DNA of 64,000 bases. Source: Bythopirellula sp. (GTDB lineage Bacteria > Planctomycetota > Planctomycetia > Pirellulales > Lacipirellulaceae). Both the position numbers and the translations under genes were made by a program. Positions 1 through 64,000 of this stretch are shown here, one piece after another. Position 1 is the first letter of the stretch. The number at the start of each line of letters is the position of its first letter. The stretch spans positions 1,280,350 through 1,344,349 of the forward strand of contig OZ245849.1 in NCBI GenBank assembly GCA_965228965.1. The letters are read 5' to 3'. The notes under the pieces are model-generated. The model saw nothing but the letters and a program-made list of their open reading frames with translations. It had not been told where the DNA came from and ran no database searches.

Positions 1-3000
1 CCATCGCTTCCAATTCCAGCTCATCAAATAGTGAGTCTCTGGATTCCCATCCAAGGTTCTCCTCGGAAACACCCACGGTTGACTCGAGAGTCTCATCGTC
101 GGTGGAGTTTCGCGCGGGCACGCGATAGTCGTTTCTCAGAACCCGGTCACGAACTGATTCGCGATAAGCGCTTCTCTCAAGAGTCGACTCTTCAATCAGC
201 GAATCAGGCAATGCTGAATCGATAGCGAGGAGCACTGCCGCATCTATTGCAATCAGCTCTGTTGGGCTGGTGGATCGCACTGCGGACGCAGCGGCAATAT
301 TCTCAGCAGTTGAGAAGGCGGCTTCCCCGGCAGCGAGACTCTGCAGCGCGCCTGTGCCATAGTCGGCTAGCCACTGACCTAAATCGTCGCTGTCGACGTC
401 GCCGTCGTTGTCGGCATCGCCATCGGCCTTGGTAGCATTGGGCGCCTGAATGCCAAACCCTCGCTGCCAGCTCAGGAAATCCGCGCCATCGACGTCGCCA
501 TCACCGTCGAAGTCGGCAGGTTCACCCGTTGCTAACAACTGGATGCCGAAGTTGACACCGCTGGTGGTCGAGCCGTTTAAGATCGTTTCGCGCTGCGCTC
601 GGTCGATCACGCGGTTTGCCAAGAACAACACCGACTCAGAGCCCAGTCCATTGGCAATAGCCAGGTCGAGAATCGGATCGTCGTCCAGCTGCGCCGCTAC
701 GATGCTCACTGCCAACGGGTTGGGTACCGCCGCCGACCCGGAAACCTCCGCTGTGAAACTGCCCGAACCGTCATTCCGCAGCAGCGTAAAACCTTCGTCA
801 CTGGCATTGGTCACGGCCAGATCAATGTCGCCATCGCCGTCTAGGTCCTCGGCGGTCAACGCCGTTGGCCCAAGTCCAGCTTCCGTGAACGATGGAAGGG
901 CAAAGTTTCCGGACTGATTGTTGACCAACAGTGCTACCTGGTTGGTTTCGGGTATGGTCGCCGCCAAATCCTGGAAACCGTCGCCATTGAAATCCCCGGC
1001 TACCACGGCGAACGGTCGACCGCCGACGTTCTTGGTGATTCGCGTGAACGACAAGCCTCCGTCGTTGAACAATGCACTCACCGTATTGGCGCCGGGAAAG
1101 AGGTCGACCCAGGCCAAGTCGAGGCGATCGGTGTCATCCACCACGAAATCACTGTTGTCGTCGGTAAGCTGCACGGTGATTAACGACGCTGGATCCTGGC
1201 CGTTGGCGATCGTCGGGGCCGGAGAAACGAACCCTGCTGGAATTCTCTCTAAGAATGAAACAATCGACTGGTTGACGTGCACGGTGACGATGTCGACATC
1301 GCCGTCTTGATCAAAGTCGCCTGGAGCGGTGAACCAGGGAGCGTACGGTGCAATGGCATCGGACCTCACGAAACCACCACTCTGGTTGTTCACCAACACC
1401 GACACAAAGTTCGTGCCCGCATAGCCGACGATCAGATCAACGTAGTCACCATCGTCGATTTGATCGTCGCTGTTGTCGTCGTCGAACTGCACAGCCTGAA
1501 TCGAAATCGGAGCCGCACCTACGTTAACGATCGTAGGAGCTTGGAAACCGCCTTGGCCATCGCCGAAAAAGACGGACAACGTTGTTTGACCAGCGTTGAC
1601 CACGGCAAGGTCTTGATTACCGTCGCGGTCGAAGTCGCCGCTGGCGATTGAGTTCGGCTGAGTTTGCGTTTCCAGGGAACTCGTGAGCGGTCGGTTGTCG
1701 ACGCCGGATGGTGAAGTTTGTGTGCCGTTGACCGGAACGACCACCCGCACGGCGTATTCCCCTGCGACCACGTTGTCAAACTGGTAGTCGCCATCCTGAT
1801 TGGTAACGTCCGTTGGTTCTCCGCCGTCGAGTTGACCGTTGTCGTTGAAGTCGAGGTACACCGTGACACCCGAGATCCCCAACTCGCCGGCGTCCTGATC
1901 GCCATCAGCGTTGATGTCGTTGAAAATCTGTCCGGCTAGATCTCCATTGCCGGAACCACCGATCCCTTCCTCGACATTGCCGAAATCGACACCAGTGCGT
2001 GACTCACCGGCATTCAGAAAGACGGTCTGGCTCTGATTTGCGGTTGGGAACGTCTGTACCCAACCCAGTTGGGGTACTTCGGCAATAGAGTAGGTGCGCT
2101 CGCTGGCCAAGTTCAGAAACTCGTAAGCGCCGTTGGTGTCGGTCACTACGAGTTGCTCGCCATCGTCGTGCTGCTGATTGTTGTTTTCGTCGAGGTAGAT
2201 CTCCCAGCCAGCGAGCCCAGGTTCGAACGGATCTTTAAATCCATCGCCGTTTAGATCGTGGAACTTCTGACCGCGGATCTCCCCAGGCAGTGCTCTAGCA
2301 CCAAAATCGATGTTTGAGAACGCGTCGCCCGTTCGGACGGTGACATTCCAGACGTCGACGCCGGGCACACCAAAGGCCGTTGCCTGGGACGCGGCGATCG
2401 GTCCATCGTCGGTTGAAGTCGCCGCCAAAGCGATTTGTCCATCGTCAGCTCCGCCTAGCGCAGCCAGGGCTCCTCCAGCCGAGACCTCGTAGGCACCAAT
2501 GTCGATCGTGGAGTTTTCAATGCGACTTTCGCCGCGCTGATCAGTCACGGGGGGCGATACTATCGCGCCATCTCCCACATCGATAGCTGGACTGCCATCC
2601 AGTAGCGAGTGTGTTTGTGTGGGGCCACCATTGTTCGCCAGTACCCCTAAAAGCGGGTCTAAAGGCGTACCGGAAGAACCAACTTGATCACCGGTGGCAG
2701 CAAACACGGCCCCATCATCGATCCCGATCAGATTGTATCCCTGCGAACTGAAGCCGCCCTGTATGTCTCGACCCCCACTCGTCGACGAATTGCCGGCGAT
2801 GATCGAGTGCGTGACACTGATGTCGGCACCGTAACTGGCAACACCGCCGCCAGCGCCATCGCCACTGTTGTTGGTAATCGTGCTATGCCTGATCGTTAGA
2901 TTGGCCACGTTGACAATGCCGCCGCCCAGCGACGTGGCCATATTCCCAGAAATCGTACTGGAGTCAATCGTAACCATACCGCCGTAAGAATAGATGCCAC

Positions 3001-6000
3001 CCCCGTTGTAGGCCATGTTGTTGGCAAGCGTGGTCCGAATCAAGTCTACCGTACCGCTGTAAGTAAATAGTCCGCCGCCGCCAGAGGAGGCAGAATTGGC
3101 AATATTGCCACTGAGCGTGGAGGCGGTTAGCGTGAGCGCACCACTCGCCTGGTAAATGGCGGCCCCCGATTCGTCAGCCGTGTTGCCGCTCGCTGCCACT
3201 CGCGTGAGCGATACAGTTCCGCCATCGTTGTAGATTGCGCCGCCGTCTTCCTCACCGGAAGCGGTCGCACTTCCACCTGTCAGCGTCAAATCAAGCAGGC
3301 TCAACGTCGCTCCCGAGGCGACATCGAAGAGACGGTCGATTCCCTGGGCGTCGATCGTCGTTTGTCCTGTGCCCGCACCAAAGATGGTGACGGACGTGGT
3401 CGCGGAAAACAGATCAAGGTCGCCGACCGTTGCGTTATTCGACTCGGTCCCTGTCAAGTTCAGCGTGTAGGTGAGCCCATCCAGCAGGATCGAAGTGATA
3501 CCCACCTGTTGATTAGCCTCCATGATCGCGGCCCGCAAACTCGTATTCCCGCTCGCGTCCAATGCCTGACCGTCGCCTGGGTTGGCATCAACAGTATCGG
3601 CCGTGGTGTTGACGATAAAGCCGCCGAAGAACTCGACCGAACCGATGTCCACGACAGCCGTCAGATTGTCGTCGCCGTCAAGGATTCGTCGCAAGTCGCG
3701 TTGGTCTTTTGGGCGTGCCTGCGTGTTGCTACCCGCGTCGATCAACGGGCTGCCGGCCATGGGGGCGTGGGTCAGTGTTGTGCCACCGTTGTCCTGCAAC
3801 GCACCCAGGAGCGGATCGATCGCACCGCTGCCGGCACTATCGCCAACCTGGTCGTCGTTAACCCCATCAACGAGCCCAGTTGCCGAGCCAATGTCGCCAA
3901 TCAGATTGTTGCCGAGCGAGACGAAACTGCCGGACACATCCACATCTGCGGTTGACGTGGATGAGTTGCCCGCGACCACGGTATTGAGCAAAGTTGCCGT
4001 TCCGGAGTTGACGTAAATGCCCCCAGCTTCGTCATCGGCCGTATTGTTGGTGATCGTCGAAGCCTCGACAGTCAAGCTGCCTGACTGCTGAAACACCGCG
4101 CCACCGCGCCGGTTGGATCCTGCAATAATCGAATTACCGGAGAAGGTGCTACTTGTGGCTGTGGCAGTCCCTTCGTTGTGCAGCCCGCCACCGTTACGGG
4201 CAACGTTGTTGGAGAAGGTGCTGTCGATAATGGTTACAGTTGCTGCGGCCAGATTCCGCAGACCACCACCATCGGAATTGGACATGTTGCCATCGATCGT
4301 TGCCGCCTCAATACGTACCGTGCCGCGGTTGAGGATGCCACCCCCGGCGGCATTGAGGCCTAGGCCGCTGCGGGTACCGCCAGTGATTGTGATCCCGCTG
4401 AAACCGGCAAACTGATCGGCGAGGACTTCAAACACGCGGTCGCCCAACCCGCTGGCGTCGATAATCGTAACGTCGGCACCGGCGCCCACGATACTCACGT
4501 GGTCAGTGATGTCGAGGTCGCCCGTGGCGGCAGCATTTTCACTCGCCCCTGACAGCGTGAGTGTATAAGTGCCTGGTCCGAGGGTGATCGTGTCGAACCC
4601 AGCCGAGGCATTGGCTTCTTGAATCGCAGCACGCAGAGAAGTTAGTCCGCCGGCATCCTGTGCCACGCCATCTCCGGGGGTGGCATCGACCGAATCGGTC
4701 GTCGTGTTCACGACAAACGTTGTTCCGCCTAAGTCGACTTCCACGGCACCGACGTCGATGGTTGCCACGCCGTCGGGTTCGCCATCGAGAACACGAGTAG
4801 TGCCACGCTGATCGGTGGCGGGTACACCGGTGCTATTGCCTGCATCAATGGCCGGACTGCCAGATTGGGGCACGTGTGTTTGCGTTGGACCGCCGTTGTC
4901 TTGCAGGGGGCCGAGCAGCGGATCGATGGGCGATAAGTCATCACCGACTTGGTCGCCGTTGACTCCGTCGGCGAGGCCGGTGGCATCACCGACATCGCCG
5001 ATAAGGTTGTTTCCTTCCGAGTTGAAGGCTCCCACCACATCCGAGCCATCGTCGTCCGACTGATTGCCTGCCACGATCGTGCTATTTAACTCGAGCGTCC
5101 CGCCTGCAGAAACGAAAATCCCACCGCCGTAGTAGCCGACGGGGCCCACGCGGCGGGCAAAGATTCCTTGGTCGTCGCCAGGTCCGTTTCCATCCCACAC
5201 GATGAAGCCGGATCCATCAGCGGCGACTGCAATATCGCCATCCTTTTGATCACCGGCAGTAGTCTGGCTGATTATCTCAGCTGCAGTGACGGGTTTCGCC
5301 TGCGCATTGTACTGTCGTACGTAAACATCTTGATCGCTTGCCCCATCAGCCTGAGCCGACCACGCAATCGCAAATCCGCCATTTGGAAGCGGCGCAATTG
5401 TCGGTGACATCCAGACCGTATCGGTAGATTGGAAAACCACGAACTCGTCGCCAATAGGAGTGCCCAACCGATCGAACTGCCGACCTCTGATCGAAGCCCC
5501 GCTCTCCCTCCACACCGCGACAAATCCAGAGTCGAGTGTGTAAATGGCGGTATCGAATAGAGGTGGTCCGGTGGATGCCTTTAGCTGAACGTCTCCTGTA
5601 AGCGCATTTAATGACGAGTCGAAAACGCGGGCTTCAATCGCACTCTGTTCGGACCAAACGACCACAAAGCCGCCATCGCTCCACAATCCAACGTCTTGTC
5701 TCAGCTGATTACCTGAAGAGTCGAGATTGGCTCGAACTTCGCCAGTAAGTGCGATTGCATCCAAGTCATACTGGCGGGCATACACGTCGCCAGGTGCACC
5801 AGGACTATCATGGATAACCACGTAACCGTTATCGGCAGCCGCCAGTTGTACCGAGGTTTGATTTCCTGCCTGCGTTTCATTCACTCGAAATGTGGACGTT
5901 GTCGAACCACTGAAGTCGGAATAATGCCATGCCCGAATTCCTACGCCATCGTTGTCGATCCCAGTACCGGCGAAGGCGATGATATGTGAGCCATCTGGCG

Positions 6001-9000
6001 CTACAGATACGGCGGGACGGTGGCGCCTGTTTGCCGATGCGTTGTTGACACGGAAATTTTCTCCGCTAAGAGATCCGTTTGGAAGGAATCGTTGCGCATA
6101 GACATCTTGGTCCTCGGTTCCTGATTCACCACCGTCCCAGGCGATTATTGAGTGGCCACTCGCATTCGTGCTGACATCTGCGAAGTCCTGCGTCCCTGTC
6201 GTGCCATCGTTGACTTTGAACTCGTTCCCAATTGGCTGGAGTTGCCTAAACGCACCAACTCCGGCAGCTGCATTGTCCGCAATCGTCGAGTTAGCAATAC
6301 TGGCCGTCGCAGTGGCCGTGCTAAAGAATCCACCTCCTTCCGCTGTTGCCGAGTTACCGCTCAGCGTGCTACTTCTGACCATCGCGGCACCATTGTTGTA
6401 AATTCCGCCGCCCGAGTCGGCACTATTTCCGCTGACGGTGCTACTATCTACGGTGAGCGTACCCAAGTTGGCTATGCCGCCGCCATTCAGAGCGAACTGT
6501 GCTGTATTGAACAGCAAGTTGACGGCACCTACATCTCGATTTGCAACGACCAGGTCGAGCCAGCCGTCACCATCAAAATCGGCCAGATCATTCTTGAAGG
6601 CGTCGTCTCCGACTTCAAATCTCTGTGGGCTTCTAAAGGTGCCATTGCCCAGACCTAGAAGTATGTGTATCGCTCCGTCGTCGAATGCCGACACGATCAA
6701 ATCTAGTGCACCGTCCCGATCGATATCGCCAGCTACGATATCACTCAGGATGGAGGGAGAAGCGGTCTCGATAGGAATAAGCGTCGCCGCCTGGAAACTC
6801 CCATCACCGTTACCCAAACGAAGGCTTATGGTTTGGGTCGTCGATCGACTAACAACTAAATCGAGATTTCCGTCTTCATTGAAATCTTCCAGCAGCACAA
6901 AACCGGCGTCATCCGCTTCAGGAATGGTCTCAGAGACACTGAATTGGAACGTCTCCGGGCCGCCTGACTGCTGACCAAACAGGACCGTGACACTTTCGCC
7001 TGCTTGATTACCTACCACAGCATCGAGCAGTGCATCACCGTTCAAAAAACCCAGTGCGACAGAACTAGAATTCGTATCGACGTTGTTGCTAGTGACCGTC
7101 GGAGCAGAACCTGGGTTGATCAACAGTAACAATAGACCCTGTGATGCACTGAAACCATTGGCTGCGACAATGTCTTCAACGCCGTCTCCGTTAACGTCCA
7201 CCAGTTCAAAGTCATTAAACTCTGTTCCAAAAGAGGCAAGCGGTACGGGCTCGACCGAAAAATTGCCGTTTCCATCGCCTGATAGGACTCGAATATCACC
7301 ACTTCCACCTCCGCCGGAACCATGAGTAACGACAATATCCGGATTCCCGTCACCGGTCACATCGGAATGCAGTCGAGCGCCTGACGGGCGGTTGCCGAGT
7401 CCCGGGATAACGGTTGGAGTAAAGACGCCCTGTCCATCATTGCGGAAAACGGTAATGCTCGCGTCGTCATAATTGGGCGCAATGAAGTCAATGTCTCCGT
7501 CGCCATCAATGTCGCCTGGTGATACTCCGTACGTTCCTCCACTCGCGGGATCGTATTCCTGTCTAGCAGCAAACAGCGTGTTCGGTCCAAACGACTGATT
7601 GTTGGATAGCGTAGATCGCGTAACGGTGGCAACAGCTCCGGTACTGTTATAGATTCCGCCTCCTGCTGCCCGCTCGGCGATATTGCCGTCAACCACGGCG
7701 CTGTCAACGTTCAGCATGCCACTGTTGCGGATACCTCCTCCAGGAGCACCATTGCTATTTCCACCTTGAAGGCTGATGAACGAAACCGACAAGCTTCCGC
7801 CAGCTAATACGTCTACCACACGATCCAATTCTGCCGCATCGACGATCGTCACATCAGCGCCGCTGCCCACAAGCGTGATGTTGGCTGTGATGTCTAGGTC
7901 GCCTGTGGCCGCCAGGTCTTCCTGTATGCCAGCAATGGATAGTCCATAAGTTCCAGGCGGCAAGGCAATCGTCTGCGCACCGCCCAAGGCGTTCGCTTCC
8001 ATCACGGCTGCTCGCAGTGATGTGTTGCCATTGGCATCGATCGCCAGGCCGTCACCAGGGTTGATGTCGACTGTGTCAAGCGTGGTGTTGACCAGGAAAC
8101 CATCCAGCACCTCAACCGCACCAACGTCCGCAGTGGCGGTCTGATCACCGTCGCCATCGAGTATTCGCGGCACACCGCGCTGATCAACCGCGGAAGTGGT
8201 GGAATTGTTGCCTGCATCGATCGCCGGACTACCAGATTGTGGCACGTGTGTTTGCGTTGGACCACCGTTGTCTTGAAGAGGGCCCAGCAGCGGATCGATG
8301 GGCGACATTGCCGTCCCGACTTGATCACCGTTGACTCCGTCGGTGAGACCCGTCGCGTTGCCCACCTCGCCAATCAGGTTGCCCGCGAGAGAAGTAAACC
8401 CGCCCACGATGTCGGGGGCATTGTTCCCCACCGCATTAGCCGCTACTAGGGTGTTTTGCAGATTGACTGTACCGCCATCGGCGTTGTAGATCCCGTTTGC
8501 AAACTCCAGCGGCGTCTGGAAGCGCCGCGCATAGATCCCTACCGCATCGGTATCGCCATTACCGTGCCAGACGACGACGGCATTGCCATCAGCGTCGAGA
8601 TCGACTCGCGAGAAAAACTGTCCCACTTCGGCTGTTGTCGGGACGATGAATTCATCGCCAAGCGGATTACCATCCGCGTCGAATGCCCTAGCGTAGATGA
8701 CGTCACTTACGGCCTCCGACCAAGTAACGACGAACTGACCGCGTCGATTCATGCCCACGTCCGACGTGCCGTGGTCGCCGATGCTGTTTTGATTGACCTG
8801 GAATTCGTCACTGAGTGGGTTGCCGGACAGATCAAACCGACGCGCGAAGACGTCCGAATTGCCATCGACGTGTCGCGTGCCCCAGCTAATCACGACCTGG
8901 TCGGCATTCATTTCGACCGATGGAACCGTTTGATTATCGTTGGTGGCGTTGTTCACGCGAAATTCTGATCCACGCGGCGAACCGTCGACGTTGTACAGCT

Positions 9001-12000
9001 GCGCATAGATCCCCGAGAGCGATCCATCCTGGCCGTCGCGGTCTTCCCAGACCACGATCGACTCGCCGCTGGCGTTCATGGCAGCCGTCAAGCGCTCCTG
9101 CCGACCGGCGGTGGTCGTGTTCACAGTAAGCGGCCCGGCGATGGTACTGTCGACAACGTCGTACCAACGGGCCCGCGCCGCAGAATCGCTTCCGTCGGCA
9201 CTGGAGTCCTCGTCTTGCCAGGCAACCAGCAGGTTGCCATCGTCTGCCAATGCAGACCAGGGCATTCTCTGCTGTCCGGTGACACTTGTGTTGACCGAGA
9301 AGGCGCTCGTCAACGGCGTGCCGTCAGACGCGAAGCGGCGGGCGAACACGTCGAAGAGGTTACCACCATTCCCACCCCCGTATGCGACGACGAAGTCGCC
9401 ACTGTCATTTATGCTGACATTCGGAAATAGTCGATTCTCGGCACTGCCTGGCGAGATTTGAAATACAGGACCGAGCGTCCCGCTGTCCGCGGAATAGATC
9501 CGCCCAAAGATCTCGTTTGCCTGGCCGGTATGGCCACTCTCCCAGGCGACGACGTACTGTCCGTCCTCGTTCATAGCCAGGTGGGCTTGCTGCTGCGATG
9601 AGTTTACTGTCGCATTGACGCGAAACTCGTCGCCGTCCGGCTCAAGGAACGTTGCGGCTGTCAGTCCCGAGACGGAGTTATCGGTCACAGTCGTGCTAGT
9701 AATGTTTGCGACAGCCGTGGCAGAGTTATAGATGGCCCCCGCTTGGGTCGTGGCTGCGTTCCCGCTGAAAGTACTGTTGGTGATCGTGGCGGTGCCATCA
9801 TTCCAGAGACCGCCACCCGCGTCGGCGTTGTTAGTACTGATCGTACTGGCGTCGATCGTAACGTCGCCAAAGTTGGCTACGCCACCGCCGACGGGAGTAA
9901 CAGGCGCGCTGAATGTGCGTGCGAATATTCCATCTGGATCACCTGGTCCATTGCCAAACCACGTCGACCAAATCTTGTCGGCGCTACTGGCCGCCATTCG
10001 AATTCGGCTCTGCGCTAAAGCAGTTGTCTCATTGACCAAGAACTCGGGCCCAGTTGGCTGGCCCGCGGAATCTAGGCGCCTGGCAAACACATCTTGCTCA
10101 TCGTCGGTGACCCAAATGCGCCAGCTAAGAAGAAACCCTCCATCATCGAGCGCCGTCAGGTGCGGGACCGTATTTTTCTGCGCTGTGGTAGAAACCACCA
10201 CGATTTCACCGCCCACTGGGTTACCCATCAAGTCGAAACGCTGTCCCAGCACATCAAAGCCATTTCCCCCGGCAGGTGCACTCTCCCAGATAACTAAGAA
10301 TCCATCGTCGGTAGCAGCGACATTTGAGAACGCCTGATACGGCAAGCCAGCCAATGTTTCTACTGGAGATGTATTGACTGTGATTTCAGCGTTGATGCCT
10401 CCCAGCAGACTGCCGGACGCATCGAAACGAGAGACGTAGATCGCGTCGATGGGATCACTCGTTGTAAGTCCTGAATGACTCTGCCAACTGACGTAAAAGC
10501 TGCCGTCATCGGCCATAGCTACATCTGGGCTTACCTGCATATTGGTTGTAGTTGAGTTGATCAAGAACTCACTGCCCAGAGGATTCCCATTTGAGTCGTA
10601 TCGCCTGGCAAACACATCGTACGTAGCACTGGCTCCACCATCTCGATCAACCCAAACGACGACAAACTTTCCATCAGCTGCCATGCTAATCGTTGGCCGC
10701 GTCTGATCGCCGACCGAGGTCGTGTTGACCTGAGTAGGCGCACCGAGGGGCGTGCCACCGGCATCATAGCGCTGCAACAATATCCCAGCACCGTCGCCAT
10801 CGCCTTCCGCATCAATTCCGTACCAGACCACAGCAAATCGACCGGAATCGTCGATCGCCACGCGTTGATCTTCTTTCGTGCCAGTCGCAGGCGAGACAAT
10901 GATTTCTGAACCCACAGATTGCCCAGTTGCATCATAACGCTGCGCACGAATGGAACGCTGATCGGGAGCATCGTTCTCGAAGCTGGTCCAGGTAACTACG
11001 GTCTGGCCAGCGTCGTTTGTAGCGACGTCCGGGTTGTACTCCATGCCCGCGTCACTGGTATTAATCAGGAACTCAGCGGAGGCATCCGTTAGAAATCCAG
11101 CGCTGGCAGACGCCAGATTGTCGCGAACAGACGACGCCAGAAGTTGAAGTGTGCCGAGATTGCGAACGCCGCCACCTTCGGTAACGGTTGCGCCACCCGT
11201 AACCGTAACGCTCGACAGCGTAAGACTTCCCCCACTGCGCACATCGAACACCCGGTCGATCTGCGCCGCATCAATGGTCGTTTGATCGGCACCATTCCCG
11301 ACAATCGTGATCTCCGCGGTGACATCCAAGTCACCGGTAGCAGCAAGGTCTTCCCCGACGCCCAGGATCGTCAGCGTATACGTGCCAGACGCCAGGATGA
11401 TCGAGTGCGATCCACCCAGGGCGTTGGCTTCCATGATGGCGGCGCGCAAACTAGTGTTGCCTGCGCCGTCCTGAGCCACACCGTCGCCCGGGTTAGCATC
11501 GACGGTGTCCAGCGTGCTGTTGACCAGAAAACCGGCGACAAACTCCACGGCACCAATATCGATCGTTGCCGCCTGATCGCCATTGCCGTCTAAAACGCGG
11601 GGAGCTCCGCGCTGATCGGTGACCAGAGAACCGGCGCTGCCACCTGCGTCAATCGCTGGGCTGCCGGCAAGCGGAGTATGGGTCAACGTCGTACCGCCGT
11701 TGTCGGCGAGCGGACCTAGCAGCGGATCAATAACGCCGCTGCCTGCGCTGTCACCGACCAAGTCGCCGTTCACTCCGTCGCTAAGACCCGTGGCCGTGCC
11801 GATGTCGCCGATCAAGTTGTTGCCCAGCGAAGTGAAGTTGAGTCCCGCCAGGTCCGCTCCACTCGAACCGGTGTTCGCTGCGACAATCGTATTCTGCAGT
11901 GACACGCTCGCACCGACGTCAAGTCGTTCGATGCCTCCACCGGCACCGGTCGCCGAATTGGCGGTTATCGTGCTACTCGTCGCGATCAAGGTGCCCTGGA

Positions 12001-15000
12001 CACTAAAACCGCCGCCTTGAGTCGAAGAATTTCCCGATACCGTGCTATTGTCCAACGTGAGGGTGGTTGCGCCGTTGAGAAAGACGCCGCCGCCGGTGCT
12101 CGTTGTCGAATTGTTGGAAATCGTACTCGCTGTCACTTCGACCGTCCCAGAATTGACGCTTATGCCACCACCACTAAGAGCCATGTTGTTGTCGATAGTG
12201 CTTTCAACGATTGTCGTCTGGGCCGAAAAATCGTTGTGAAGACCACCGCCGATGTTGGTCGACGTGTTGTTGCGAATATCGACTCGAGTCAGTGAAGTCA
12301 GACCGCCAGAGATGGAGATGCCGCCACCTCTACTCGTGGCGTTGTTCATACTGAAAGTCGAATCAACAATCGTCACGGTTCCGCTATGAATCAGCAATCC
12401 ACCGCCATCGTCCGCGCTTCCGCCCGTAACCGTTAGGCCACTGAAGTCAACGATTGCGCTATTCAGAACTTCAAACACGCGATCGAGGCCCGCTGCATCG
12501 ATAGTCGTTGATGAAGCGCCTGCACCGATGAACTCGATATTGGCCGTAATATCGAGGTCACCCGTTGCAGCTAAGTCTTCGCTTGCCCCGGCAATCGACA
12601 GCGCGTAGGTCTCAGCACTCAATAGAATCTTGTGCGTGCCGCCCAGCGCGTTGGCCTCCATGATTGCCGCACGCAAACTTGTGTTGCCAGAAACATCCGA
12701 CGCAACTCCATCGCCGAGGTTGACGTCGGGCGTGTCGGAAGTGGTGTTCACAATAAAACCATCGAACACCTCAACGGCACCGATGTCGAACTGTGCGAGC
12801 CCATCATCGTCTCCGTCGAGTGGTCGTGGATTGCGACGTTGGTCGTCAGCTGGAGCACCATTACTTGTGCCCGCATCGATTGCTGGGCTGCCCGTCAGCG
12901 GAAGGTGGGTTTCAGTTCGACCGCCGTTGTCAGTTAACGGCCCCAACATCGCGTTGACTACGCCGCTCCCCGCGCTGTCGCCGACAATGTCGCCGTTCAC
13001 GCCATCGGTAAGCCCCGTCGCCGAACCGATATCGCCGATTAGGTTGCTGCCACCGGAAGTGAACGGACCAACCACATCGGCGTCGCTTGCCGTGCCGGTG
13101 TTGCCGGCGACAATCGTGTTGACTAGCGTAAAGGCACCACTGCCGGTCGAGATGCCGCCGCCCGTGGTCGCCGTGTTCTCGGTGATGGTAACGTTGGTGA
13201 GCGTGACATCGTCGGAGTTAATTTTGATCGCACCGCCTGGGCCGTTGGATTGGTTGCCTGAGAAGGTGCTGTTGGTGATGATCAGCGGCCCACTGGCCAT
13301 GATCCCGCCGCCATAGGTCGTAGCCGTGTTGCCTGAGATCGTGCTGCCGCTGATGGTTGCCAGGTGATTCTGCGTGCGAATACCTCCGCCAAAGCCACCT
13401 GAATTGCCGGAGATTGTCGAATCGATGATCGTTGCCGGTCGATTGGCTTCGATACCACCCCCACCGATGTTGCCGGAGATGATGCTCCGCGTGATCGTCA
13501 ACGCGCCTGAAGCGCCACCGACGCTGATTCCGCCGCCCGTGCTGTTGATGATCGACGAGTCGGACAGCGTAACCGGGCCACTGGGGTTGAATACCAGGAT
13601 AGTGCGCTGCCCCGCGTCGGTGTTGATGTTGCCATCAAACGTGCTACCGGTGATCGTCACGACTGGCGAGGTGGAATCGTCGATGTCGAGCGCCGCACCA
13701 TACGGTGCCTGATTCGTTCGAAAGACGCTTCCTGAAATGATTAGTTCGCCACCATCAAGGCTAATTGCTCCGCCAAACTGGTCGGAGGAATTGTTCTCGA
13801 AAGTGCTATTCGAAATATCTATGGTCGATCGAAAGCCACTGATGGCTCCGCCTGGCCCTCCGACCGAACTGTTGCCCACTACCTCCACAGTATTCAAAAC
13901 CAAAGTCTGGCCGTTGCCGACCTTGATGGCACCACCGTCGGCGACAGATCCATCCGTAAGTGTCAGGTTTTGAAGTGTGAGCGTTCCGCCCGCCCGGACG
14001 TCAAATAGGCGATCGAGCGTGTTGGCGTCAATTGTGGTGACGCCCGGACCGGCTCCGACAATGGTGATGACACTAGTCACGTCGAGATCACCGGTGAGTG
14101 TTGCGTCTTCACCGGTGCCGGCAATCGTTAGTCCATAGGTGCCGGCTGACAGCTGAATGGTGTCGTCGCCGGGCAGCGCGTTGGCTTCCATCACGGCGGC
14201 ACGCAAGGTTGCATTTCCCGCATTGTCTTCGACAATTCCATCCCCCGGAGTGACATCGAGTGAGTCGCTCGTGCTGTTGACCACCAAATTGATGGGACCC
14301 GCAACGGCAATGGCCGCCGCAAACTCAGAAGTGTTTCCACCAGGATCAGTAGCCGTCGCGGAAATGAATTCCCCTAACACTGTGCCTGCAGGCAATAGCA
14401 GATCGAAGCTGGCGTTACCTGAACTGTCGGTGGTAACATCCCTGGATGCAAGGAACCGTTCGGCTTCGCCATGCCCAGCGGCGTTGGCTGAAGAGTTGGC
14501 GTAGAAATCGATTGCAAAGGTGGTATCCGCTGCGCTGTTGATTGTGCCAACGATTTGAGTATCTACCCCGTCGGTACGGGCTGACGAGAACACCGGATAG
14601 TTTTGTAGATTATTCGGTCCCGTATCCACATCGTTCAGATCGTTGTTCGTGACGCCGTTGTCCCCCAGATCGATGGGAATGCCCCCATTGGTATCGCTGG
14701 CGAAGATCTGATTGAGCCGGAACAGATTCCCAGTCCCAGTCCCATCGAGACGAATTCCCTGCTGCGTGTTATACGCGATGATATTCGCCTCAACGTTGTC
14801 GCGCGTTCCATCCACGTCGGATCCGATCCGATTCCCCGAGCCGGATACCACCACACCAGTGAAGATCCCCGAGGCGCCATTGCCCATCGCCCCGGTTCCG
14901 GTTGCATCGACGCCGATAAAGTTGCCTGCCACAATATTGTTGCCGCCGGACGTCATGCGAATGCCTTCGCGACCATTTCCAGAGACGATGTTCCGCTCTT

Positions 15001-18000
15001 CTGTGTCCGACGTGCCGTCCGCATCGGTACCAATTCGGTTGCCCGTGCCGTTCAGCAAAACGCCCGCGCCGAGATTGCCCAGTGCGACCAATCCGGTAAC
15101 GTCGGTGCCGATTCGATTCCCTGCCAGGGTATTGTTGTCACCGTCTAGGTCGACGGCATGCGTCGCATTTGGGGTACCGGAGCCACCAAAGCCACCCGAG
15201 ATGAGATTCCCTTCGACATTGTCGGAGACACCATCACCGTCGGTACCAATGCGATTGTTATCGCCGAGGATCCTGACGCCTCGGCTCTGATTTCCCGTTC
15301 CGATGATTGTGGAACCCGTGAGATCGGTACCAATAAAGTTTCCAGCAATGGTGTTGCCGTTGGCAGATACGAAGACTCCCGCCGCATTACCGGAAATCAG
15401 ATTGCGCTCCTGCTGGTCATTGATGCCGTTGCCATCGGTCCCCACGAAATTCAGCGTTCCGCTGGCGATGTGCACTCCGAAGCCCAGCGACGTCACTGCC
15501 TGGGTGCCCGTTAGATCTGTCCCAATGAAATTTCCCTGAATTCGATTGTTATTGCCGCCTACCGATATGTTTGCCAGGCTGCTGCCTGAGATGATGTTGC
15601 GTGCGTCCGGAGATGGGCCCCCCAGCAGATTGTTGTCGGATTGAATCGACAGACCTTGTTGTGTTCCACCGGGGTGAGACGATCCGCTAATATCGGTGCC
15701 CAAGAAGTTTCCTTCCAGGACGTTACCGGCACCGACACGTATGTCGATCGCCTGACCTTCGAAACGATTGATCACCAAACCACGGATCTTGCTGCCACCG
15801 GCATCGATGAACAATCCGTCGGCGTTCGCACCCGCATTGGTTCCGTCCAGTTCGATCATCAAGACGGCGTTGCTGGCCTGATCGATCAGATTCGTATTCG
15901 GACTGGCACCCGACTGCGAGTAGCCATCGATGGTCAAAGGATCGGAAATCGTGGGGAGCTGCGTCAACGGCTGGATAGTGTGCGGACCCGCTCCGCCAAT
16001 CGCAAACTCGATCACATCGAGTCCGGGATTGTTGTTTGCATCGATGATCGCCTGACGCAGTGAACCAGCCCCGCTGTCGTTGGTGTTGGTCACCAGCAGC
16101 GCGGTGGCTGACACATCAGGGCTCGTCTGCTCCCATCCGTCCTGCAAGATAAGGCGCACACTGTAGGTCAGCCCCGGCACGACCCCACCGATCGTGTAGC
16201 TGCCATCGCTGGCTGTTACGGCCGACGGCTCGCCCGCGTCGAATTGCCCGTTGTCGTTCACGTCGACATAGATCGTCCATCCTTCCAGCGGCGGTTCGCC
16301 GCCGTCTTGTACACTATTGCCATCAAGATCGTGAAAATGCACACCGCTGATCGTGCCGTAGAATCGTTCGACTGCCCCGATGTCGACTTGCGTAGTGGAA
16401 TCGTCATTGCCGTCTTGTGGACGCGCCACCAGACGTTGATCGGTGGCCGGCGCACCAATATCGTCACCGGCATCAATCGCCGGGCTGCCTGGCAACGGCA
16501 CATGGGTGAGCGTCGTACCCGTGTTGTCTTGCAGGGGCGATAACAGCGGATCGATTTCTGATCCGTTCGATCCAACCAAGTCGCCTGTTCCTACTCCGAA
16601 CCCCGTTGCTGAACCCCCGTCGCCGATCAGATTGTTGTTTAGGGACGTAAATGCTCCCGCCACGTCCGGATCAGTTGCTGCCGTGTTGGCCGCGACGATC
16701 GTATTGTGCAAGCTCGCAACACCGCCGGCATGGCGGATTCCTCCGCCCGTCTGCGCGTCGTTGAGTGTGAAAGTGGAACTCACTACGGTTGCGGAACCGG
16801 CAGACATATGGAGCCCGCCACCGTCGCCAGTTGCCGTGTTCGTCGAAACCGTGGTATTCGTGAGCAGCAGCGTAGACACACTGGCAATTGCACCACCGTC
16901 CGTCCCCGCCTGATTGCCAGACAGCGTGGTACGTGAAATTTCGACATCGCCGCCGACGGCAACCGCAATTCCACCCCCCAGTCCACTCGCCTGGCTACTG
17001 ACGACTGCGCTATCACTTAGCGTCAAAGACGCGCCGTCGACCAGCAGCGCACCGCCATCGCCAGTGACCATGCCACCGGAAATGGTCACTCCCGACAGGA
17101 CGACTGTCACGCCTGGACGCAGATCGAACACTCGATCGAGGCTCGCAGCGTCGATGATGGTCTGGTCCGCCCCAGCCCCGACGATGGTCAGCGTTCCAAC
17201 CGTATCGGTGATATCCAAGTCGCCCGTCGCAGCCAAGTCTTCGCTAGCCCCGCCAAGGCTGAGCGAAAAGGTGCCGGACGCGAGAAAAATGGTGTTGTCA
17301 CCTACTTGAGCATTCGACTCTTGGATTGCGGCGCGGAGGGTAGTTGCTCCCGACGCATCAACGGCGTTTCCATCCCCTGGATTTGCGTCGACCGTGTCGG
17401 CGAATGCATCGACGAAGAACTCACCCGGATTGCTGAGGTCAACGGCGAACGAACCGATGACCGTGCCAGCTGACAAATTGCCCTCGGTGTCGCTTACTTG
17501 ACCTGAAACCAGCGCTATCTCGTAGTCGCCGTTGTCTAGCGTATCCCACGTGCCTCCAGGTGGTTGCATTTCGTACTGCGCTACGCGTACGGGACCGTTG
17601 CTGCCAACATCAACTGAGGCAAAAGTCGCGGTAAACGTCACACCGCTCCCATCGAGCCTCGTGACGATGACATCCAGGTCGTCGAGCGTGCTTACGTCCA
17701 CGCCCGTTGTATCCCTGTATTCGATCGTGATCGTCTGCGGAGTCGTCCCTGTGAGCGTGATATCGAGTGCGCTGTTCAGCGTTGGTTGGGGCGCGAACGT
17801 ATCGGTTTGTAGCGCCCCTAGGGCGCTAAGCCTGCCATCCGACACGACCTTGTCTTGAAATACCGGCAGCGACTCTGCACCTGATAAGATTGCGGCCTTC
17901 ACTTCGGCCGACGTTGCGCCCTCGTTCTGCGAATACAACAGGGCTGCGACACCCGCGACGTGTGGGGCCGCCATACTCGTGCCGCTTCGCACTCCGGTGA

Positions 18001-19420
18001 CATCTCCGATTTCCGTACTCAGGATCCCGACGCCCGGCGCTGCAATGTCTACCGTGGTCTCACCGAAGTTACTAAACCGCGCAATTCCATCGATTCGATC
18101 AGAGGCGGCCACGCTGATGATCGAGTCAAATCCATAGTTGGCCGGATAAAAGGGCAGATTGTCATTGTCCACGCCGCCGAAAATGTTGCCGTTACCTGCT
18201 GCTGCCACGAAAAATATGTCCGCCGCGTCACTAGCCGCAATTGCTTGTTGCAATGCAAAGTTGAAGGTGTTTCCACCCCAACTATTGTTCATCACGCGCA
18301 AATTAACCGGATCAACCGACCGCGTTCTCATCATCGTTGCGTAGTTGATCGCTTCGATCGCATCCGAAGTGAATCCAACATTGTTCTCGCCGAGGAACTT
18401 GAGCGGCATGATCGAGGTGTCCCACGCCACACCTGTGACATCGATGCCGTTGTTCCCTACCGCACCCAGAGTCCCAGCGACGTGGGTGCCGTGGCCATGG
18501 TCGTCCATCGGACTGTTATCTTCGTTGCGAAAGTCCCAGCCGAATAGATCATCCACGAAGCCATTGCCATCGTTGTCCACGCTGTCGACCCAATTGGGGT
18601 CGAGCAACAGATCACTCGCATCGATGACATTGTCGAGGTTGGAGTCCACGACCTCACTGGCGTTCGCCCCGTCGAGCTGCAGGTCCGCAAACGTGATGAC
18701 CATGTCGGCATCGGTATCCACGATCCCAGCAGGAATCTCACCCGGATTGATCCAAATGTTGTTCGCCAAATCCTGATGGTTGAGATCGATGCCAGTATCG
18801 AGCACCGCTGCGACGATCTCAGGACTGCCAGTGGTGATGTCCCATGCCAGTGCCGCATCAATGTCAGCGCCTGGTACACCGCCTTCTAATCCTTCGTTGT
18901 TCAAGCCCACCAGCAGATCACTCTGGTACGAAGGGTCGCTAGGTGTCGCTTGTGCGGTGAGTGTGGTATCACGCTCGAAGTAAGCCAACAGCTCAGAGGT
19001 AGACAACCAAGCTTGTGCCTCTGTGCGATGAGTCGTTGGTGTCGCGACCAACAGTTGTCCGGGCAAACCCAATCCGCGCGTCACCTGGACCGGAGCATTG
19101 TCGTCGTCGAACAATGCCATCACGTCGGAGATCGATGTGCTCTGGGCAATCGCTTCGGGTGTGAGTCGGATAATCCAACGGTCGGTCGACGTGGACTCGC
19201 TCGTGGTTTCCGGGTCATTCGCACCAACGTCACCCAGCGCGCCGATCGGGGATTCCTCAGCCTGTCCAAACCATTGGGGGCTAACTTGGTCGTACGTCGT
19301 CAACGAAGAGCTGGACAGAACCAGACGGGCTTCCAGTTGCTCGATGTGCAGTTGACGCGTTTGGGTTGAACCCGTCACTTCAACGGACCGATTGCGCCAG
19401 CGTTTCTTTTGAGGTGCCAT
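1..19420 (-). CDS. Giant multidomain secreted/cell-surface protein. 5' end complete; 3' end lies beyond the left window edge (6,473 codons in window). Contains an N-terminal S8 subtilase, repeated parallel-beta-helix modules, three 7x repeat arrays, FG-GAP/VCBS arrays, SdrD-B-like folds and dockerin-like loops.
   Basis: ATG at 19420-19418 with GGAG 9 nt upstream. In-frame upstream stop at 19633-19631, and the only other upstream start is a TTG at 19474. I hand-translated the minus frame (codon first base = 1 mod 3) and it stays in frame and protein-like at 19420, 18797, 18491, 17975, 8975, 4860, 2599, 514, 418 and 4. The ORF track lists no ORF in this frame between 1 and 19420. The other two minus frames hold only ORFs of 140 aa or less. 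This is the expected pattern if the frame has no stop codon in the window. Confidence 0.9.
356..514 (-). other. Two dockerin-like / EF-hand-like Ca-binding loops
   Basis: Checked codon by codon: [21 protein letters not shown] (514-452) and [21 protein letters not shown] (418-356). The reading frame continues past position 1 (...[12 protein letters not shown]). Confidence 0.7.
650..1660 (-). repeat. Second FG-GAP/VCBS-type repeat array
   Basis: [18 protein letters not shown] (about 1600-1650), [45 protein letters not shown] (about 820-870) and [17 protein letters not shown] (about 650-700). Confidence 0.65.
1720..2290 (-). other. Two tandem SdrD-B-like folds
   Basis: [41 protein letters not shown].. 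([20 protein letters not shown] checked at 2220-2161), then [42 protein letters not shown]... Confidence 0.6.
5147..6223 (-). repeat. Array C: 7 tandem ~55-aa repeats of the same family
   Basis: Starts [11 protein letters not shown] at 6223 and ends QGIFARRV at 5170-5147. 7 units counted. Confidence 0.55.
6530..7560 (-). repeat. FG-GAP/VCBS-type repeat array (integrin-alpha-like propeller)
   Basis: Repeated Ca-loop motifs: [12 protein letters not shown] (about 7500), [53 protein letters not shown] and [14 protein letters not shown] (about 6545-6590). Confidence 0.7.
8515..9628 (-). repeat. Array B: 7 tandem ~55-aa repeats of the same family
   Basis: Starts [11 protein letters not shown] at 9628. 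One unit checked codon by codon: [12 protein letters not shown] at 8977-8942. Ends GIYARRFQ at 8538-8515. 7 units counted. Confidence 0.6.
9905..11074 (-). repeat. Array A: 7 tandem ~55-aa repeats (EF.VN..T.G.Q..P.VA....G.FVV.W......DG...G[IV]FARR[FY]D..G.P.G), probably a 7-bladed beta-propeller
   Basis: Hand translation starts [29 protein letters not shown] at 11074 and ends GIFARTFS at about 9908-9931. I counted 7 units. Confidence 0.6.
14530..16000 (-). repeat. Short-period parallel-beta-helix (PbH1-like) repeats of the form N-x-I-x-G-N-F-I-G-T-D-x-x-G
   Basis: Example: 15360-15301 translates as [19 protein letters not shown]. The same N.I.GN.IGTD pattern recurs about every 22-25 aa through this stretch. 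The block ends with an ...[13 protein letters not shown]... type segment near 14300-14530. Confidence 0.6.
16130..16400 (-). other. SdrD-B-like / Cna-B-like Ig fold
   Basis: [54 protein letters not shown].. (the [20 protein letters not shown] part was checked at 16260-16201). Confidence 0.6.
17900..18900 (-). other. Subtilisin-like serine peptidase (S8) domain of the giant protein, with an intact catalytic triad
   Basis: Hand translation gives [15 protein letters not shown] (Asp codon 18799-18797), [15 protein letters not shown] (His codon 18493-18491) and [14 protein letters not shown] (Ser codon 17977-17975). VMNNSWGG lies between them near 18290. Order and spacing are typical of subtilases. 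Confidence 0.85.
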
Positions 19421-19721
19421 CCTTAATGTCTCCCCAACGGTGTCCAGACAAGAGAAGCGTGGCGGGTTGGGCAACGCCCAGTCGCGCAGTATAGCTGCGT
19501 TGACTGCGGAAATCCAGAATATTGGCTGCTGTCGACCTGGGAAACACGTTACAGCGACACCAGAATCGTAGCGTGGGCGGCGCTCGACTCGGGTCAGCTC
19601 GTCAGCACAGCAGCGGCAATCCGCACGAGCTCACAAATGGAAGGAAGAGAACTTCCGTTCGTCGACTTTCGGGAGGTTCTCGTTTGACTACCTTGCGAAC
19701 ACCCGTGTCGACTTCGACGAT

Positions 19722-22145
19722 CTAGTACGTCAGCTCGCTGCCGAAATAGAAGTTGATCCCTGGTTGAAAAACAGCGATCCCGCTTTGCGATCGAAAGTCG
19801 AGGTGTTCTCGATAGTTCTTGTCGGTGAAGTTCTCGACTCCCGCAACAAGTTGAAGTCCGTCGGCGGCCCGCCAGAACGTGCGGATGTCATAGGTTGTGA
19901 AGCCAGGCGTCGGTGATTCCAACAGCGAGGCGGCAACACGATTCTGGTTGTCGACAACGCGGGCGTAGAACTCGATTCCCCAATTGGCGACGTCGTCGGG
20001 CGGGCTCAGGCGCAATCCAATCCGAGATTCCAGCGGAAGGATGCTCGGCAAAGGTTCGACACCTGCGCCAGTGACGCCACTAAATGCTCCGCGCACCATA
20101 CCGGGAACTCGCATGCTGGGGGAGCTTGATGTCGCCTCCCTCGTAGCGAAGGTGCCATTGCGCGTCCGATCGTCGCCTTCGACATATCGGACCGTTGCAA
20201 AGGGGCTCAACCAATCGTTGGCATCACATTCTAGTTGAGCTTCGCAGCCCCAGAGGAGCGCCCGCTCGGTGTTGACATACTTCAGGTTCACTTGCTCTGG
20301 GTCACCCACTGGGGGACCAGGTACGACTCGCAGGTTTTCGAACGTGATATAGTCGAATGCCCAAACGTTGTAGGCAACCACTCTACTACGCCAGCGCTCG
20401 CCGCTACGTGTGAGGCGAACATCCATCTGGATCCTGCGTTCCTTATCGAGGAGCGGATCGCCGGTCACCGTATTGAGACCGTTCTGTAAGAGAAACATGA
20501 AGGGCTGTACCGCATATCGCTCGGTGAGGTTTGGTGCGCGTTCGGCATAGCCAACACTCGCCCCGGCGGACCACTCCTGGTTCAGCTGACGGTTGACCGA
20601 TACGAATCCTGAGCCTAGCAGGTCGTTCTGATCGAACACATCGCTGCCCAGGATATCGGCAGCAGGCACTTCGATCGTGCCCACACTCGATAGTTCATCG
20701 GTAGTTGCTTCGATGTTGGTGCCGACCCAGTCAATTCGTGCTCCGGTCGTCACGGTCGTGCGCTCATTCACCGGTTTAGCGAACTCGACGAACAGCCCAG
20801 GATTGGAGGCGTGCGAACGCGGAATCGGAGAATTTGCGTCCGTCCACACCTGGAACCCGAGCACACCGCTCGTGATTTCGTTGAGTTCCTGTCTTACATA
20901 GCGCAGGTCGGCTCCCGCGGTTAGCAACTCGTCATTCGTACCGTCCCAACTGAAGGCAGCTCGGTAGCCCGTCGACATCGATTCGACGTCAGTATTGCCG
21001 ATGAACCGGAGGAAATCCAAGAAGGGAAACTGACGACGCTTGCCAGACCGCTGCGCACTGCCTTCGAATCGCGTTAAGTTGTACCACGAGTCGAGAACCA
21101 ACCGGTCAAAGTAGTAGTGATCACGCATCACGTAGGCGATGTCGTAGCCATCGGTAACCAGGAAATCGATATCGAAAGCTTGTCCAGGCAACTCCACGTC
21201 GGTTTGATCAAGACGAATGTAGGAGGCGTCCAGCGAATCGTATTCGTTAACTTCGCCGCCGATCGCTGCGAATACATCACGAGACTTGAAGCTGGACGGG
21301 ATCCCGTCACCATCGCCGGTCACATAGTCGTTGCCAGTTGTATGCCCGTAACTCGCGCGGAAGCCCCAATTACTAGCGCCGCCCCAAGCACGCTGCCTGC
21401 CATACCATTGCTCCCCATTCGTACTAAAATCGACGATCGATTGACCGTGGTACTCAGGACCGCTTGCGTAGCGAGGAGCCCGCAACAGCGCGACGTCCAT
21501 AAATTCAAAGCCTGGGCCATATAAGGCACTGTACGGTCCTGGGATAATCGTGGTCTGCTCGATGATTCGCGAGTCGATCTTGCTGAGTACCGTGTCCAAA
21601 TCAATCCGCGCTGGCACCCAGTGCGAACCTGAGGCGGCTAGACTCCCGACTCGACTGCCGCGTACTCGTGGGTCGGTAACGATCGGGTTGCGTCGCTGCA
21701 CACCGGTGTTCAACACCGATGGCGATGTGCCCAGTAAGTCGCCCGTATCGGTCGTCGATCGAATGAAGGACTCGGCACCCAACACGCTGTTTGCGCTCGC
21801 GAGGTTCGCGTAGTTAACCGTTCCCGGGAGGGCTAGACTGGGTCGTTGGACTCCAAAAGAGCTGAACAACTCCTGATTTGCTCCGATGGCGCTGGAAGGC
21901 AGTGGCACGGGCGCATTGGCTTCCGCACTAGGCAGCGCAGGACTCTGAAACTGTGTAGGTTCAACCAGTCCCATCGCCATGCTAAAGTCGCTGACGAGAA
22001 TGTAGCCATCAGATTGATCTGCGTCGTAGTTGTCGGAGATTGAACCGGTTGCTGGTTCGCGACTGGACGCAATCGCGAAGTCGCATGACCAACAGCAGAG
22101 CATCGCGGCAATGCAAACCGCGCGGCGCAGGTATTGTCGCGTCAT
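19722..22145 (-). CDS. TonB-dependent-receptor-like outer-membrane beta-barrel with plug domain
   Basis: 807-aa ORF. Signal-like N-terminus. Plug-like segment NPIVTDPRVRGSRVGSLAASG...IIEQTTIIPGPYSALYGPG. Long beta-rich body ending in GINFYFGSELTY with a terminal aromatic residue. Confidence 0.75.
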   Translation of the reverse strand: MTRQYLRRAVCIAAMLCCWSCDFAIASSREPATGSISDNYDADQSDGYILVSDFSMAMGLVEPTQFQSPALPSAEANAPVPLPSSAIGANQELFSSFGVQRPSLALPGTVNYANLASANSVLGAESFIRSTTDTGDLLGTSPSVLNTGVQRRNPIVTDPRVRGSRVGSLAASGSHWVPARIDLDTVLSKIDSRIIEQTTIIPGPYSALYGPGFEFMDVALLRAPRYASGPEYHGQSIVDFSTNGEQWYGRQRAWGGASNWGFRASYGHTTGNDYVTGDGDGIPSSFKSRDVFAAIGGEVNEYDSLDASYIRLDQTDVELPGQAFDIDFLVTDGYDIAYVMRDHYYFDRLVLDSWYNLTRFEGSAQRSGKRRQFPFLDFLRFIGNTDVESMSTGYRAAFSWDGTNDELLTAGADLRYVRQELNEITSGVLGFQVWTDANSPIPRSHASNPGLFVEFAKPVNERTTVTTGARIDWVGTNIEATTDELSSVGTIEVPAADILGSDVFDQNDLLGSGFVSVNRQLNQEWSAGASVGYAERAPNLTERYAVQPFMFLLQNGLNTVTGDPLLDKERRIQMDVRLTRSGERWRSRVVAYNVWAFDYITFENLRVVPGPPVGDPEQVNLKYVNTERALLWGCEAQLECDANDWLSPFATVRYVEGDDRTRNGTFATREATSSSPSMRVPGMVRGAFSGVTGAGVEPLPSILPLESRIGLRLSPPDDVANWGIEFYARVVDNQNRVAASLLESPTPGFTTYDIRTFWRAADGLQLVAGVENFTDKNYREHLDFRSQSGIAVFQPGINFYFGSELTY

Positions 22146-22354
22146 TGCACCCCCCGTGCACCGACGAATGATTGATGATGTCGTCTGTCGAAAACGGAAG
22201 CCGCCGACTTGATTGTCGTACGCGAGCGCAAGATGAGATCCGCTAGCGAATGGCTCGCTTCCCTAGTCGGAATAATCGGTAAACTTGCCGAGCGTCTTGA
22301 GGGCAACCGCACGGTGACAAGCACCGCTAGCACTGCTTCTCTTGCCGCGAACGA

Positions 22355-25300
22355 CTACCCCGCATCCGTGCCCTCCAGAATGCGACGGCATTCGAGTTCC
22401 AACACGGTCAGTTCCCAATCGCCAGGCTGATTCTCTCGGATCCATTCCTGAGCAGCACGAAGTTGATCCTGGGCAGCGGTTTGGTCGCCCGCTTTGTGCA
22501 TCGCCATCGCGGCAATCAACATGCTGCGACCGTGCTCGAGCGACGACAGATCATCATCAGGTGCCAGCAGTTGCAAGCAGGCATCGAAACGGCCTTTGCG
22601 AAATAGTACCAACGCCTTCGTATCTCGAAACCGCTCATTACTAGGGGCCGCTTTGGTAGCAAGCTCTGCAGCGGACAAAGCAATCGACGTGTCTCGTACC
22701 GTGTGATCCGCACAGCTGGCGAAGAACCAGGCGGCATCATTCAAATAAGCGGGATCGTTGGTAACTTCCATGAGTAGCTTCCAATGCGAAGCCGCGTCCC
22801 GATAAGCGGTCGATGCTGCTTCAGTGTCGTTTCGTTGCCAGAGCAGATCCCCTTGAATCGCTTGCACGAGTGCGAGGAAATAGCGATGACTGACCGATTC
22901 GGTGTGGTCGTTTACGAGGCCGGTCAATCGCCTGCCGGCCGCGGCGACAGTGCGCTCACTCGAGTCATACTCTTCGAGTCGATACCAAATCTGGGCCAAA
23001 TGACTCTCGGCCACGGCCAATCTTTCCGCATAGGCGGGAATGTCTGGGTACGCTCTGCCGAGTTGCTCAAAAATCTGTACCGCTTGCTTGCTCTCGCCCA
23101 AAGCTTCCTGATACGCAGCGCGCACCGTGAGCGCTTGCGCCAGATTGTCGGCAGCAATGGCACGCCCCTCATGAAACCGCGGAATGGAGGGATTCGTTTG
23201 CGCTAACAAGGTAAGCAACCGCTTCGCCTCTCGCAGAGTTTCGATTGCCTGCGCAGGCTTGTTGAGGCCCAGTTGCAACTGTCCCAAATCGGTATAAGTT
23301 AGCGCGAGGTTTTCTTGATAGACAATCGCGCCGGGTAATTCGCGAATGAGTTGCTCGTAGACTTCAATTGCCTGTTGGTATGATTGGGCCTCGTTCGCAA
23401 GTTCGCCCAAGCGACGCTCCGCACTCGCCAAATAGAGGCTCGCCATGGCAACGCGTTCCAAGTACTTTGGCTCCTCGGGATGCAGTTCACTGATCGCACG
23501 GTAGACCGATAGCGCATTGGAGAATTGCAGTCTCGCGCTGGTCGCATCGCCCCGCAGCAACTGCGACTGTCCCCAACCAATTCGCGCCGCAGCCAAATTA
23601 ACACGTAGCAGTAGCACGTCAGGCTCTCGTTTGATCGCCGCTTCCAACTGCTGGATGGCAGCTGTGAATTGACGCTGTGCCTGATCAATTTGATCTTGCT
23701 GGAGCTGGAATTGGCCGAAGTTAACGCGGAGCGACGACTCGAGTGTTGCCACCTCGTGATCTGTCTGGCTGGAGTTGGAAAGCTGCCCGGCGAGTTGCAA
23801 CGCCTCTTCGAATGACTTGCGTGCCAGCGTTGTATCCGCCTGGTCGTTTTCTGACAGCGCCAGCCTTCCATGAGCTTTGGCGATCACAAGGTTTACGGAG
23901 CGAAGATTGTCCTCGCTTCGAGCCTGCTCGGCGTAGTCAGTCAATACGCTGATCGCTTGCCGATAAGACTTCGTCGCTTGCTCGGAGCGGGCCAACTGAC
24001 GCTGCAGGTCGCCGAGACGAAGCAGCGTTCTGCCGCGTTCAAGCTGCACGGCTTCGTCGTCGCCGATCTGATCGGCAAAGCTCTCGTACTCCTTGACGGC
24101 GCGCTCCAACATGTGCTGACGAAATCCGGATGCGCCCGGGTAGTTTCGCAATGCTTCGGTGAAACCCGTCAGCCACGTATCGACTGTTTCTCTCGCCTCG
24201 AAGAATCTTTGCTCTGCCTGCTGACGCGACGTCGCCTCCGCGACCGCAAGTTGCGAGTTCTGTTCGGCGAGCAGCTCGGCTTGAGAGCGCGCTCGATTAA
24301 TCATCAGCGCCGCGACGGTAGCCGTTAAGGCCATCAGAATCGCCGCGGTTCCTCCCGCCAGCGCCCAAGTGCGATGCCGACGCACAAAGCGAAACGTTCT
24401 TTCAGTCCAGGTGTCGGGACTGGCGAGAATTGGCTCGTCTCCCAGCCAATTCTCCAGATCCTGGGCAAGGCCTGCCGCACTGGAGTACCGATCTGCGGGT
24501 TCCAGGGCCATCGCCTTCAGACAGATAGCCTCCAGTTTCTTGGGCAGGCGCGGCATGCGTAGCCGAGGCTGTTCAAATTCGCCCTCCTGGACCTTCCGCA
24601 GAATGGTAAGCAGGTCGTCTTTCTCAAATGGCGGTCTGTTGCATAACAGCGTATAGAGCGAAGCACCCAAACTGTAAACATCGGAGCGCACTCCAATTCT
24701 ATCCAACGCCCCGGCCGCTTGCTCTGGGCTCATGAACGCGGGAGTTCCCATCGCGCTGCCCATCTGGGTGTCCGACGAGCCGCTTAATTCAGCCGTTAAC
24801 AACGGACTCTCGCTCCGCGATTCAGGAATCCGTTCGTAGGCGTGCTGCACACGAGCCATTCCCCAGTCGACAACATACGTTTCCCCGTACTTGCCGAGCA
24901 TCACGTTGCTGGGTTTGATGTCGCGGTGCAGCACTCCACGGCTGTGCGCGTACTCAATCGCGTTGCACACGTCGACCAGACGCATGAGCAGCCGGCGGAA
25001 TTTCAGTGAATTGCGATCAAACAGCGAAGCCTCAGGTACCGATTGGTGGTATTGATTAATCGCTTCCTGGAGAGTTTGTCCCCGAATGAAGCGCATCGCA
25101 TAGAAGGGCCGCGCCTGGGCATCGAATCCTAGGGAATAAACGGGCACAATCCCGGGGTGCTCCAGGGCACCCGTCACCTCACCTTCGAGCAGAAAGCGTT
25201 GCTGTTTGATGGGGTCATCAGCATGCTGTTCTTGGAGCTCTTTTAGGGCCACTTCCCGCTTGAGTTGATCATCGCGAGCAACGGAAACCTCGCCCAAGCC

Positions 25301-25714
25301 GCCCTTGGCGTGGGCTAGCAGCTTGCGGTAGCGCTGGCCCGAGGCAGTGACCCTGGTCAGCGGATCATAGTGGTGCGTCGAAGGGTCGCTTGCTGGGCTA
25401 AACTCAACGGTCACGTCGTGGCCGTGTGGTGTCAACTCGTCGACGATACTCTTGGCACTATCGTTGACCACAAGCGACATCAGGCAGCGTTCCACGTCGC
25501 CCCCATGTGCGCTCCGATGCAATTCGAGCACGCTAGTCAGCATTCGCAACTGATCGGGTGCCAGTTTTTGTTGCGTTTGGAGCAACTCTCCGAGCGGCTT
25601 ATCGCGATTTTCGACATCTTGGAGTAGCGCGATGACATCGTCTAGCGAAACAATCCCTAACTGGACTGCCATCACCGCGCTGTATAGATTCTCACGTTCA
25701 AGCGACGCGGACAT
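22355..25714 (-). CDS. Ser/Thr protein kinase with one transmembrane segment and a long TPR-repeat tail
   Basis: 1119-aa ORF. Contains HRDIKPSNVML, VVDWGMA (DWG in place of DFG) and GTPAFMSPEQ. TM segment WALAGGTAAILMALTATVAALMI. About 650 aa of TPR-like A/L/Y/Q-rich repeats follow. Confidence 0.85.
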   Translation of the reverse strand: MSASLERENLYSAVMAVQLGIVSLDDVIALLQDVENRDKPLGELLQTQQKLAPDQLRMLTSVLELHRSAHGGDVERCLMSLVVNDSAKSIVDELTPHGHDVTVEFSPASDPSTHHYDPLTRVTASGQRYRKLLAHAKGGLGEVSVARDDQLKREVALKELQEQHADDPIKQQRFLLEGEVTGALEHPGIVPVYSLGFDAQARPFYAMRFIRGQTLQEAINQYHQSVPEASLFDRNSLKFRRLLMRLVDVCNAIEYAHSRGVLHRDIKPSNVMLGKYGETYVVDWGMARVQHAYERIPESRSESPLLTAELSGSSDTQMGSAMGTPAFMSPEQAAGALDRIGVRSDVYSLGASLYTLLCNRPPFEKDDLLTILRKVQEGEFEQPRLRMPRLPKKLEAICLKAMALEPADRYSSAAGLAQDLENWLGDEPILASPDTWTERTFRFVRRHRTWALAGGTAAILMALTATVAALMINRARSQAELLAEQNSQLAVAEATSRQQAEQRFFEARETVDTWLTGFTEALRNYPGASGFRQHMLERAVKEYESFADQIGDDEAVQLERGRTLLRLGDLQRQLARSEQATKSYRQAISVLTDYAEQARSEDNLRSVNLVIAKAHGRLALSENDQADTTLARKSFEEALQLAGQLSNSSQTDHEVATLESSLRVNFGQFQLQQDQIDQAQRQFTAAIQQLEAAIKREPDVLLLRVNLAAARIGWGQSQLLRGDATSARLQFSNALSVYRAISELHPEEPKYLERVAMASLYLASAERRLGELANEAQSYQQAIEVYEQLIRELPGAIVYQENLALTYTDLGQLQLGLNKPAQAIETLREAKRLLTLLAQTNPSIPRFHEGRAIAADNLAQALTVRAAYQEALGESKQAVQIFEQLGRAYPDIPAYAERLAVAESHLAQIWYRLEEYDSSERTVAAAGRRLTGLVNDHTESVSHRYFLALVQAIQGDLLWQRNDTEAASTAYRDAASHWKLLMEVTNDPAYLNDAAWFFASCADHTVRDTSIALSAAELATKAAPSNERFRDTKALVLFRKGRFDACLQLLAPDDDLSSLEHGRSMLIAAMAMHKAGDQTAAQDQLRAAQEWIRENQPGDWELTVLELECRRILEGTDAG

Positions 25715-26577
25715 AGGGTATGTCTCTCACCAGAATGCAGGATGCAAAGCAATCGCGTCCATTGCGGCTGTTGTTAGCCGCTAAAGTCTAGCAGGTTGAG
25801 TTTATCAGAATCGATGCGGCAGATTGAGTCTCGTCATGTGCAAATTTCTTTAACTAAGTCACTCGGATCTGGCTAAGTTGCTACCTCCGCGCGAGCAATT
25901 CCCCCGATCCCGCAGTGGCATTGGAGCAGCGGAAGCAACTACTGAAGATTAATACTCCTGTCAGCGAGACATGGAATTTCGAACTGTCAAAGATCGTTGG
26001 CTGGAGTAAGCGCACGCAATTCCGGCGAGCCCCACAGCTGTTCCGGTGAGCTCGACCCGCCGCGACGGAGTCTCGCAGCACCTGTGGCGATCATCATCGT
26101 CGCCCCTCGGTTGGGGTTTTGCTACACAGAAAGCCACAACGCGTTTGTGTCGCAAAAATCCCGCTCTCTGTGTGCGAGCAAAGCTCGTAACTCGCACGTC
26201 TTCCATGGGTTAGGAATTCTCCTCGGTGAAAACTGGGCAGACTTTCCGGAATTTGGTGCCCGAGTGTGTCTGAAAAAGCAATTTCCAAGATCCCCTTAAG
26301 TCGTTGCTGGTGAAGCGTTTGCATGCGTGTCGACTTTTTGACCACAGTGTCCTAAAAATTCTCAGCCTGCGGAAACAGCCACTCGACGCACAACGTCATC
26401 GTGTCGAAACAGTTCTTATCAAGTTGCCAAAGAGCGTGTGACCTATTGCAAGGCACCGCCATTCTAACTGAACTGGTGGCCCAAATTCATCAACTAATTT
26501 TGGGCCAGCGAGGAGGGCTGTCGTTTCGATTCGAATTGCGAATCGATGAACAATCCGATTGGAGAGTCTGCACCAAA

Positions 26578-26606
26578 GGGTGCCACTGCTGGCTCGTCCA
26601 GCAGTG
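26578..26606. repeat. REP-like hairpin, left copy (GGGTGC + 9-bp stem CACTGCTGG / CCAGCAGTG)
   Basis: GGGTGC at 26578-26583. Stem 26584-26592 pairs with 26598-26606, loop CTCGT. Lies 54 bp upstream of the RayT-like gene. Confidence 0.7.
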
Positions 26607-26659
26607 AGAACTACCAGTGAACTTTGCTACATGCATAGCTCTACTGTTACAATCCTGGC

Positions 26660-27271
26660 ATGACCATTCCCAAGTCACACCGGAAACGAGTACGCCACTT
26701 CGACAAGCGTGGCGAAATTCACGAACTAACATTTTCGTGCTACCAGCGACGACAACTGTTGGAAAACGATTGGCGACGGGAACAGCTTAGCCAGGCGATC
26801 GATCGGGCCATGCGGAATCATCACTGGAGGTTAACGGCATTCGTGTACATGCCCGAGCACGTGCACTTGCTTGTCTATCCGGTTGCTAAAGATCCGAAAA
26901 TCAAGGATCTCCTGTTTGCCATTAAGCGGCCCTTCAGCTTTCGAGTCAAGCAGAGAATGATCGAGTTAAACGATCCACTAGCTGACCAGTTGTCGATTCG
27001 TCAGCGTCCCGGCAAAGCTACGTTCCGTTTTTGGCAGGAAGGGCCGGGTTACGACCGAAACATTTGGTCCGCGAAAGCTCTTCACGCGGCAATCGATTAC
27101 ATTCATATGAATCCAGTTCGTCGCGGGCTCGTCGATCGAGTGGTCGATTACCGTTGGTCGAGCGCACGCTGGTATCATTCCGACGGACGGTTGGAAGACC
27201 CATTGCTGCCGACGTTGTCTGCGGTTCCGCTCGATTGGTTTGGCGGTTCCGCTGATGTCACCAGTTATTGA
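26660..27271 (+). CDS. REP-associated tyrosine transposase (RayT-like, IS200/IS605 Y1 HUH superfamily)
   Basis: 203-aa ORF with HUH motif (PEHVHLLVYP) and the Tyr helix AIDYIHMNPVRRGLV. Flanked by inverted REP hairpins. Confidence 0.8.
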   Translation: MTIPKSHRKRVRHFDKRGEIHELTFSCYQRRQLLENDWRREQLSQAIDRAMRNHHWRLTAFVYMPEHVHLLVYPVAKDPKIKDLLFAIKRPFSFRVKQRMIELNDPLADQLSIRQRPGKATFRFWQEGPGYDRNIWSAKALHAAIDYIHMNPVRRGLVDRVVDYRWSSARWYHSDGRLEDPLLPTLSAVPLDWFGGSADVTSY

Positions 27272-27324
27272 CGGATCGGAGCGTAAGTTAGGTTAGTTCG
27301 AGATGGTTTGCCTTCCCAGGGTTT

Positions 27325-27355
<31 letters not shown>

Positions 27356-27373
27356 GTGTGAGTGAAGGCTGCA

Positions 27374-28054
27374 CTAAAGGGTGCCACCTATTGGTCCTGC
27401 GGATTTCTGAGTGATCGACACATTCTCACAGACGATGAAAAAAGTTTGTTGATCCATGCTTGCCAGTGTCTCGGCGTCTATGGCAACGATCGTATCATCG
27501 GCGTCGAGTGGAATGCGTTCGCTGATGGAATTGCGTTCCACCTCTTTTGCTCGACGGAACGTGGCGTGTGAAAAATCACAAGGGCAATCGATGAATGAGA
27601 CGCCATCGAACTTGATCTTGGCATACCAAGAATGAGGATAGTCCGTGACTGATACGTTAACGGCCAGAGTCCAACCGTCGAAGCTTTCAAAGTGGAAATC
27701 TGGTCCTGTGACCTGACTCAGTTCTTCAATCGAGCATGATCCAACCAACGGTTCTGCTGGTGAATCTGTAAGCTGTCGATGAAGCCGACCAAGTTGGTTA
27801 ACAAGCGGAAAGTCCTCAGTGTGAAAGATGTCTGCGTTCGGCTGATCCGGCTGGATGGCATTAACAATAAGCTGGCCGAGTCGCATGTCGGGATATTGAG
27901 TCCAAACTTCGCGAACCGCGGAGAGAACATAGTCAATTCGATTTGAGTCTCGCATCCCTTGATGCCTCTTAGTTTTGCCGAATAACCGGCTAAGTGATTC
28001 CTCAACAGGCCTGTAAGCGGCGGAACCTTCAATATTACGTCCCGGCTGTGGCAT
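27374..28054 (-). CDS. Hypothetical protein (orphan, visibly lower GC than neighbours)
   Basis: 226-aa ORF with no motif I recognise. Its composition is AT-richer than flanking genes. Confidence 0.5.
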   Translation of the reverse strand: MPQPGRNIEGSAAYRPVEESLSRLFGKTKRHQGMRDSNRIDYVLSAVREVWTQYPDMRLGQLIVNAIQPDQPNADIFHTEDFPLVNQLGRLHRQLTDSPAEPLVGSCSIEELSQVTGPDFHFESFDGWTLAVNVSVTDYPHSWYAKIKFDGVSFIDCPCDFSHATFRRAKEVERNSISERIPLDADDTIVAIDAETLASMDQQTFFIVCENVSITQKSAGPIGGTL

Positions 28055-28227
28055 TCCACGAAATAGGCGCGTGCTGTTTCCCTACGCCGAGGAACGACAA
28101 CGGGCATGTCGGATGCTGATCGTAAGCGAGTGCTGCAACACCCACGGCTACGGCAACTGGCTGGGAATCTACAACACTGCGTGTTAAACTCCTATGTCGA
28201 AATACCCAAGCCGGAGAGTTCACGTAC

Positions 28228-29703
28228 ATGAAAAACTATACCCTCTATCTGTTGCTGGCGACAATCATCGCCGCGCCCGTCAGTGCCGAAGATGCGATCC
28301 GAGATTCCGTCGTGCAATTTCATTTTACGCGACGGAATCCTGACTTCTATCGTCCTTGGACCAAGGCGAGTCCCTCGGACGGTTCGGCGAGCGGCGTGGT
28401 GATCGAGGGAAATCGCATCCTCACGAACGCGCACGTCGTGAGATACGCCAGCCAACTGTTCGTCCAGCTGAAGAAGGGGGGTGACCGACTGCCTGCCAAG
28501 GCGATCTCAGTCGACCCGCGGATGGATCTGGCTTTGGTGGAATTAGAAGACCCCGATGAGATGGCACATTTGCCTCACTTGGAGTTAAGTGATGAACTTC
28601 CCGCGGTGAAGTCCACGGTCAATGCCTACGGCTACCCCATCGGTGGCAAAGACCTCTCCGTGACCGAGGGCATCGTCTCGCGGATTGAATACGGATCCTA
28701 TTATTTTGAGGGCACCGGGCTACGAATCCAAATCGATGCCGCCCTCAATTCTGGTAACAGCGGGGGACCGGCCGTTCAAAACGGCAAGATTGTGGGCCTG
28801 GTCTTTAGTCGCATCACCGAAGGGGAGAATATCGGTTACATCATTCCCACCGAAGAAATCGAACGCTTTCTCGACGATTCTTCCGACGGCACCTTCGACG
28901 GCAAACCGCTCTTGTTTCAAGAGGTAGCAACGCTTGAAAACCCATCGTTGCGAGAGTTCTTGACACTGCCCAAAGGCCAATCGGGCATGGTGGTCGGCAA
29001 GCCCTATCTTGAGAACGACGAATATCCACTCAAGCGGTGGGACGTGATCACACACATCGGACCGCACAACATAGATAACGAAGGCTACGTCGACGTTGAG
29101 GACGACTTGCGGCTCAGTTTCCAGTATTACGTCCCAAAGTTGGCAAACCAGAATCATGTTGAACTCACCGTGTGGCGAGAGGGGGCAGCAAGGCAAGTGA
29201 GCGTTCCCGTTTCTCCCACACCTTCGCGTCTCTTGCCGTATCTGATCCTAGAGTATCCTCGCTACTTCATTTACGGACCGCTCGTCTTCAGCGCTGCCAA
29301 CCACGAGATCGGCCAACGGATGGCCTCGAGCCAGAGATGGGTCAGTTATCTCAGCTATACGCAAAACCCACTAATTGGCAGACTTTATGACCAACCGACA
29401 TTTGAAGGCGAAGAGCTAGTTTTCGTGTGTTCGCGGTTGTTTCCCCATCGAGTTACCAAAGGCTACAGCGATCCCTCATTCGCTGTCGTCTCTCATATGA
29501 ACGACGAGCCCGTCAAGAACCTTCGACAGTTCGCGATGCTGCTGAAGAACTGCCAAGACGACTTCATTCGGATTCGGATGATCGGCAGCGGCGAATCGTT
29601 AGTGTTCCAACGCAGCGAAATCGAGGCCGCGACCGAAGAAATCCTCACCAACGAGGGCATCCGCTACCAGTGCTCAGCGGATCTACGGGATGTTTGGGAG
29701 TAG
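28228..29703 (+). CDS. Secreted trypsin-like serine protease, S1C (HtrA/Deg-like) with PDZ-like C-terminal region
   Basis: 491-aa ORF with a signal peptide. Contains ILTNAHVV (His), DLALVELE (Asp) and GNSGGPAV (Ser). Confidence 0.85.
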   Translation: MKNYTLYLLLATIIAAPVSAEDAIRDSVVQFHFTRRNPDFYRPWTKASPSDGSASGVVIEGNRILTNAHVVRYASQLFVQLKKGGDRLPAKAISVDPRMDLALVELEDPDEMAHLPHLELSDELPAVKSTVNAYGYPIGGKDLSVTEGIVSRIEYGSYYFEGTGLRIQIDAALNSGNSGGPAVQNGKIVGLVFSRITEGENIGYIIPTEEIERFLDDSSDGTFDGKPLLFQEVATLENPSLREFLTLPKGQSGMVVGKPYLENDEYPLKRWDVITHIGPHNIDNEGYVDVEDDLRLSFQYYVPKLANQNHVELTVWREGAARQVSVPVSPTPSRLLPYLILEYPRYFIYGPLVFSAANHEIGQRMASSQRWVSYLSYTQNPLIGRLYDQPTFEGEELVFVCSRLFPHRVTKGYSDPSFAVVSHMNDEPVKNLRQFAMLLKNCQDDFIRIRMIGSGESLVFQRSEIEAATEEILTNEGIRYQCSADLRDVWE

Positions 29704-29809
29704 AGGCTTTACGAGTTCTCCAGCGGACCGGTGCGTGTCTCGTCCGAGTGACAGCGAACGCCTTTCGACTCGCTGTTTGAGCGCACGCGTGCTTGGGCCA
29801 GGAAAAAGC

Positions 29810-29879
29810 AAAGGCCACAGATGAACACGGATTAACACAGATTTTCATCCGCGTGGATCCGTGTTCATCTGTGGCCTTT
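29810..29879. terminator. Bidirectional intrinsic terminator / perfect 23-bp inverted repeat
   Basis: AAAGGCCACAGATGAACACGGAT (29810-29832) pairs perfectly with 29857-29879, with a 24-nt loop. An A-run lies before it and TTTT after it. It sits between convergent genes ending at 29703 and 29919. Confidence 0.75.
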
Positions 29880-29918
29880 TCAAACTGGTAGGCCTAAGGC
29901 CGCTACTGCAGGACGCGG

Positions 29919-31187
29919 TTATCCAAACAGTTCCCCAATCACCTTCCCGCCCCCGGCGATCTTCATCGGGCGGCCGTTGCCGGCGGTGTAGGTGGTTTTG
30001 AGCGAGATGCCCATCGCCTGGCAGATCGACGACATCAGGTCTTCCGCGCTGTAGGGTTCGGTCGTCACGCGGGTGCCGTCTTCGTTGGTGGCGCCGATCA
30101 CTTGGCCGCCTTCGATGCCGCCGCCCCCGGCGACCACGCTCCAGCTGCGGGCCCAGTGGTCGCGGCCCGTGTTGCCGTTGATGCGCGGCGTGCGGCCGAA
30201 CTCACCCATGCAGAGCACCACGGTGTTTTCCAGCAGTCCGCGCGCGGCGAGGTCTTCGACCAGTGCGCTCATTGCCTGATCGACTTCGGGCAGCTTCTGC
30301 TCCAGGCGATTGAAGCAGTCTTGGTGCAGGTCCCAGCCGCCGGAGTTCACTTCCACAAACGGCACCCCTGTTTCCACCAGACGGCGTGCCATCAGACAGC
30401 CGCGTCCAAAGCCGGTGTTGCCATACTTCTCACGCATCGCCTCCGGTTCGCTTTGTACCTTGAAGGCTTCCATCTGACTGCTGGTCAGTAGCGCCATCGT
30501 ATTCTTGAGTACCTTGGCATGTTCGGCGGCGGCCGGTCCGCGATTCTCGCGGATGAATCGCTTTTCGAGCAAGCCGAGCAGTTGCATGCGGTCCATCATG
30601 CGCGCTTCCTCGACACTCGCCTGCGCGTTGCGCACCCGACCGTTGGAGTCGACTTGAAACGGGGCGTAGGCCATCCCTAGGAACCCCGGCCCGGCACTGT
30701 TGCCGCCGATCGATACAAACGGCGGAATCTCAAGCGTCTGCAACTTGCTTTCAAACTCTTTGGCGATGACCGACCCATAACTAGGATGTTCAACGTTGGG
30801 ATTGGGCACAAAGCCGGTGTGCATGTAGTAACGTCCCCGCTCGTGGTCGGCCTCGCGCGTGCTCATCGAACGGATGATCGACAGATGATGCATCTGCTGG
30901 GCGACGTTGGGAAGCAACTCGGTGATCTGCCCGGCGCCGGTGGTGCTGATCGGTTTGTGTGGTCCGCCGGTGGTCGCCCCGGGCTTCATGTCCCACATAT
31001 CGATCGTTGGCGGCGCGCCGCCCATCCACAGCAAGATGCACGCCTTGTGGTTGCTCTTGAGCGTCGCGGCGTTGGCGACCATCGATTGCGTGAGCGACCA
31101 GGCAGGCACAGCGAGCGCGGACGCGCCTGCAAGGTGCGAAAGGAAGTGCCGACGGGTCATGCCGTGGGGGGTGTTGAAGTGGTTCAT
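29919..31187 (-). CDS. DUF1501 domain protein (sulfatase-fold, Tat-type signal)
   Basis: 422-aa ORF. Contains MTRRHFLSHLAGASALAV, LLWMGGAPPTIDMWDMKPG and GEFGRTPRINGNTGRDHW. Confidence 0.85.
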   Translation of the reverse strand: MNHFNTPHGMTRRHFLSHLAGASALAVPAWSLTQSMVANAATLKSNHKACILLWMGGAPPTIDMWDMKPGATTGGPHKPISTTGAGQITELLPNVAQQMHHLSIIRSMSTREADHERGRYYMHTGFVPNPNVEHPSYGSVIAKEFESKLQTLEIPPFVSIGGNSAGPGFLGMAYAPFQVDSNGRVRNAQASVEEARMMDRMQLLGLLEKRFIRENRGPAAAEHAKVLKNTMALLTSSQMEAFKVQSEPEAMREKYGNTGFGRGCLMARRLVETGVPFVEVNSGGWDLHQDCFNRLEQKLPEVDQAMSALVEDLAARGLLENTVVLCMGEFGRTPRINGNTGRDHWARSWSVVAGGGGIEGGQVIGATNEDGTRVTTEPYSAEDLMSSICQAMGISLKTTYTAGNGRPMKIAGGGKVIGELFG

Positions 31188-31328
31188 GGCGGTTGAATTG
31201 TGAAAGGTGAAGAGTGAAAAGTGAAAACGGTTCCATTCCCCTCCCTTGCAGGGAGGGGCTAGGGGAGGGGAGAGCCGCCTGGTAGTTCTCCCTCACCTAA
31301 CCTCTCCCGACAGCGGAGAGGAACATGA

Positions 31329-33137
31329 TCAGTGAATCAAAATAAACTCGTTACTGTTGAGCACGGCCCACCAGATGTCTTGCAACGTGCCGACCACGTC
31401 GCCCTGGCGCGAGGCGAGCAGTGCGTTGCAGACGTTGATTTCTTCCTTGGAAGGCATGCGCGATAGTGCCGCCCGGTACAGGTATTGGATCTTCTCACGA
31501 TTGGACAGGTCCCAATTGTTGGCCACCTGGTCGAGGAAACTGCCGCTGTCGGTACTGCACGCGCGGCGCACCAAGTCGCCGTTCATCATCATTAAGGTTT
31601 GCGGAATCGAGCCGTTGAAAGTCGACGCCTCGCCGCCATCGTCGGTGCCGAAGGCGGTGCTGAACTGCTGCAGCCAACGCTGGCGCATCGCGTCGCGACG
31701 CTCGTCGGCGAGCGTCTCGTCGGCTTGCGTCGCGGTGAGTAGCGACTCGTAAAGCTGCTCGGCTTGCATCTGCCGCACGTAGAACCGACTGAACTGCGGA
31801 GCGACGCCCAGTGCCGGATCGTCTTGGCGATTCTTTTTGCTGACGCGGCTGCTCAGCGAGTACGGCTCGCTCAACACAATCCAGCGCATCAGAGACTTCA
31901 GGTCATAGCCGGAGTTGCGGAACGCGATTCCGAGCTCGTCCAGTAGCTCGGGGTGCGATGGTGGGTTATGCGGCCCCATGTCGTGGATTGGTTTGGTAAA
32001 TCCGTAGCCGAGGAAGTGGGCCCACATCCGATTGACCATCGCGCGGTCGAACTCCCGCGACTCGACGATCAAGCGAGCGAGTTCTTGGCGGCGATCGACG
32101 TGTTCCAGGTAGCCGCTGTTGCCGAACTCAGAATTGCGATCGGCTAGGACATCTTCCAGTGCCGTGCCATCAATGAACACGGGATAGGCAACTTCTACCT
32201 GGCCATTGCGTAGCTCGTAATAGATCGGTGCTTCGGATACTTGCTGGGCATCGCGATCGACCAGCTGGCCGTTGCGTTCTTCGAGGAAGATCTCGCTGCG
32301 TGCGTCGCGGTAGAGCGCACGACCCTCGCCGGCGTAGTCGCGATTAACCAGATAGCCCAGCCGCCGGTTGTCGTTGTTGGGGTCTTGTTCGCGCTCAGTC
32401 CTTGTTTGGCGAAAGAACGCGTTCATCTCCCAGAATTGATTCTGGCGATACTCGTTAAACGGATGGTTGTGGCACTGCGTGCACTGAACGGCCATGCCCA
32501 AAAAGATCTCAGCGGTCTTGGCGGTCGCTTGGATGCCACCTTCTTCCATCTTTTCGATCAAGAAGTTGACGGCACCGTTGTACTTGTCGTCGCCGCTGTT
32601 GTTGCCGGGCTGCGCAGCGCCGGTGGCGGTGAGCAGTTCGGTCGTGAGCACATCATAGGGCTTGGCTGCCGCAAGCGCCTGACGGACGTAGTCGCTCATG
32701 CCCGCGCGACTGGTGAGTGAGCGGCGCTGCTGCCCGCCAGTTCGTCCGATGAGCGTGTTCGTCCAAATGGCCGTCCAGTGCTCGACGAAGGCATCTTGGT
32801 ACTTGCTGCCCAGCAACCGGTCGACCAACTCCTGTTTGCGGTATCGCGGCTTGCTACCGAGGAACTCATCGAGTTCCGCCACGGTCGGCACGCGGCCAAT
32901 CAGGTCGAGGTAAACACGTCGGCACCACTCCGCGTCGGTCGCCTTTGGCGAAGGGCGAAGGTCGTTCTCATTCCACGCGGAGCGGACTTTTGCATCGATC
33001 AGAGCAACCAATGCCTCGTTGGGCGCCCCAGTGTCAGCCGTCGGCTCCGTGGCACTGAGCCCCTCGTGAGCTAACCAGCAGAACATGGCTAGCAGCCAGG
33101 TCAAACTTCGTGATTGAGCCATGCGAATCATCGGCAC
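31329..33137 (-). CDS. DUF1549/DUF1553 (PSCyt2/PSD1-type) domain protein
   Basis: 602-aa ORF. Contains RRVYLDLIGRVPTVAELDEF and CTQCHNHPF, with a C-terminal DUF1553-like region. Pairing with a downstream DUF1501 gene is the usual arrangement. Confidence 0.8.
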   Translation of the reverse strand: MPMIRMAQSRSLTWLLAMFCWLAHEGLSATEPTADTGAPNEALVALIDAKVRSAWNENDLRPSPKATDAEWCRRVYLDLIGRVPTVAELDEFLGSKPRYRKQELVDRLLGSKYQDAFVEHWTAIWTNTLIGRTGGQQRRSLTSRAGMSDYVRQALAAAKPYDVLTTELLTATGAAQPGNNSGDDKYNGAVNFLIEKMEEGGIQATAKTAEIFLGMAVQCTQCHNHPFNEYRQNQFWEMNAFFRQTRTEREQDPNNDNRRLGYLVNRDYAGEGRALYRDARSEIFLEERNGQLVDRDAQQVSEAPIYYELRNGQVEVAYPVFIDGTALEDVLADRNSEFGNSGYLEHVDRRQELARLIVESREFDRAMVNRMWAHFLGYGFTKPIHDMGPHNPPSHPELLDELGIAFRNSGYDLKSLMRWIVLSEPYSLSSRVSKKNRQDDPALGVAPQFSRFYVRQMQAEQLYESLLTATQADETLADERRDAMRQRWLQQFSTAFGTDDGGEASTFNGSIPQTLMMMNGDLVRRACSTDSGSFLDQVANNWDLSNREKIQYLYRAALSRMPSKEEINVCNALLASRQGDVVGTLQDIWWAVLNSNEFILIH

Positions 33138-33795
33138 GATCCTGCAGTGGAAGAGTATGGTGGAACGCGTTTGTCACACGTTCCATTTTAGGGTTCTCCA
33201 TAGCCCAACGCGAAAACCTGGGGCGCTTCAATTGAACCTTAGCCACAAGGTCCGAGTTGCGAGCCAACCGCGATTTTCCAGATTTTTTCTCGGACAGGAC
33301 TTAGCACCCGTCATTGTGGTGTATCGAAATGGAACAAATGTTCGATTATGCAACACACCAAATAAAACAGGCGAGCCAGGATGCACATTTTCTGGCTTCC
33401 TGACTCGCCTGTTTCCAGGACCAACGACAACAACGATTGACGGCCTTATGGGGAGGGACAAGCCGTCAAAAGTTGTTGCCTCTTCTGTAGTTAGGCCCTT
33501 TTCTCAATGCCTCTTCTGTACCGACCCCAGTTTGGTAAGTCTCTTCTCTGTTCCAGCCCAGTCATGTGTTCCAAGCACTTCTAAGCTGCACTGAATGTCA
33601 GTTACGTTCTCGTTATTTGCAAAGGGCATGCCAAAACCGAAAAACGCGAGAAGGTGAGCGTCGCCAGCGCTGTGTAATGGAGCCATCGCGGCGCGAACTT
33701 CATGCCCTACACCACGCCGGAACGCCGTGTGACAATAGGCCGGACGGCACGGCAATCGTCACGGTGCTCAACGAATCAAACCGGAGTAGACGCGA

Positions 33796-35256
33796 GTGAG
33801 TCAACAGGCAGGCGGGTATCCGAAGATCGCGCAGTTGAGAACCGTCAGCGAGCTGCGACGTCGGTTGAATGAGCTGGGCATCGCGCTGCCGATCGATGAT
33901 GAGATCTGCACCGCCGAGGCTGGCTCGCCACTTGCTTGGCCGCTCGACGTGGGCGGCTTTCACGTCGGAAATCGATGGTGCATCCATCCGATGGAGGGCT
34001 GGGACGCCAACGCCGATGGCAGCCCCAGCGCGCTCACGCTGCGGCGTTGGCGGCGGTTTGGGCTCAGCGGCGCCAAGCTAATCTGGGGTGGGGAAGCGGC
34101 CGCGGTGCAACCCGACGGGCGGGCCAACCCGAATCAAACCCTGGCGACTGCCGAGAATCGCGACGGGCTGGCGGCGCTGCTGGCCGAGTTGCGAGCTGGA
34201 CACTTGGAGCAATGCGGCTCACTGGACGGCCTGCTAGTTGGGCTGCAGCTCACGCATTCGGGGCGGTTCTGCAAACCGCGCGATCACAGACAGTTCGCGC
34301 CGCGGATTGCGTATCATCATCCGCTGCTGGACGAGAAGTTCGGCATCGATCCCAACGATGACTCAGTCGTTTGGACGGACGACGACCTGGAAAAGCTCAT
34401 CGACAATTACGTTGAGGCGGCCAAACAAGCCCACGAAATCGGCTTTCAGTTCGTCGACATCAAAGCCTGTCATGGCTACCTGCTGCACGAGTTCCTCAGC
34501 GCCCGTCGTCGCCCGGGGAAGTTTGGAGGAGACTTACGAGGACGAAGTCGGTTGTTGCGCGAGATCATTCGCCGTGTTCGCGCTGATGTTCCCGGGTTGC
34601 AAATTGGAGTGCGGCTCAGCGTGTTCGACATCGTGCCGTATCAAACGAGTCGTGAACCGGGCCAGCCGATGGACTTTGCTGGGCAGCTGCCGTACGAGTT
34701 GGGTTTCGGCGTCGATCGCGATGATCCATTGAAGTACGACCTCGACGAACCACTCGCGTTGATTCGCATGTTGGTCGACAGCGGAGTCACGCTGCTGAAC
34801 ATCAGCTGCGGTAGCCCTTACTACAATCCTCACATTCAACGTCCGGCGATTTTCCCACCGAGCGACGGCTATCTGCCGCCCGAGGACCCGCTCGTGGGCG
34901 TATGGCGGCAGCTGGACGTGGTGCGTCAGTGCAAGGCCGCCAGCGCCAAGATACCGCTGGTTGGCAGTGGCTATTCGTACCTGCAGGATTATCTGCCGCA
35001 TGTCGCGCAGGCGGCGGTTCGGGAGGGGTGGGTCGACTTCGTGGGACTGGGGCGGATGGTGCTGAGCTATCCGGAGCTGCCGCACGATGTGCTGACGCAG
35101 GGCCGACTGGAGCGCAAGCTGGTCTGTCGCACGTTCAGCGACTGCACGACGGCTCCGCGGCATGGCATCGTTTCAGGCTGCTATCCGCTCGATGCGCACT
35201 ACAAACAGCTGCCTGAGCGAACTGAGCTGGTGCAGATAAAGCAGCAACTTGGTTAG
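33796..35256 (+). CDS. NADH:flavin oxidoreductase, Old Yellow Enzyme-like TIM barrel
   Basis: 486-aa ORF with a GTG start. Contains FVDIKACHGYLLHEFLSARRRPGKFGGDLRGRSRLLREII. Confidence 0.75.
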   Translation: MSQQAGGYPKIAQLRTVSELRRRLNELGIALPIDDEICTAEAGSPLAWPLDVGGFHVGNRWCIHPMEGWDANADGSPSALTLRRWRRFGLSGAKLIWGGEAAAVQPDGRANPNQTLATAENRDGLAALLAELRAGHLEQCGSLDGLLVGLQLTHSGRFCKPRDHRQFAPRIAYHHPLLDEKFGIDPNDDSVVWTDDDLEKLIDNYVEAAKQAHEIGFQFVDIKACHGYLLHEFLSARRRPGKFGGDLRGRSRLLREIIRRVRADVPGLQIGVRLSVFDIVPYQTSREPGQPMDFAGQLPYELGFGVDRDDPLKYDLDEPLALIRMLVDSGVTLLNISCGSPYYNPHIQRPAIFPPSDGYLPPEDPLVGVWRQLDVVRQCKAASAKIPLVGSGYSYLQDYLPHVAQAAVREGWVDFVGLGRMVLSYPELPHDVLTQGRLERKLVCRTFSDCTTAPRHGIVSGCYPLDAHYKQLPERTELVQIKQQLG

Positions 35257-35774
35257 GTGGCTTCGGGTGCCGTCGTAGCGGCTTTCGCCCGCCACGTCAT
35301 GATACCAATCACCAGCATCGCGATCGCCCCCAAGAGATATTCGAGCTGGTGCGCGACCGCCACGGCCACCAGATTGCGGTCGGACTCGAACGTGGGGCGA
35401 CGTTCCTCGACCGGAATCGTGTTTGCCACCGAGATGACACCAAAAACAACCGCAATCATCAGTACCCACAGCACCACGCAGGCGACGAGCGCCCACTTGA
35501 GGATTCGCCGCGGCAGTAAGGGATGCTCTCGCCGGTGATTGATCGTCGCCACCACGACGCCCGCGATCGCGCCAAACCACCAAGACGCGCCGATTCCCCA
35601 GACCAGCGCCAGCACCCACGGGTTCTCGCTCTCCACGACCTTCGGATGATGATCCGGCAAGAAATACGCGACGGCCACGTTTGCGGTGACCATGTCCATA
35701 CATATCCCAAGCACACAGGCAAGCAACGTCGTGCCAAGGACAATGGTCAGGAAGCGGCGGGATGTTGGGGCCAT
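35253..35774 (-). CDS. Hypothetical integral membrane protein (about 4 TM segments)
   Basis: 173-aa ORF with four hydrophobic stretches. Its stop overlaps the stop of the convergent 33796..35256 gene (TTAG). Confidence 0.55.
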   Translation of the reverse strand: MAPTSRRFLTIVLGTTLLACVLGICMDMVTANVAVAYFLPDHHPKVVESENPWVLALVWGIGASWWFGAIAGVVVATINHRREHPLLPRRILKWALVACVVLWVLMIAVVFGVISVANTIPVEERRPTFESDRNLVAVAVAHQLEYLLGAIAMLVIGIMTWRAKAATTAPEAT

Positions 35775-35815
35775 TGCTTACATGCCGTATCTTCTAGTTG
35801 TTGTGTCTTGCCGGA

Positions 35816-36604
35816 TCAGATGTCGTAAGTCTGGCGAGTTCGGAATCGTGGCTTGTTTCGGGCTATTACTAGTCCCACATCATCCCATAGGTCCCCTGAC
35901 GGCAATCGAACCAGATCCACGCATTTGCGAGTGATTTCGTAGAAGTCGGAATTTGAAATCAGACGAATAACCTCATCGGTCTTGGCATAGTTGTAAAACC
36001 CATCACTGCCCATGACAAGGATTCCCTTCAGTGGCGGATTGGTAAACCCAACAGGATCGGACAGCCCTGAACCCAGCAATGGTTTTCGGATTTGATTCTG
36101 GGTCAAATCAGTGATTGCGCCATCACTCACGATCCATGCCTGGCTGTCGCCGACGCTGGCACCGGCAATTCCATAAGGTCGAACGTCGAGCACCACAACG
36201 GTTGATTCTCCGACTGTTAGTCGATGATCAATCTGTTGGAGAAGGTCCACCCATGCATCGGCCGAGTTGACCGATTCGTAGTTGGACTCGATCTCATGAA
36301 CCACCTGCTGAGCCGCCAAGTCTCCCGACCCAATCCCACCGGCTCCATCTGCAACCGCGAGTAGCGTCCGCTCATGGCCGTGAGCGACTAACGCACAATC
36401 TTGGCAGATCTCGCGATACGCCTGGGTAATAGAGATTGCTTCAATCAACGCCATGCGCAACCCCGTGCTTCGAGATAATGTCGCTGGCTCTGGGGGCCAT
36501 GCGTGCATTATACGCAATTCATCACGATATGTGTTTGGGCACCAGCGCGTAGGGTCCGCTGTACAGCCCAAGAAATGGACGCGACGTCCGGCATCGGTCC
36601 GCAC
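35816..36604 (-). CDS. PP2C-family Ser/Thr phosphatase
   Basis: Contains LLAVADGAGGIGSGDLAA and GILVMGSDGFYN. The listed start at 36604 is probably too far upstream; an ATG at 36454 (MALIEAISITQ) is more plausible. Confidence 0.65.
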   Translation of the reverse strand: MRTDAGRRVHFLGCTADPTRWCPNTYRDELRIMHAWPPEPATLSRSTGLRMALIEAISITQAYREICQDCALVAHGHERTLLAVADGAGGIGSGDLAAQQVVHEIESNYESVNSADAWVDLLQQIDHRLTVGESTVVVLDVRPYGIAGASVGDSQAWIVSDGAITDLTQNQIRKPLLGSGLSDPVGFTNPPLKGILVMGSDGFYNYAKTDEVIRLISNSDFYEITRKCVDLVRLPSGDLWDDVGLVIARNKPRFRTRQTYDI

Positions 36605-36637
36605 AGCAGCCCTTACTTGGCGGCGATAAAATGTGAG

Positions 36638-37090
36638 TCAATCCCACACATGTTGCTCGTCGAAATCAATTCCGTACTGCACCAGCATCGCTCGGTACTC
36701 GTCTTGGAATGTTCGCGATTGATGATGTCCCTCCTGGTTCCTCACGTAGGCTTCCGCTTCGTCGCGGTCTTTCGGGCTAACTGAGAACATGCCATAGCCG
36801 CGCTGCCAGTAGAACTTTTCGTAGTCCGTGCCAAGTGTCTTGATGAACTTTGACGATTCTCGCTTTACTTGCTCGACGACTTCAACCGGTGCGATCTTCT
36901 TGCCAATATCAAACAAGATGTGCACGTGATCGGAAACACCACCAACCATACACCAAGGGGAATCGAGATTGCGGATGAGGGTGGCTAGGTAAGCGTGCAC
37001 TCGGGGACGGATCGCTTCATTCAGGATTGGTTGGCGATTCTTGGTGCTGAAGACAAGGTGCGCATAGATCTTCGTGAGCGATTGAGGCAT
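36638..37090 (-). CDS. IS200-like Y1 transposase-family protein (Transposase_17-like)
   Basis: Contains MPQSLTKIYAHLVFSTKNRQPIL, HUH motif SDHVHILFD and YWQRGYGMFSVS. The listed ORF (to 37147) has a 19-aa extension; ATG at 37090 fits the family N-terminus. Confidence 0.75.
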   Translation of the reverse strand: MPQSLTKIYAHLVFSTKNRQPILNEAIRPRVHAYLATLIRNLDSPWCMVGGVSDHVHILFDIGKKIAPVEVVEQVKRESSKFIKTLGTDYEKFYWQRGYGMFSVSPKDRDEAEAYVRNQEGHHQSRTFQDEYRAMLVQYGIDFDEQHVWD

Positions 37091-37166
37091 GGCGATTCTG
37101 GGGCAATCGGTGGCTTGCGAATGAACATGAGTTTGGCTTTCAGCCAAAAGGGCACCGCGGCATTGT

Positions 37167-37324
37167 AACCTGGGGTGGCGCTGCGCTTACCCCAGGCTAC
37201 GTTGGAGAGAGGCCTTCGGCCAATAGAACTTCAAACCTGCACAAATCACCGGCAAACCAACTGATCAAACAGCAGGTATTTGGCCAACGGCCTTGATCAC
37301 CGTAGCCTATGGCAACGCCATAGG
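37167..37324. repeat. Cluster of short GC-rich hairpins next to the IS200-like gene
   Basis: GTAACCTGGGGT..ACCCCAGGCTAC (37165-37200; 12-bp stem with 1 mismatch), GGCCTTCGGCC (37211-37221), GGCCAACGGCC (37282-37292) and CCTATGGCAACGCCATAGG (37306-37324). Confidence 0.5.
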
Positions 37325-37410
37325 TACATCAATGTCATTAGATGCTTTGGCTGAAGGCCATAATCAATCAAGCCTCAGCGCTCGACCGGCCTAACCGAAT
37401 ACTTGCCCCC

Positions 37411-38415
37411 TCACACATCCTTATCATCAATCCAAGACATCAACTTCCGCAATTCCTTGCCGACGACTTCGACTGGGTGGTTGCGTTCGATGCGGCGGCG
37501 GGCTTTGAAGGCGGGGGCGCCGGCCTTGTTTTCGAGGATCCAGTTGCGGGCGAAGGTGCCGTCTTGGATTTCGGTGAGAATCTTCTTCATCTCGGCCTTG
37601 GTCTCCTCGGTCACGACGCGCGGACCGCTGCTGTAATCGCCATACTCGGCGGTGTTGGAGACGCTGTAACGCATGTAGTTCAGGCCGCCCTGGTAGAACA
37701 AATCGACGATCAGCTTCAGCTCGTGCATGCACTCGAAATAGGCCATTTCCGGCTGATATCCGGCTTCGACCAAGGTTTCGAATCCGGCCTTCACCAGTTC
37801 CGCCGCACCACCGCACAAGACGGCCTGCTCGCCGAACAGGTCGGTCTCAGTCTCTTCGGCGAATGTGGTGCGAATCACCCCACCACGGGTGCAGCCGATA
37901 CCCTTGGCGTAAGCCAGCCCAATCTTGAATGTCTCGTCGCTGGCGTCGTCGCTCAGCGCGATCAGGCCAGGGACTCCGCCGCCGGACACAAATTCGCTAC
38001 GCACCAGGTGGCCTGGCCCCTTGGGCGCCACCAGCAGCAAGTCCACGCCTTTGGGAGCCTCGACTTGGCCGAAGTGCACGTTGAAGCCGTGCGAACACAT
38101 CAGCACATTGCCGGGCTCCAGGTTGTCGCGGACGTGGTCGCGATAGACGTCTGCCTGCACTTCGTCGGGCAACAGGATATTGAGGATGTCGGCCTGCTTG
38201 GCTGCTTCGGCAGCGGAGACTGGCTCGAAGCCATGACTGACGGCCAGTTCGTAGTTGGGGCCGCCGGGGCGCTGACCGACGATGACTTTGACGCCGCTTT
38301 CCTTCAGGTTCTGCGCGTGGGCGTGGCCCTGCGAGCCGTAGCCGAGGATTCCGACGGTCTTCCCCTCGAGGGCTTTCAGGTCGGCGTCTTTGTCGTAGTA
38401 GATGGTGGCTGCCAT
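37411..38415 (-). CDS. ilvC: Ketol-acid reductoisomerase
   Basis: 334-aa ORF. Contains [41 protein letters not shown] and class-I KARI length. Confidence 0.95.
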
Positions 38416-38491
38416 GGTGGGGACTCCGTATTGTTTGGATGTGCTGGCCTCTCGGGGAGGCGCGTTGATTCGTGTTGTGACTGGAATCTAT

Positions 38492-38562
38492 GCCGTCGGC
38501 GCTAGCCGCGGGTATCGCTCTGCTAGCTGGTGCCTCAATCACCCGCGGCTAGCGCCGACGGC
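38492..38562. repeat. Perfect 22-bp inverted repeat in the ilvN-ilvC spacer
   Basis: GCCGTCGGCGCTAGCCGCGGGT (38492-38513) pairs with ACCCGCGGCTAGCGCCGACGGC (38541-38562), with a 27-nt loop. Confidence 0.8.
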
Positions 38563-38580
38563 TCAGGGTGATTCCTGCTG

Positions 38581-39114
38581 CTACTTCTGAGCGATCGATT
38601 CCTGGGTGATGGACGTGATCGACGAGGGTTCATCGGTTGGTTGCACACTGCGGACCATCGCGATGCGGCCGGTGCGTACGAGTTCAACGATGCCGAAGGG
38701 ACGCATCAGGTCGATGAATGCTTCGATCTTTTTCTCTTGCCCCGAGATTTCGACGACTACTTGATCGGGCGAAACATCGACGACGCGACCACGGAAGATC
38801 TGGCAAAGTTCACGGATCTCCGAGCGGCGACCGTTGCAGTTGACTTTGATCAGCATTAAGTCGCGTTCGACAAATTGCTTGGCGCTGACGTCGTCCACTC
38901 GGACGACGGTGACGATTTTCTCCAGTTGCTTGCGAACTTGGTCGAGCACCGCGTCGTCGCCAACGACCACGAACGTCATCCGCGACAGATTCGGGTCTTC
39001 GGTCTCACCGACGGCGAGGCTATCGATGTTGTATCCGCGTGAGGCGAACATGCCGGCGACATGGGCCAGCACACCCGGCACGTTCTGCACGAGGGCAGAA
39101 AGAACGTGACGCAT
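38581..39114 (-). CDS. ilvN: Acetolactate synthase small (regulatory) subunit
   Basis: 177-aa ORF. Contains MRHVLSALVQNVPGVLAHVAGMFASRGYNIDSLAVGETEDPNLSRMT (ACT domain). Confidence 0.9.
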   Translation of the reverse strand: MRHVLSALVQNVPGVLAHVAGMFASRGYNIDSLAVGETEDPNLSRMTFVVVGDDAVLDQVRKQLEKIVTVVRVDDVSAKQFVERDLMLIKVNCNGRRSEIRELCQIFRGRVVDVSPDQVVVEISGQEKKIEAFIDLMRPFGIVELVRTGRIAMVRSVQPTDEPSSITSITQESIAQK

Positions 39115-39338
39115 AGTAGACGACTCCCGATGAGCATAAATCGGTGGAAAGTAAGCTAGTGATCATAATCCGAGGTTTGCCGGGCCACAACCGGGCGGGA
39201 AATCGGTCATTGGCTCATTCTGCTGCCACAGCGAGGGATTCCCCGCAGTCCCGGTGGCCCCTGCTTGCCCCTAGGTCGGGCCGTTGCTAGGCTGAACGGT
39301 TTTGCCCCTCCCTCCGGACGACAGCAGGGTCTACGCGA

Positions 39339-42206
39339 ATGTCTCAGGCTGCTGTTCCTCGACCACCTGACAGCGAAGTCGCCTCAAGAAACGGCTCCGC
39401 CGCGTCAGCGATTCGCATTCGCGGGGCACGCACGCACAACCTGCAAAACGTCGACCTGCAGATCCCGCAGAATCAGCTGGTGGTGATCACAGGACTCAGC
39501 GGCTCGGGAAAAAGTTCGCTCGCCTTCGACACGCTGCTGGCCGAGGGCCAGCGGCAGTACATCGAGAGCCTGTCGGTCTACTCACGGCAGTTTTTCAATC
39601 AGCTCCAGCGTCCCGACGTCGACACGATCGAAGGCCTGCAGCCGACGATCGCCATCGACCAAAACCCAACTACCAACAACCCCCGCAGCACCGTCGCGAC
39701 GGTCACGGAGATTTACGACTTCCTGCGTGTGCTGATGGCACGTGTCGGCGAAGTGGCCTGCCCCGATTGCGGCACGGCCATCGCGCAGCAAACGCCCAGC
39801 GAGATTCAGTCGGCGATCGAGCAATTTGACCTCGGCACAAAGGTGATGATCCTGGCCCCGATCGTGCGCGGACGCAAAGGCAAGCATCAAGAGGTGATGG
39901 AGCGCATCCGTAGCGAAGGCTTCGTCCGCGTGCGGATTGACGGCGAGGCGTACGAGCTAGAGCACGCGCCCGAGCTGAAGGCGCGCCAGCTGCATGATAT
40001 CGACGCGGTTGTCGATCGCGTGGTGATTCGCGAGGGTTTGGAGAATCGTCTGGCCGAGTCGGTTCGGCTGGCGCTGAAGCACGGCGAAGGCGCACTGCGG
40101 ATCAGCTATCTCACGCCGGAGGCGAAAGCAGCCAACGGTAAAGGGGCCGGGTGGGAGGAACGCGTCTTCAGCACGCAGTACGCCTGCCCCGACTGCAAGC
40201 GGAGCATTGCGGAAGTCGAGCCCCGCACGTTCAGCTTCAACAGTCCGTACGGAGCTTGTCGGAGCTGCGAGGGGCTGGCGGCGCGCGAAGGATTTGATCC
40301 GGAACTGGTGTTGCCAGACTTGAGCTTGTCGCTGGGGGAGGGGGCCGTCGCACCCTGGCGAGGTGCGACGACCGCGGCGCGTAGCAAGCAGAAGAAGCTG
40401 CTTGCTGACTTCTTGGCCAAGGCGAAGGTCGACTGGGACACGCCGCTGGAAGCCTGGCCCGACTCGACACGAACGCAGTTGCTCGCGGGTGACGGCGGCA
40501 AATTTCTCGGTTTGCTCGCGCATCTGGAGATGGACTATGCCAAGGCCAAACGCGACACGGTGCGGCAGCGGTTGGAGGAGTTTCGGTCGCACGTGCCGTG
40601 CGCCGATTGCCGCGGTTCGCGTTTGCAGCCCGAGGCACGCGCTTGCCGATTGGCGGGCAAGGCGATCCACGAAATCACCGCCTTGCCGATCGACGAGTCG
40701 CATGAGTTCTTTGCCGGTTTGGAGTTCGACCCGACCGAGCAGGCGATTGCCGAGCCGCTGGTCGCCGAGATTCTCAAGCGATTGGAGTTTTTGCGACAAG
40801 TGGGTGTCGATTATCTGACGCTCGATCGTGCCGCCGATTCGCTCAGTGGTGGCGAGATGCAACGCGTACGACTAGCAACCGGCATCGGCTCAGGGCTGGT
40901 CGGGGTGCTGTACATTCTCGATGAACCATCAATCGGCCTGCACCCGCGCGACAACGCGCGGCTGATCGAGTCGCTGCGTGATTTGCAGCAACAGGGCAAT
41001 ACGGTGTTGGTGGTCGAGCACGACGAAGCCGTGATGCGAGAGGCCGATTGGCTGATCGACATCGGTCCCGGCGCAGGCACGCGCGGGGGAAAGATCGTGG
41101 CCGAAGGGACACCTGACGAAGTCGCGGCCAACTCCGCTTCGTTGACCGGCGACTACCTGTCGCGCCGGCAGCTGATTGAAGTACCTCCCAAGCGTCGTCG
41201 CGTGGCGAAGAGTCGTATGTTGCAGCTGGAAGGCGCGACACTCAACAATCTGCAGAACGTCGACGTCGATTTCCCGCTTGGCACGCTCACGTGCGTCACC
41301 GGGGTGAGCGGATCAGGCAAGAGTTCGCTGGTGATCGACACACTCGCACGGGCGCTGGCGCGTAAGCTCAATGGTGCCATCGCGCGTCCGGGACCCTATC
41401 AGGCGCTGCGGGGCACCGCCAAGCTCGACCGCCTGATTCATGTCGATCAATCGCCGATTGGCCGCACGCCACGCTCCAATCCCGCGACCTACACCGGCAT
41501 CTTCGACGAGATTCGCCGGGTGTTCACCGGTACCAAGCATGCCAAGCAGCTCGGCTACAAATTGGGCCGCTTTAGCTTCAACACCAAAGGCGGCCGGTGC
41601 GAAGAGTGCCAAGGGCAAGGCGTACAGCGGATCGAGATGCGCTTCCTGCCCGACCTGTTTGTGAGCTGCTCGGTCTGCCAGGGCCGACAGTTCAATCGGC
41701 AGACTCTCGCCGTGCGTTATCGCGACAAGTCGATCGCCGACGTGCTGGCGATGGGCATCGACGAAGCCGCTGAGTTTTTCGAGAATCACACGACAATCCA
41801 CAAAATGCTGACCAGTCTGGTCGATGTCGGACTGGGCTACCTGACGGTCGGACAGCGCTCGACGACGCTTTCAGGCGGTGAAGCGCAGCGTATCAAACTG
41901 GCCGCTGAACTCGGGCGACCGGCACCTGGGAGGACCCTTTACATTCTCGACGAACCCACCACCGGCCTGCACACCGACGACATCCGTCGTTTGCTGGGGG
42001 TGTTGCAACAGCTGGTCGAACTCGGTCATACGGTCTTGGTAATCGAACACAACCTCGACGTGATTAAGACCGCCGACTGGGTGATCGATCTGGGACCCGA
42101 AGGCGGCGCTGGCGGCGGACAAATTCTCGCTGCCGGCACCCCCGAAGAGATTGCCCAGTGCGAAGAAAGCCACACCGGCCAGTGGCTGCAAAGCGTCCTC
42201 GGTTAG
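39339..42206 (+). CDS. uvrA: Excinuclease ABC subunit A
   Basis: 955-aa ORF. Contains two ABC modules (GLSGSGKSSLAFDTL, GVSGSGKSSLVIDTL), LSGGEMQR / LSGGEAQR signatures and Zn-finger Cys pairs. Confidence 0.95.
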   Translation: MSQAAVPRPPDSEVASRNGSAASAIRIRGARTHNLQNVDLQIPQNQLVVITGLSGSGKSSLAFDTLLAEGQRQYIESLSVYSRQFFNQLQRPDVDTIEGLQPTIAIDQNPTTNNPRSTVATVTEIYDFLRVLMARVGEVACPDCGTAIAQQTPSEIQSAIEQFDLGTKVMILAPIVRGRKGKHQEVMERIRSEGFVRVRIDGEAYELEHAPELKARQLHDIDAVVDRVVIREGLENRLAESVRLALKHGEGALRISYLTPEAKAANGKGAGWEERVFSTQYACPDCKRSIAEVEPRTFSFNSPYGACRSCEGLAAREGFDPELVLPDLSLSLGEGAVAPWRGATTAARSKQKKLLADFLAKAKVDWDTPLEAWPDSTRTQLLAGDGGKFLGLLAHLEMDYAKAKRDTVRQRLEEFRSHVPCADCRGSRLQPEARACRLAGKAIHEITALPIDESHEFFAGLEFDPTEQAIAEPLVAEILKRLEFLRQVGVDYLTLDRAADSLSGGEMQRVRLATGIGSGLVGVLYILDEPSIGLHPRDNARLIESLRDLQQQGNTVLVVEHDEAVMREADWLIDIGPGAGTRGGKIVAEGTPDEVAANSASLTGDYLSRRQLIEVPPKRRRVAKSRMLQLEGATLNNLQNVDVDFPLGTLTCVTGVSGSGKSSLVIDTLARALARKLNGAIARPGPYQALRGTAKLDRLIHVDQSPIGRTPRSNPATYTGIFDEIRRVFTGTKHAKQLGYKLGRFSFNTKGGRCEECQGQGVQRIEMRFLPDLFVSCSVCQGRQFNRQTLAVRYRDKSIADVLAMGIDEAAEFFENHTTIHKMLTSLVDVGLGYLTVGQRSTTLSGGEAQRIKLAAELGRPAPGRTLYILDEPTTGLHTDDIRRLLGVLQQLVELGHTVLVIEHNLDVIKTADWVIDLGPEGGAGGGQILAAGTPEEIAQCEESHTGQWLQSVLG

Positions 42207-42234
42207 CTGTGGCATCGAGATTCTATTTCTGCAG

Positions 42235-42274
42235 ACTCCTCGATTGGGGTACAATTGAGGAGTTACTCCTCAAC
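42235..42274. promoter_or_regulatory. Operator-like or terminator-like palindrome with a third direct half-site
   Basis: ACTCCTCGATTG (42235-42246) and CAATTGAGGAGT (42252-42263) form 12-bp arms with 1 mismatch and a 5-nt loop. ACTCCTCAA follows at 42265-42273. It starts 29 nt after the uvrA stop and about 240 nt before the P450 start. There is no U-tract. Confidence 0.35.
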
Positions 42275-42292
42275 TTCCAGGTGACTCACTGA

Positions 42293-42500
42293 TGGGCTGC
42301 GTTGAACTTCCACATTGCGGCCGGCTCCGTGCAGATGGATACCGAGCAGTTGACGGTCGCCTCCTATCAGGCGGGAGCGCGCGAGTTCTGGCTGATCAAT
42401 GCCGACACCGTGCAAAGACGTTATCGTTCGAAGTCGCCACAAACGCGGGCACTAGTCCTACCAGTTGAACTCCAGGCAACCCGAGTCGCGGTAACACTTT
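42293..42500 (+). pseudogene. Possible C-terminal remnant of an Uma2-family (DUF820) endonuclease gene
   Basis: The frame of listed ORF 42302..42676 reads ..VASYQAGAREFWLINADTVQRRYR...LPVELQATRVAVTLFNA. This resembles the Uma2 C-terminus (Y-A-x-A-G-[VI]-x-E-Y-W-L-[IV]-[DN] ... L-F). The frame is closed upstream by a stop at 42290-42292, so the catalytic N-terminal part is absent. Confidence 0.3.
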
Positions 42501-42503
42501 TCA

Positions 42504-43862
42504 ATGCCTCACCGACGAGTCGCGCCTGGTCCGCCCTTTCGCTGGCTCGATATGCAGACCGTCCGCGAGTTCGCCGGCAACCCGCTCGAGTTTGTCGATC
42601 GCATGGTGCGCGAGTACGGACCGGTGGTGCGTCTACGGCTCGGCATTCAGCCGGCGTTACTGGTGGCGGAGCCTAACTTGGTTCATGAAATCCTTGTCAC
42701 CAAGCATCACTCGTTCGCCAAAGAGCCGCGTGCCAAACGGATCATTCGCAATATGGCCGGAGCTGGCACGATCGCTAGCGAGGGAGACATCTGGTTCCGC
42801 CATCGGCGGATCATCCAGAAGGGCTTCGCGCCCGAGCGGATGGAAAACTACGCCGCAGTGATTGTCGAGCACGCGAGCCGTCGACTTGCGAACTGGGAGG
42901 ACGGCACCACGATCGACGTTACCAGCGAGATGGCGGAGATGTCGTTGGAAATCGTTGCCAAATCGATGCTCGGTCTGGAACTTACGGGTCGTGCCGCCTC
43001 GGTCCATCAGCACGCGAACACCTTATCTCAGGCAGCGCTGGAAGAATTCGCTGCAATCTTACCATTGCCCGACTGGTTGCCCATCCCAAGCAAGCGGCGC
43101 AAGCGTGCATCGTTTCGAGCACTAGAAGAACTCATCCAGTCGGTAATCGATGAGCGACGCCAGAGCCAAGCCGATCACGGCGACATGCTTTCGATTCTCC
43201 TGTCCGCGACGGACGAGTCTCCAGACGGCCAGCAGCTGACGGATCGACAAGCAATCGACGAGACACTAACCCTCTTGCATGCAGGGTATGATAGCACGGC
43301 TGCGGCGCTGGCGTGGACATGGTATCTGCTGGCTCGGCATCCGCATTGGGCGGCTGCGGCACGGACCGAGGTCGATCAAGTCTTGGGCGCCCGCTCGGCC
43401 ACGCTCAGCGACTTGGACGCCCTCCAGATCTGTCAACAGATGGTGAAAGAAACGCTGCGGCTCTACCCGCCAGCGTGGATGATGATGGTCCGGCACGCCG
43501 TTGAGAACGTGACGATCGGCGACTTCGATGTGCCGCGCGGCACATGGATCTATCTCTCGCCGTGGGCGACCCATCGAAGTGAGCGTTACTTTCCCGCGCC
43601 ACTCACGTTCGACCCCGATAGGTTTTCCGCCGCGCGGATCACCGAAATACCCGAGCACGCCTACTTCCCGTTCGGACTTGGTCCGCATCGCTGCGTGGGC
43701 GAACGGTTCGCCATGGTCGAAATGGTCCTCACGCTGGCGACCGTATCGCAACAGTGCCAACTGCGGCTCGTCGACGAGAACCAACAAGTCGACGTCGAAG
43801 TGCACACGGCAATCCGTCCGAAAGGTCGGTTGCCTCTGCGAATCGAGAGGCACCGAAAGTAA
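42504..43862 (+). CDS. Cytochrome P450
   Basis: 452-aa ORF. Contains heme loop FPFGLGPHRCVGERFA, ETLRLYPP (ExxR) and AGYDSTA (I-helix). Confidence 0.9.
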   Translation: MPHRRVAPGPPFRWLDMQTVREFAGNPLEFVDRMVREYGPVVRLRLGIQPALLVAEPNLVHEILVTKHHSFAKEPRAKRIIRNMAGAGTIASEGDIWFRHRRIIQKGFAPERMENYAAVIVEHASRRLANWEDGTTIDVTSEMAEMSLEIVAKSMLGLELTGRAASVHQHANTLSQAALEEFAAILPLPDWLPIPSKRRKRASFRALEELIQSVIDERRQSQADHGDMLSILLSATDESPDGQQLTDRQAIDETLTLLHAGYDSTAAALAWTWYLLARHPHWAAAARTEVDQVLGARSATLSDLDALQICQQMVKETLRLYPPAWMMMVRHAVENVTIGDFDVPRGTWIYLSPWATHRSERYFPAPLTFDPDRFSAARITEIPEHAYFPFGLGPHRCVGERFAMVEMVLTLATVSQQCQLRLVDENQQVDVEVHTAIRPKGRLPLRIERHRK

Positions 43863-43928
43863 AACACCCGCCGCAAGAACGACTTGCGACGGGCGGTGCG
43901 TCGAAAAAAAGCCAGGATGATAGATTGC

Positions 43929-44564
43929 TCAAGATCGACGACTGATAACCATCACGCTGACCCAACCGATACTGAGCAGCAGAATCGTTGTCGGCTCTGG
44001 CACTACCGTTCGGACCGTAAGGTTTAGAGTCGCTGGGATCGCTGCTCCCGAGGCATCGAAGACATTCGCACCCGCACTCAAATCTCCAGAAGCTGCAATC
44101 AGAGCGGGTATGTCCCCTGGGTTGAATGTACCAGTAGCAAGCTCAACGCCACCGGTGAACGAACCAAGATCAGGACTTCCAGCGAGCGGGGCAATACCGA
44201 CGGGATCTACATAGCTAGAGGGAAAAGAACTGCCGGGCACGCCAACGCCCATCACAGGTGCTACCAAATCGCTTCCATTGACGATTTCGATGACGGTGCC
44301 CACCGTTTGGAAGAGGTTGACGCTAAACACACTGTCAGAAACCAGAAAATCCCCGGCGAAGTTCGCGTCGTCCAGGAGCATACTGATGCCAGCAAGACCG
44401 GATTCGTCCGCTGTTGCCACCGCCAACCAGTTGCCACCAGAGTTAAGGTCGCCCAGCGTATCAAACTCCAAATTCAAGCTCAAATCAACTGTCTGAGCGG
44501 CAGTAAAGCCGCCCACACACAACGCGCAAATCAATGCGCCAACACACGAGATGGATCTAATCAT
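43929..44564 (-). CDS. PEP-CTERM sorting-domain protein
   Basis: 211-aa ORF with a signal peptide. C-terminus VPEPTTILLLSIGWVSVMVISRRS (PEP motif + TM + basic tail). Confidence 0.8.
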   Translation of the reverse strand: MIRSISCVGALICALCVGGFTAAQTVDLSLNLEFDTLGDLNSGGNWLAVATADESGLAGISMLLDDANFAGDFLVSDSVFSVNLFQTVGTVIEIVNGSDLVAPVMGVGVPGSSFPSSYVDPVGIAPLAGSPDLGSFTGGVELATGTFNPGDIPALIAASGDLSAGANVFDASGAAIPATLNLTVRTVVPEPTTILLLSIGWVSVMVISRRS

Positions 44565-44859
44565 TAGAACAACTCCAAAAAATATAAAGAAATGAAATAC
44601 CCCAGATATCGGCCCGACAAATCGAGTTTTGTCACGCGGAAACCAAAATAATTTTAGCTGATCTTCCTCAGGCTAATGCTGCAGCAGTGGGAAGTCAAAG
44701 CAAATAATCCAAGTGTGCGACTGGGCGAATCCGCCCACCTGCAAATCGTCCAACAGCCAACAAAAAGCCTCATGGACAAAACCGCAAAGCAGCAGCCTGA
44801 GCCCCTCACCCGCGCGAGAGAAACTCCGTCATAGAATGCACCTTCGCTAGGAATTCGCT

Positions 44860-46020
44860 CTAAGTGCAACGCTCAAAGACAGTTGCGATCCCTTGGCCGA
44901 TGCCGATGCACATCGTGGCCAGGCCAAGTTTGGCGTCACTCGCCAGCATGGCGTGAATCAGCGTGGTGGAGATGCGCGCTCCACTGGCACCCAACGGATG
45001 CCCAATCGCAATCGCGCCGCCGCGTACATTCACCTTTTCTTCATCAAATCTTAGCATTTGGATGCAGGCCAGCGCCTGCGAGGCAAATGCCTCGTTAAGT
45101 TCGATCAAGTCAATTTCGCCCAATTGCACGCCGGCACGCTGGAGGGCTTTCTTAGTGGCCGGCACGGGCCCGGTGCCCATTACCGACGGGTCGACGCCAG
45201 CGACCGCCGTCGCGCGGATTTTCACCAGCGGCTGGAGCCCCAAGTCCTTGGCCTTTTGCTCGCTCATCACCAGCAGCGCAGCAGCGCCGTCGTTCAGCGG
45301 CGAACTGTTTCCTGCCGTGACGGTTCCCATACCAGGCATGAACGCTGGCTTCAGTGCTGCGAGTGACTCAAGGGTGCTGTCTGGTCGTATGCATTGGTCC
45401 GAAGTAACCAGCATTCGCTCACCCGCTTCGTTGCGTCCGCAAACAGGAATGATCTCGTCTTTGAAATCGTCTGCTGCGGTTGCGGTCGCGGCTTTTTGAT
45501 GGCTGGCCAATGCGAAGTTATCTTGTGCTTCGCGGCTGATCCCTTGCGACTGCGCGAGGAACTCGGCCGTGAATCCCATATGCAGCGCCCCCTTGCTGGT
45601 GACGTGGAACAGCTTGGGATTGAAGTCGACTCCGGTGTCCATTGGGATGTGCTGCATGTGTTCCAAGCCACCGACGATTTGCACATCCTCGCCCCCCGCT
45701 GCGATCGAATGGCTGGCCTGATTGAGCGCTTGCAAGCTGCTGCCACACAGACGGTTGATCGTCGCTCCGCCGGCGCTGCTAGGTAGTCCGGCCATCAGCG
45801 AAACGATCCGCGCGACGTTGAATCCCTGCTCTTTGTACTGCTGGGTATTGCCGAGCACGACATCTTCGATTTCTGTTGGGTCGATACCGGTGCGTTCAAT
45901 CAAGCCTTTCACGACTGCCACCGCCAGATCGTCGGAGCGCACATCGCGAAAGACGCCTTTGTCTGGATGCGACCGTCCGATCGGCGTCCGGCAACAATCA
46001 ACAACGACAGCAGATTTCAT
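44860..46020 (-). CDS. fadA: Acetyl-CoA C-acyltransferase (3-ketoacyl-CoA thiolase)
   Basis: 386-aa ORF. Contains INRLCGSSLQA (active-site Cys), NEAFASQ and a GLATMCIGIGQG tail. Lies directly downstream of fadB. Confidence 0.9.
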   Translation of the reverse strand: MKSAVVVDCCRTPIGRSHPDKGVFRDVRSDDLAVAVVKGLIERTGIDPTEIEDVVLGNTQQYKEQGFNVARIVSLMAGLPSSAGGATINRLCGSSLQALNQASHSIAAGGEDVQIVGGLEHMQHIPMDTGVDFNPKLFHVTSKGALHMGFTAEFLAQSQGISREAQDNFALASHQKAATATAADDFKDEIIPVCGRNEAGERMLVTSDQCIRPDSTLESLAALKPAFMPGMGTVTAGNSSPLNDGAAALLVMSEQKAKDLGLQPLVKIRATAVAGVDPSVMGTGPVPATKKALQRAGVQLGEIDLIELNEAFASQALACIQMLRFDEEKVNVRGGAIAIGHPLGASGARISTTLIHAMLASDAKLGLATMCIGIGQGIATVFERCT

Positions 46021-46059
46021 GGGTGTTTTCCTTTGCTCGGCACAGTTTTGTGATCGTGC

Positions 46060-48207
46060 CTACTCGTAGAATTTCTTATCCGACTTCGCCCGTTCCAGCA
46101 GCATGTCGGTCGGCAGATAGCGCTTGCCGAGTTCGGCATACGGTTTTAGTTTCTCGACAATCGCCGCTGTTCCCACGGCGTCAGCCCAGCAGAATATGCC
46201 TCCACGGAAGGGCGGAAAACCGATGCCATAGATCAACCCTAAATCAACGTCGCGCACGTCCGTGACGATACCATCTTCAATCAGGCGAGTTGCTTCCAGC
46301 AGCATTGGCAGAAACAATCGATCGCCCACGTCAATGTCCGCTCGCGGCTCGCTGACCGCCGACTGGATGATCTGTTGAGCCGCTTCGCTGGGCTGCGGTT
46401 TAAGTCGACCTTTGCCGTCGGATTTGTAATCGAAAAAGCCTTTGCCGTTTTTCTTGCCCAGTCGTTCGGCCGCGACCATCGCAGGCAGAATCTGCGACGG
46501 CTCGACGCGATCTGGAAACGCCGCTTGCATGACTCCACCAGCGTGAACTGCGACATCGAGCCCCACCGTATCGTACAAAGTGATCGGCCCCATCGGCATT
46601 CCAAACCTGGTCGCGGCGCGATCGATCTCCTTGATCGATGCACCAGTCTCCAGCAGCAACAGCGCTTCGTTCATGTAAGGTAGCAACACGCGATTGACCA
46701 GAAATCCCGGGCCATCACGCATCACAATGGGAGATTTCTTGATCTTCTTTGCGTAGGCGACCGCCGTGGCGATGGTATCTTCACTGGTCTGTTCGCCGCG
46801 GATTACCTCCACCAACGGCATACTTCGTACAGGATTAAAGAAGTGCAGACCGCAGAATCGGTCGGGACGCTTCAAACTCTTGGCCAACTCGGTGATGGGA
46901 ATGGTCGACGTGTTCGAACAAAGGGTCGTCTGCTCGCCCAGCTGCGGTTCCAGCCGAGCATACAGGTCGCGCTTCGCGTCAGCATTCTCGAAGATCGCTT
47001 CGATAACGATGTCGGCGGCTGCAACTTCGGAATCGCTCAGCGTGCCGTTCACCAGCGGCGCGAAATCTAGCGCGCGTTGAACGTCTGGCGCGCGAGTCTT
47101 CCTGTTGAAACTAACCTCGCTGAGGGTTCCCTGCACGCCGCGCTCAACCGACTCAGCCGAGACGTCACTGAGTGCGACGGGGATTTTTCGCTTCACGTTA
47201 GCGGCAGCAATCCCTTGGCCCATGATTCCGGCACCGATGACCGATGCCGAGCTGATTTTCAGCGGTGTAATGTCCTTGTTGCCCGACGCGGGCAGGTAGG
47301 GTTTCTTGTTGCGATCGGTCAGGAAGAACACATTGAGCAGCGCGCGATTGATCGTCGAGCCGAACAACTTGACGAACTCCGATGCTTCTAATTGGCAGGC
47401 TGACTGCTCGTCGAGCCCAGCGCCACCGAGCATCACTTCTAGCGCGGCCAACGGAGCGGGATAGTGCCCCTTCGTTTGGCCCTGGATGTAAGCGCTGGCG
47501 GTCGCGCCCAAAAAGCCCAGTTCGGTCTCACTCATGGTGATCGGCCCCGACCACTGCTGACGGTCGGAGAGGTACCCGTTCGATTCTTGCTCAGCTCGGA
47601 TCATCGCGATCGCCGCGTCCAGCAGCATCTCGGGAGCGGCAACCTCGGCCAGTCCCATCGCCAGTGCTGCTTCGGCGTCGATCGGTTCGCCGCCGGTGAC
47701 CAGTTCCACGGCGTTGCTGAGTCCCACGATTCGCGGCGTGCGGACGGTGCCTCCCCAGCCAGGAAACAGGCCAAGCTTGACTTCGGGAAACGCGAAACTG
47801 GTCGCCTCGTTGCGGGCCATGACGCGGCGATCGCACCAGATCGCCAATTCCGCACCGCCGCCGACGCACAGGCCATCGATCGCCGCGACAGTGACGTACG
47901 AGCACTTCGACAGGCGTCCAAACAGCTGCTGTCCCCGCTCGACGATCTGTAGGACGGCCTCGGCGGGTTGGTCAATGTCGGCGGCAAACTCGCGAAGGTC
48001 GGCGCCGGCGATGAAGTTTCCAGACTTCGTCGAGCGAACCACCAACCCGGCGAGACCGCCTCGCCCGTCAAGCGTGTCCAGATGCTGCTCAAACTCCTCG
48101 AGCACCGAACGCGACAGCACGTTGGCTCCCTTGTTGGGATCGTTGATCGACAAGACGGCAATGTCGTCTTCGGGAAACTCCAGAGACAAAATCGAGTGAG
48201 GAGCCAT
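46060..48207 (-). CDS. fadB: Fatty-acid oxidation complex alpha subunit (enoyl-CoA hydratase / 3-hydroxyacyl-CoA dehydrogenase)
   Basis: 715-aa ORF. N-terminal crotonase fold (FIAGADLREF, GGGAELAIWCD) and a central NAD-binding region (VIGAGIMGQGIA). Confidence 0.9.
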   Translation of the reverse strand: MAPHSILSLEFPEDDIAVLSINDPNKGANVLSRSVLEEFEQHLDTLDGRGGLAGLVVRSTKSGNFIAGADLREFAADIDQPAEAVLQIVERGQQLFGRLSKCSYVTVAAIDGLCVGGGAELAIWCDRRVMARNEATSFAFPEVKLGLFPGWGGTVRTPRIVGLSNAVELVTGGEPIDAEAALAMGLAEVAAPEMLLDAAIAMIRAEQESNGYLSDRQQWSGPITMSETELGFLGATASAYIQGQTKGHYPAPLAALEVMLGGAGLDEQSACQLEASEFVKLFGSTINRALLNVFFLTDRNKKPYLPASGNKDITPLKISSASVIGAGIMGQGIAAANVKRKIPVALSDVSAESVERGVQGTLSEVSFNRKTRAPDVQRALDFAPLVNGTLSDSEVAAADIVIEAIFENADAKRDLYARLEPQLGEQTTLCSNTSTIPITELAKSLKRPDRFCGLHFFNPVRSMPLVEVIRGEQTSEDTIATAVAYAKKIKKSPIVMRDGPGFLVNRVLLPYMNEALLLLETGASIKEIDRAATRFGMPMGPITLYDTVGLDVAVHAGGVMQAAFPDRVEPSQILPAMVAAERLGKKNGKGFFDYKSDGKGRLKPQPSEAAQQIIQSAVSEPRADIDVGDRLFLPMLLEATRLIEDGIVTDVRDVDLGLIYGIGFPPFRGGIFCWADAVGTAAIVEKLKPYAELGKRYLPTDMLLERAKSDKKFYE

Positions 48208-48259
48208 CGCGGTCTACTTTGCGGGTCAGAATTGAGGCTAGCTGAAAACAAGGCCGGCG

Positions 48260-48841
48260 ATGCGGAGGGGTAGACCCGCATTGGGAACCGCCAGTAAGTT
48301 GCATTCTATGGAACCCAGGCAATCCAGCACAGGCGGAACTGACGAATCAGCCGACAACGGCGGCACTTGGCTGTTTCCGCTGCTGCTGACCGTGATCCTG
48401 ATCGTGGTGGTCGGAGTCGCCAAGCTGTCGTCGCTACCGCAGGAACGGGCTACTCGCCAGCCTACCGGCGACACCGACTGGACACCTTCAATACAGCCTA
48501 CCGGCGACACCGTTCGCCTCACGATCGACTTCGGCAACGGCGCTCGCAAAGTATTCGACGCGCTGCCCTGGCAGCCTGGAACAACCGTTTCGGACGTCAT
48601 GGAATCCGCTCGCGAATTCCGCCCAGGGATCGAGTTCACTCAGGAAGGCAGCGGCGCCAGTGGTTTTCTGACTTCGCTGGATGGGCTGGCGAACGAAGGT
48701 GCCAGCGGCCGAAATTGGATCTATCGGGTCGACCAACAGCATGCCCATCAAAGCTTCTGCCTGGAGAAGGTCGAGCCTGGGCGGCACGTCTTGTGGTTGT
48801 TCACCGACCAGTTGTACAATGAGGATTCGGCGGAGGAGTGA
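48260..48841 (+). CDS. DUF4430-like (transcobalamin-like small-molecule-binding) protein with N-terminal TM anchor
   Basis: Contains TVRLTIDFGNG...GASGFLTSLDGLANEGASGRNWIYRVDQQHAHQSFCLEKVEPGRHVLWLF, which matches the G-F-[VL]-x-x-[IL]-x-G ... W-x-Y-x-V-[ND] ... V-x-W pattern I recall for DUF4430. The true start may be the ATG at 48308. Confidence 0.55.
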   Translation: MRRGRPALGTASKLHSMEPRQSSTGGTDESADNGGTWLFPLLLTVILIVVVGVAKLSSLPQERATRQPTGDTDWTPSIQPTGDTVRLTIDFGNGARKVFDALPWQPGTTVSDVMESAREFRPGIEFTQEGSGASGFLTSLDGLANEGASGRNWIYRVDQQHAHQSFCLEKVEPGRHVLWLFTDQLYNEDSAEE

Positions 48842-48911
48842 GATTCTCTCACTACTCCGTTGGGTTGCGGTTACTGCTTTCCTTCACTTGCACCTAGAGC
48901 GTGGATAAATC

Positions 48912-49460
48912 GTGAATCGAGACAACTTGCGCGAATTGAGTGTGTTCATGCTGTTGCTGGCCATCGGCGTGGTCGGTCGGTGGTATGAACTGGCGTGGAA
49001 CTTCACCCCGCTGGCTGCCGTGACGGTCGTCGGAGGCTATTACTTTCGCCAGTTGCTGCCAGCGTTGCTGCTGCCGATTGGTGTTTTGACCGTATCGAAT
49101 CTGATTCTGCCTGTGTACCCGCACTGGCAGGTGCAGTTCGCCGTGTACGTAATGATGCTCTTGCCGCTGCTGTTGGGTCGCGCGGCTCGTGGGGCGCAAG
49201 GTCGACAACAACTAAAGCACTTCGCAATCTGCGGATTCGTCCCCGCGACGGCTTTCTACGTCGTTACGAATTTGGCGGTTTGGGCGTTCACGCCGTACTA
49301 CACCAAGTCACTGGCCGGCCTCGCGCAATGCTACGTCGCGGGCCTGCCATTTTATCGCTGGATGCTAGCGGGCGATTTGTTCTTTCTTGGCATCTTCGTG
49401 GGATGCCTAGCCATTGCGCGATCGCTGGCACGGCAGTCGTCCGCGAAGCGAGCGTTCTAG
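48912..49460 (+). CDS. Polytopic membrane protein, possibly DUF6580-type putative transporter component
   Basis: 182-aa ORF with a GTG start and 5-6 hydrophobic segments. Contains WNFTPLAAVTVVGGYYF near the N-terminus. The family assignment is from memory only. Confidence 0.45.
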   Translation: MNRDNLRELSVFMLLLAIGVVGRWYELAWNFTPLAAVTVVGGYYFRQLLPALLLPIGVLTVSNLILPVYPHWQVQFAVYVMMLLPLLLGRAARGAQGRQQLKHFAICGFVPATAFYVVTNLAVWAFTPYYTKSLAGLAQCYVAGLPFYRWMLAGDLFFLGIFVGCLAIARSLARQSSAKRAF

Positions 49461-49480
49461 AGCAAGCAACCGATTTCCGC

Positions 49481-50818
49481 TCATTCGTCCGAGAATTCGA
49501 TGTCGTCGGCCGCTGGTACTGCGGCAGCCGGTTGCCAAGAGGCAACGAGATTATCGATGGAGTCTTCCAGCGCGAGCACGTTGCGACTCAGGTCGATGTC
49601 GGATGCCTTGCTATCCTTCGATTCCTTGATGACTGGTCCGAGTAGCCCGGTCAGGCTGGCCAGCTTCTGCTTGTCTGGCTCGGCTAGACCGCCACTGAGC
49701 GATTTGGCACCTTGTTCGATTTGAATCAACCGCGATAACAGCTGCCGACGTTCGAGCTTCGGTCCCGTATCTGCATTTCTACCCGTTGGGAAGGAAGTCG
49801 GACGGCGAGCCATCGAGGTGTTACCCAGAATGAGTTCCTGATACTCCCGCGCAACTTCTGCTCCTTCGTCGACGACCGCCTTGGTCAGGTTGCCCAGCGG
49901 CACGACCGCGTCGCTCGCTTCGGTGCCAGCCGCGTAGGCGATTTTCTCGAGCAACCCCGAGACGAGACAGCGGTCGTCCAAGCTCAGCTCGTCGCTAGCA
50001 ATCAAGGCGGTCAGCGCATCCTGAACTTCTTTGGTCGGGCCGTCCTTGAACTGACGAGCGAGCACTCGGGCCGCTTGACACTTCATCCAGTTGTTCACCT
50101 CGGTGTCGATCTCCAGCGCCTTCGCATCTTGATTCAACACACCGAGCGCCGCCTGCGTCACACGCTGGGCATACTGAGCATCCATGCCAGCCTGAACATG
50201 ACGCTCCAGTCCTTGCAAGGCACCGACTTTGACCGACGGATGTACCGTCACGCCGTTGAATTCCTCCGCCTCAAGCAACTCCAACAGTTCATTAGTCCCA
50301 GCGGATAAGACGACCGGTGGCGACGCGTCACCACCCGAGCCGGGGTACTTCTGATCGAGCAGTCCCAGGATGAGCGAGGCGTTGTAACGTACTGCCGGGT
50401 GATAATTGTCGCGGGCGATCTTGCTCGCGATCGTACGGGTGAGCTCCGTGAGATGTTGCTGCGCTTGAGGTTGTCTCGCGCTGCGCAGCTTCTTGATCAA
50501 ATCAGCACGGAGCTTGCCCAGGATCATCATCGACTGAGAATCGTACTTGGTCATGCTCGGAAAAAAGAACTGCTTGTAGTAGTCGTCCAGGGATTTCTTG
50601 GCATCGGCCGCAAACTGCCCCCCTCCAAGAGCCCGACTAGCTTTCGCTCGCAACGCCCGCGAAGCCTTCGCATCAATCTGCGGCTCAATCGATTTGTACT
50701 TCTGAGCACTCGCCAGTTCGGGAAGTGCCGCCACAGCGAGCACTGCAACGAGTGCCACACGGAGGAAACCGTGAGTGGCGACACCGGACATCACACGTCG
50801 AGTTTGCGTTGCGAACAT
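49481..50818 (-). CDS. Hypothetical secreted protein (helical-repeat-like)
   Basis: 445-aa ORF with signal peptide ..VAVLAVAALPELASA. Internal tandem duplication KASRALRAKASRALG. Acidic C-terminus. Confidence 0.6.
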   Translation of the reverse strand: MFATQTRRVMSGVATHGFLRVALVAVLAVAALPELASAQKYKSIEPQIDAKASRALRAKASRALGGGQFAADAKKSLDDYYKQFFFPSMTKYDSQSMMILGKLRADLIKKLRSARQPQAQQHLTELTRTIASKIARDNYHPAVRYNASLILGLLDQKYPGSGGDASPPVVLSAGTNELLELLEAEEFNGVTVHPSVKVGALQGLERHVQAGMDAQYAQRVTQAALGVLNQDAKALEIDTEVNNWMKCQAARVLARQFKDGPTKEVQDALTALIASDELSLDDRCLVSGLLEKIAYAAGTEASDAVVPLGNLTKAVVDEGAEVAREYQELILGNTSMARRPTSFPTGRNADTGPKLERRQLLSRLIQIEQGAKSLSGGLAEPDKQKLASLTGLLGPVIKESKDSKASDIDLSRNVLALEDSIDNLVASWQPAAAVPAADDIEFSDE

Positions 50819-51117
50819 AGCCTCTGTTCCTTTTGCGAGTTCGGGTTCCGTTGCCTACGTGGGCGCGGCAGGGTGTTGCCAGTTCTAACCCATCACTGCC
50901 ATGCCACCGGCCAAATTGATTCCGCGCGCCGCTGCCAAGCACGCGGCGAAGACGAGCCACAAACGCCCCCTAGCAGCGTTTGATCGGCATTTTGTTCTAC
51001 TTTTAGCCTACTCACGGCCCTCTTTGGGTGTCAAGCTAACTACGATTCTCCGGCCATCGGCGAGATCCTGGCAACGAACTGACCGGTCGTGAAGCCGCTG
51101 AACCGCGCACTTGAACC

Positions 51118-52044
51118 ATGCTGCTCTACTACGACCCACGCTTCCTCGACCACGACACGGGCCCGCATCCTGAGTGCCCTCAGCGGCTTCGCGAGGTGAT
51201 CGGACACCTCGATGCCGAGCAGTCGGCCCGCGATGCCCAGCGACCCGTCTGGCAGCCTGCGACCGACGAGCAACTGACCCGGGTGCACGCCGAGATGGTC
51301 ATTCGCTTTCTGCAAGACCTGGCCGACTCGGGCGGTGGCCACGCCGACCCCGACACGGTCGTGTCGCCGGTGTCGGTCGACGTCGCGCGGCTGGCTGCCG
51401 GGGCCCTGTGCGATGCGGTTGGGCGGGTCCTTGCTGGCGAAGACCAACGCGCGCTATGCCTGGTCCGACCGCCGGGGCATCATGCCCTCGCCGACCGCGT
51501 GATGGGCTTCTGCCTGTTCAACAACGTTGCCGTCGCGGCCGAGGCCGCACTCGCCAGCGGAGTGGAGCGGGTGCTAATCATCGATTGGGACGTCCATCAT
51601 GGCAACGGCACACAAGCCATCTTCTACGACGATCCCCGCGTGGGATTCTTCTCGGTGCACCGTTGGCCGTTTTACCCCGGCACCGGTGATTCGGATGAAA
51701 CCGGCAGCGGCGACGGACTGGGCACCACTTGCAACTTGCCGGTGAAGTTCGGCACCTCGCGGGACGCTTATCGCTCGCTCGTGCTGCGCGAATTGGAGGA
51801 CTTCGCCGCCCACATCAAACCGCAGCTGGTGCTGGTCAGCGCGGGCTTCGACAGCCATCGCGAAGACCCGATCGGTTCGCTGGGCCTCGAGACCGAGGAC
51901 TTTGTCTGGCTCACACAGGCGACCACACAGATTGCCGACAGCTACGCAGACGGTCGATTGGTCAGCACATTAGAGGGTGGTTACAACCCGCCAATCCTGG
52001 CAGAATGTGTGGCAGCTCACCTGAAGCACTTACGAATCAACTGA
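51118..52044 (+). CDS. Histone deacetylase-family (arginase-fold) deacetylase
   Basis: 308-aa ORF. Contains VRPPGHHA, IIDWDVHHGNGTQ and EGGY. Confidence 0.9.
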   Translation: MLLYYDPRFLDHDTGPHPECPQRLREVIGHLDAEQSARDAQRPVWQPATDEQLTRVHAEMVIRFLQDLADSGGGHADPDTVVSPVSVDVARLAAGALCDAVGRVLAGEDQRALCLVRPPGHHALADRVMGFCLFNNVAVAAEAALASGVERVLIIDWDVHHGNGTQAIFYDDPRVGFFSVHRWPFYPGTGDSDETGSGDGLGTTCNLPVKFGTSRDAYRSLVLRELEDFAAHIKPQLVLVSAGFDSHREDPIGSLGLETEDFVWLTQATTQIADSYADGRLVSTLEGGYNPPILAECVAAHLKHLRIN

Positions 52045-52088
52045 ATCTCCGCGTGGCGGTTTCGCCTAACTCACTGAAAGGGCACAAC

Positions 52089-53534
52089 ATGAATTGGTTT
52101 CGAGTTTTTGGAGGCGTGTGCGTGCTTGGCTTGCTCGTTGCCTCGCTGAATCACGCGGTTGCGGAGGAAGCTGCACCCGACGCTTCGCGTAGTTTGTTCA
52201 ACGGCAAGAACCTCGACGGGTGGCACATGGACATACCCGCCAAGGATAAAGACCCCAACGTCCGAGACTCGTTCATCGTCCGCGACGGCATGCTGGTCAG
52301 CCTGGGCAAACCCGGCGGGCATCTGATCACCGACGAGGAGTTTCAAAACTACCGCCTCGAAGCCCAGTATCGCTTCGCCAACAAGCCGGGCAATTGCGGC
52401 ATCCTGGTGCACGCATCGACGCCGCGTTCGCTGGCCGGCATGTTCCCCGCCTCGCTCGAGGTGCAGATGATGCACAAGAACGCCGGTGACTTTTGGTGCA
52501 TTATCGAAGACATCGAAGTGCCCAACATGGTCGAACGACGCGGGCCCAAGGACCAGTGGGGCGGCACCCGCGGCAAGAAACGCCGGATTTTGAACCTCAC
52601 CGACGACTCCGAAAAACCGCTGGGCGAGTGGAACACCATGGTCATCGAGTGCCTTAACGACCAGATCAAGGTGTGGGTCAACGGCGATCTGGTCAACTAC
52701 GGCTCGAAGTGCACCGCCACCAAGGGCCAAATCGCCGTGCAGGCGGAAGGCTCAGAGGTTGAGTTTCGCAAGCTAGTACTCACACCCATCACCAAACTCT
52801 CGGGCGACACGTCGATGAAAGCGGCCGGCGTGAAGCAGGTGCTCGAATTGCGCACTTACACGTTGCTCAACTCAGCCGCTGAACAACAGCTCGACCAGTA
52901 TCTCGAGCAAGCACTGCTGCCGGCGCTTGTGCGGCAGGGTCTGGGTCCGATCGGAGTATTCGATCAGGCGAATGAGCCAACCGACGGGCCGATCGAAGTG
53001 ATGCTGCTGATCGCTGGTCCCAGCGCCGAGGCCGTGACCAGCGCGACCGCCAAGCTTGCCGACGACGCGGAGTACCAGGAAGCCGCCCAGCCGTACTCGG
53101 GAACTTCGTTCAAGAAGCCGCTGCTGCAACGCATCCGTAGCGAGTTGCTGATGTCGTTTGACGTGTGGCCGCAGGTGACCGTGCCGCAACAAACACAACG
53201 CGCTGTCGATCGGCTGTTTGAGTTACGCAGCTACGAGAGTTCCACGGAGCAATCCGGCCACGTGAAAGTCGACATGTTCAATTCAGGCGAGGTCCCGATC
53301 TTCCTTGACAGCGGCATCATGCCGGTGTTCATGGGCCAGGTGCTGATCGGCGAAAAGATGCCGAACCTGACGTACATGACCGTCTACGACGACACCGAGT
53401 CGCGCGACAAGGCGTGGAAGACCTTCATCGCCCACCCCGACTGGCAGGTGCTCAAGGAAGTCGAAAAATATAAAGACACCGTCAGCCGCATCCACAAATC
53501 GGATTGGAAACCCAAAAACTACTCGCAGCTGTAA
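52089..53534 (+). CDS. Secreted fusion protein: DUF1080 (3-keto-disaccharide hydrolase-like lectin fold) + two NIPSNAP-like domains
   Basis: ATG at 52089 gives MNWFRVFGGVCVLGLLVASLNHAVA (signal peptide). Contains SLFNGKNLDGWH ... IKVWVNGDLVN ... GQIAVQAEGSEVEFRKLVL, then VLELRTYTL... and LFELRSYES...NLTYMTVYDD. The listed ORF start at 51729 overlaps the HDAC gene and is an artefact. Confidence 0.75.
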   Translation: MNWFRVFGGVCVLGLLVASLNHAVAEEAAPDASRSLFNGKNLDGWHMDIPAKDKDPNVRDSFIVRDGMLVSLGKPGGHLITDEEFQNYRLEAQYRFANKPGNCGILVHASTPRSLAGMFPASLEVQMMHKNAGDFWCIIEDIEVPNMVERRGPKDQWGGTRGKKRRILNLTDDSEKPLGEWNTMVIECLNDQIKVWVNGDLVNYGSKCTATKGQIAVQAEGSEVEFRKLVLTPITKLSGDTSMKAAGVKQVLELRTYTLLNSAAEQQLDQYLEQALLPALVRQGLGPIGVFDQANEPTDGPIEVMLLIAGPSAEAVTSATAKLADDAEYQEAAQPYSGTSFKKPLLQRIRSELLMSFDVWPQVTVPQQTQRAVDRLFELRSYESSTEQSGHVKVDMFNSGEVPIFLDSGIMPVFMGQVLIGEKMPNLTYMTVYDDTESRDKAWKTFIAHPDWQVLKEVEKYKDTVSRIHKSDWKPKNYSQL

Positions 53535-53567
53535 GGCTCAATCGCGCCACCAGAAATTACACCACTC

Positions 53568-53641
53568 CCCAGCCGCGACCGTCAGGGAGCCGGATCACGA
53601 AACCACGGGAACTATCCGACTCCCTGACGGTCGCGGCTGGG
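53568..53641. repeat. Perfect 22-bp inverted repeat (terminator/REP-like)
   Basis: CCCAGCCGCGACCGTCAGGGAG (53568-53589) pairs with CTCCCTGACGGTCGCGGCTGGG (53620-53641), with a 30-nt loop. Lies 33 nt after the stop at 53534. Confidence 0.8.
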
Positions 53642-54084
53642 TTGATCCCCCCGAATGGAGTTTTGACACACGCGTCCGAACCACGCTTGGTGTCCGAAAA
53701 TTCCTAGCCTTCACTGATCGCTAAGTGCTTCCAAGGCAGGGACTTGTGTGTTCTCTGGAGGCAATTTCGAGCCGCTTTTTCGGAATTTCACCCGGTCTTG
53801 TGTCGTAAAAACGATTTCGCGCGCGAGCGTAAGTCATTGGCTGAAGACACCTTGCTGCGTGATGCAATAAAAACGCACGTGTCCGAAAAATCCCTTGGCC
53901 GCGGAAACACGCACCGCGACGCGCGCAGTCTCCCCGTCGAATCGATCTCAATCAAGTTGCCAAAGAACGCCCCGCCCATCTCCAGGCACGCTGATTCTAC
54001 CCGAACCACTGGCCCAATTTCAGCAACGAATTTTGGCCACCGAAGTTGAGCCGTCGGCGCTGCGGGTACCGCGACGGCAGCATT

Positions 54085-54141
54085 CGTAGGGTCCGCTTGC
54101 GGACCACAGAAGCTCATTCCGGTCCGCAAGCGGACCCTACG
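54085..54141. repeat. Perfect 21-bp inverted repeat whose arms are each self-complementary
   Basis: CGTAGGGTCCGCTTGCGGACC (54085-54105) pairs with GGTCCGCAAGCGGACCCTACG (54121-54141). Each arm contains GGTCCGC..GCGGACC. Confidence 0.8.
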
Positions 54142-54408
54142 CGTTAAGGCATCTCGGTCTTTGCATTTGCTTGCGAGTGCGCTTGTCTGGCGATACGATG
54201 CTGCCATGGTAGGAGTTTCGTTATGGGGCGAAGCGGTCGCAGGTACGCGAATGGGGGATGTAGACCGCGTAGCTTCTTCCCAATAGGCACGCTGCAGCGC
54301 TGAGCCGTAGGTTTCTTGTTGTTCTCCTGAGGAATCTCGCGAACTATGCTGGCCTCGCCGTTGTCCACTCATGCTCGGCGCAATCATGACCTAACAGGGA
54401 GGCACCAC

Positions 54409-54948
54409 ATGTACTTTAAGTTTGATGACGGAATTCTTGACTGCGACTTGTCGTTTCTTCAGGATCTATTCGCGCTTCTCGATGCGAGACTAGACCAAGT
54501 TCGAGAGAAGATTGACGCATCTTCGGATCCAGATTCGATGGGATATTTTGATGAAGCAGAATATATCTCAGGCATGGGCTTCATCGCTTGCCAACGATAT
54601 CTGACCTCGACGTACGGGCCATTGAATATCGCAAAAAACTCCGCGCTCAGCGTTGGCCCTGTTCACGCGGGTGGTGAGTTCTACGCGAGGATCATCAACG
54701 CGTCGGCAAACTATTGGAAACATGAGGATGAATGGGGCTTGCAAGCAACGGTCGACCGTGACCGCAGTGCGTTGGGACCACAACAATTGGAGACGATTCG
54801 GATCATCGAGACTGTGACTCCGTGGGATGCTTACACCTGTGCGAACGTCCTGTGGGTACTAACAGATCCAAACGAATCAAGGCTGACAAACCTAGTACCA
54901 ATTATTGAGGCTTGGCGAACGGAACTTGACGCAATGCGCGTCCGATAA
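54409..54948 (+). CDS. Hypothetical protein (low-GC orphan)
   Basis: ATG at 54409 (MYFKFDDGILD...) is preceded by GGGAGG 6 nt upstream. 179 aa. AT-richer than the surroundings, with no recognisable motif. Confidence 0.5.
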   Translation: MYFKFDDGILDCDLSFLQDLFALLDARLDQVREKIDASSDPDSMGYFDEAEYISGMGFIACQRYLTSTYGPLNIAKNSALSVGPVHAGGEFYARIINASANYWKHEDEWGLQATVDRDRSALGPQQLETIRIIETVTPWDAYTCANVLWVLTDPNESRLTNLVPIIEAWRTELDAMRVR

Positions 54949-55045
54949 CAAATCGACCGACAAGTGCTGCGAATCAACCATGGCCATGGTCACCGACATC
55001 GAGCAGTATTTTTCAGACAGCCGCGGCCGTCGAGATGATTGAGAT

Positions 55046-55123
55046 ACGCCCGTAGGACGGCCACTCTTGGCCGTCGTGCAATAGAATCCAAGTACCGACG
55101 GGCAGGAGTGCCCGTCCTACGGT
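55046..55123. repeat. 78-bp structured palindromic repeat, copy 1
   Basis: ACGCCCGTAGGACGGCCACTCTTGGCCGTCGTGCAATAGAATCCAAGTACCGACGGGCAGGAGTGCCCGTCCTACGGT. The outer stem is CCGTAGGACGG/CCGTCCTACGG. It also contains two inner hairpins, GACGGCCA/TGGCCGTC and GACGGGCA/TGCCCGTC. Confidence 0.75.
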
Positions 55124-55195
55124 GTGGGATCCAGTATATCGGCGCGAATCCTCAGAAGGCTGGATTGGCACATGAAAACGCCTGGCGACGGTGGA

Positions 55196-55297
55196 TCTTG
55201 CCGGAATGGGAAGCCGCCGGTTGAGGTTTTCGAGATACGTAGGACGGCGGCTCTTGCCGGAATGGGAAGCCGCCGGGTGGGGTTTTCGAGATACGTA
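55196..55297. repeat. 56-bp tandem repeat; the second unit is interrupted by the IS element
   Basis: CTTGCCGGAATGGGAAGCCGCCGG[T/G]TG[A/G]GGTTTTCGAGATACGTAGGACGGCGG occurs at 55196-55250. It occurs again from 55252, broken after ...GAGATACGTA at 55297 and resuming at 56827. Confidence 0.7.
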
Positions 55298-56826
55298 GTC
55301 GTCCCTGAAAAAGCCACGTTCCATGCGTTGGGATTTTTGTTTCCTCAAGCGGTGGAAGATAATGAGGTCGTGTTTGGCTCGTGTTTTTGAACTGGGAGTG
55401 GTTGGAGCCCCGTTTTCAGGGCAGCGATCAGCCAACCGATAAGCGCATCAGCAATGCCGCGTAGCAGCTTGAGCAGATTCGCCCCGGCAGCGGCCAGGAG
55501 GACGTTGATCGCGTCGCCCGTAAGCCCTTTGAGAAAGCATCGCCCCAGGCGATGGTCGCTTTTGAGGTGGCCAATCTTCGGCTCCACGGCACTGCGTCGT
55601 TTGCGTTTTTTCTTCTGGCTGCGAGAAAGCTTTTTGGGACTGCTGCCGGCAAGATGAACTTGGGCCTCGCCTTGATAGTCGTGGCCGCGATAGCCTTTGT
55701 CGACGTAAGCATCGGTCACTTCAACACCCGTGGTCTGCTCGATTGTGGCCATCGCCGAAGAGAGCGTGTGACCATCGTAAGGGTTGCCTTCACAAAGCTC
55801 GACGCCGACAATCCAGTTGCTGCGATTGGCCGTGGCCACGGTCACCTTTTGGCCAAACTCATAACGCTGCCGCGCTTTACCTTTGCTGATACACTTCACT
55901 TCCGGCTCGTGCAGACTGTAGAGCTTGTTTTTGTCGGTCGGTTTCTGTTTGTGCAGGCGCTCACATCGGGTGAGCAAGGTTTCTAGCGTCTCGTCGGGTT
56001 GGGGCAGCTTGCGACGCCAGTCGCGAATCACCCGGCCCAGATAGGTGCGGAGCCTTTTCAATTCACGTCGCATCCGCTTAAACTGCTTGGCGTGCGCATA
56101 ACGACTCGCCATGATCGCCGCCTTTTTTGCCACACGAACATACGTCTGGCGAAGCTTCACGCCTCGTTGTTTCGCCGCCTGGCCCAGTTTCACGATCGCC
56201 TTGTGGAGGAGTTTTGAGTCGGTCGGGAAGGTGATGTTCTTTTCTTGCACGCTGGTGTCCACGTTCACCTGCGACAACTCTTGCTTGGTGACTTGGTTTT
56301 CACGCAGTGCCAAGGCAATCGTCTCGCCGAGTAGTTCAGCCAGTTTCTCGGCACCGACCCGCTGACGCCACTTGGTGAGCGACGTGGGATGCAGCGGCAG
56401 CTGATGTTGCATCGTTTCAAAGCCACAGAAGTATTGCCAATACGGATTCTCGACCCAACGCTCAACCACCGACTCGTCCGACTCGTCAAAGGTGTGCTTC
56501 AGATAATGCAGCCCGACTAGCAGGCGAACCGCCTTGGCCGGGGCCCCTTGATCCGGGCTATAGCAATCAGCCAGCACCGCATCGAAGCGATCCCAGTCGA
56601 TCTGGCCCGCTAGCACAAACAGCGGATGGTCATGATTCAAGAGCTGCTCGAACTGCGCTTGGAACAATTGCAGTTGGCTGGATTCCGGTCGTGATTTGGG
56701 CTGCATCCCTGTCACCAAATTGCAAGGTTCTGATCTTCAACAGGACGATTCCTGGCAATTCTAAACAACCCCTTCCGTAGAGAAACCCCAACCGTCAAGC
56801 AATAATATCCATTCGGCAGGCACGAC
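55298..56826 (-). mobile_element. IS5-family (IS5/IS1182-like) insertion sequence, 1,529 bp, apparently intact
   Basis: The ends are GTCGTCCCTG... (55298) and ...CAGGCACGAC (56826), a 10-bp inverted repeat with 1 mismatch. A TACGTA direct repeat lies at 55292-55297 and 56827-56832. The element carries a single 457-aa DDE transposase ORF. Confidence 0.75.
55345..56718 (-). CDS. IS5-family DDE transposase with InsH-type N-terminal domain
   Basis: 457-aa ORF. Contains DWDRFDAVLADCYSPDQGAPAKAVRLLVGLHYLKHTFDESDESVVERWVENPYWQYFCG, VDTSVQEKNITFPTDSKLL, AYVDKGYRGH and RSAVEPKIGHLK. Confidence 0.85.
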   Translation of the reverse strand: MVTGMQPKSRPESSQLQLFQAQFEQLLNHDHPLFVLAGQIDWDRFDAVLADCYSPDQGAPAKAVRLLVGLHYLKHTFDESDESVVERWVENPYWQYFCGFETMQHQLPLHPTSLTKWRQRVGAEKLAELLGETIALALRENQVTKQELSQVNVDTSVQEKNITFPTDSKLLHKAIVKLGQAAKQRGVKLRQTYVRVAKKAAIMASRYAHAKQFKRMRRELKRLRTYLGRVIRDWRRKLPQPDETLETLLTRCERLHKQKPTDKNKLYSLHEPEVKCISKGKARQRYEFGQKVTVATANRSNWIVGVELCEGNPYDGHTLSSAMATIEQTTGVEVTDAYVDKGYRGHDYQGEAQVHLAGSSPKKLSRSQKKKRKRRSAVEPKIGHLKSDHRLGRCFLKGLTGDAINVLLAAAGANLLKLLRGIADALIGWLIAALKTGLQPLPVQKHEPNTTSLSSTA

Positions 56827-56867
56827 TACGTAGGACGGCGGCTCTTGGCCATCGCGATGAATGAAAC

Positions 56868-56945
56868 ACGCCCGTAGGACGGCCACTCCTGGCCGTCGCG
56901 CAATAGAATCCACGTGCCGACGGGCAGGAGTGCCCGTCCTACGGT
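56868..56945. repeat. 78-bp structured palindromic repeat, copy 2 (4 mismatches to copy 1)
   Basis: ACGCCCGTAGGACGGCCACTCCTGGCCGTCGCGCAATAGAATCCACGTGCCGACGGGCAGGAGTGCCCGTCCTACGGT. Lies 13 bp beyond the stop of the 56959..59481 gene. Confidence 0.75.
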
Positions 56946-56958
56946 TTGTGGGTCGCGA

Positions 56959-59481
56959 TTACTCGTCGGCGTAGACTTTGGTGCTGACTTCCTTGGTGAT
57001 CGGCTGCTGCAGGTCGTCGGAGGTGACTTGCACGCGGACGCGTTGGTCGCCGGGGCGGACGCCTTGGGCTTGGATGCGGAAGGTTGTGTCCGACTTGGGT
57101 GCCAGCTGCGCCAACGGGGTGAACACCACGCGCGGACCTTCAATCTGGTGGCGAGTTTCGCCCTGTCCGGACAGCGGTCGGATCCCCGCCGGCATCAGTG
57201 CTGCGACCTGCACGTTGGTCGCGGCCTTGGAGCCTTGGTTGCGAACGCGGATTTCGTAGGTCGTCTCGCCGCCGATTTCGATCAGGCCTTCGACGTCTTC
57301 AACCTCGAACATCAGCGCCGACAGACCTTCGACGAGCACCTGTTTGTCGGTCGCGTCTTCCAGGCCTTGGCGTGCCTTGGTCGCGACTTCCAAAGTCTGG
57401 GCACCGGCTTCGATCGGCAGGGCCACGAGTTCGACAGTGCCGCGTTCGTTGGCGGGCAGCTCGGCGAGGCTCCAATGCACGCTATGGGTGGACGAGTCGT
57501 ATTCGCCCATGTTGTTGGCGCTGACAAATTGCATCCCCTTGGGCAGGTGCGTGACGAGTTGGACGTCCTTGGCCGCAGCGGTACCGGGATTGTCGATGCT
57601 GACTTTATAGGTTGCAGGTCGCTCGAGGAACCGACGCTGCGGGCCTTCGATCGACAGTTGCAATTCGGGCGCGATCACTTCGAACTCGCAGACCGCTTCT
57701 TCTTGCAGGCTCGCGTCGGCACGGGCAACCATGACGTTACTCACTCGCCCGGCTTGTTCGGCGGTGAGCACGAGATCCATGCGCCGCGTCTCGCCGGCCT
57801 GCAAGGTCCCCACTTCAAATTCCAAGGCGGGGCCCGCTTCGTGGCTCACGCCAGCAGGGACTGTTTCCAGAAGCATGACCCCAGTGGCGTCGCCGCTGCC
57901 GGGGTTGGTCAATTCGATTTGTACCACGTGCTGCTGACCGACGTGCACCTGCGCCTTGGAAGTCAAACGTAGCGCCAACTCGGGGCGAGTGCACAGCGAT
58001 TTCGCGGAAGCTTGCGCGGCGAAACTGACGGTGGCAACGCTGCCCAGTTCGCCTTCTTCCTTGGGCAATAGCTCCATCTCGACGGTGCGTTGCTCACCGG
58101 GTGAGAGTGTGCCGAGGTCCCACATCACTTCCGATCCGGAAATGTCGGCCCGCGGCGCGGTCCCGATCAGCTCTGTGCCGAGCGGGATCTCGTCGTGGAT
58201 GCGGACGTTCTGCGCGGTTCGCTGACCGGTGTTGTGAACGCGAATGGCAAACATGCATCGCTTGCCTACTTGGATTTCTTCAGGCGATAGTTTTTGAATT
58301 GTGATCGAGGGGCTTTGCGAGCCTTCCAACAAGCTTTCGCCGGGGCGACCGGTTCCTGGATGGTTGTCGATGCCGGGGGTCGGTGTGAGACCCTGTGCCA
58401 TGAGCCCACCGCGATCGACAGGTGCCGGTGCCGCGGCGGGGGTTCGACTCGCCAGGCCGCCTGTCGGAGGACCCGTCGGCAAAGCGGCGAACGGATTAGC
58501 GGCAGGCGTCGGTGCGGCCAGTGTGGGTGCAGCAGGCGTGGGCACTGGAGCTCGACGTTGCGTTGGTGCGGCCTGACTCAGCGGTGGCGTCTGGATGTCC
58601 AACGGCGGAGCCGGTCGTTGCAGTTGAGCTGGTGGTGTCGCTGGTGGCGTGGTCGTGGTCGGCGGGGCCGATTGGTAACGATTGTTGGTCAGCCCGGCGG
58701 GCGGCGCCGGTTGCAGAGGACGGGCCTGCTGCAAAGCGGCGGCCAGGTTCCCCGACGTGTTTGCTGTGGGTTGCTTCACGGGTGGCTGAGCAGCCGGTCG
58801 TTGGGGTGCTTGGGCCAGCGCTTGTCCAAACGCTGCGCGAGCGTCGAGATCGGGAGGGCTCGCCGGTGGGTTGGCAATCTGTAGCGAAGTAGCGCCGGGT
58901 TCCTGACCGCGAGCGACTTCCGATTCGCTTTCGGCGGAAGGCTTCGCTGGCTGTGGTTCGGCTGGTTCCGCGGGCTCGCTGGACGCGGGTGTCGAAATGG
59001 TGGTCATCGCTTTCGCGTAACGATCCCCCACGGCTGTCGACAACGAGGCGGGCGTGGCGGATGTCGACGGCTTCGTCGCGGTAGTTTGAGGTTCGTCTTC
59101 GACCAGCGGCGGCAGCTGGGGCGGTTCCAGCGGCGAGGTGGCCGGATCGACCTTCGTCATCGCGTAGCGATCGGTTTTCGCCGAATTGCTCATCGACGTA
59201 AATGGATTTGTCTTTTCCGCCGGTTTGGCCGCGACCGGTGGAGTCGATTCGCGCTCGTCCGAGCTGAACAACAGATCGAGTTCTGCTTGGCTCGCCGACG
59301 CGCTGTGCGCGACAGGGTTGATGTCGGTTTCAGCCTCGCTTGCAGCCACATCAGAATTCACGTGGCTGTAGTACTGGTAGGCTCCCCAGCCACCGCCCCC
59401 CAGCAGCGACAGCGCCGCAACAGGGACAACGAGACGACGAACGAGCGAACGCTTGGGACGTGTGCGAGTGACGTTTTGCAT
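56959..59481 (-). CDS. Membrane-anchored protein with a Pro/Ala-rich linker and four DUF11 (conserved repeat domain) Ig-like repeats
   Basis: 840-aa ORF. N-terminal TM segment LVVPVAALSLLGGGGWGAY. About 300 aa of P/A/T/Q low complexity. Four units of the type V..G....Y.I.V.N.G...A.NV.....P.G. Confidence 0.75.
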   Translation of the reverse strand: MQNVTRTRPKRSLVRRLVVPVAALSLLGGGGWGAYQYYSHVNSDVAASEAETDINPVAHSASASQAELDLLFSSDERESTPPVAAKPAEKTNPFTSMSNSAKTDRYAMTKVDPATSPLEPPQLPPLVEDEPQTTATKPSTSATPASLSTAVGDRYAKAMTTISTPASSEPAEPAEPQPAKPSAESESEVARGQEPGATSLQIANPPASPPDLDARAAFGQALAQAPQRPAAQPPVKQPTANTSGNLAAALQQARPLQPAPPAGLTNNRYQSAPPTTTTPPATPPAQLQRPAPPLDIQTPPLSQAAPTQRRAPVPTPAAPTLAAPTPAANPFAALPTGPPTGGLASRTPAAAPAPVDRGGLMAQGLTPTPGIDNHPGTGRPGESLLEGSQSPSITIQKLSPEEIQVGKRCMFAIRVHNTGQRTAQNVRIHDEIPLGTELIGTAPRADISGSEVMWDLGTLSPGEQRTVEMELLPKEEGELGSVATVSFAAQASAKSLCTRPELALRLTSKAQVHVGQQHVVQIELTNPGSGDATGVMLLETVPAGVSHEAGPALEFEVGTLQAGETRRMDLVLTAEQAGRVSNVMVARADASLQEEAVCEFEVIAPELQLSIEGPQRRFLERPATYKVSIDNPGTAAAKDVQLVTHLPKGMQFVSANNMGEYDSSTHSVHWSLAELPANERGTVELVALPIEAGAQTLEVATKARQGLEDATDKQVLVEGLSALMFEVEDVEGLIEIGGETTYEIRVRNQGSKAATNVQVAALMPAGIRPLSGQGETRHQIEGPRVVFTPLAQLAPKSDTTFRIQAQGVRPGDQRVRVQVTSDDLQQPITKEVSTKVYADE

Positions 59482-59569
59482 TGGGAGAACCCCGACTGAA
59501 CCTGAAAATTAGTTCTGGCAAACAGCGAGCGCAGCAACTGCCGCGGCAGGCATGGCGGGGTAAATAGCA

Positions 59570-59606
59570 AATCCACGCAGCCGGGCAAAGACCAGCTGCG
59601 TGGATT
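59570..59606 (-). terminator. Putative intrinsic terminator of the 59644..60786 gene
   Basis: AATCCACGCAGC (59570-59581) pairs with GCTGCGTGGATT (59595-59606), with a 13-nt loop. On the minus strand the hairpin is followed by TTGCTATTTA. Confidence 0.45.
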
Positions 59607-59643
59607 GCTAGCAAGAATGAGGTGGCAGCGGAGCGCGTGAGGC

Positions 59644-60786
59644 TTACTTCGCCGCGTCGTCGTGGCAGTACGACAGCGCGAGCAGCACGTAGCCGGTCAC
59701 GAGATTCGGATCGCTCTCCAGCCAACGTTCGTTGCTGTTGAGCCAGCTACCGTCGGGCTGCTGCCGACGGGCGAGCTCGTCGACGAGGTCCTGACGCCAG
59801 TTGTGCCGCGTACCGTCGGCGGTTTCGATCTCTGCTTCGCCGATCGCGTTCAGCGCTTTGGAGAACGTGTGATAGTAGTAGAACAACCCGTTGTCACCCA
59901 TGCCTGGGTTTTCCGACACGCTGTAGTTTTTCTGTGCCCAGCGAAACGCGGCCTCCACGCGCGGATCGTCCGGCCCAACGCCGGCGTAGATCATGCTCTT
60001 CAGCCCCGCATAGGTCATGGAGCCGTAGCTCCTGAGTCCACCGGCAGCAGTTTCGCCCGCTTGGCTTGAGCCACCCGCGGCGGCGGTGTAGTAGAAGCCA
60101 CCATCGGGATTCTTGGCGGCGAATTTGGTGTCGTTATGTTCGGTCTCTAGGTTTTGGCAGCGAGACACAAACGCCAGGGCACGCTGCATGGCCGGATCGT
60201 CGGGGCCGTTGCCGACCGCTTTGAGTGCGTCGATGAAGAAGTTCGTGTTGGAGAGATCCGGCCGTTTGTGTTTGCCGTAGCCGGCGCCCCCATAGCTGGT
60301 GCTGGAGGGATCATGATTCTCGCCGCCGTCCCACTGCATCTCCTTGACGAACGTCTCGGCGGCCTCGAGCAGCTTGTCATACTGCCCATCGGCATTCGCC
60401 TCGCTGAAGCAGAGTATGGCCAGACAGGTCTCGTAGTTTCGGTAGCGGCTGCCGGTCTTGTAGATGCCGCCGTCGGGCTTGACGTGCGTTTGTAAGTGCT
60501 CGAGCGACCGCGCGATGAGCGGATCGCTGGGGGATCGACCATTGCGGAGCAGGGCGGTCGTCACCAGCGACGTCACCCCGGTGCCTGCGAAGCTGCTGTA
60601 CGAGCCGTCCTCGTCTTGGGAGGATGCCAAGAAACTCGTGCCGCGCTGGATCATTCCCGCCAGGTCTGCACCCACCGCCTCCGTGGCGGTCGCGGCTTTG
60701 GCGGTTGGGCAGAAACCGGGAAGCGCCTGCCCGCAAAATGTGGTTGCGACACAGAGTACGACAAGACCGCTTCGAAAGTGACGCAT
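59644..60786 (-). CDS. Secreted prenyltransferase/squalene-oxidase-repeat (alpha/alpha-toroid) protein
   Basis: 380-aa ORF with a signal peptide. Repeated D-G-[GS]-[FWY] units: QDEDGSYSSF, KPDGGIYKTG, NPDGGFYYTA and QQPDGSWLNS. Confidence 0.65.
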   Translation of the reverse strand: MRHFRSGLVVLCVATTFCGQALPGFCPTAKAATATEAVGADLAGMIQRGTSFLASSQDEDGSYSSFAGTGVTSLVTTALLRNGRSPSDPLIARSLEHLQTHVKPDGGIYKTGSRYRNYETCLAILCFSEANADGQYDKLLEAAETFVKEMQWDGGENHDPSSTSYGGAGYGKHKRPDLSNTNFFIDALKAVGNGPDDPAMQRALAFVSRCQNLETEHNDTKFAAKNPDGGFYYTAAAGGSSQAGETAAGGLRSYGSMTYAGLKSMIYAGVGPDDPRVEAAFRWAQKNYSVSENPGMGDNGLFYYYHTFSKALNAIGEAEIETADGTRHNWRQDLVDELARRQQPDGSWLNSNERWLESDPNLVTGYVLLALSYCHDDAAK

Positions 60787-60831
60787 GAGTGAGTGCCTCC
60801 GTTAAGTGGTGAGTTTGTCGCCCAGGCACCG

Positions 60832-61053
60832 TTAGCCGTACATTGCGATCCAGGCCAGAAACAGAATCCAACACAACAACAGCATGCTCGAGACTGTCAG
60901 TTGCCAGCGGCTAGAGTGGGGCCCTGGTGTGGGGACGCCAGATGGTTGGATCTCGGTGGGGTGGGTGTCGGCGGGTCGGATGTCCGCTTGTTGTTTGGCG
61001 GATGACTTGCTGTCGGTGCGTGGTTTACGTGCCCGTGCGGCGCGGTTGGCCAT
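60832..61053 (-). CDS. Small C-terminally membrane-anchored protein (hypothetical)
   Basis: 73-aa ORF with a basic/Pro-rich N-terminus and TM segment LTVSSMLLLCWILFLAWIAMYG. Its ATG overlaps the stop of the upstream gene (TGATG on the minus strand at 61055-61051). Confidence 0.4.
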   Translation of the reverse strand: MANRAARARKPRTDSKSSAKQQADIRPADTHPTEIQPSGVPTPGPHSSRWQLTVSSMLLLCWILFLAWIAMYG

Positions 61054-61511
61054 CAGGACCGACGCTCCTCGGTGGAATCGGGCAGCGAGAACTGAAAGCT
61101 GTGCTGAAATCCTTCATCGAAGTCGAACACGTTATCAAAGTCTTCGCGACGGTCGTTGGGAGTCTTGCGCATCTGTTCAATCTTGATCAGATTGAATACC
61201 AACTCGCCAAAGTCGCTGGTCGAGTATATCGACCAATGGTTCAGTACGCTCTTGGCCATGTAGCCGTATTGCTCGTGGGCGTACTTCCGCATCGCTTCGC
61301 AAAGTTCCTGCCCAGACACATGTCGCTCGGGCTCGGCGGCTTCCTCGCCTGCTTCGAGGTCCGCGCCCATTTCTTCTCCCAGATACTCCGTACCCAGTCC
61401 CATCTTCTCCTGGGCGTAGCGAAGTGCTTCGAAGACGAACACGTACGCTTCGAACGGATAGCGATCGTCGCGCGCGAGCAGTTCAGCGATAGGGTGGTGA
61501 GGATCGAGCAT
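61053..61511 (-). CDS. Minf_1886-family (Planctomycete/Verrucomicrobia-restricted) protein
   Basis: 152-aa ORF. Contains DDRYPFEAYVFVFEAL...HVSGQELCEAMRKYAHEQYGYMAKSVLNHWSIYSTSDFGELVFNLI...FDNVFDFDEGF. Family recalled from memory. Confidence 0.6.
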   Translation of the reverse strand: MLDPHHPIAELLARDDRYPFEAYVFVFEALRYAQEKMGLGTEYLGEEMGADLEAGEEAAEPERHVSGQELCEAMRKYAHEQYGYMAKSVLNHWSIYSTSDFGELVFNLIKIEQMRKTPNDRREDFDNVFDFDEGFQHSFQFSLPDSTEERRS

Positions 61512-61578
61512 GGCTATTGGTAGACCGCGGCGCGGGCGTGGTTAGGTGAAACTTCGCACGAGAACGCACTTTGTCATT

Positions 61579-62565
<987 letters not shown>

Positions 62566-62656
62566 GGCGAACAGTATAGCTGATGCGACCTGCTGAGAGT
62601 AGACAACCTGATTCCCGCTGCGCACCCGCGCCCGTCGAGCGATCCAACCACATCGG

Positions 62657-64000
62657 CTAGTGGCGTTCCCCCGGTCGGTAGCTCTCAACCGCTTTTTGCA
62701 AGACCTGGGACTTGCTGAACAACTCGGGCTTGAGTCGTTGCTCGGCCAACAGGTTTGCCTGATCGAAAAAGTGCTGCGATGTCGGATCGCCGCTGGTTCC
62801 AAATGGAACCAGACTCGTGCCACGCACGCCTTCGGGCGTGAATTCGAAGGCCGCTAAATACGAGGTGCCCACGACCCCGTAACGGCGCGGTTGGGAGATG
62901 ACAAAGGGGATTTCCAAGCTGGGTGTGTAGTACTGCGTGAGTATCGTACCCATGGGGCCATGTCCACCGAGCGAGGGCAGGCTGGTGCCGGCATCGTCGA
63001 AGCGGACGTCCCTTAAGTCGACGAGTCGGGCCTTGCGCAGACTGCGATAAATCTCTCCGTAGGGCACCTGCCAGCTGCCATGCATCGATTGCAAGCGTTT
63101 GGCGGCTCTCGCCAGTGCTTCGAGCTGTTTTGCCGGCTTATCAACGAACTGCTCGCGCAGCTGCTGTCCGGGATATCGCGTCCCGTAGAGTTGTTCATAC
63201 CACGCATGACACAGCGTCGCCGCGGTCGAATCGGCGGTGATCTGCGCATCCCAGGCGAGCAAGTGTTCGAGATACGGCTGAACACTTTTCGCCAGTTTAG
63301 GGTTCTCACGCTGCAGCGTCTGAAACGCTTCGGCATAGTGCGGAAGTTGCTGCTTCGCCCAGTACACTTCCGTGTCGAAGGCCGCCGCCTGCCACTGATC
63401 GAAAGTGACGTCGTTCATGGCCCGCAAGATTTCCAGCGATCGCAAAGCGCGGCGTCGGCGCTGGCCGGCGTCGCCGATCATATAGCTCGGAAAATCCTCC
63501 AACCGAGGATTGTCACCGTCGGTGGAGATCAGCGGCGTCGAATTGCAGTTTTGCAAGAAACCGGCCGCCGGATTCAGAATCTGGGGCAATTCGTCGAGCG
63601 TGTGGAAACCAAGCCATTCCGTCGCCGGGTTACTGCCATCAACGGGCTTCGACCAATCGAAGTCTGGATTGCGACGCGGCACGTGACCTGTGTAGACGAA
63701 GTGGATGTTGCCATCGCAATCGGCGTAGAGCACGTTCATGTAAAGGATTTGCATCAAACTGAGCGCTTCGCGAAACTCGTCGAGGCTCGCCGCGCGCATC
63801 ATATTCAGCGACTGACGAAGCGGGATCGTCTCGAAAATGCCCGCGATCCGCGCCGCCAGCATCGATCCATCCTCCTGCTCCGCGACGATCGGTCCGTGAT
63901 GCGTTTTGCGAAACTGGAACGTCCGCGCATCCAGGCCGCGTTTCTTACGGACTTGGATGGTCTCGCTCCAAGTTTCTGCCAGGCGATGTCCTTCTCCGTA
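62657..64000 (-). CDS. Penicillin-acylase-family (S45 Ntn-hydrolase) protein, 5' end beyond the right window edge
   Basis: The frame stays open from 63862 to 64000 (..GHRLAETWSETIQVRKKRGLDARTFQFRKTHHGPIVAEQEDGS precedes the listed Met). Contains GFLQNCNSTP and a long beta-subunit-like region. Confidence 0.6.
   Translation of the reverse strand, partial: YGEGHRLAETWSETIQVRKKRGLDARTFQFRKTHHGPIVAEQEDGSMLAARIAGIFETIPLRQSLNMMRAASLDEFREALSLMQILYMNVLYADCDGNIHFVYTGHVPRRNPDFDWSKPVDGSNPATEWLGFHTLDELPQILNPAAGFLQNCNSTPLISTDGDNPRLEDFPSYMIGDAGQRRRRALRSLEILRAMNDVTFDQWQAAAFDTEVYWAKQQLPHYAEAFQTLQRENPKLAKSVQPYLEHLLAWDAQITADSTAATLCHAWYEQLYGTRYPGQQLREQFVDKPAKQLEALARAAKRLQSMHGSWQVPYGEIYRSLRKARLVDLRDVRFDDAGTSLPSLGGHGPMGTILTQYYTPSLEIPFVISQPRRYGVVGTSYLAAFEFTPEGVRGTSLVPFGTSGDPTSQHFFDQANLLAEQRLKPELFSKSQVLQKAVESYRPGERH

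Follow-up and report, generated by a model that had tools for sequence, protein, structure and literature searches.

A 19.4-kb Planctomycete Gene Specifying a Modular Giant Protein with an N-Terminal Subtilase and a Predicted Cell-Surface Location

The 64-kb stretch of Bythopirellula DNA analysed here (the window) carries at its left end a genuine, intact gene with a 19.4-kb open reading frame. Its product of about 6,500 residues is, with a probability of roughly 0.7, an extracellular, calcium-binding multidomain protein that is associated with the cell surface. Judged by their predicted products, the neighbouring genes (DUF1501, PSCyt2/PSD1 and STK-TPR) place it on a planctomycete chromosome. 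Translated on the minus strand, the frame that opens with the ATG at nt 19420 runs for 6,473 codons to nt 2 without a stop, as claimed in a preliminary description of this DNA, and is unfinished at the window edge. The remaining five frames of nt 1–19420 contain 125, 136, 210, 262 and 319 stops, while base composition predicts about 241 for the frame of the giant gene (log10 P of no stop, about −106). The GC content by codon position (GC1/2/3) is coding-like throughout, and domain matches span the ORF end to end in a single frame, so that no frameshift needs to be invoked. The region looks ORF-poor because the ORF lister drops frames that run off the window; its output for nt 1–19420 consists only of ORFs of ≤228 aa, in agreement with the earlier attribution of the omission to the absent stop.

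The nearest in-frame stop 5′ of the ATG is at about nt 19630, 70 codons above. The predicted start at nt 19420 is supported by the N-terminus of the closest homologue (MASQKR, compared with MAPQKKR in the giant protein) and by a GGAG/AAGG stretch directly upstream. At the other end, the homologue L081 terminates 61 aa past the position aligned with residue 6421, which suggests that some 10–20 codons lie beyond the window edge.

That the long frame is an assembly artefact, in which collapsed or chimeric repeats have joined what are really several smaller genes, is very improbable. Such a reading could draw on the modular nature of the protein, with its eight related modules, and on the fact that L081, the sole close relative, is represented by nine consecutive gene calls. 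The internal repeats are, however, old. The best DNA repeat pairs are 80–83% identical over merely 123–174 nt, no tandem arrays were found among the internal DNA repeats, and paralogous modules share 45–69% identity as proteins and ≤83% as DNA. Repeat-driven misassembly is unlikely because these sequences have diverged much too far to confuse an assembler, and a chimera would rarely leave 19.4 kb open in one frame (P ~1e-106). The order of segments is also collinear with that of L081, an independent relative, whose fragmentation fits its 2.23x coverage: the pieces lie in different frames, yet follow one another without gaps in homology.

The unusual N-terminal leader (aa 1–52, nt 19265–19420; this and all following features are on the minus strand) has a basic stretch and the motif LEARLVLS, which is of the LExRxLL type, followed by VSPQWF. 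A hydrophobic core, and with it a classical signal peptide, is absent from this leader. The NCBIfam LEPR-XLL model scored 12.5 bits, below its cut-off of 17, and the LExRxLL motif is present in 88 of 120 S8 homologues. The segment that follows (aa 80–160, nt 18941–19183) is kept in the N-termini of homologues and is a putative propeptide; Pfam I9 was not found in it, nor was any Pfam family matched within aa 1–200. The preliminary description had proposed an apparently active protease, and a Peptidase S8 (subtilase) catalytic domain is indeed found at aa 202–518 (nt 17867–18817; PF00082, 165 bits) with a complete triad of Asp208 (DTG), His310 (HGTH) and Ser482 (GTSMA), apparently in active form. 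Its best solved relative is deseasin MCP-01 of Pseudoalteromonas, a collagenolytic subtilase (3VV3, E 8e-83), with which the catalytic Asp, His and Ser motifs align. MCP-01 itself is small and secreted, with a single PKD domain, whereas the giant protein adds a 48-aa acidic Asp-His insert (aa 231–278) and around 6,000 residues of C-terminal modules.

Planctomycete S8 peptidases with the LExRxLL leader (e.g., P0001, P0266, P0280 and P0335, named 'S8 family serine peptidase' or 'LEPR-XLL domain-containing protein') share the head of the giant protein, comprising the leader, propeptide-like segment, S8 domain, post-S8 domain, first beta-helix and an SdrD_B-like domain. Over these roughly 1,100 aa the giant protein shows 42–60% identity to P0266, P0280, P0335 and L081. 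Among the matches listed (proteins up to about 1.75 times the query length, many of them partial) these relatives measure 0.8–3.5 kaa, in contrast to the giant protein, which has some 3,000 extra residues through module duplication and propeller insertions. L081, at about 3,500 residues, has its segments in the order of the giant protein and falls short of it by about 3,000 aa. The gene probably grew by old internal duplications of the beta-helix module, starting from an ancestor with about 3,500 residues that resembled L081.

The protease is followed by eight beta-helix modules (M1–M8), predicted to be right-handed; seven of them are homologous to Rhombotarget A (RbtA), with a choice-of-anchor Q domain at the end of each. 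The Pfam families matched in the protein as a whole included Peptidase_S8, Beta_helix, FG-GAP and SdrD_B; NCBIfam choice_anch_Q scored 133–209 bits in each third of the sequence, and CSLREA_Nterm was also matched. M1 (aa 668–1018, nt 16367–17419) has a SLRAAI start, PbH1-type rungs and a choice-of-anchor Q end, and was delimited by phmmer with M4 together with both NCBIfam models. M4 (aa 2218–2626, nt 11543–12769) is uninterrupted and served as the reference module. Its AF2 model is a right-handed beta-helix (pLDDT 91.4, pTM 0.93), and the best PDB match is RbtA (9CDV/9CDU; Foldseek E 1e-7, profile E 1.4e-13). M3 (aa 1712–2217, nt 12770–14287) was recognised by Pfam, NCBIfam and phmmer, and M7 (aa 4902–5263, nt 3632–4717) and M8 (aa 5265–5644, nt 2489–3628) by NCBIfam and phmmer. 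The exception is M2 (about aa 1120–1710, nt 14291–16063), a predicted divergent beta-helix variant with GNxIGTDxxG rungs, a further 10-residue motif and a terminal Ig-like part; it gave a weak Pfam Beta_helix match (E 0.006), no sequence match in the PDB and, by phmmer, no paralogue within the giant protein.

Two modules are interrupted. Super-module M5 (aa 2629–3770, nt 8111–11536) is a single beta-helix module in three collinear pieces with two propellers inserted: by phmmer, residues 3–152, 198–277 and 279–409 of M4 match aa 2629–2778, 3176–3254 and 3643–3770. Super-module M6 (aa 3771–4894, nt 4739–8110; phmmer) carries its two insertions, an FG-GAP propeller and propeller C, at the points where M5 is split, and M5 and M6 are the most alike of all module pairs (61% and 66% identity). 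RbtA of Acinetobacter baumannii, which bears a GlyGly-CTERM signal, has an N-terminal beta-helix that is 18–22% identical to the RbtA-like modules. It and the CSLREA/choice-of-anchor Q proteins have the same CSLREA-type start and choice-of-anchor Q end, although the giant's version of the start lacks the Cys and reads TSLRAA. RbtA is a single-module cell-surface protein of 617 aa (PMC12643943), compared with seven such modules in tandem here, two of them interrupted by propellers.

The protein has five beta-propellers, three (A, B and C) of one seven-blade family and two of the FG-GAP type, and four of the five lie inside M5 and M6. Propeller A (aa 2776–3185, nt 9866–11095) is seven-bladed, with a repeat of about 55 aa (EFxVN..Q..PxVA....GxFVVVW) and an AF2 model of pLDDT 85 and pTM 0.89. 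Propeller B (aa 3258–3645, nt 8486–9649) is 32% identical to A, and propeller C (aa 4393–4768, nt 5117–6244) lies in M6 and belongs to the same family; B and C were recognised by repeat alignment and phmmer. No Pfam model and no sequence-level PDB match were found for this family, which has 74,465 relatives, many of them in multi-copy proteins of 3–8 kaa. The best fold match to the predicted propeller A is the C-terminal domain of CylK, of the CylK-type or 'PDIAV motif' propellers (7RON, TM 0.68, 11% identity). Matches to NCBIfam PDIAV_lipo and the LIC12048 lipoprotein were weak and far under the cut-off (38 vs 90 bits). No function can be transferred to the propellers. The FG-GAP/VCBS propeller of M6 (aa 3945–4310, nt 6491–7588) was matched by Pfam FG-GAP_3 and FG-GAP, with boundaries set by phmmer.

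Three Ig-type domains of the SdrD_B kind are placed as spacers among the modules: one SdrD_B/GEVED-like copy at aa 1022–1119 (nt 16064–16357; phmmer with an SdrD_B copy E 1e-19, weak GEVED match) and two at aa 5712–5908 (nt 1697–2287; Pfam SdrD_B, 80 bits in two stretches, and phmmer). The thousands of adhesin-like and propeller residues announced in the preliminary description are thereby mapped, by HMMs and models, to beta-helix, Ig-like and propeller modules. The C-terminal FG-GAP propeller (aa 5905–6275, nt 596–1708; FG-GAP_3, 137 bits) is 52–67% identical to that of L081. Beyond it are a dockerin-like double calcium loop of two 13-residue segments (aa 6300–6350, nt 371–523), which scored 20.7 bits with Pfam Dockerin_1, just under the cut-off of 22.9, and gave EF-hand hints and a match to NCBIfam dockerin_GC (E 0.014), and an acidic tail (aa 6351–6473, nt 2–370), aligned with L081 and cut by the window edge.

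The composition of the very acidic protein has an extracellular character, with 0 Cys, 0.4% Lys, 9.3% Asp and 13.9% Gly, and none of the 6,473 residues in the window falls in a hydrophobic stretch of transmembrane grade. Together with the acidic tail, the missing signal peptide and the HemolysinCabind repeats of some family members (e.g., P0335), this could point to an RTX-like giant adhesin secreted by a type I system, C-terminus first through ABC/MFP/TolC and retained by its N-terminal part. That reading is unlikely, as the RTX nonapeptide (PF00353) was not matched in the protein and no ABC, HlyD or TolC genes, nor any other secretion-system genes, were found in the 64-kb window; the C-terminus of the protein lies outside it. 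There is similarly a small chance that the protein is a polysaccharide-degrading array, in which the beta-helices would be lyases or hydrolases and the propellers catalytic domains of the sialidase or lyase type. The fold matches of M4 include pectate lyase Pel9A, alginate epimerases and phage tailspike depolymerases, and those of the modelled propeller include sialidases and PL24/PL42-type lyases; the earlier term 'carbohydrate-active-like' is thus weakly supported, by resemblance in fold. These matches are at 10–15% identity, with E-values for the beta-helices of 1e-5 or worse except for RbtA, and no CAZyme family was matched in Pfam or NCBIfam. The best propeller match, CylK, is an alkylating enzyme, and RbtA, the best relative at sequence level, has no known enzymatic activity (PMC12643943). 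A self-processing polyprotein, in which the S8 protease cuts at module borders to free beta-helix and propeller proteins, is quite improbable. In its favour are the cis fusion of the protease to repeated modules, which have a conserved DIGAVE motif at their ends, and the fact that subtilases normally autoprocess their own propeptide; yet there is no sign of cleavage sites, the choice-of-anchor Q fold explains the conserved module ends, and the fused head is likewise retained in shorter relatives.

From its sequence, the product is most likely a secreted, calcium-dependent surface fibre that carries a protease and binding modules. The protein would be exported and held at the cell surface by its dockerin-like end or its tail, and the array of beta-helices, Ig-like domains and propellers would form a rigid fibre tens of nanometres long, which may bind polymers or surfaces. 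The N-terminal protease, either positioned at the distal end or close to it or freed by propeptide autoprocessing, would digest proteinaceous substrates.

Dockerin-type giant proteins of 30,000 aa or more, whose C-terminal parts include transmembrane and SecA-like regions, have been described in Omnitrophota (West-Roberts et al. 2023 preprint). They resemble the present protein in being repetitive, calcium-binding and dockerin-bearing, with a proposed role in attachment, but the planctomycete protein is of about 6,500 aa, lacks a transmembrane segment and has another domain set. In a recent survey, 5–10 kaa formed the lowest size bin, and 'large' began at 10,000 aa. The preliminary description regarded the size as exceptional and the gene as the clearest candidate for new biology in the window, a view that is not borne out within the phylum. 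A 2016 survey of 29 planctomycete genomes recorded genes >5 kb in every one and genes >20 kb in half, with a maximum of 36,239 bp (PMC5177795). Like those, the present gene exceeds 5 kb and has a predicted repetitive product of the surface/adhesion type with many poorly annotated modules; with its 19.4 kb it ranks upper-middle among the known sizes, although its module order is not described there. Its module types, without exception, have been catalogued before or are very widespread. The size and make-up of the gene are routine for planctomycetes, and rather than new biology it represents a large member of an established class.

The left end of the window holds an intact giant gene, whose product combines surface-protein modules, arranged in arrays, with a protease domain that retains every catalytic motif. 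On the minus strand, the frame that starts at ATG 19420 and reaches base 2 contains 6,473 codons with no stops, as the preliminary description had claimed; the five alternative frames of nt 1–19420 have 125–319 stops each. About 241 stops would be expected in this frame from base composition, corresponding to a probability of chance openness of ~1e-106, and GC by codon position is coding-like in all 400-codon blocks and resembles that of the neighbouring genes. The region had looked empty because the ORF track leaves out frames running off the window, an explanation that was already offered and is correct: the longest entry listed between 1 and 19420 is 228 aa. For annotation, this means that a single gene takes up 30% of the window and that tracks without edge-truncated frames conceal genes of this kind.

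Sequence comparison gives good support for a start at ATG 19420. The frame stays open for 70 further codons upstream, none of them Met, the ATG is preceded by a GGAG/AAGG stretch, and the predicted start (MAPQKKR) resembles that of the closest homologue (MASQKR). Upstream of the ORF, the search found no sigma-70-like promoter and only a weak terminator-like hairpin at 19656–19643, between the upstream gene and the giant ORF, a picture that is not informative for this phylum. The 3′ end can be placed approximately from the closest collinear relative, encoded on contig L081. The product of that gene ends 61 residues past the position aligned with residue 6421 of the giant protein (numbered from the ATG at 19420), and the window retains 52 residues past it, so the stop codon probably lies ~10–20 codons outside the window. 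The open frame is at least 19,419 nt long, with 6,473 aa visible and ~6,490 aa expected.

The main caveat raised in the preliminary description was that repeats had been collapsed or chimerically joined into a single frame by misassembly. This now appears very improbable. The best internal DNA repeat pairs of the gene are 123–174 nt long and only 80–83% identical, indicating that the repeats are old, Tandem Repeats Finder returned nothing relevant for the gene, and amino acid identity between paralogous modules is just 45–69%. In addition, segments of the gene recur in unchanged order on L081, an independent ENA contig with 2.23x coverage. The relative on this contig (nt 10001–20507) is split into nine consecutive gene calls of 851, 714, 363, 324, 199, 247, 203, 188 and 377 aa, and homology to the giant protein continues across the frame changes. 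Breaks of this type are expected of frameshift errors at such low coverage, and on sequence grounds the nine calls are best read as one gene of ~3,500 aa fragmented by sequencing errors. The case illustrates that giant genes can stay hidden in low-coverage assemblies.

The protein begins with a leader (aa 1–52) in which a basic stretch precedes LEARLVLS and VSPQWF; the leader lacks the hydrophobic core of a signal peptide. The LEPR-XLL model (NCBIfam NF012209) matches at aa 24–36 below its cut-off (12.5 bits vs. 17, E 0.089), and the motif occurs at the same place in 88 of 120 S8 homologues. A propeptide-like segment (aa 80–160) is conserved in homologues; Pfam returned no match within aa 1–200, including any to I9-type propeptides. 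The Peptidase_S8 domain (PF00082, aa 202–518) scores 165.3 bits (cut-off 21.8) and presents the catalytic triad in the order Asp208-His310-Ser482 within DTG, HGTH and GTSMA motifs, with a 48-residue acidic insert between the Asp and the His. By both profile and triad motifs, it belongs to the subtilase family. Its closest solved structure is deseasin MCP-01 (E 8e-83), with which the catalytic motifs align, including AAAGN with the oxyanion Asn.

Much of the remaining protein is made up of eight beta-helix modules (M1–M8). Five of these (M1, M3, M4, M7 and M8) are uninterrupted and 350–506 aa each, while M2 (in the region aa 1100–1710) is a divergent variant that gave no match to PDB sequences. 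All modules except M2 have a CSLREA-type start and a choice-of-anchor Q end. The choice-of-anchor Q model (NF041518) exceeds its cut-off of 25 bits in each of three overlapping thirds of the protein (133.6, 205.9 and 209.3 bits; two to three stretches per third), and there are seven DIGAVE-type ends in all. CSLREA (TIGR04214) scores 37.4 and 32.8 bits (cut-off 25), and its eponymous Cys is replaced in every module, the motif reading TSLRAA, since the giant protein contains no cysteine (13.9% Gly, 9.3% Asp, 0.4% Lys and 0 Cys in 6,473 residues). Modelling of M4 from an alignment of the paralogues in the window and trimmed homologous modules gave a right-handed beta-helix (pLDDT 91.4, pTM 0.93), the best PDB matches of which were two entries of Rhombotarget A (RbtA) from Acinetobacter baumannii (Foldseek E 1.2e-7, TM 0.52, 18–22% identity). 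The relationship is also detected by sequence profile (alignment A3 vs. 9CDU, E 1.4e-13), and the beta-helix domain is homologous to the Rhombotarget A family. Pel9A pectate lyase, alginate epimerases and phage tailspikes gave much weaker fold scores than RbtA.

The two super-modules, M5 and M6, are interrupted copies of the same unit. M5 (1,142 aa) is one beta-helix module in three pieces with two propellers between them: in a search with M4, its positions 3–152, 198–277 and 279–409 matched aa 2629–2778, 3176–3254 and 3643–3770 of the giant protein. M6 (1,124 aa) is split where M5 is, by an FG-GAP propeller and a third propeller. This interruption of a beta-helix by whole propellers at the same two turns is the one less ordinary feature of the protein. 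Propellers A (nt 9866–11095) and B (nt 8486–9649) of M5 and C (nt 5117–6244) of M6, all on the minus strand, belong to one family, in which a block of ~400 aa is made up of seven ~55-aa repeats (alignment A1) with the consensus EFxVN..Q..PxVA....GxFVVVW..QDG...G.FAQRYD. The predicted structure of this block is an all-beta propeller (pLDDT 85, pTM 0.89), with the CylK propeller as the best fold match (TM 0.68, 11% identity) and sialidases and lyases ranking next. The propeller profile found no match among PDB sequences, Pfam has no model for the family, and the NCBIfam matches (PDIAV_lipo, LIC12048) are sub-threshold. Among 1.84 billion cluster representatives, a profile search found the propeller in 74,465 proteins. 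Of these, 26,491 reach E 1e-30 or better, and many of the proteins are 3–8 kaa in length and have several copies. The seven-bladed propeller family could merit its own entry as a new domain family. GC3 falls to 0.51–0.55 in the blocks containing propeller A, the inserted FG-GAP propeller and propeller C (aa 2801–3200 and 4001–4800; window ~9820–11020 and 5020–7420), compared with 0.59–0.69 for the majority of the remaining ORF blocks and 0.63–0.79 for neighbouring genes, a dip which may hint at a distinct history of the inserted domains.

The C-terminal part comprises two SdrD_B domains, an FG-GAP propeller, a dockerin-like pair of calcium loops and an acidic tail; its last 763 aa gave no match to PDB sequences. 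Across the protein, FG-GAP/VCBS repeats are well recognised (PF13517, 99.2 and 137.5 bits vs. a cut-off of 26.9; PF01839, 39–42 bits vs. 22.1), as is SdrD_B (PF17210), which scores 80.4 bits (cut-off 29.7) in two stretches and has a third copy at aa 1022–1119 detected by phmmer. Dockerin type I (PF00404) falls below its cut-off (20.7 bits vs. 22.9), with two DxDxDG loops present at aa 6303–6315 and 6335–6347. The visible tail (aa 6351–6473) is acidic and not hydrophobic, the true C-terminus lying outside the window, and no hydrophobic window of transmembrane grade occurs anywhere in the giant protein.

Searches with the N-terminal 700 aa returned S8 proteins in their thousands, predominantly planctomycete, with a best identity of 58% among the matches listed. 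The homologues listed extended only to 1,211 aa for this query, 718 aa for a 410-aa query and 3,206 aa for a query of 1,833 aa, or ~1.75 times the query length, so that longer homologues of a short segment would go unlisted. A head of ~1,100 aa (leader, S8, M1 and an SdrD_B-like domain) is common, at 42–60% identity, to several large planctomycete proteins: P0266, P0280, P0335 and the L081 product. The L081 gene is collinear with aa 5–1142, 3178–3798 and 4925–6421 of the giant protein, and the ~3,000 residues without a counterpart correspond to M2–M4, M6 and a portion of M5, suggesting that the gene grew through module duplication. The C-terminal 400 aa found only FG-GAP-level matches (27–42% identity) among genome contigs, and the head region found only module-level relatives (≤46% identity, ORFs of 0.5–2 kaa) among metagenome contigs.

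Read as a surface protein, the product would be exported with neither a classical signal peptide nor any type I hallmark, and the 64-kb window contains no secretion-system genes. The dockerin-like end or the tail may hold the protein at the cell surface as a long calcium-stabilised fibre, along which beta-helix, Ig and propeller modules would bind polymers or surfaces, with the N-terminal protease acting at the distal end or being freed by autoprocessing of the propeptide. Against a type-I-secreted adhesin of the RTX kind, the giant protein has no match to HemolysinCabind (PF00353), and ABC, MFP and TolC genes are absent from the window. Reading the modules as a polysaccharide-degrading array draws on their likeness to carbohydrate-active enzymes, which is at fold level only, and for a polyprotein that cleaves itself with its own protease no evidence was found. 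A PKS/NRPS identity was rejected, such domains being absent. The surface-protein reading leaves room for a more speculative proposal: that in M5 and M6 the RbtA-like helix may close up again around the insertions and present a pair of adjacent propellers, which would jointly form a site for binding or catalysis. With the LExRxLL leader and the lack of a signal peptide, such a scaffold may belong to an uncharacterised export/display system found specifically in the giant surface proteins of planctomycetes. This is unlikely, although if true, the nested-propeller scaffold and the leader would mean something mechanistically new.

The other genes of the window are those of an ordinary chromosome, specifying a Ser/Thr kinase with TPRs, a UvrA-like protein, a P450 and beta-oxidation proteins. 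A TonB-dependent-receptor-like outer-membrane barrel (807 aa, nt 19722–22145, minus strand) lies 301 bp upstream of the giant gene on the same strand; this adjacency is probably incidental because it is absent beside the L081 relative. An IS200-like (Y1 transposase) ORF (nt 26660–27271) and a full-length IS5-family transposase (528 bits, nt 55345–56718) are also present. An origin of the giant gene from a mobile element or phage was rejected, as there are no tRNAs in the window, the flanks are ordinary chromosome and GC is uniform. Adjoining DUF1501 and PSCyt2/PSD1 (DUF1549/DUF1553) genes (nt 29919–33137, minus strand), a signature pair of Planctomycetota, support the taxonomic assignment. An 840-aa ORF with DUF11-type repeats (TIGR01451; nt 56959–59481, minus strand) is a probable further surface protein, and a 352-aa ORF on the opposite strand is possibly spurious. 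Rhombosortase, the partner of the C-terminal GlyGly-CTERM sorting signal of the Rhombotarget A family, was not seen among the genes of the window.

Genes of this size are a recognised trait of the Planctomycetota. All 29 planctomycete genomes surveyed in 2016 have genes >5 kb and 15 have genes >20 kb, the largest being 36,239 bp (PMC5177795). The present gene exceeds the >5 kb criterion of Reva and Tummler, as cited in PMC5177795. In the 2023 survey of West-Roberts et al., proteins of 5–10 kaa form the lowest bin and those of at least 10,000 aa are frequent in PVC phyla, including Planctomycetota; with 6,473 residues seen, the giant protein falls short of the 'large' (≥10,000 aa) and 'giant' (≥30,000 aa) classes of that study. 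Its module types are likewise all known: S8, CSLREA, choice-of-anchor Q, FG-GAP, SdrD_B and dockerin-like modules are catalogued, and the propeller is extremely common. The expectation that the gene represents new biology is therefore not upheld. Among the giant surface proteins of planctomycetes, a class that is poorly understood, it is a large and well-resolved addition, with a clean domain map of protease head, RbtA-like beta-helix modules and split modules with propellers. It also highlights a seven-bladed propeller family that numbers tens of thousands of members and lacks a Pfam model. Current understanding is unchanged by this example, which provides a concrete list of constructs for studies of how planctomycetes build their surfaces.

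Follow-up and report, generated by a model that had tools for sequence, protein, structure and literature searches.

Each of three arrays of repeats, all lying within one uninterrupted open reading frame (ORF; 19420..2, minus strand) of the window, that is, the 64,000-nucleotide stretch of Bythopirellula sp. contig OZ245849.1 analysed here, is probably an autonomous, closed seven-bladed β-propeller, held as a cassette in a β-helix and serving as a non-catalytic, ligand-binding display module. The arrays are cassettes at two fixed sites of CSLREA/choice-of-anchor-Q modules, a point that is absent from an earlier note on this DNA.

The first array (A1; 9905..11074, minus strand; aa 2853-3242) has units that start at 11074, 10906, 10738, 10570, 10387, 10207 and 10045 (lengths 56, 56, 56, 61, 60, 54 and 47 aa); the second (A2; 8513..9628, minus strand; aa 3335-3706) has unit starts at 9628, 9466, 9304, 9133, 8965, 8806 and 8653 (54, 54, 57, 56, 53, 51 and 47 aa); and the third (A3; 5147..6223, minus strand; aa 4470-4828) has them at 6223, 6058, 5893, 5740, 5593, 5446 and 5281 (55, 55, 51, 49, 49, 55 and 45 aa). 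Translation, inspection by eye and an HMM-based split thus bear out what the earlier note had described, namely exactly seven ~55-aa units in each of three arrays; its coordinates agree with ours except that the last codon of A2 ends at 8513, not at 8515. A1 can be aligned over its full length with both A2 and A3. All three arrays begin with EF.VN, a strand-D motif, and stop after strand C (ARR[FV]), and their last units are truncated (47, 47 and 45 aa in A1, A2 and A3, respectively).

An HMM of the 21 units, run against a six-frame translation of the window, matched those 21 units only. A non-circular test used an HMM of 626 units from unrelated proteins: this recovered 20 of the 21 window units at 18-58 bits, the top score among 600 residue-shuffled control arrays being 9.2 bits; the most degenerate unit, the fifth of A3, scored 5 bits. 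Units share a mean identity of 26%, whether they come from one array or from different ones, and a search of the arrays for a repeat at the DNA level found none. Both results mark the repeats as old and diverged, in line with the earlier note's argument against recent slippage.

The number seven recurs well beyond the window. The family comprises 69,334 clusters at 50% identity (~26,000 at E<=1e-30) and extends through Planctomycetota, Cyanobacteria, Bacteroidota, Verrucomicrobiota, Proteobacteria, Acidobacteriota, Chloroflexota and Actinomycetota. Seven units with a period of 55 aa are present in 107 of 120 homologues; at 79 genome loci, leaving out arrays cut by contig ends, 87 arrays have 7 units, five have 14 and one has 21. 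Array spans in relatives peak at 357-412 aa, and proteins with several arrays contain 14, 21 or 28 units.

AlphaFold2 (AF2) models of A2 (pLDDT 91, pTM 0.92) and A3 (pLDDT 88, pTM 0.90) are all-β, without helices, and DSSP assigns to them seven sets of three long strands and one short strand, a pattern that corresponds to the four-stranded antiparallel sheets by which blades are recognized. The earlier note, for which seven units suggested a seven-bladed β-propeller, had proposed both structure prediction of a seven-unit block and a Foldseek search with an array. The former yielded confident propeller-like models for A2 and A3; in the latter, these models gave their highest TM-scores with seven-bladed propellers. 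The best matches (TM 0.65-0.70) are the PLL-family lectins (PLL, PLL2, PLL3 and PHL of Photorhabdus, and CV39L of Chromobacterium violaceum; PDB 5c9l, 6rg2, 6fhx, 6gxs), with 0.70 for CV39L (6gxs) against A2 and A3 alike, and 0.65 for PHL (6fhx) and PLL2 (6rg2); six-bladed sialidases and NHL domains reach just 0.45-0.57. The AF2 models, the Foldseek matches and the sevens in relatives all agree with the propeller suggestion, and from strand patterns, TM-scores and alignments we infer seven blades that would close a ring. AF2 is able to force familiar folds onto repeats, so we considered whether the arrays could be an open β-sheet repeat, or a propeller of another blade number, in which the sevens are coincidental. 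This we regard as scarcely credible, given pTM values of 0.90-0.92, top TM-scores to seven-bladed structures and, in hundreds of unrelated proteins, unit counts of 7, 14, 21 and 28.

In the architecture that we propose, each array would form a propeller domain of ~360-390 aa, to which one 55-aa unit would contribute strands A (Q..P.VA.D), B (G.FVV.W) and C (G[IV][YF]A[QR]R[YF]); strand D of the blade would be supplied by the following unit, as its short initial ‘EF.VN’, which is why the arrays would begin with EF.VN and end right after strand C. For blade 7, the missing strand would come from the N-terminus of the array, a ‘velcro’ closure. The sequence motifs at the array boundaries are consistent with such a closure, of the 1+3 type, and this strand pairing is a prediction from them. 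Velcro closure would place the N- and C-termini next to each other, so that a propeller could be accommodated, as a cassette, within a turn of a right-handed β-helix. The propellers would be displayed along a rigid β-helix stalk, with variable loops that might bind an extracellular ligand, most plausibly a glycan or other surface polymer.

The protein that would carry this display is very large: its ORF (2..19420, minus strand) encodes at least 6,473 aa and its C-terminus lies beyond the window edge. No stop codon interrupts the minus strand between 19630 and 2 (6,543 codons), the first Met codon is at 19420, and the ORF leaves the window at the window's start. From the N-terminus, the protein comprises an S8 protease, seven CSLREA/choice-of-anchor-Q modules, further β-helix, SdrD_B, two FG-GAP arrays and dockerin-like repeats; its Pfam matches are Peptidase_S8, Beta_helix, FG-GAP_3 and SdrD_B. 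The subtilisin-like S8 protease domain (17867..18817, minus strand; aa ~272-588) matches Peptidase_S8 with E 4e-48. Close to the C-terminus (347..514, minus strand; aa 6373-6428), a motif scan located two dockerin-like repeats, each with a D-x-[DN]-x-[DN]-G calcium loop; Pfam Dockerin_1 is not reported there at E<=1e-3, and the label dockerin-like refers to the motif only. There is no classical signal peptide at the predicted start of the giant protein, which is presumably extracellular.

In the same ORF, the NCBIfam model choice_anch_Q (NF041518) matches seven times, scoring 198 and 278 bits (cut-off 25), and CSLREA_Nterm (TIGR04214) is likewise above threshold (30 and 42 bits, cut-off 25). 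Module M4 (8210..11452, minus strand; aa 2727-3807, from the CSLREA motif to GSPAIDAG) is 1,081 aa long and module M5 (4838..8020, minus strand; aa 3871-4931) is 1,061 aa long; plain modules are 292-447 aa. The length of ~1,070 aa in M4 and M5 arises because two predicted propellers are inserted in each. In an alignment of six modules, the plain ones align to M4 and M5 on both flanks of two large inserts, which occupy aa 2855-3243 and 3324-3710 of M4 and, at the same two sites, aa 4016-4378 and 4459-4834 of M5. A1 is at site 1 and A2 at site 2 of M4; in M5, A3 is at site 2, and site 1 is taken by an FG-GAP/VCBS repeat array (6497..7585, minus strand; aa ~4016-4378; nine stretches matching Pfam FG-GAP_3). 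These alignments suggest that the β-helix continues across the inserts. None of the 270 other family proteins examined showed arrays inserted in choice-of-anchor-Q modules, and the arrangement may be specific to this lineage. The cassette-in-β-helix organization is a neat case of domain insertion at fixed sites, and it suggests how giant proteins diversify the content that they display.

FG-GAP/VCBS propellers, of the integrin-α type, are seven-bladed with ~55-60-aa units, and they share with our arrays both the giant protein and an insertion site. The array repeat is nevertheless not FG-GAP: it lacks the FG-GAP calcium loops (DxDxDG), hhalign against the window's FG-GAP array gave 0.1% probability, and no Pfam FG-GAP match falls in A1, A2 or A3.

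Another question is whether the repeat already has a name. The earlier note knew of none, and we likewise obtained none from Pfam (no real match for the arrays or an idealised consensus, only fragment artefacts), from PDB sequence-profile searches with 3-sequence and 96-sequence alignments (no match at E<=10), from NCBIfam (sub-threshold matches to the arrays only) or from a literature search (no description of the repeat). That claim stands in so far as no match exceeds its cut-off; it needs qualifying for weak homology to the NCBIfam models of a PDIAV lipoprotein and of the delta-60 repeat. Two Leptospira models, NF053835 (‘PDIAV motif-containing lipoprotein’) and NF038383 (‘LIC12048 family lipoprotein’), resemble the arrays in period (~55 aa) and in a P.[VI]A strand motif; they are the only significant sequence-model matches, yet their scores lie far under the curated cut-offs, and both are equivalogs for whole Leptospira lipoproteins rather than domain definitions. 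LIC12048 itself, a lipoprotein predicted to lie in the outer membrane, has no known domain (PMC5406399). The delta-60 repeat (TIGR02608; the DUF5122 β-propeller) is a repeat of bacterial surface proteins whose model has 55 positions, equal to the period of the arrays.

The arrays could accordingly be divergent members of one of these named families, delta-60 (TIGR02608 / Pfam DUF5122) or PDIAV lipoprotein (NF053835), in which case nothing would be new here except how poorly the models cover them; we think this rather doubtful. The PDIAV model matches A1, A2 and A3 with E-values of 1e-9, 0.17 and 8e-6 and 47 of 85 family members (best E 3.5e-17), and its 458 positions would accommodate about a lipoprotein signal and seven units. 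Against a cut-off of 90, however, its scores are 38.1, 11.2 and 25.5 bits for A1, A2 and A3, and 36.5 bits for the idealised consensus; furthermore, it is an equivalog for a single Leptospira lipoprotein, a stand-alone protein of ~458 aa, whereas the arrays lie within an ORF of >6,470 aa. As for delta-60, its model matches 8 of the 85 members, and the best of these matches is inside an array, but at 55.3 bits it is below the cut-off of 76.5; the window arrays have no delta-60 or DUF5122 match at E<=1, and DUF5122 (PF17164) attains at most 14.6 bits (E 0.04; cut-off 27) in one canonical member. Both named families are, moreover, themselves uncharacterised. SBBP (PF06739) was also considered, and rejected: it has no match in the window arrays, and in relatives named ‘SBBP repeat-containing’ its matches are at aa ~176-516 and the arrays at aa 1153-1966.

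We thus encountered neither a named, characterised family nor a non-propeller fold or different unit count, the findings that the earlier note had listed as counting against its reading. The arrays are real representatives of an ordinary fold, from a very large, uncurated bacterial family. An uncurated domain of this spread is a sizeable gap in the annotation of the bacterial surface proteome; naming the domain, or giving it a structure, would assign a defined fold to long stretches that are now labelled ‘hypothetical’ in many giant adhesin-like proteins.

With respect to function, the propellers are most likely non-catalytic binding or display modules, a role proposed from context and by analogy with known propellers. 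Family members are secreted or surface proteins, in which the arrays are accompanied by cadherin-like, Big_9, He_PIG, RTX, DUF11, Calx-beta, PATR, SLH, dockerin and Ig-like modules and by a T9SS tail; in a crude test, 58 of 95 complete homologues had a signal-peptide-like N-terminus. The analogy is with PLL-family lectins, single-chain seven-bladed propellers of seven similar four-stranded ‘W-motif’ blades, with N- and C-termini close together, which are multivalent, with binding sites located between blades (PMC6943638). At ~350-370 aa these lectins are comparable in size to the arrays. In structural alignments the two share 10-15% identity, and there is no PDB profile match, so the resemblance says nothing on specificity; none of the lectins' sugar-binding residues could be mapped onto the arrays. 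The lectins are small free proteins with fucose/O-methyl-sugar sites between blades, whereas the arrays are cassettes in a >6,400-aa protein.

Enzymes with propeller folds are also among the top Foldseek matches: the seven-bladed GH145, PL25 and PL42 enzymes have TM-scores of 0.6-0.65 (GH145 5muk, 0.61; PL42 7esn, 0.65), and sialidases appear as well. Weak, repeated Pfam Glyco_hydro_43 fragment matches (profile positions ~105-188) likewise raise the idea of catalytic propellers acting as glycoside hydrolases or as polysaccharide lyases, such as sialidases, GH43, GH145, PL25 or PL42. We judge this very unlikely. None of the GH43 matches contains a stretch that is significant by itself, and they span only one blade of the five in the GH43 fold; six-bladed enzymes have lower TM-scores than the seven-bladed lectins; and a single protein may contain up to nine arrays. 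In addition, the columns conserved in >=80% of 93 homologues are all repeat-consensus positions; none is tied to one blade, which argues for a non-catalytic role.

That same restriction of conservation to repeat-core positions could also suit propellers that are inert structural spacers, stiffening or bulking a giant surface protein without a ligand of their own; the acceptance of an unrelated FG-GAP propeller at one insertion site, and the loss of conserved family loop motifs from the window copies, point the same way. We nevertheless hold this to be unlikely: spacers would hardly explain thousands of small members in which a single array, with a signal peptide and a sorting tag, makes up nearly the whole protein, or polar loop motifs (NTYT, QDGS) that the canonical family keeps in all blades. 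Such small one-propeller proteins are also easy targets for structure determination and ligand screens. Returning to binding modules, we raise, tentatively, a broader possibility: that propellers of this phylum-spanning class bind multivalently outside the cell, in a lectin-like or calcium-dependent manner, and that the choice-of-anchor-Q β-helix is a display scaffold with fixed ‘slots’ that swap unrelated propellers. In the window units, the best-conserved loop motifs of the family (NTYT, QDGS, S31, D20) are eroded and the core is retained; if those motifs form a working site, the window copies may be inactive scaffolds.

The three arrays A1, A2 and A3 lie in a single giant ORF on the minus strand, which stays open from 19630 to 2 (6,543 codons), passes the window start and has its first Met at 19420 (MAPQKKRW...). 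A1 occupies aa 2853-3242 (nt 11074-9905, minus strand), A2 aa 3335-3706 (nt 9628-8513, minus strand) and A3 aa 4470-4828 (nt 6223-5147, minus strand). Each contains exactly seven units of 45-61 aa, as an earlier note on this DNA had described; translation and parsing agree on this point. An HMM built from the 21 window units recovered exactly those 21 from the six-frame translation of the window, and a non-circular HMM, derived from 626 units of unrelated proteins, recovered 20 of them, with scores of 18-58 bits, against a top score of 9.2 bits in a control set of 600 shuffled arrays. Mean identity between units is 26%, no higher within arrays than between them, and no repeats were found at the DNA level among the window units. 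By these measures the repeats are old and diverged, as the earlier note had suggested.

We modeled A2 and A3 with AlphaFold2, using input alignments of 96 and 85 sequences, respectively. Both models (A2: pLDDT 91, pTM 0.92; A3: pLDDT 88, pTM 0.90) are all-beta, and comprise seven sets of strands, each with three long strands and one short one. The fifth unit of A3 (window 5447-5593, minus strand; aa 4680-4728), which the family HMM scarcely recognises (5 bits), forms a normal blade in its model (model strands 223-251). When the two models were compared with the PDB by Foldseek, seven-bladed propellers ranked first by TM-score: the CV39L lectin (6gxs; 0.70), the PHL and PLL2 lectins (0.65), PL42 (7esn; 0.65), GH145 (5muk; ~0.61) and PL25 (5uam; ~0.59). 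The six-bladed sialidases and NHL domains scored 0.45-0.57. Sequence identity in these structural alignments is 10-15%.

Another line of support, independent of the structure model, is the prevalence of multiples of seven among relatives. Seven units with a 55-aa period are present in 107 of 120 homologues. In a sample of 79 loci from GTDB species genomes, from which arrays cut by contig ends were left out, 87 arrays have seven units, five have 14 and one has 21. Among the 150 top-scoring representatives, the distribution of array spans has its main peak at 357-412 aa and smaller ones near 14, 21 and 28 units; multi-array proteins carry 14, 21 or 28 units. The strand register was obtained by mapping the family consensus unit, EFRVNTYTTGDQRSPSVAMDADGDFVVAWESEGQDGSGYGVYAQRYDASGTPLGG, onto the DSSP string: the conserved Q opens strand A, FVV.W forms strand B, G[VI]YAQRY forms strand C, and the short 'EF' of the following unit supplies strand D. 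All three window arrays start with EF.VN and stop directly after strand C, their last units being shortened to 47, 47 and 45 aa. These ends fit a 1+3 velcro closure; blade 7 would then be completed by the N-terminal strand. The AlphaFold2 confidence, the Foldseek ranking and the sevens in relatives together bear out the proposal that each array is a seven-bladed beta-propeller, a structural reading that we regard as very probably correct for A1-A3, and one that describes an already known kind of fold.

The family to which these propellers belong is very large, and it has no name in curated resources. The earlier note could not assign one, and we found no real match in Pfam, in PDB profiles or in the literature, and only sub-threshold matches in NCBIfam. 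At E<=1, Pfam returned noise for A1-A3 (DUF5044, CbiG_N, DUF7282), all of it under cut-off. For nine canonical relatives and a synthetic sevenfold consensus, the propeller region attracted only recurring one-blade fragments of GH43, CopC, Glycoprot_B_PH2 and others, with '0 stretches' significant, and these candidates were rejected; because such fragments are all that is matched, the precomputed Pfam entries PF24051, PF22847, PF19007, PF17417, PF04234 and PF04616 do not count as real assignments. Sequence searches of the PDB, made with 3-sequence and 96-sequence profiles, gave nothing credible. We also rejected kinship with FG-GAP, since hhalign gave a probability of 0.1% for the new family against the window's own FG-GAP array, and kinship with SBBP, because, in the relatives that bear 'SBBP' names, the SBBP matches fall in a different region of the proteins, outside the arrays. 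In NCBIfam, the Leptospira 'PDIAV motif-containing lipoprotein' model scores 38, 11 and 25 bits with A1, A2 and A3, against a cut-off of 90; it matches 47 of 85 relatives, below cut-off in all of those seen. The LIC12048 lipoprotein model likewise gives sub-threshold matches, and the delta-60 repeat model, which spans 55 positions, does so in 8 of the 85 (best 55 bits versus 76.5). Our literature searches found nothing relevant on the repeat motif, PDIAV or delta-60/DUF5122, nor on CSLREA/choice-of-anchor Q; LIC12048 appears there only as a hypothetical lipoprotein of the outer membrane, without any domain (PMC5406399).

The size of the family became evident when 1.84 billion cluster representatives were searched with a profile: 69,334 proteins matched at E<=1e-3, and 26,496 of these also passed E<=1e-30. 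Many of the matches are giant proteins with several arrays. In the GTDB species genomes, a single peptide pattern led to 531 confirmed stretches, distributed over Planctomycetota, Cyanobacteria (many from Nostoc), Bacteroidota, Verrucomicrobiota, Alpha-, Beta- and Gammaproteobacteria, Acidobacteriota, Chloroflexota, Actinomycetota and Sericytochromatia. Some genomes hold many propeller genes, which indicates lineage-specific expansion; the MAG Planctomycetaceae MP5IB2.78 has at least nine propeller loci, and RI_361, a MAG of another bacterium, has six separate ones. Many members are of 410-650 aa, with one array and a sorting or anchoring tag. The partner domains include cadherin-like, Big_9, He_PIG, RTX, T9SS tail, DUF11, Calx-beta, CarboxypepD_reg, PATR, SLH and dockerin, and a crude test found a signal-peptide-like N-terminus in 58 of 95 complete homologues.

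Beyond what the earlier note described is the manner in which the propellers are housed. Translation and HMM scans of the giant ORF (minus strand) delineate an S8 subtilisin domain, seven CSLREA/choice-of-anchor-Q right-handed beta-helix modules, one additional beta-helix, SdrD_B domains and two FG-GAP/VCBS arrays (6497-7585 and about 596-1678); two dockerin-like calcium loops lie close to the C-terminus. A beta-helix region at window 14290-16063 (minus strand; aa ~1190-1780) is of a second type: it has a CSLREA-like start (SLRQAI) followed by 'GN.IG.D..G' rungs, and, unlike the seven canonical modules, no choice-of-anchor-Q ending. Plain modules are 292-447 aa long; M4 (aa 2727-3807) and M5 (aa 3871-4931), the two that carry propellers, extend to 1,081 and 1,061 aa. 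We aligned six modules with E-INS-i: both termini and the middle rungs of M4 and M5 correspond to those of the plain modules, and two large inserts break the alignment at equivalent positions. At site 1, the first of these, M4 holds A1 (aa 2855-3243) and M5 an FG-GAP array (aa 4016-4378); at site 2, M4 holds A2 (aa 3324-3710) and M5 holds A3 (aa 4459-4834). Bearing in mind that the inserts are equivalent and that the modules otherwise match, we conclude that the propellers are cassettes inserted into beta-helix turns. Judging from the alignment, site 1 takes two unrelated propeller types, and the use of A1's position by an FG-GAP array suggests interchangeable propeller 'slots'. We found no propeller inserted into a beta-helix in 270 other family proteins (150 plus 120), and this arrangement may be lineage-specific.

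As for function, the columns with a conservation of 80% or more across 93 homologues are all repeat-consensus positions, and no blade-specific constellation was found among them; this speaks against a single catalytic centre. The closest structural analogues are multivalent lectins, with binding sites between blades (PMC6943638). Together with the extracellular partner domains, these analogues suggest a module that binds a ligand and is not catalytic, a role that we put forward only tentatively; a giant secreted protein would then display the propellers along its beta-helix stalk. In the window copies the core is kept (hydrophobic strands, G23, W29 and A-R), but little remains of the loop motifs of the family (NTYT, QDGS, S31 and D20); these copies may bind a different ligand, or may mainly be scaffolds. 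These observations matter for the extent of the annotation gap and for the cassette-in-beta-helix architecture rather than for any unusual mechanism.

The predicted N-terminus of the giant protein (window 19240-19420, minus strand; aa 71-130 of the frame) lacks a classical hydrophobic signal peptide but contains an 'LE.R.[LV]LS' motif, with which many large secreted proteins of planctomycetes also begin. Directly upstream of the giant gene is an 807-aa ORF (window 19722-22145, minus strand) with a TonB-dependent-receptor beta-barrel match (E 2e-16), and window 22358-25726 (minus strand) encodes a 1,123-aa protein in which a Ser/Thr protein kinase is joined to a long TPR region. At 29922-33173 (minus strand), a DUF1501 protein adjoins a PSCyt2/PSD1 (DUF1549/DUF1553) protein, a gene pair typical of Planctomycetota.
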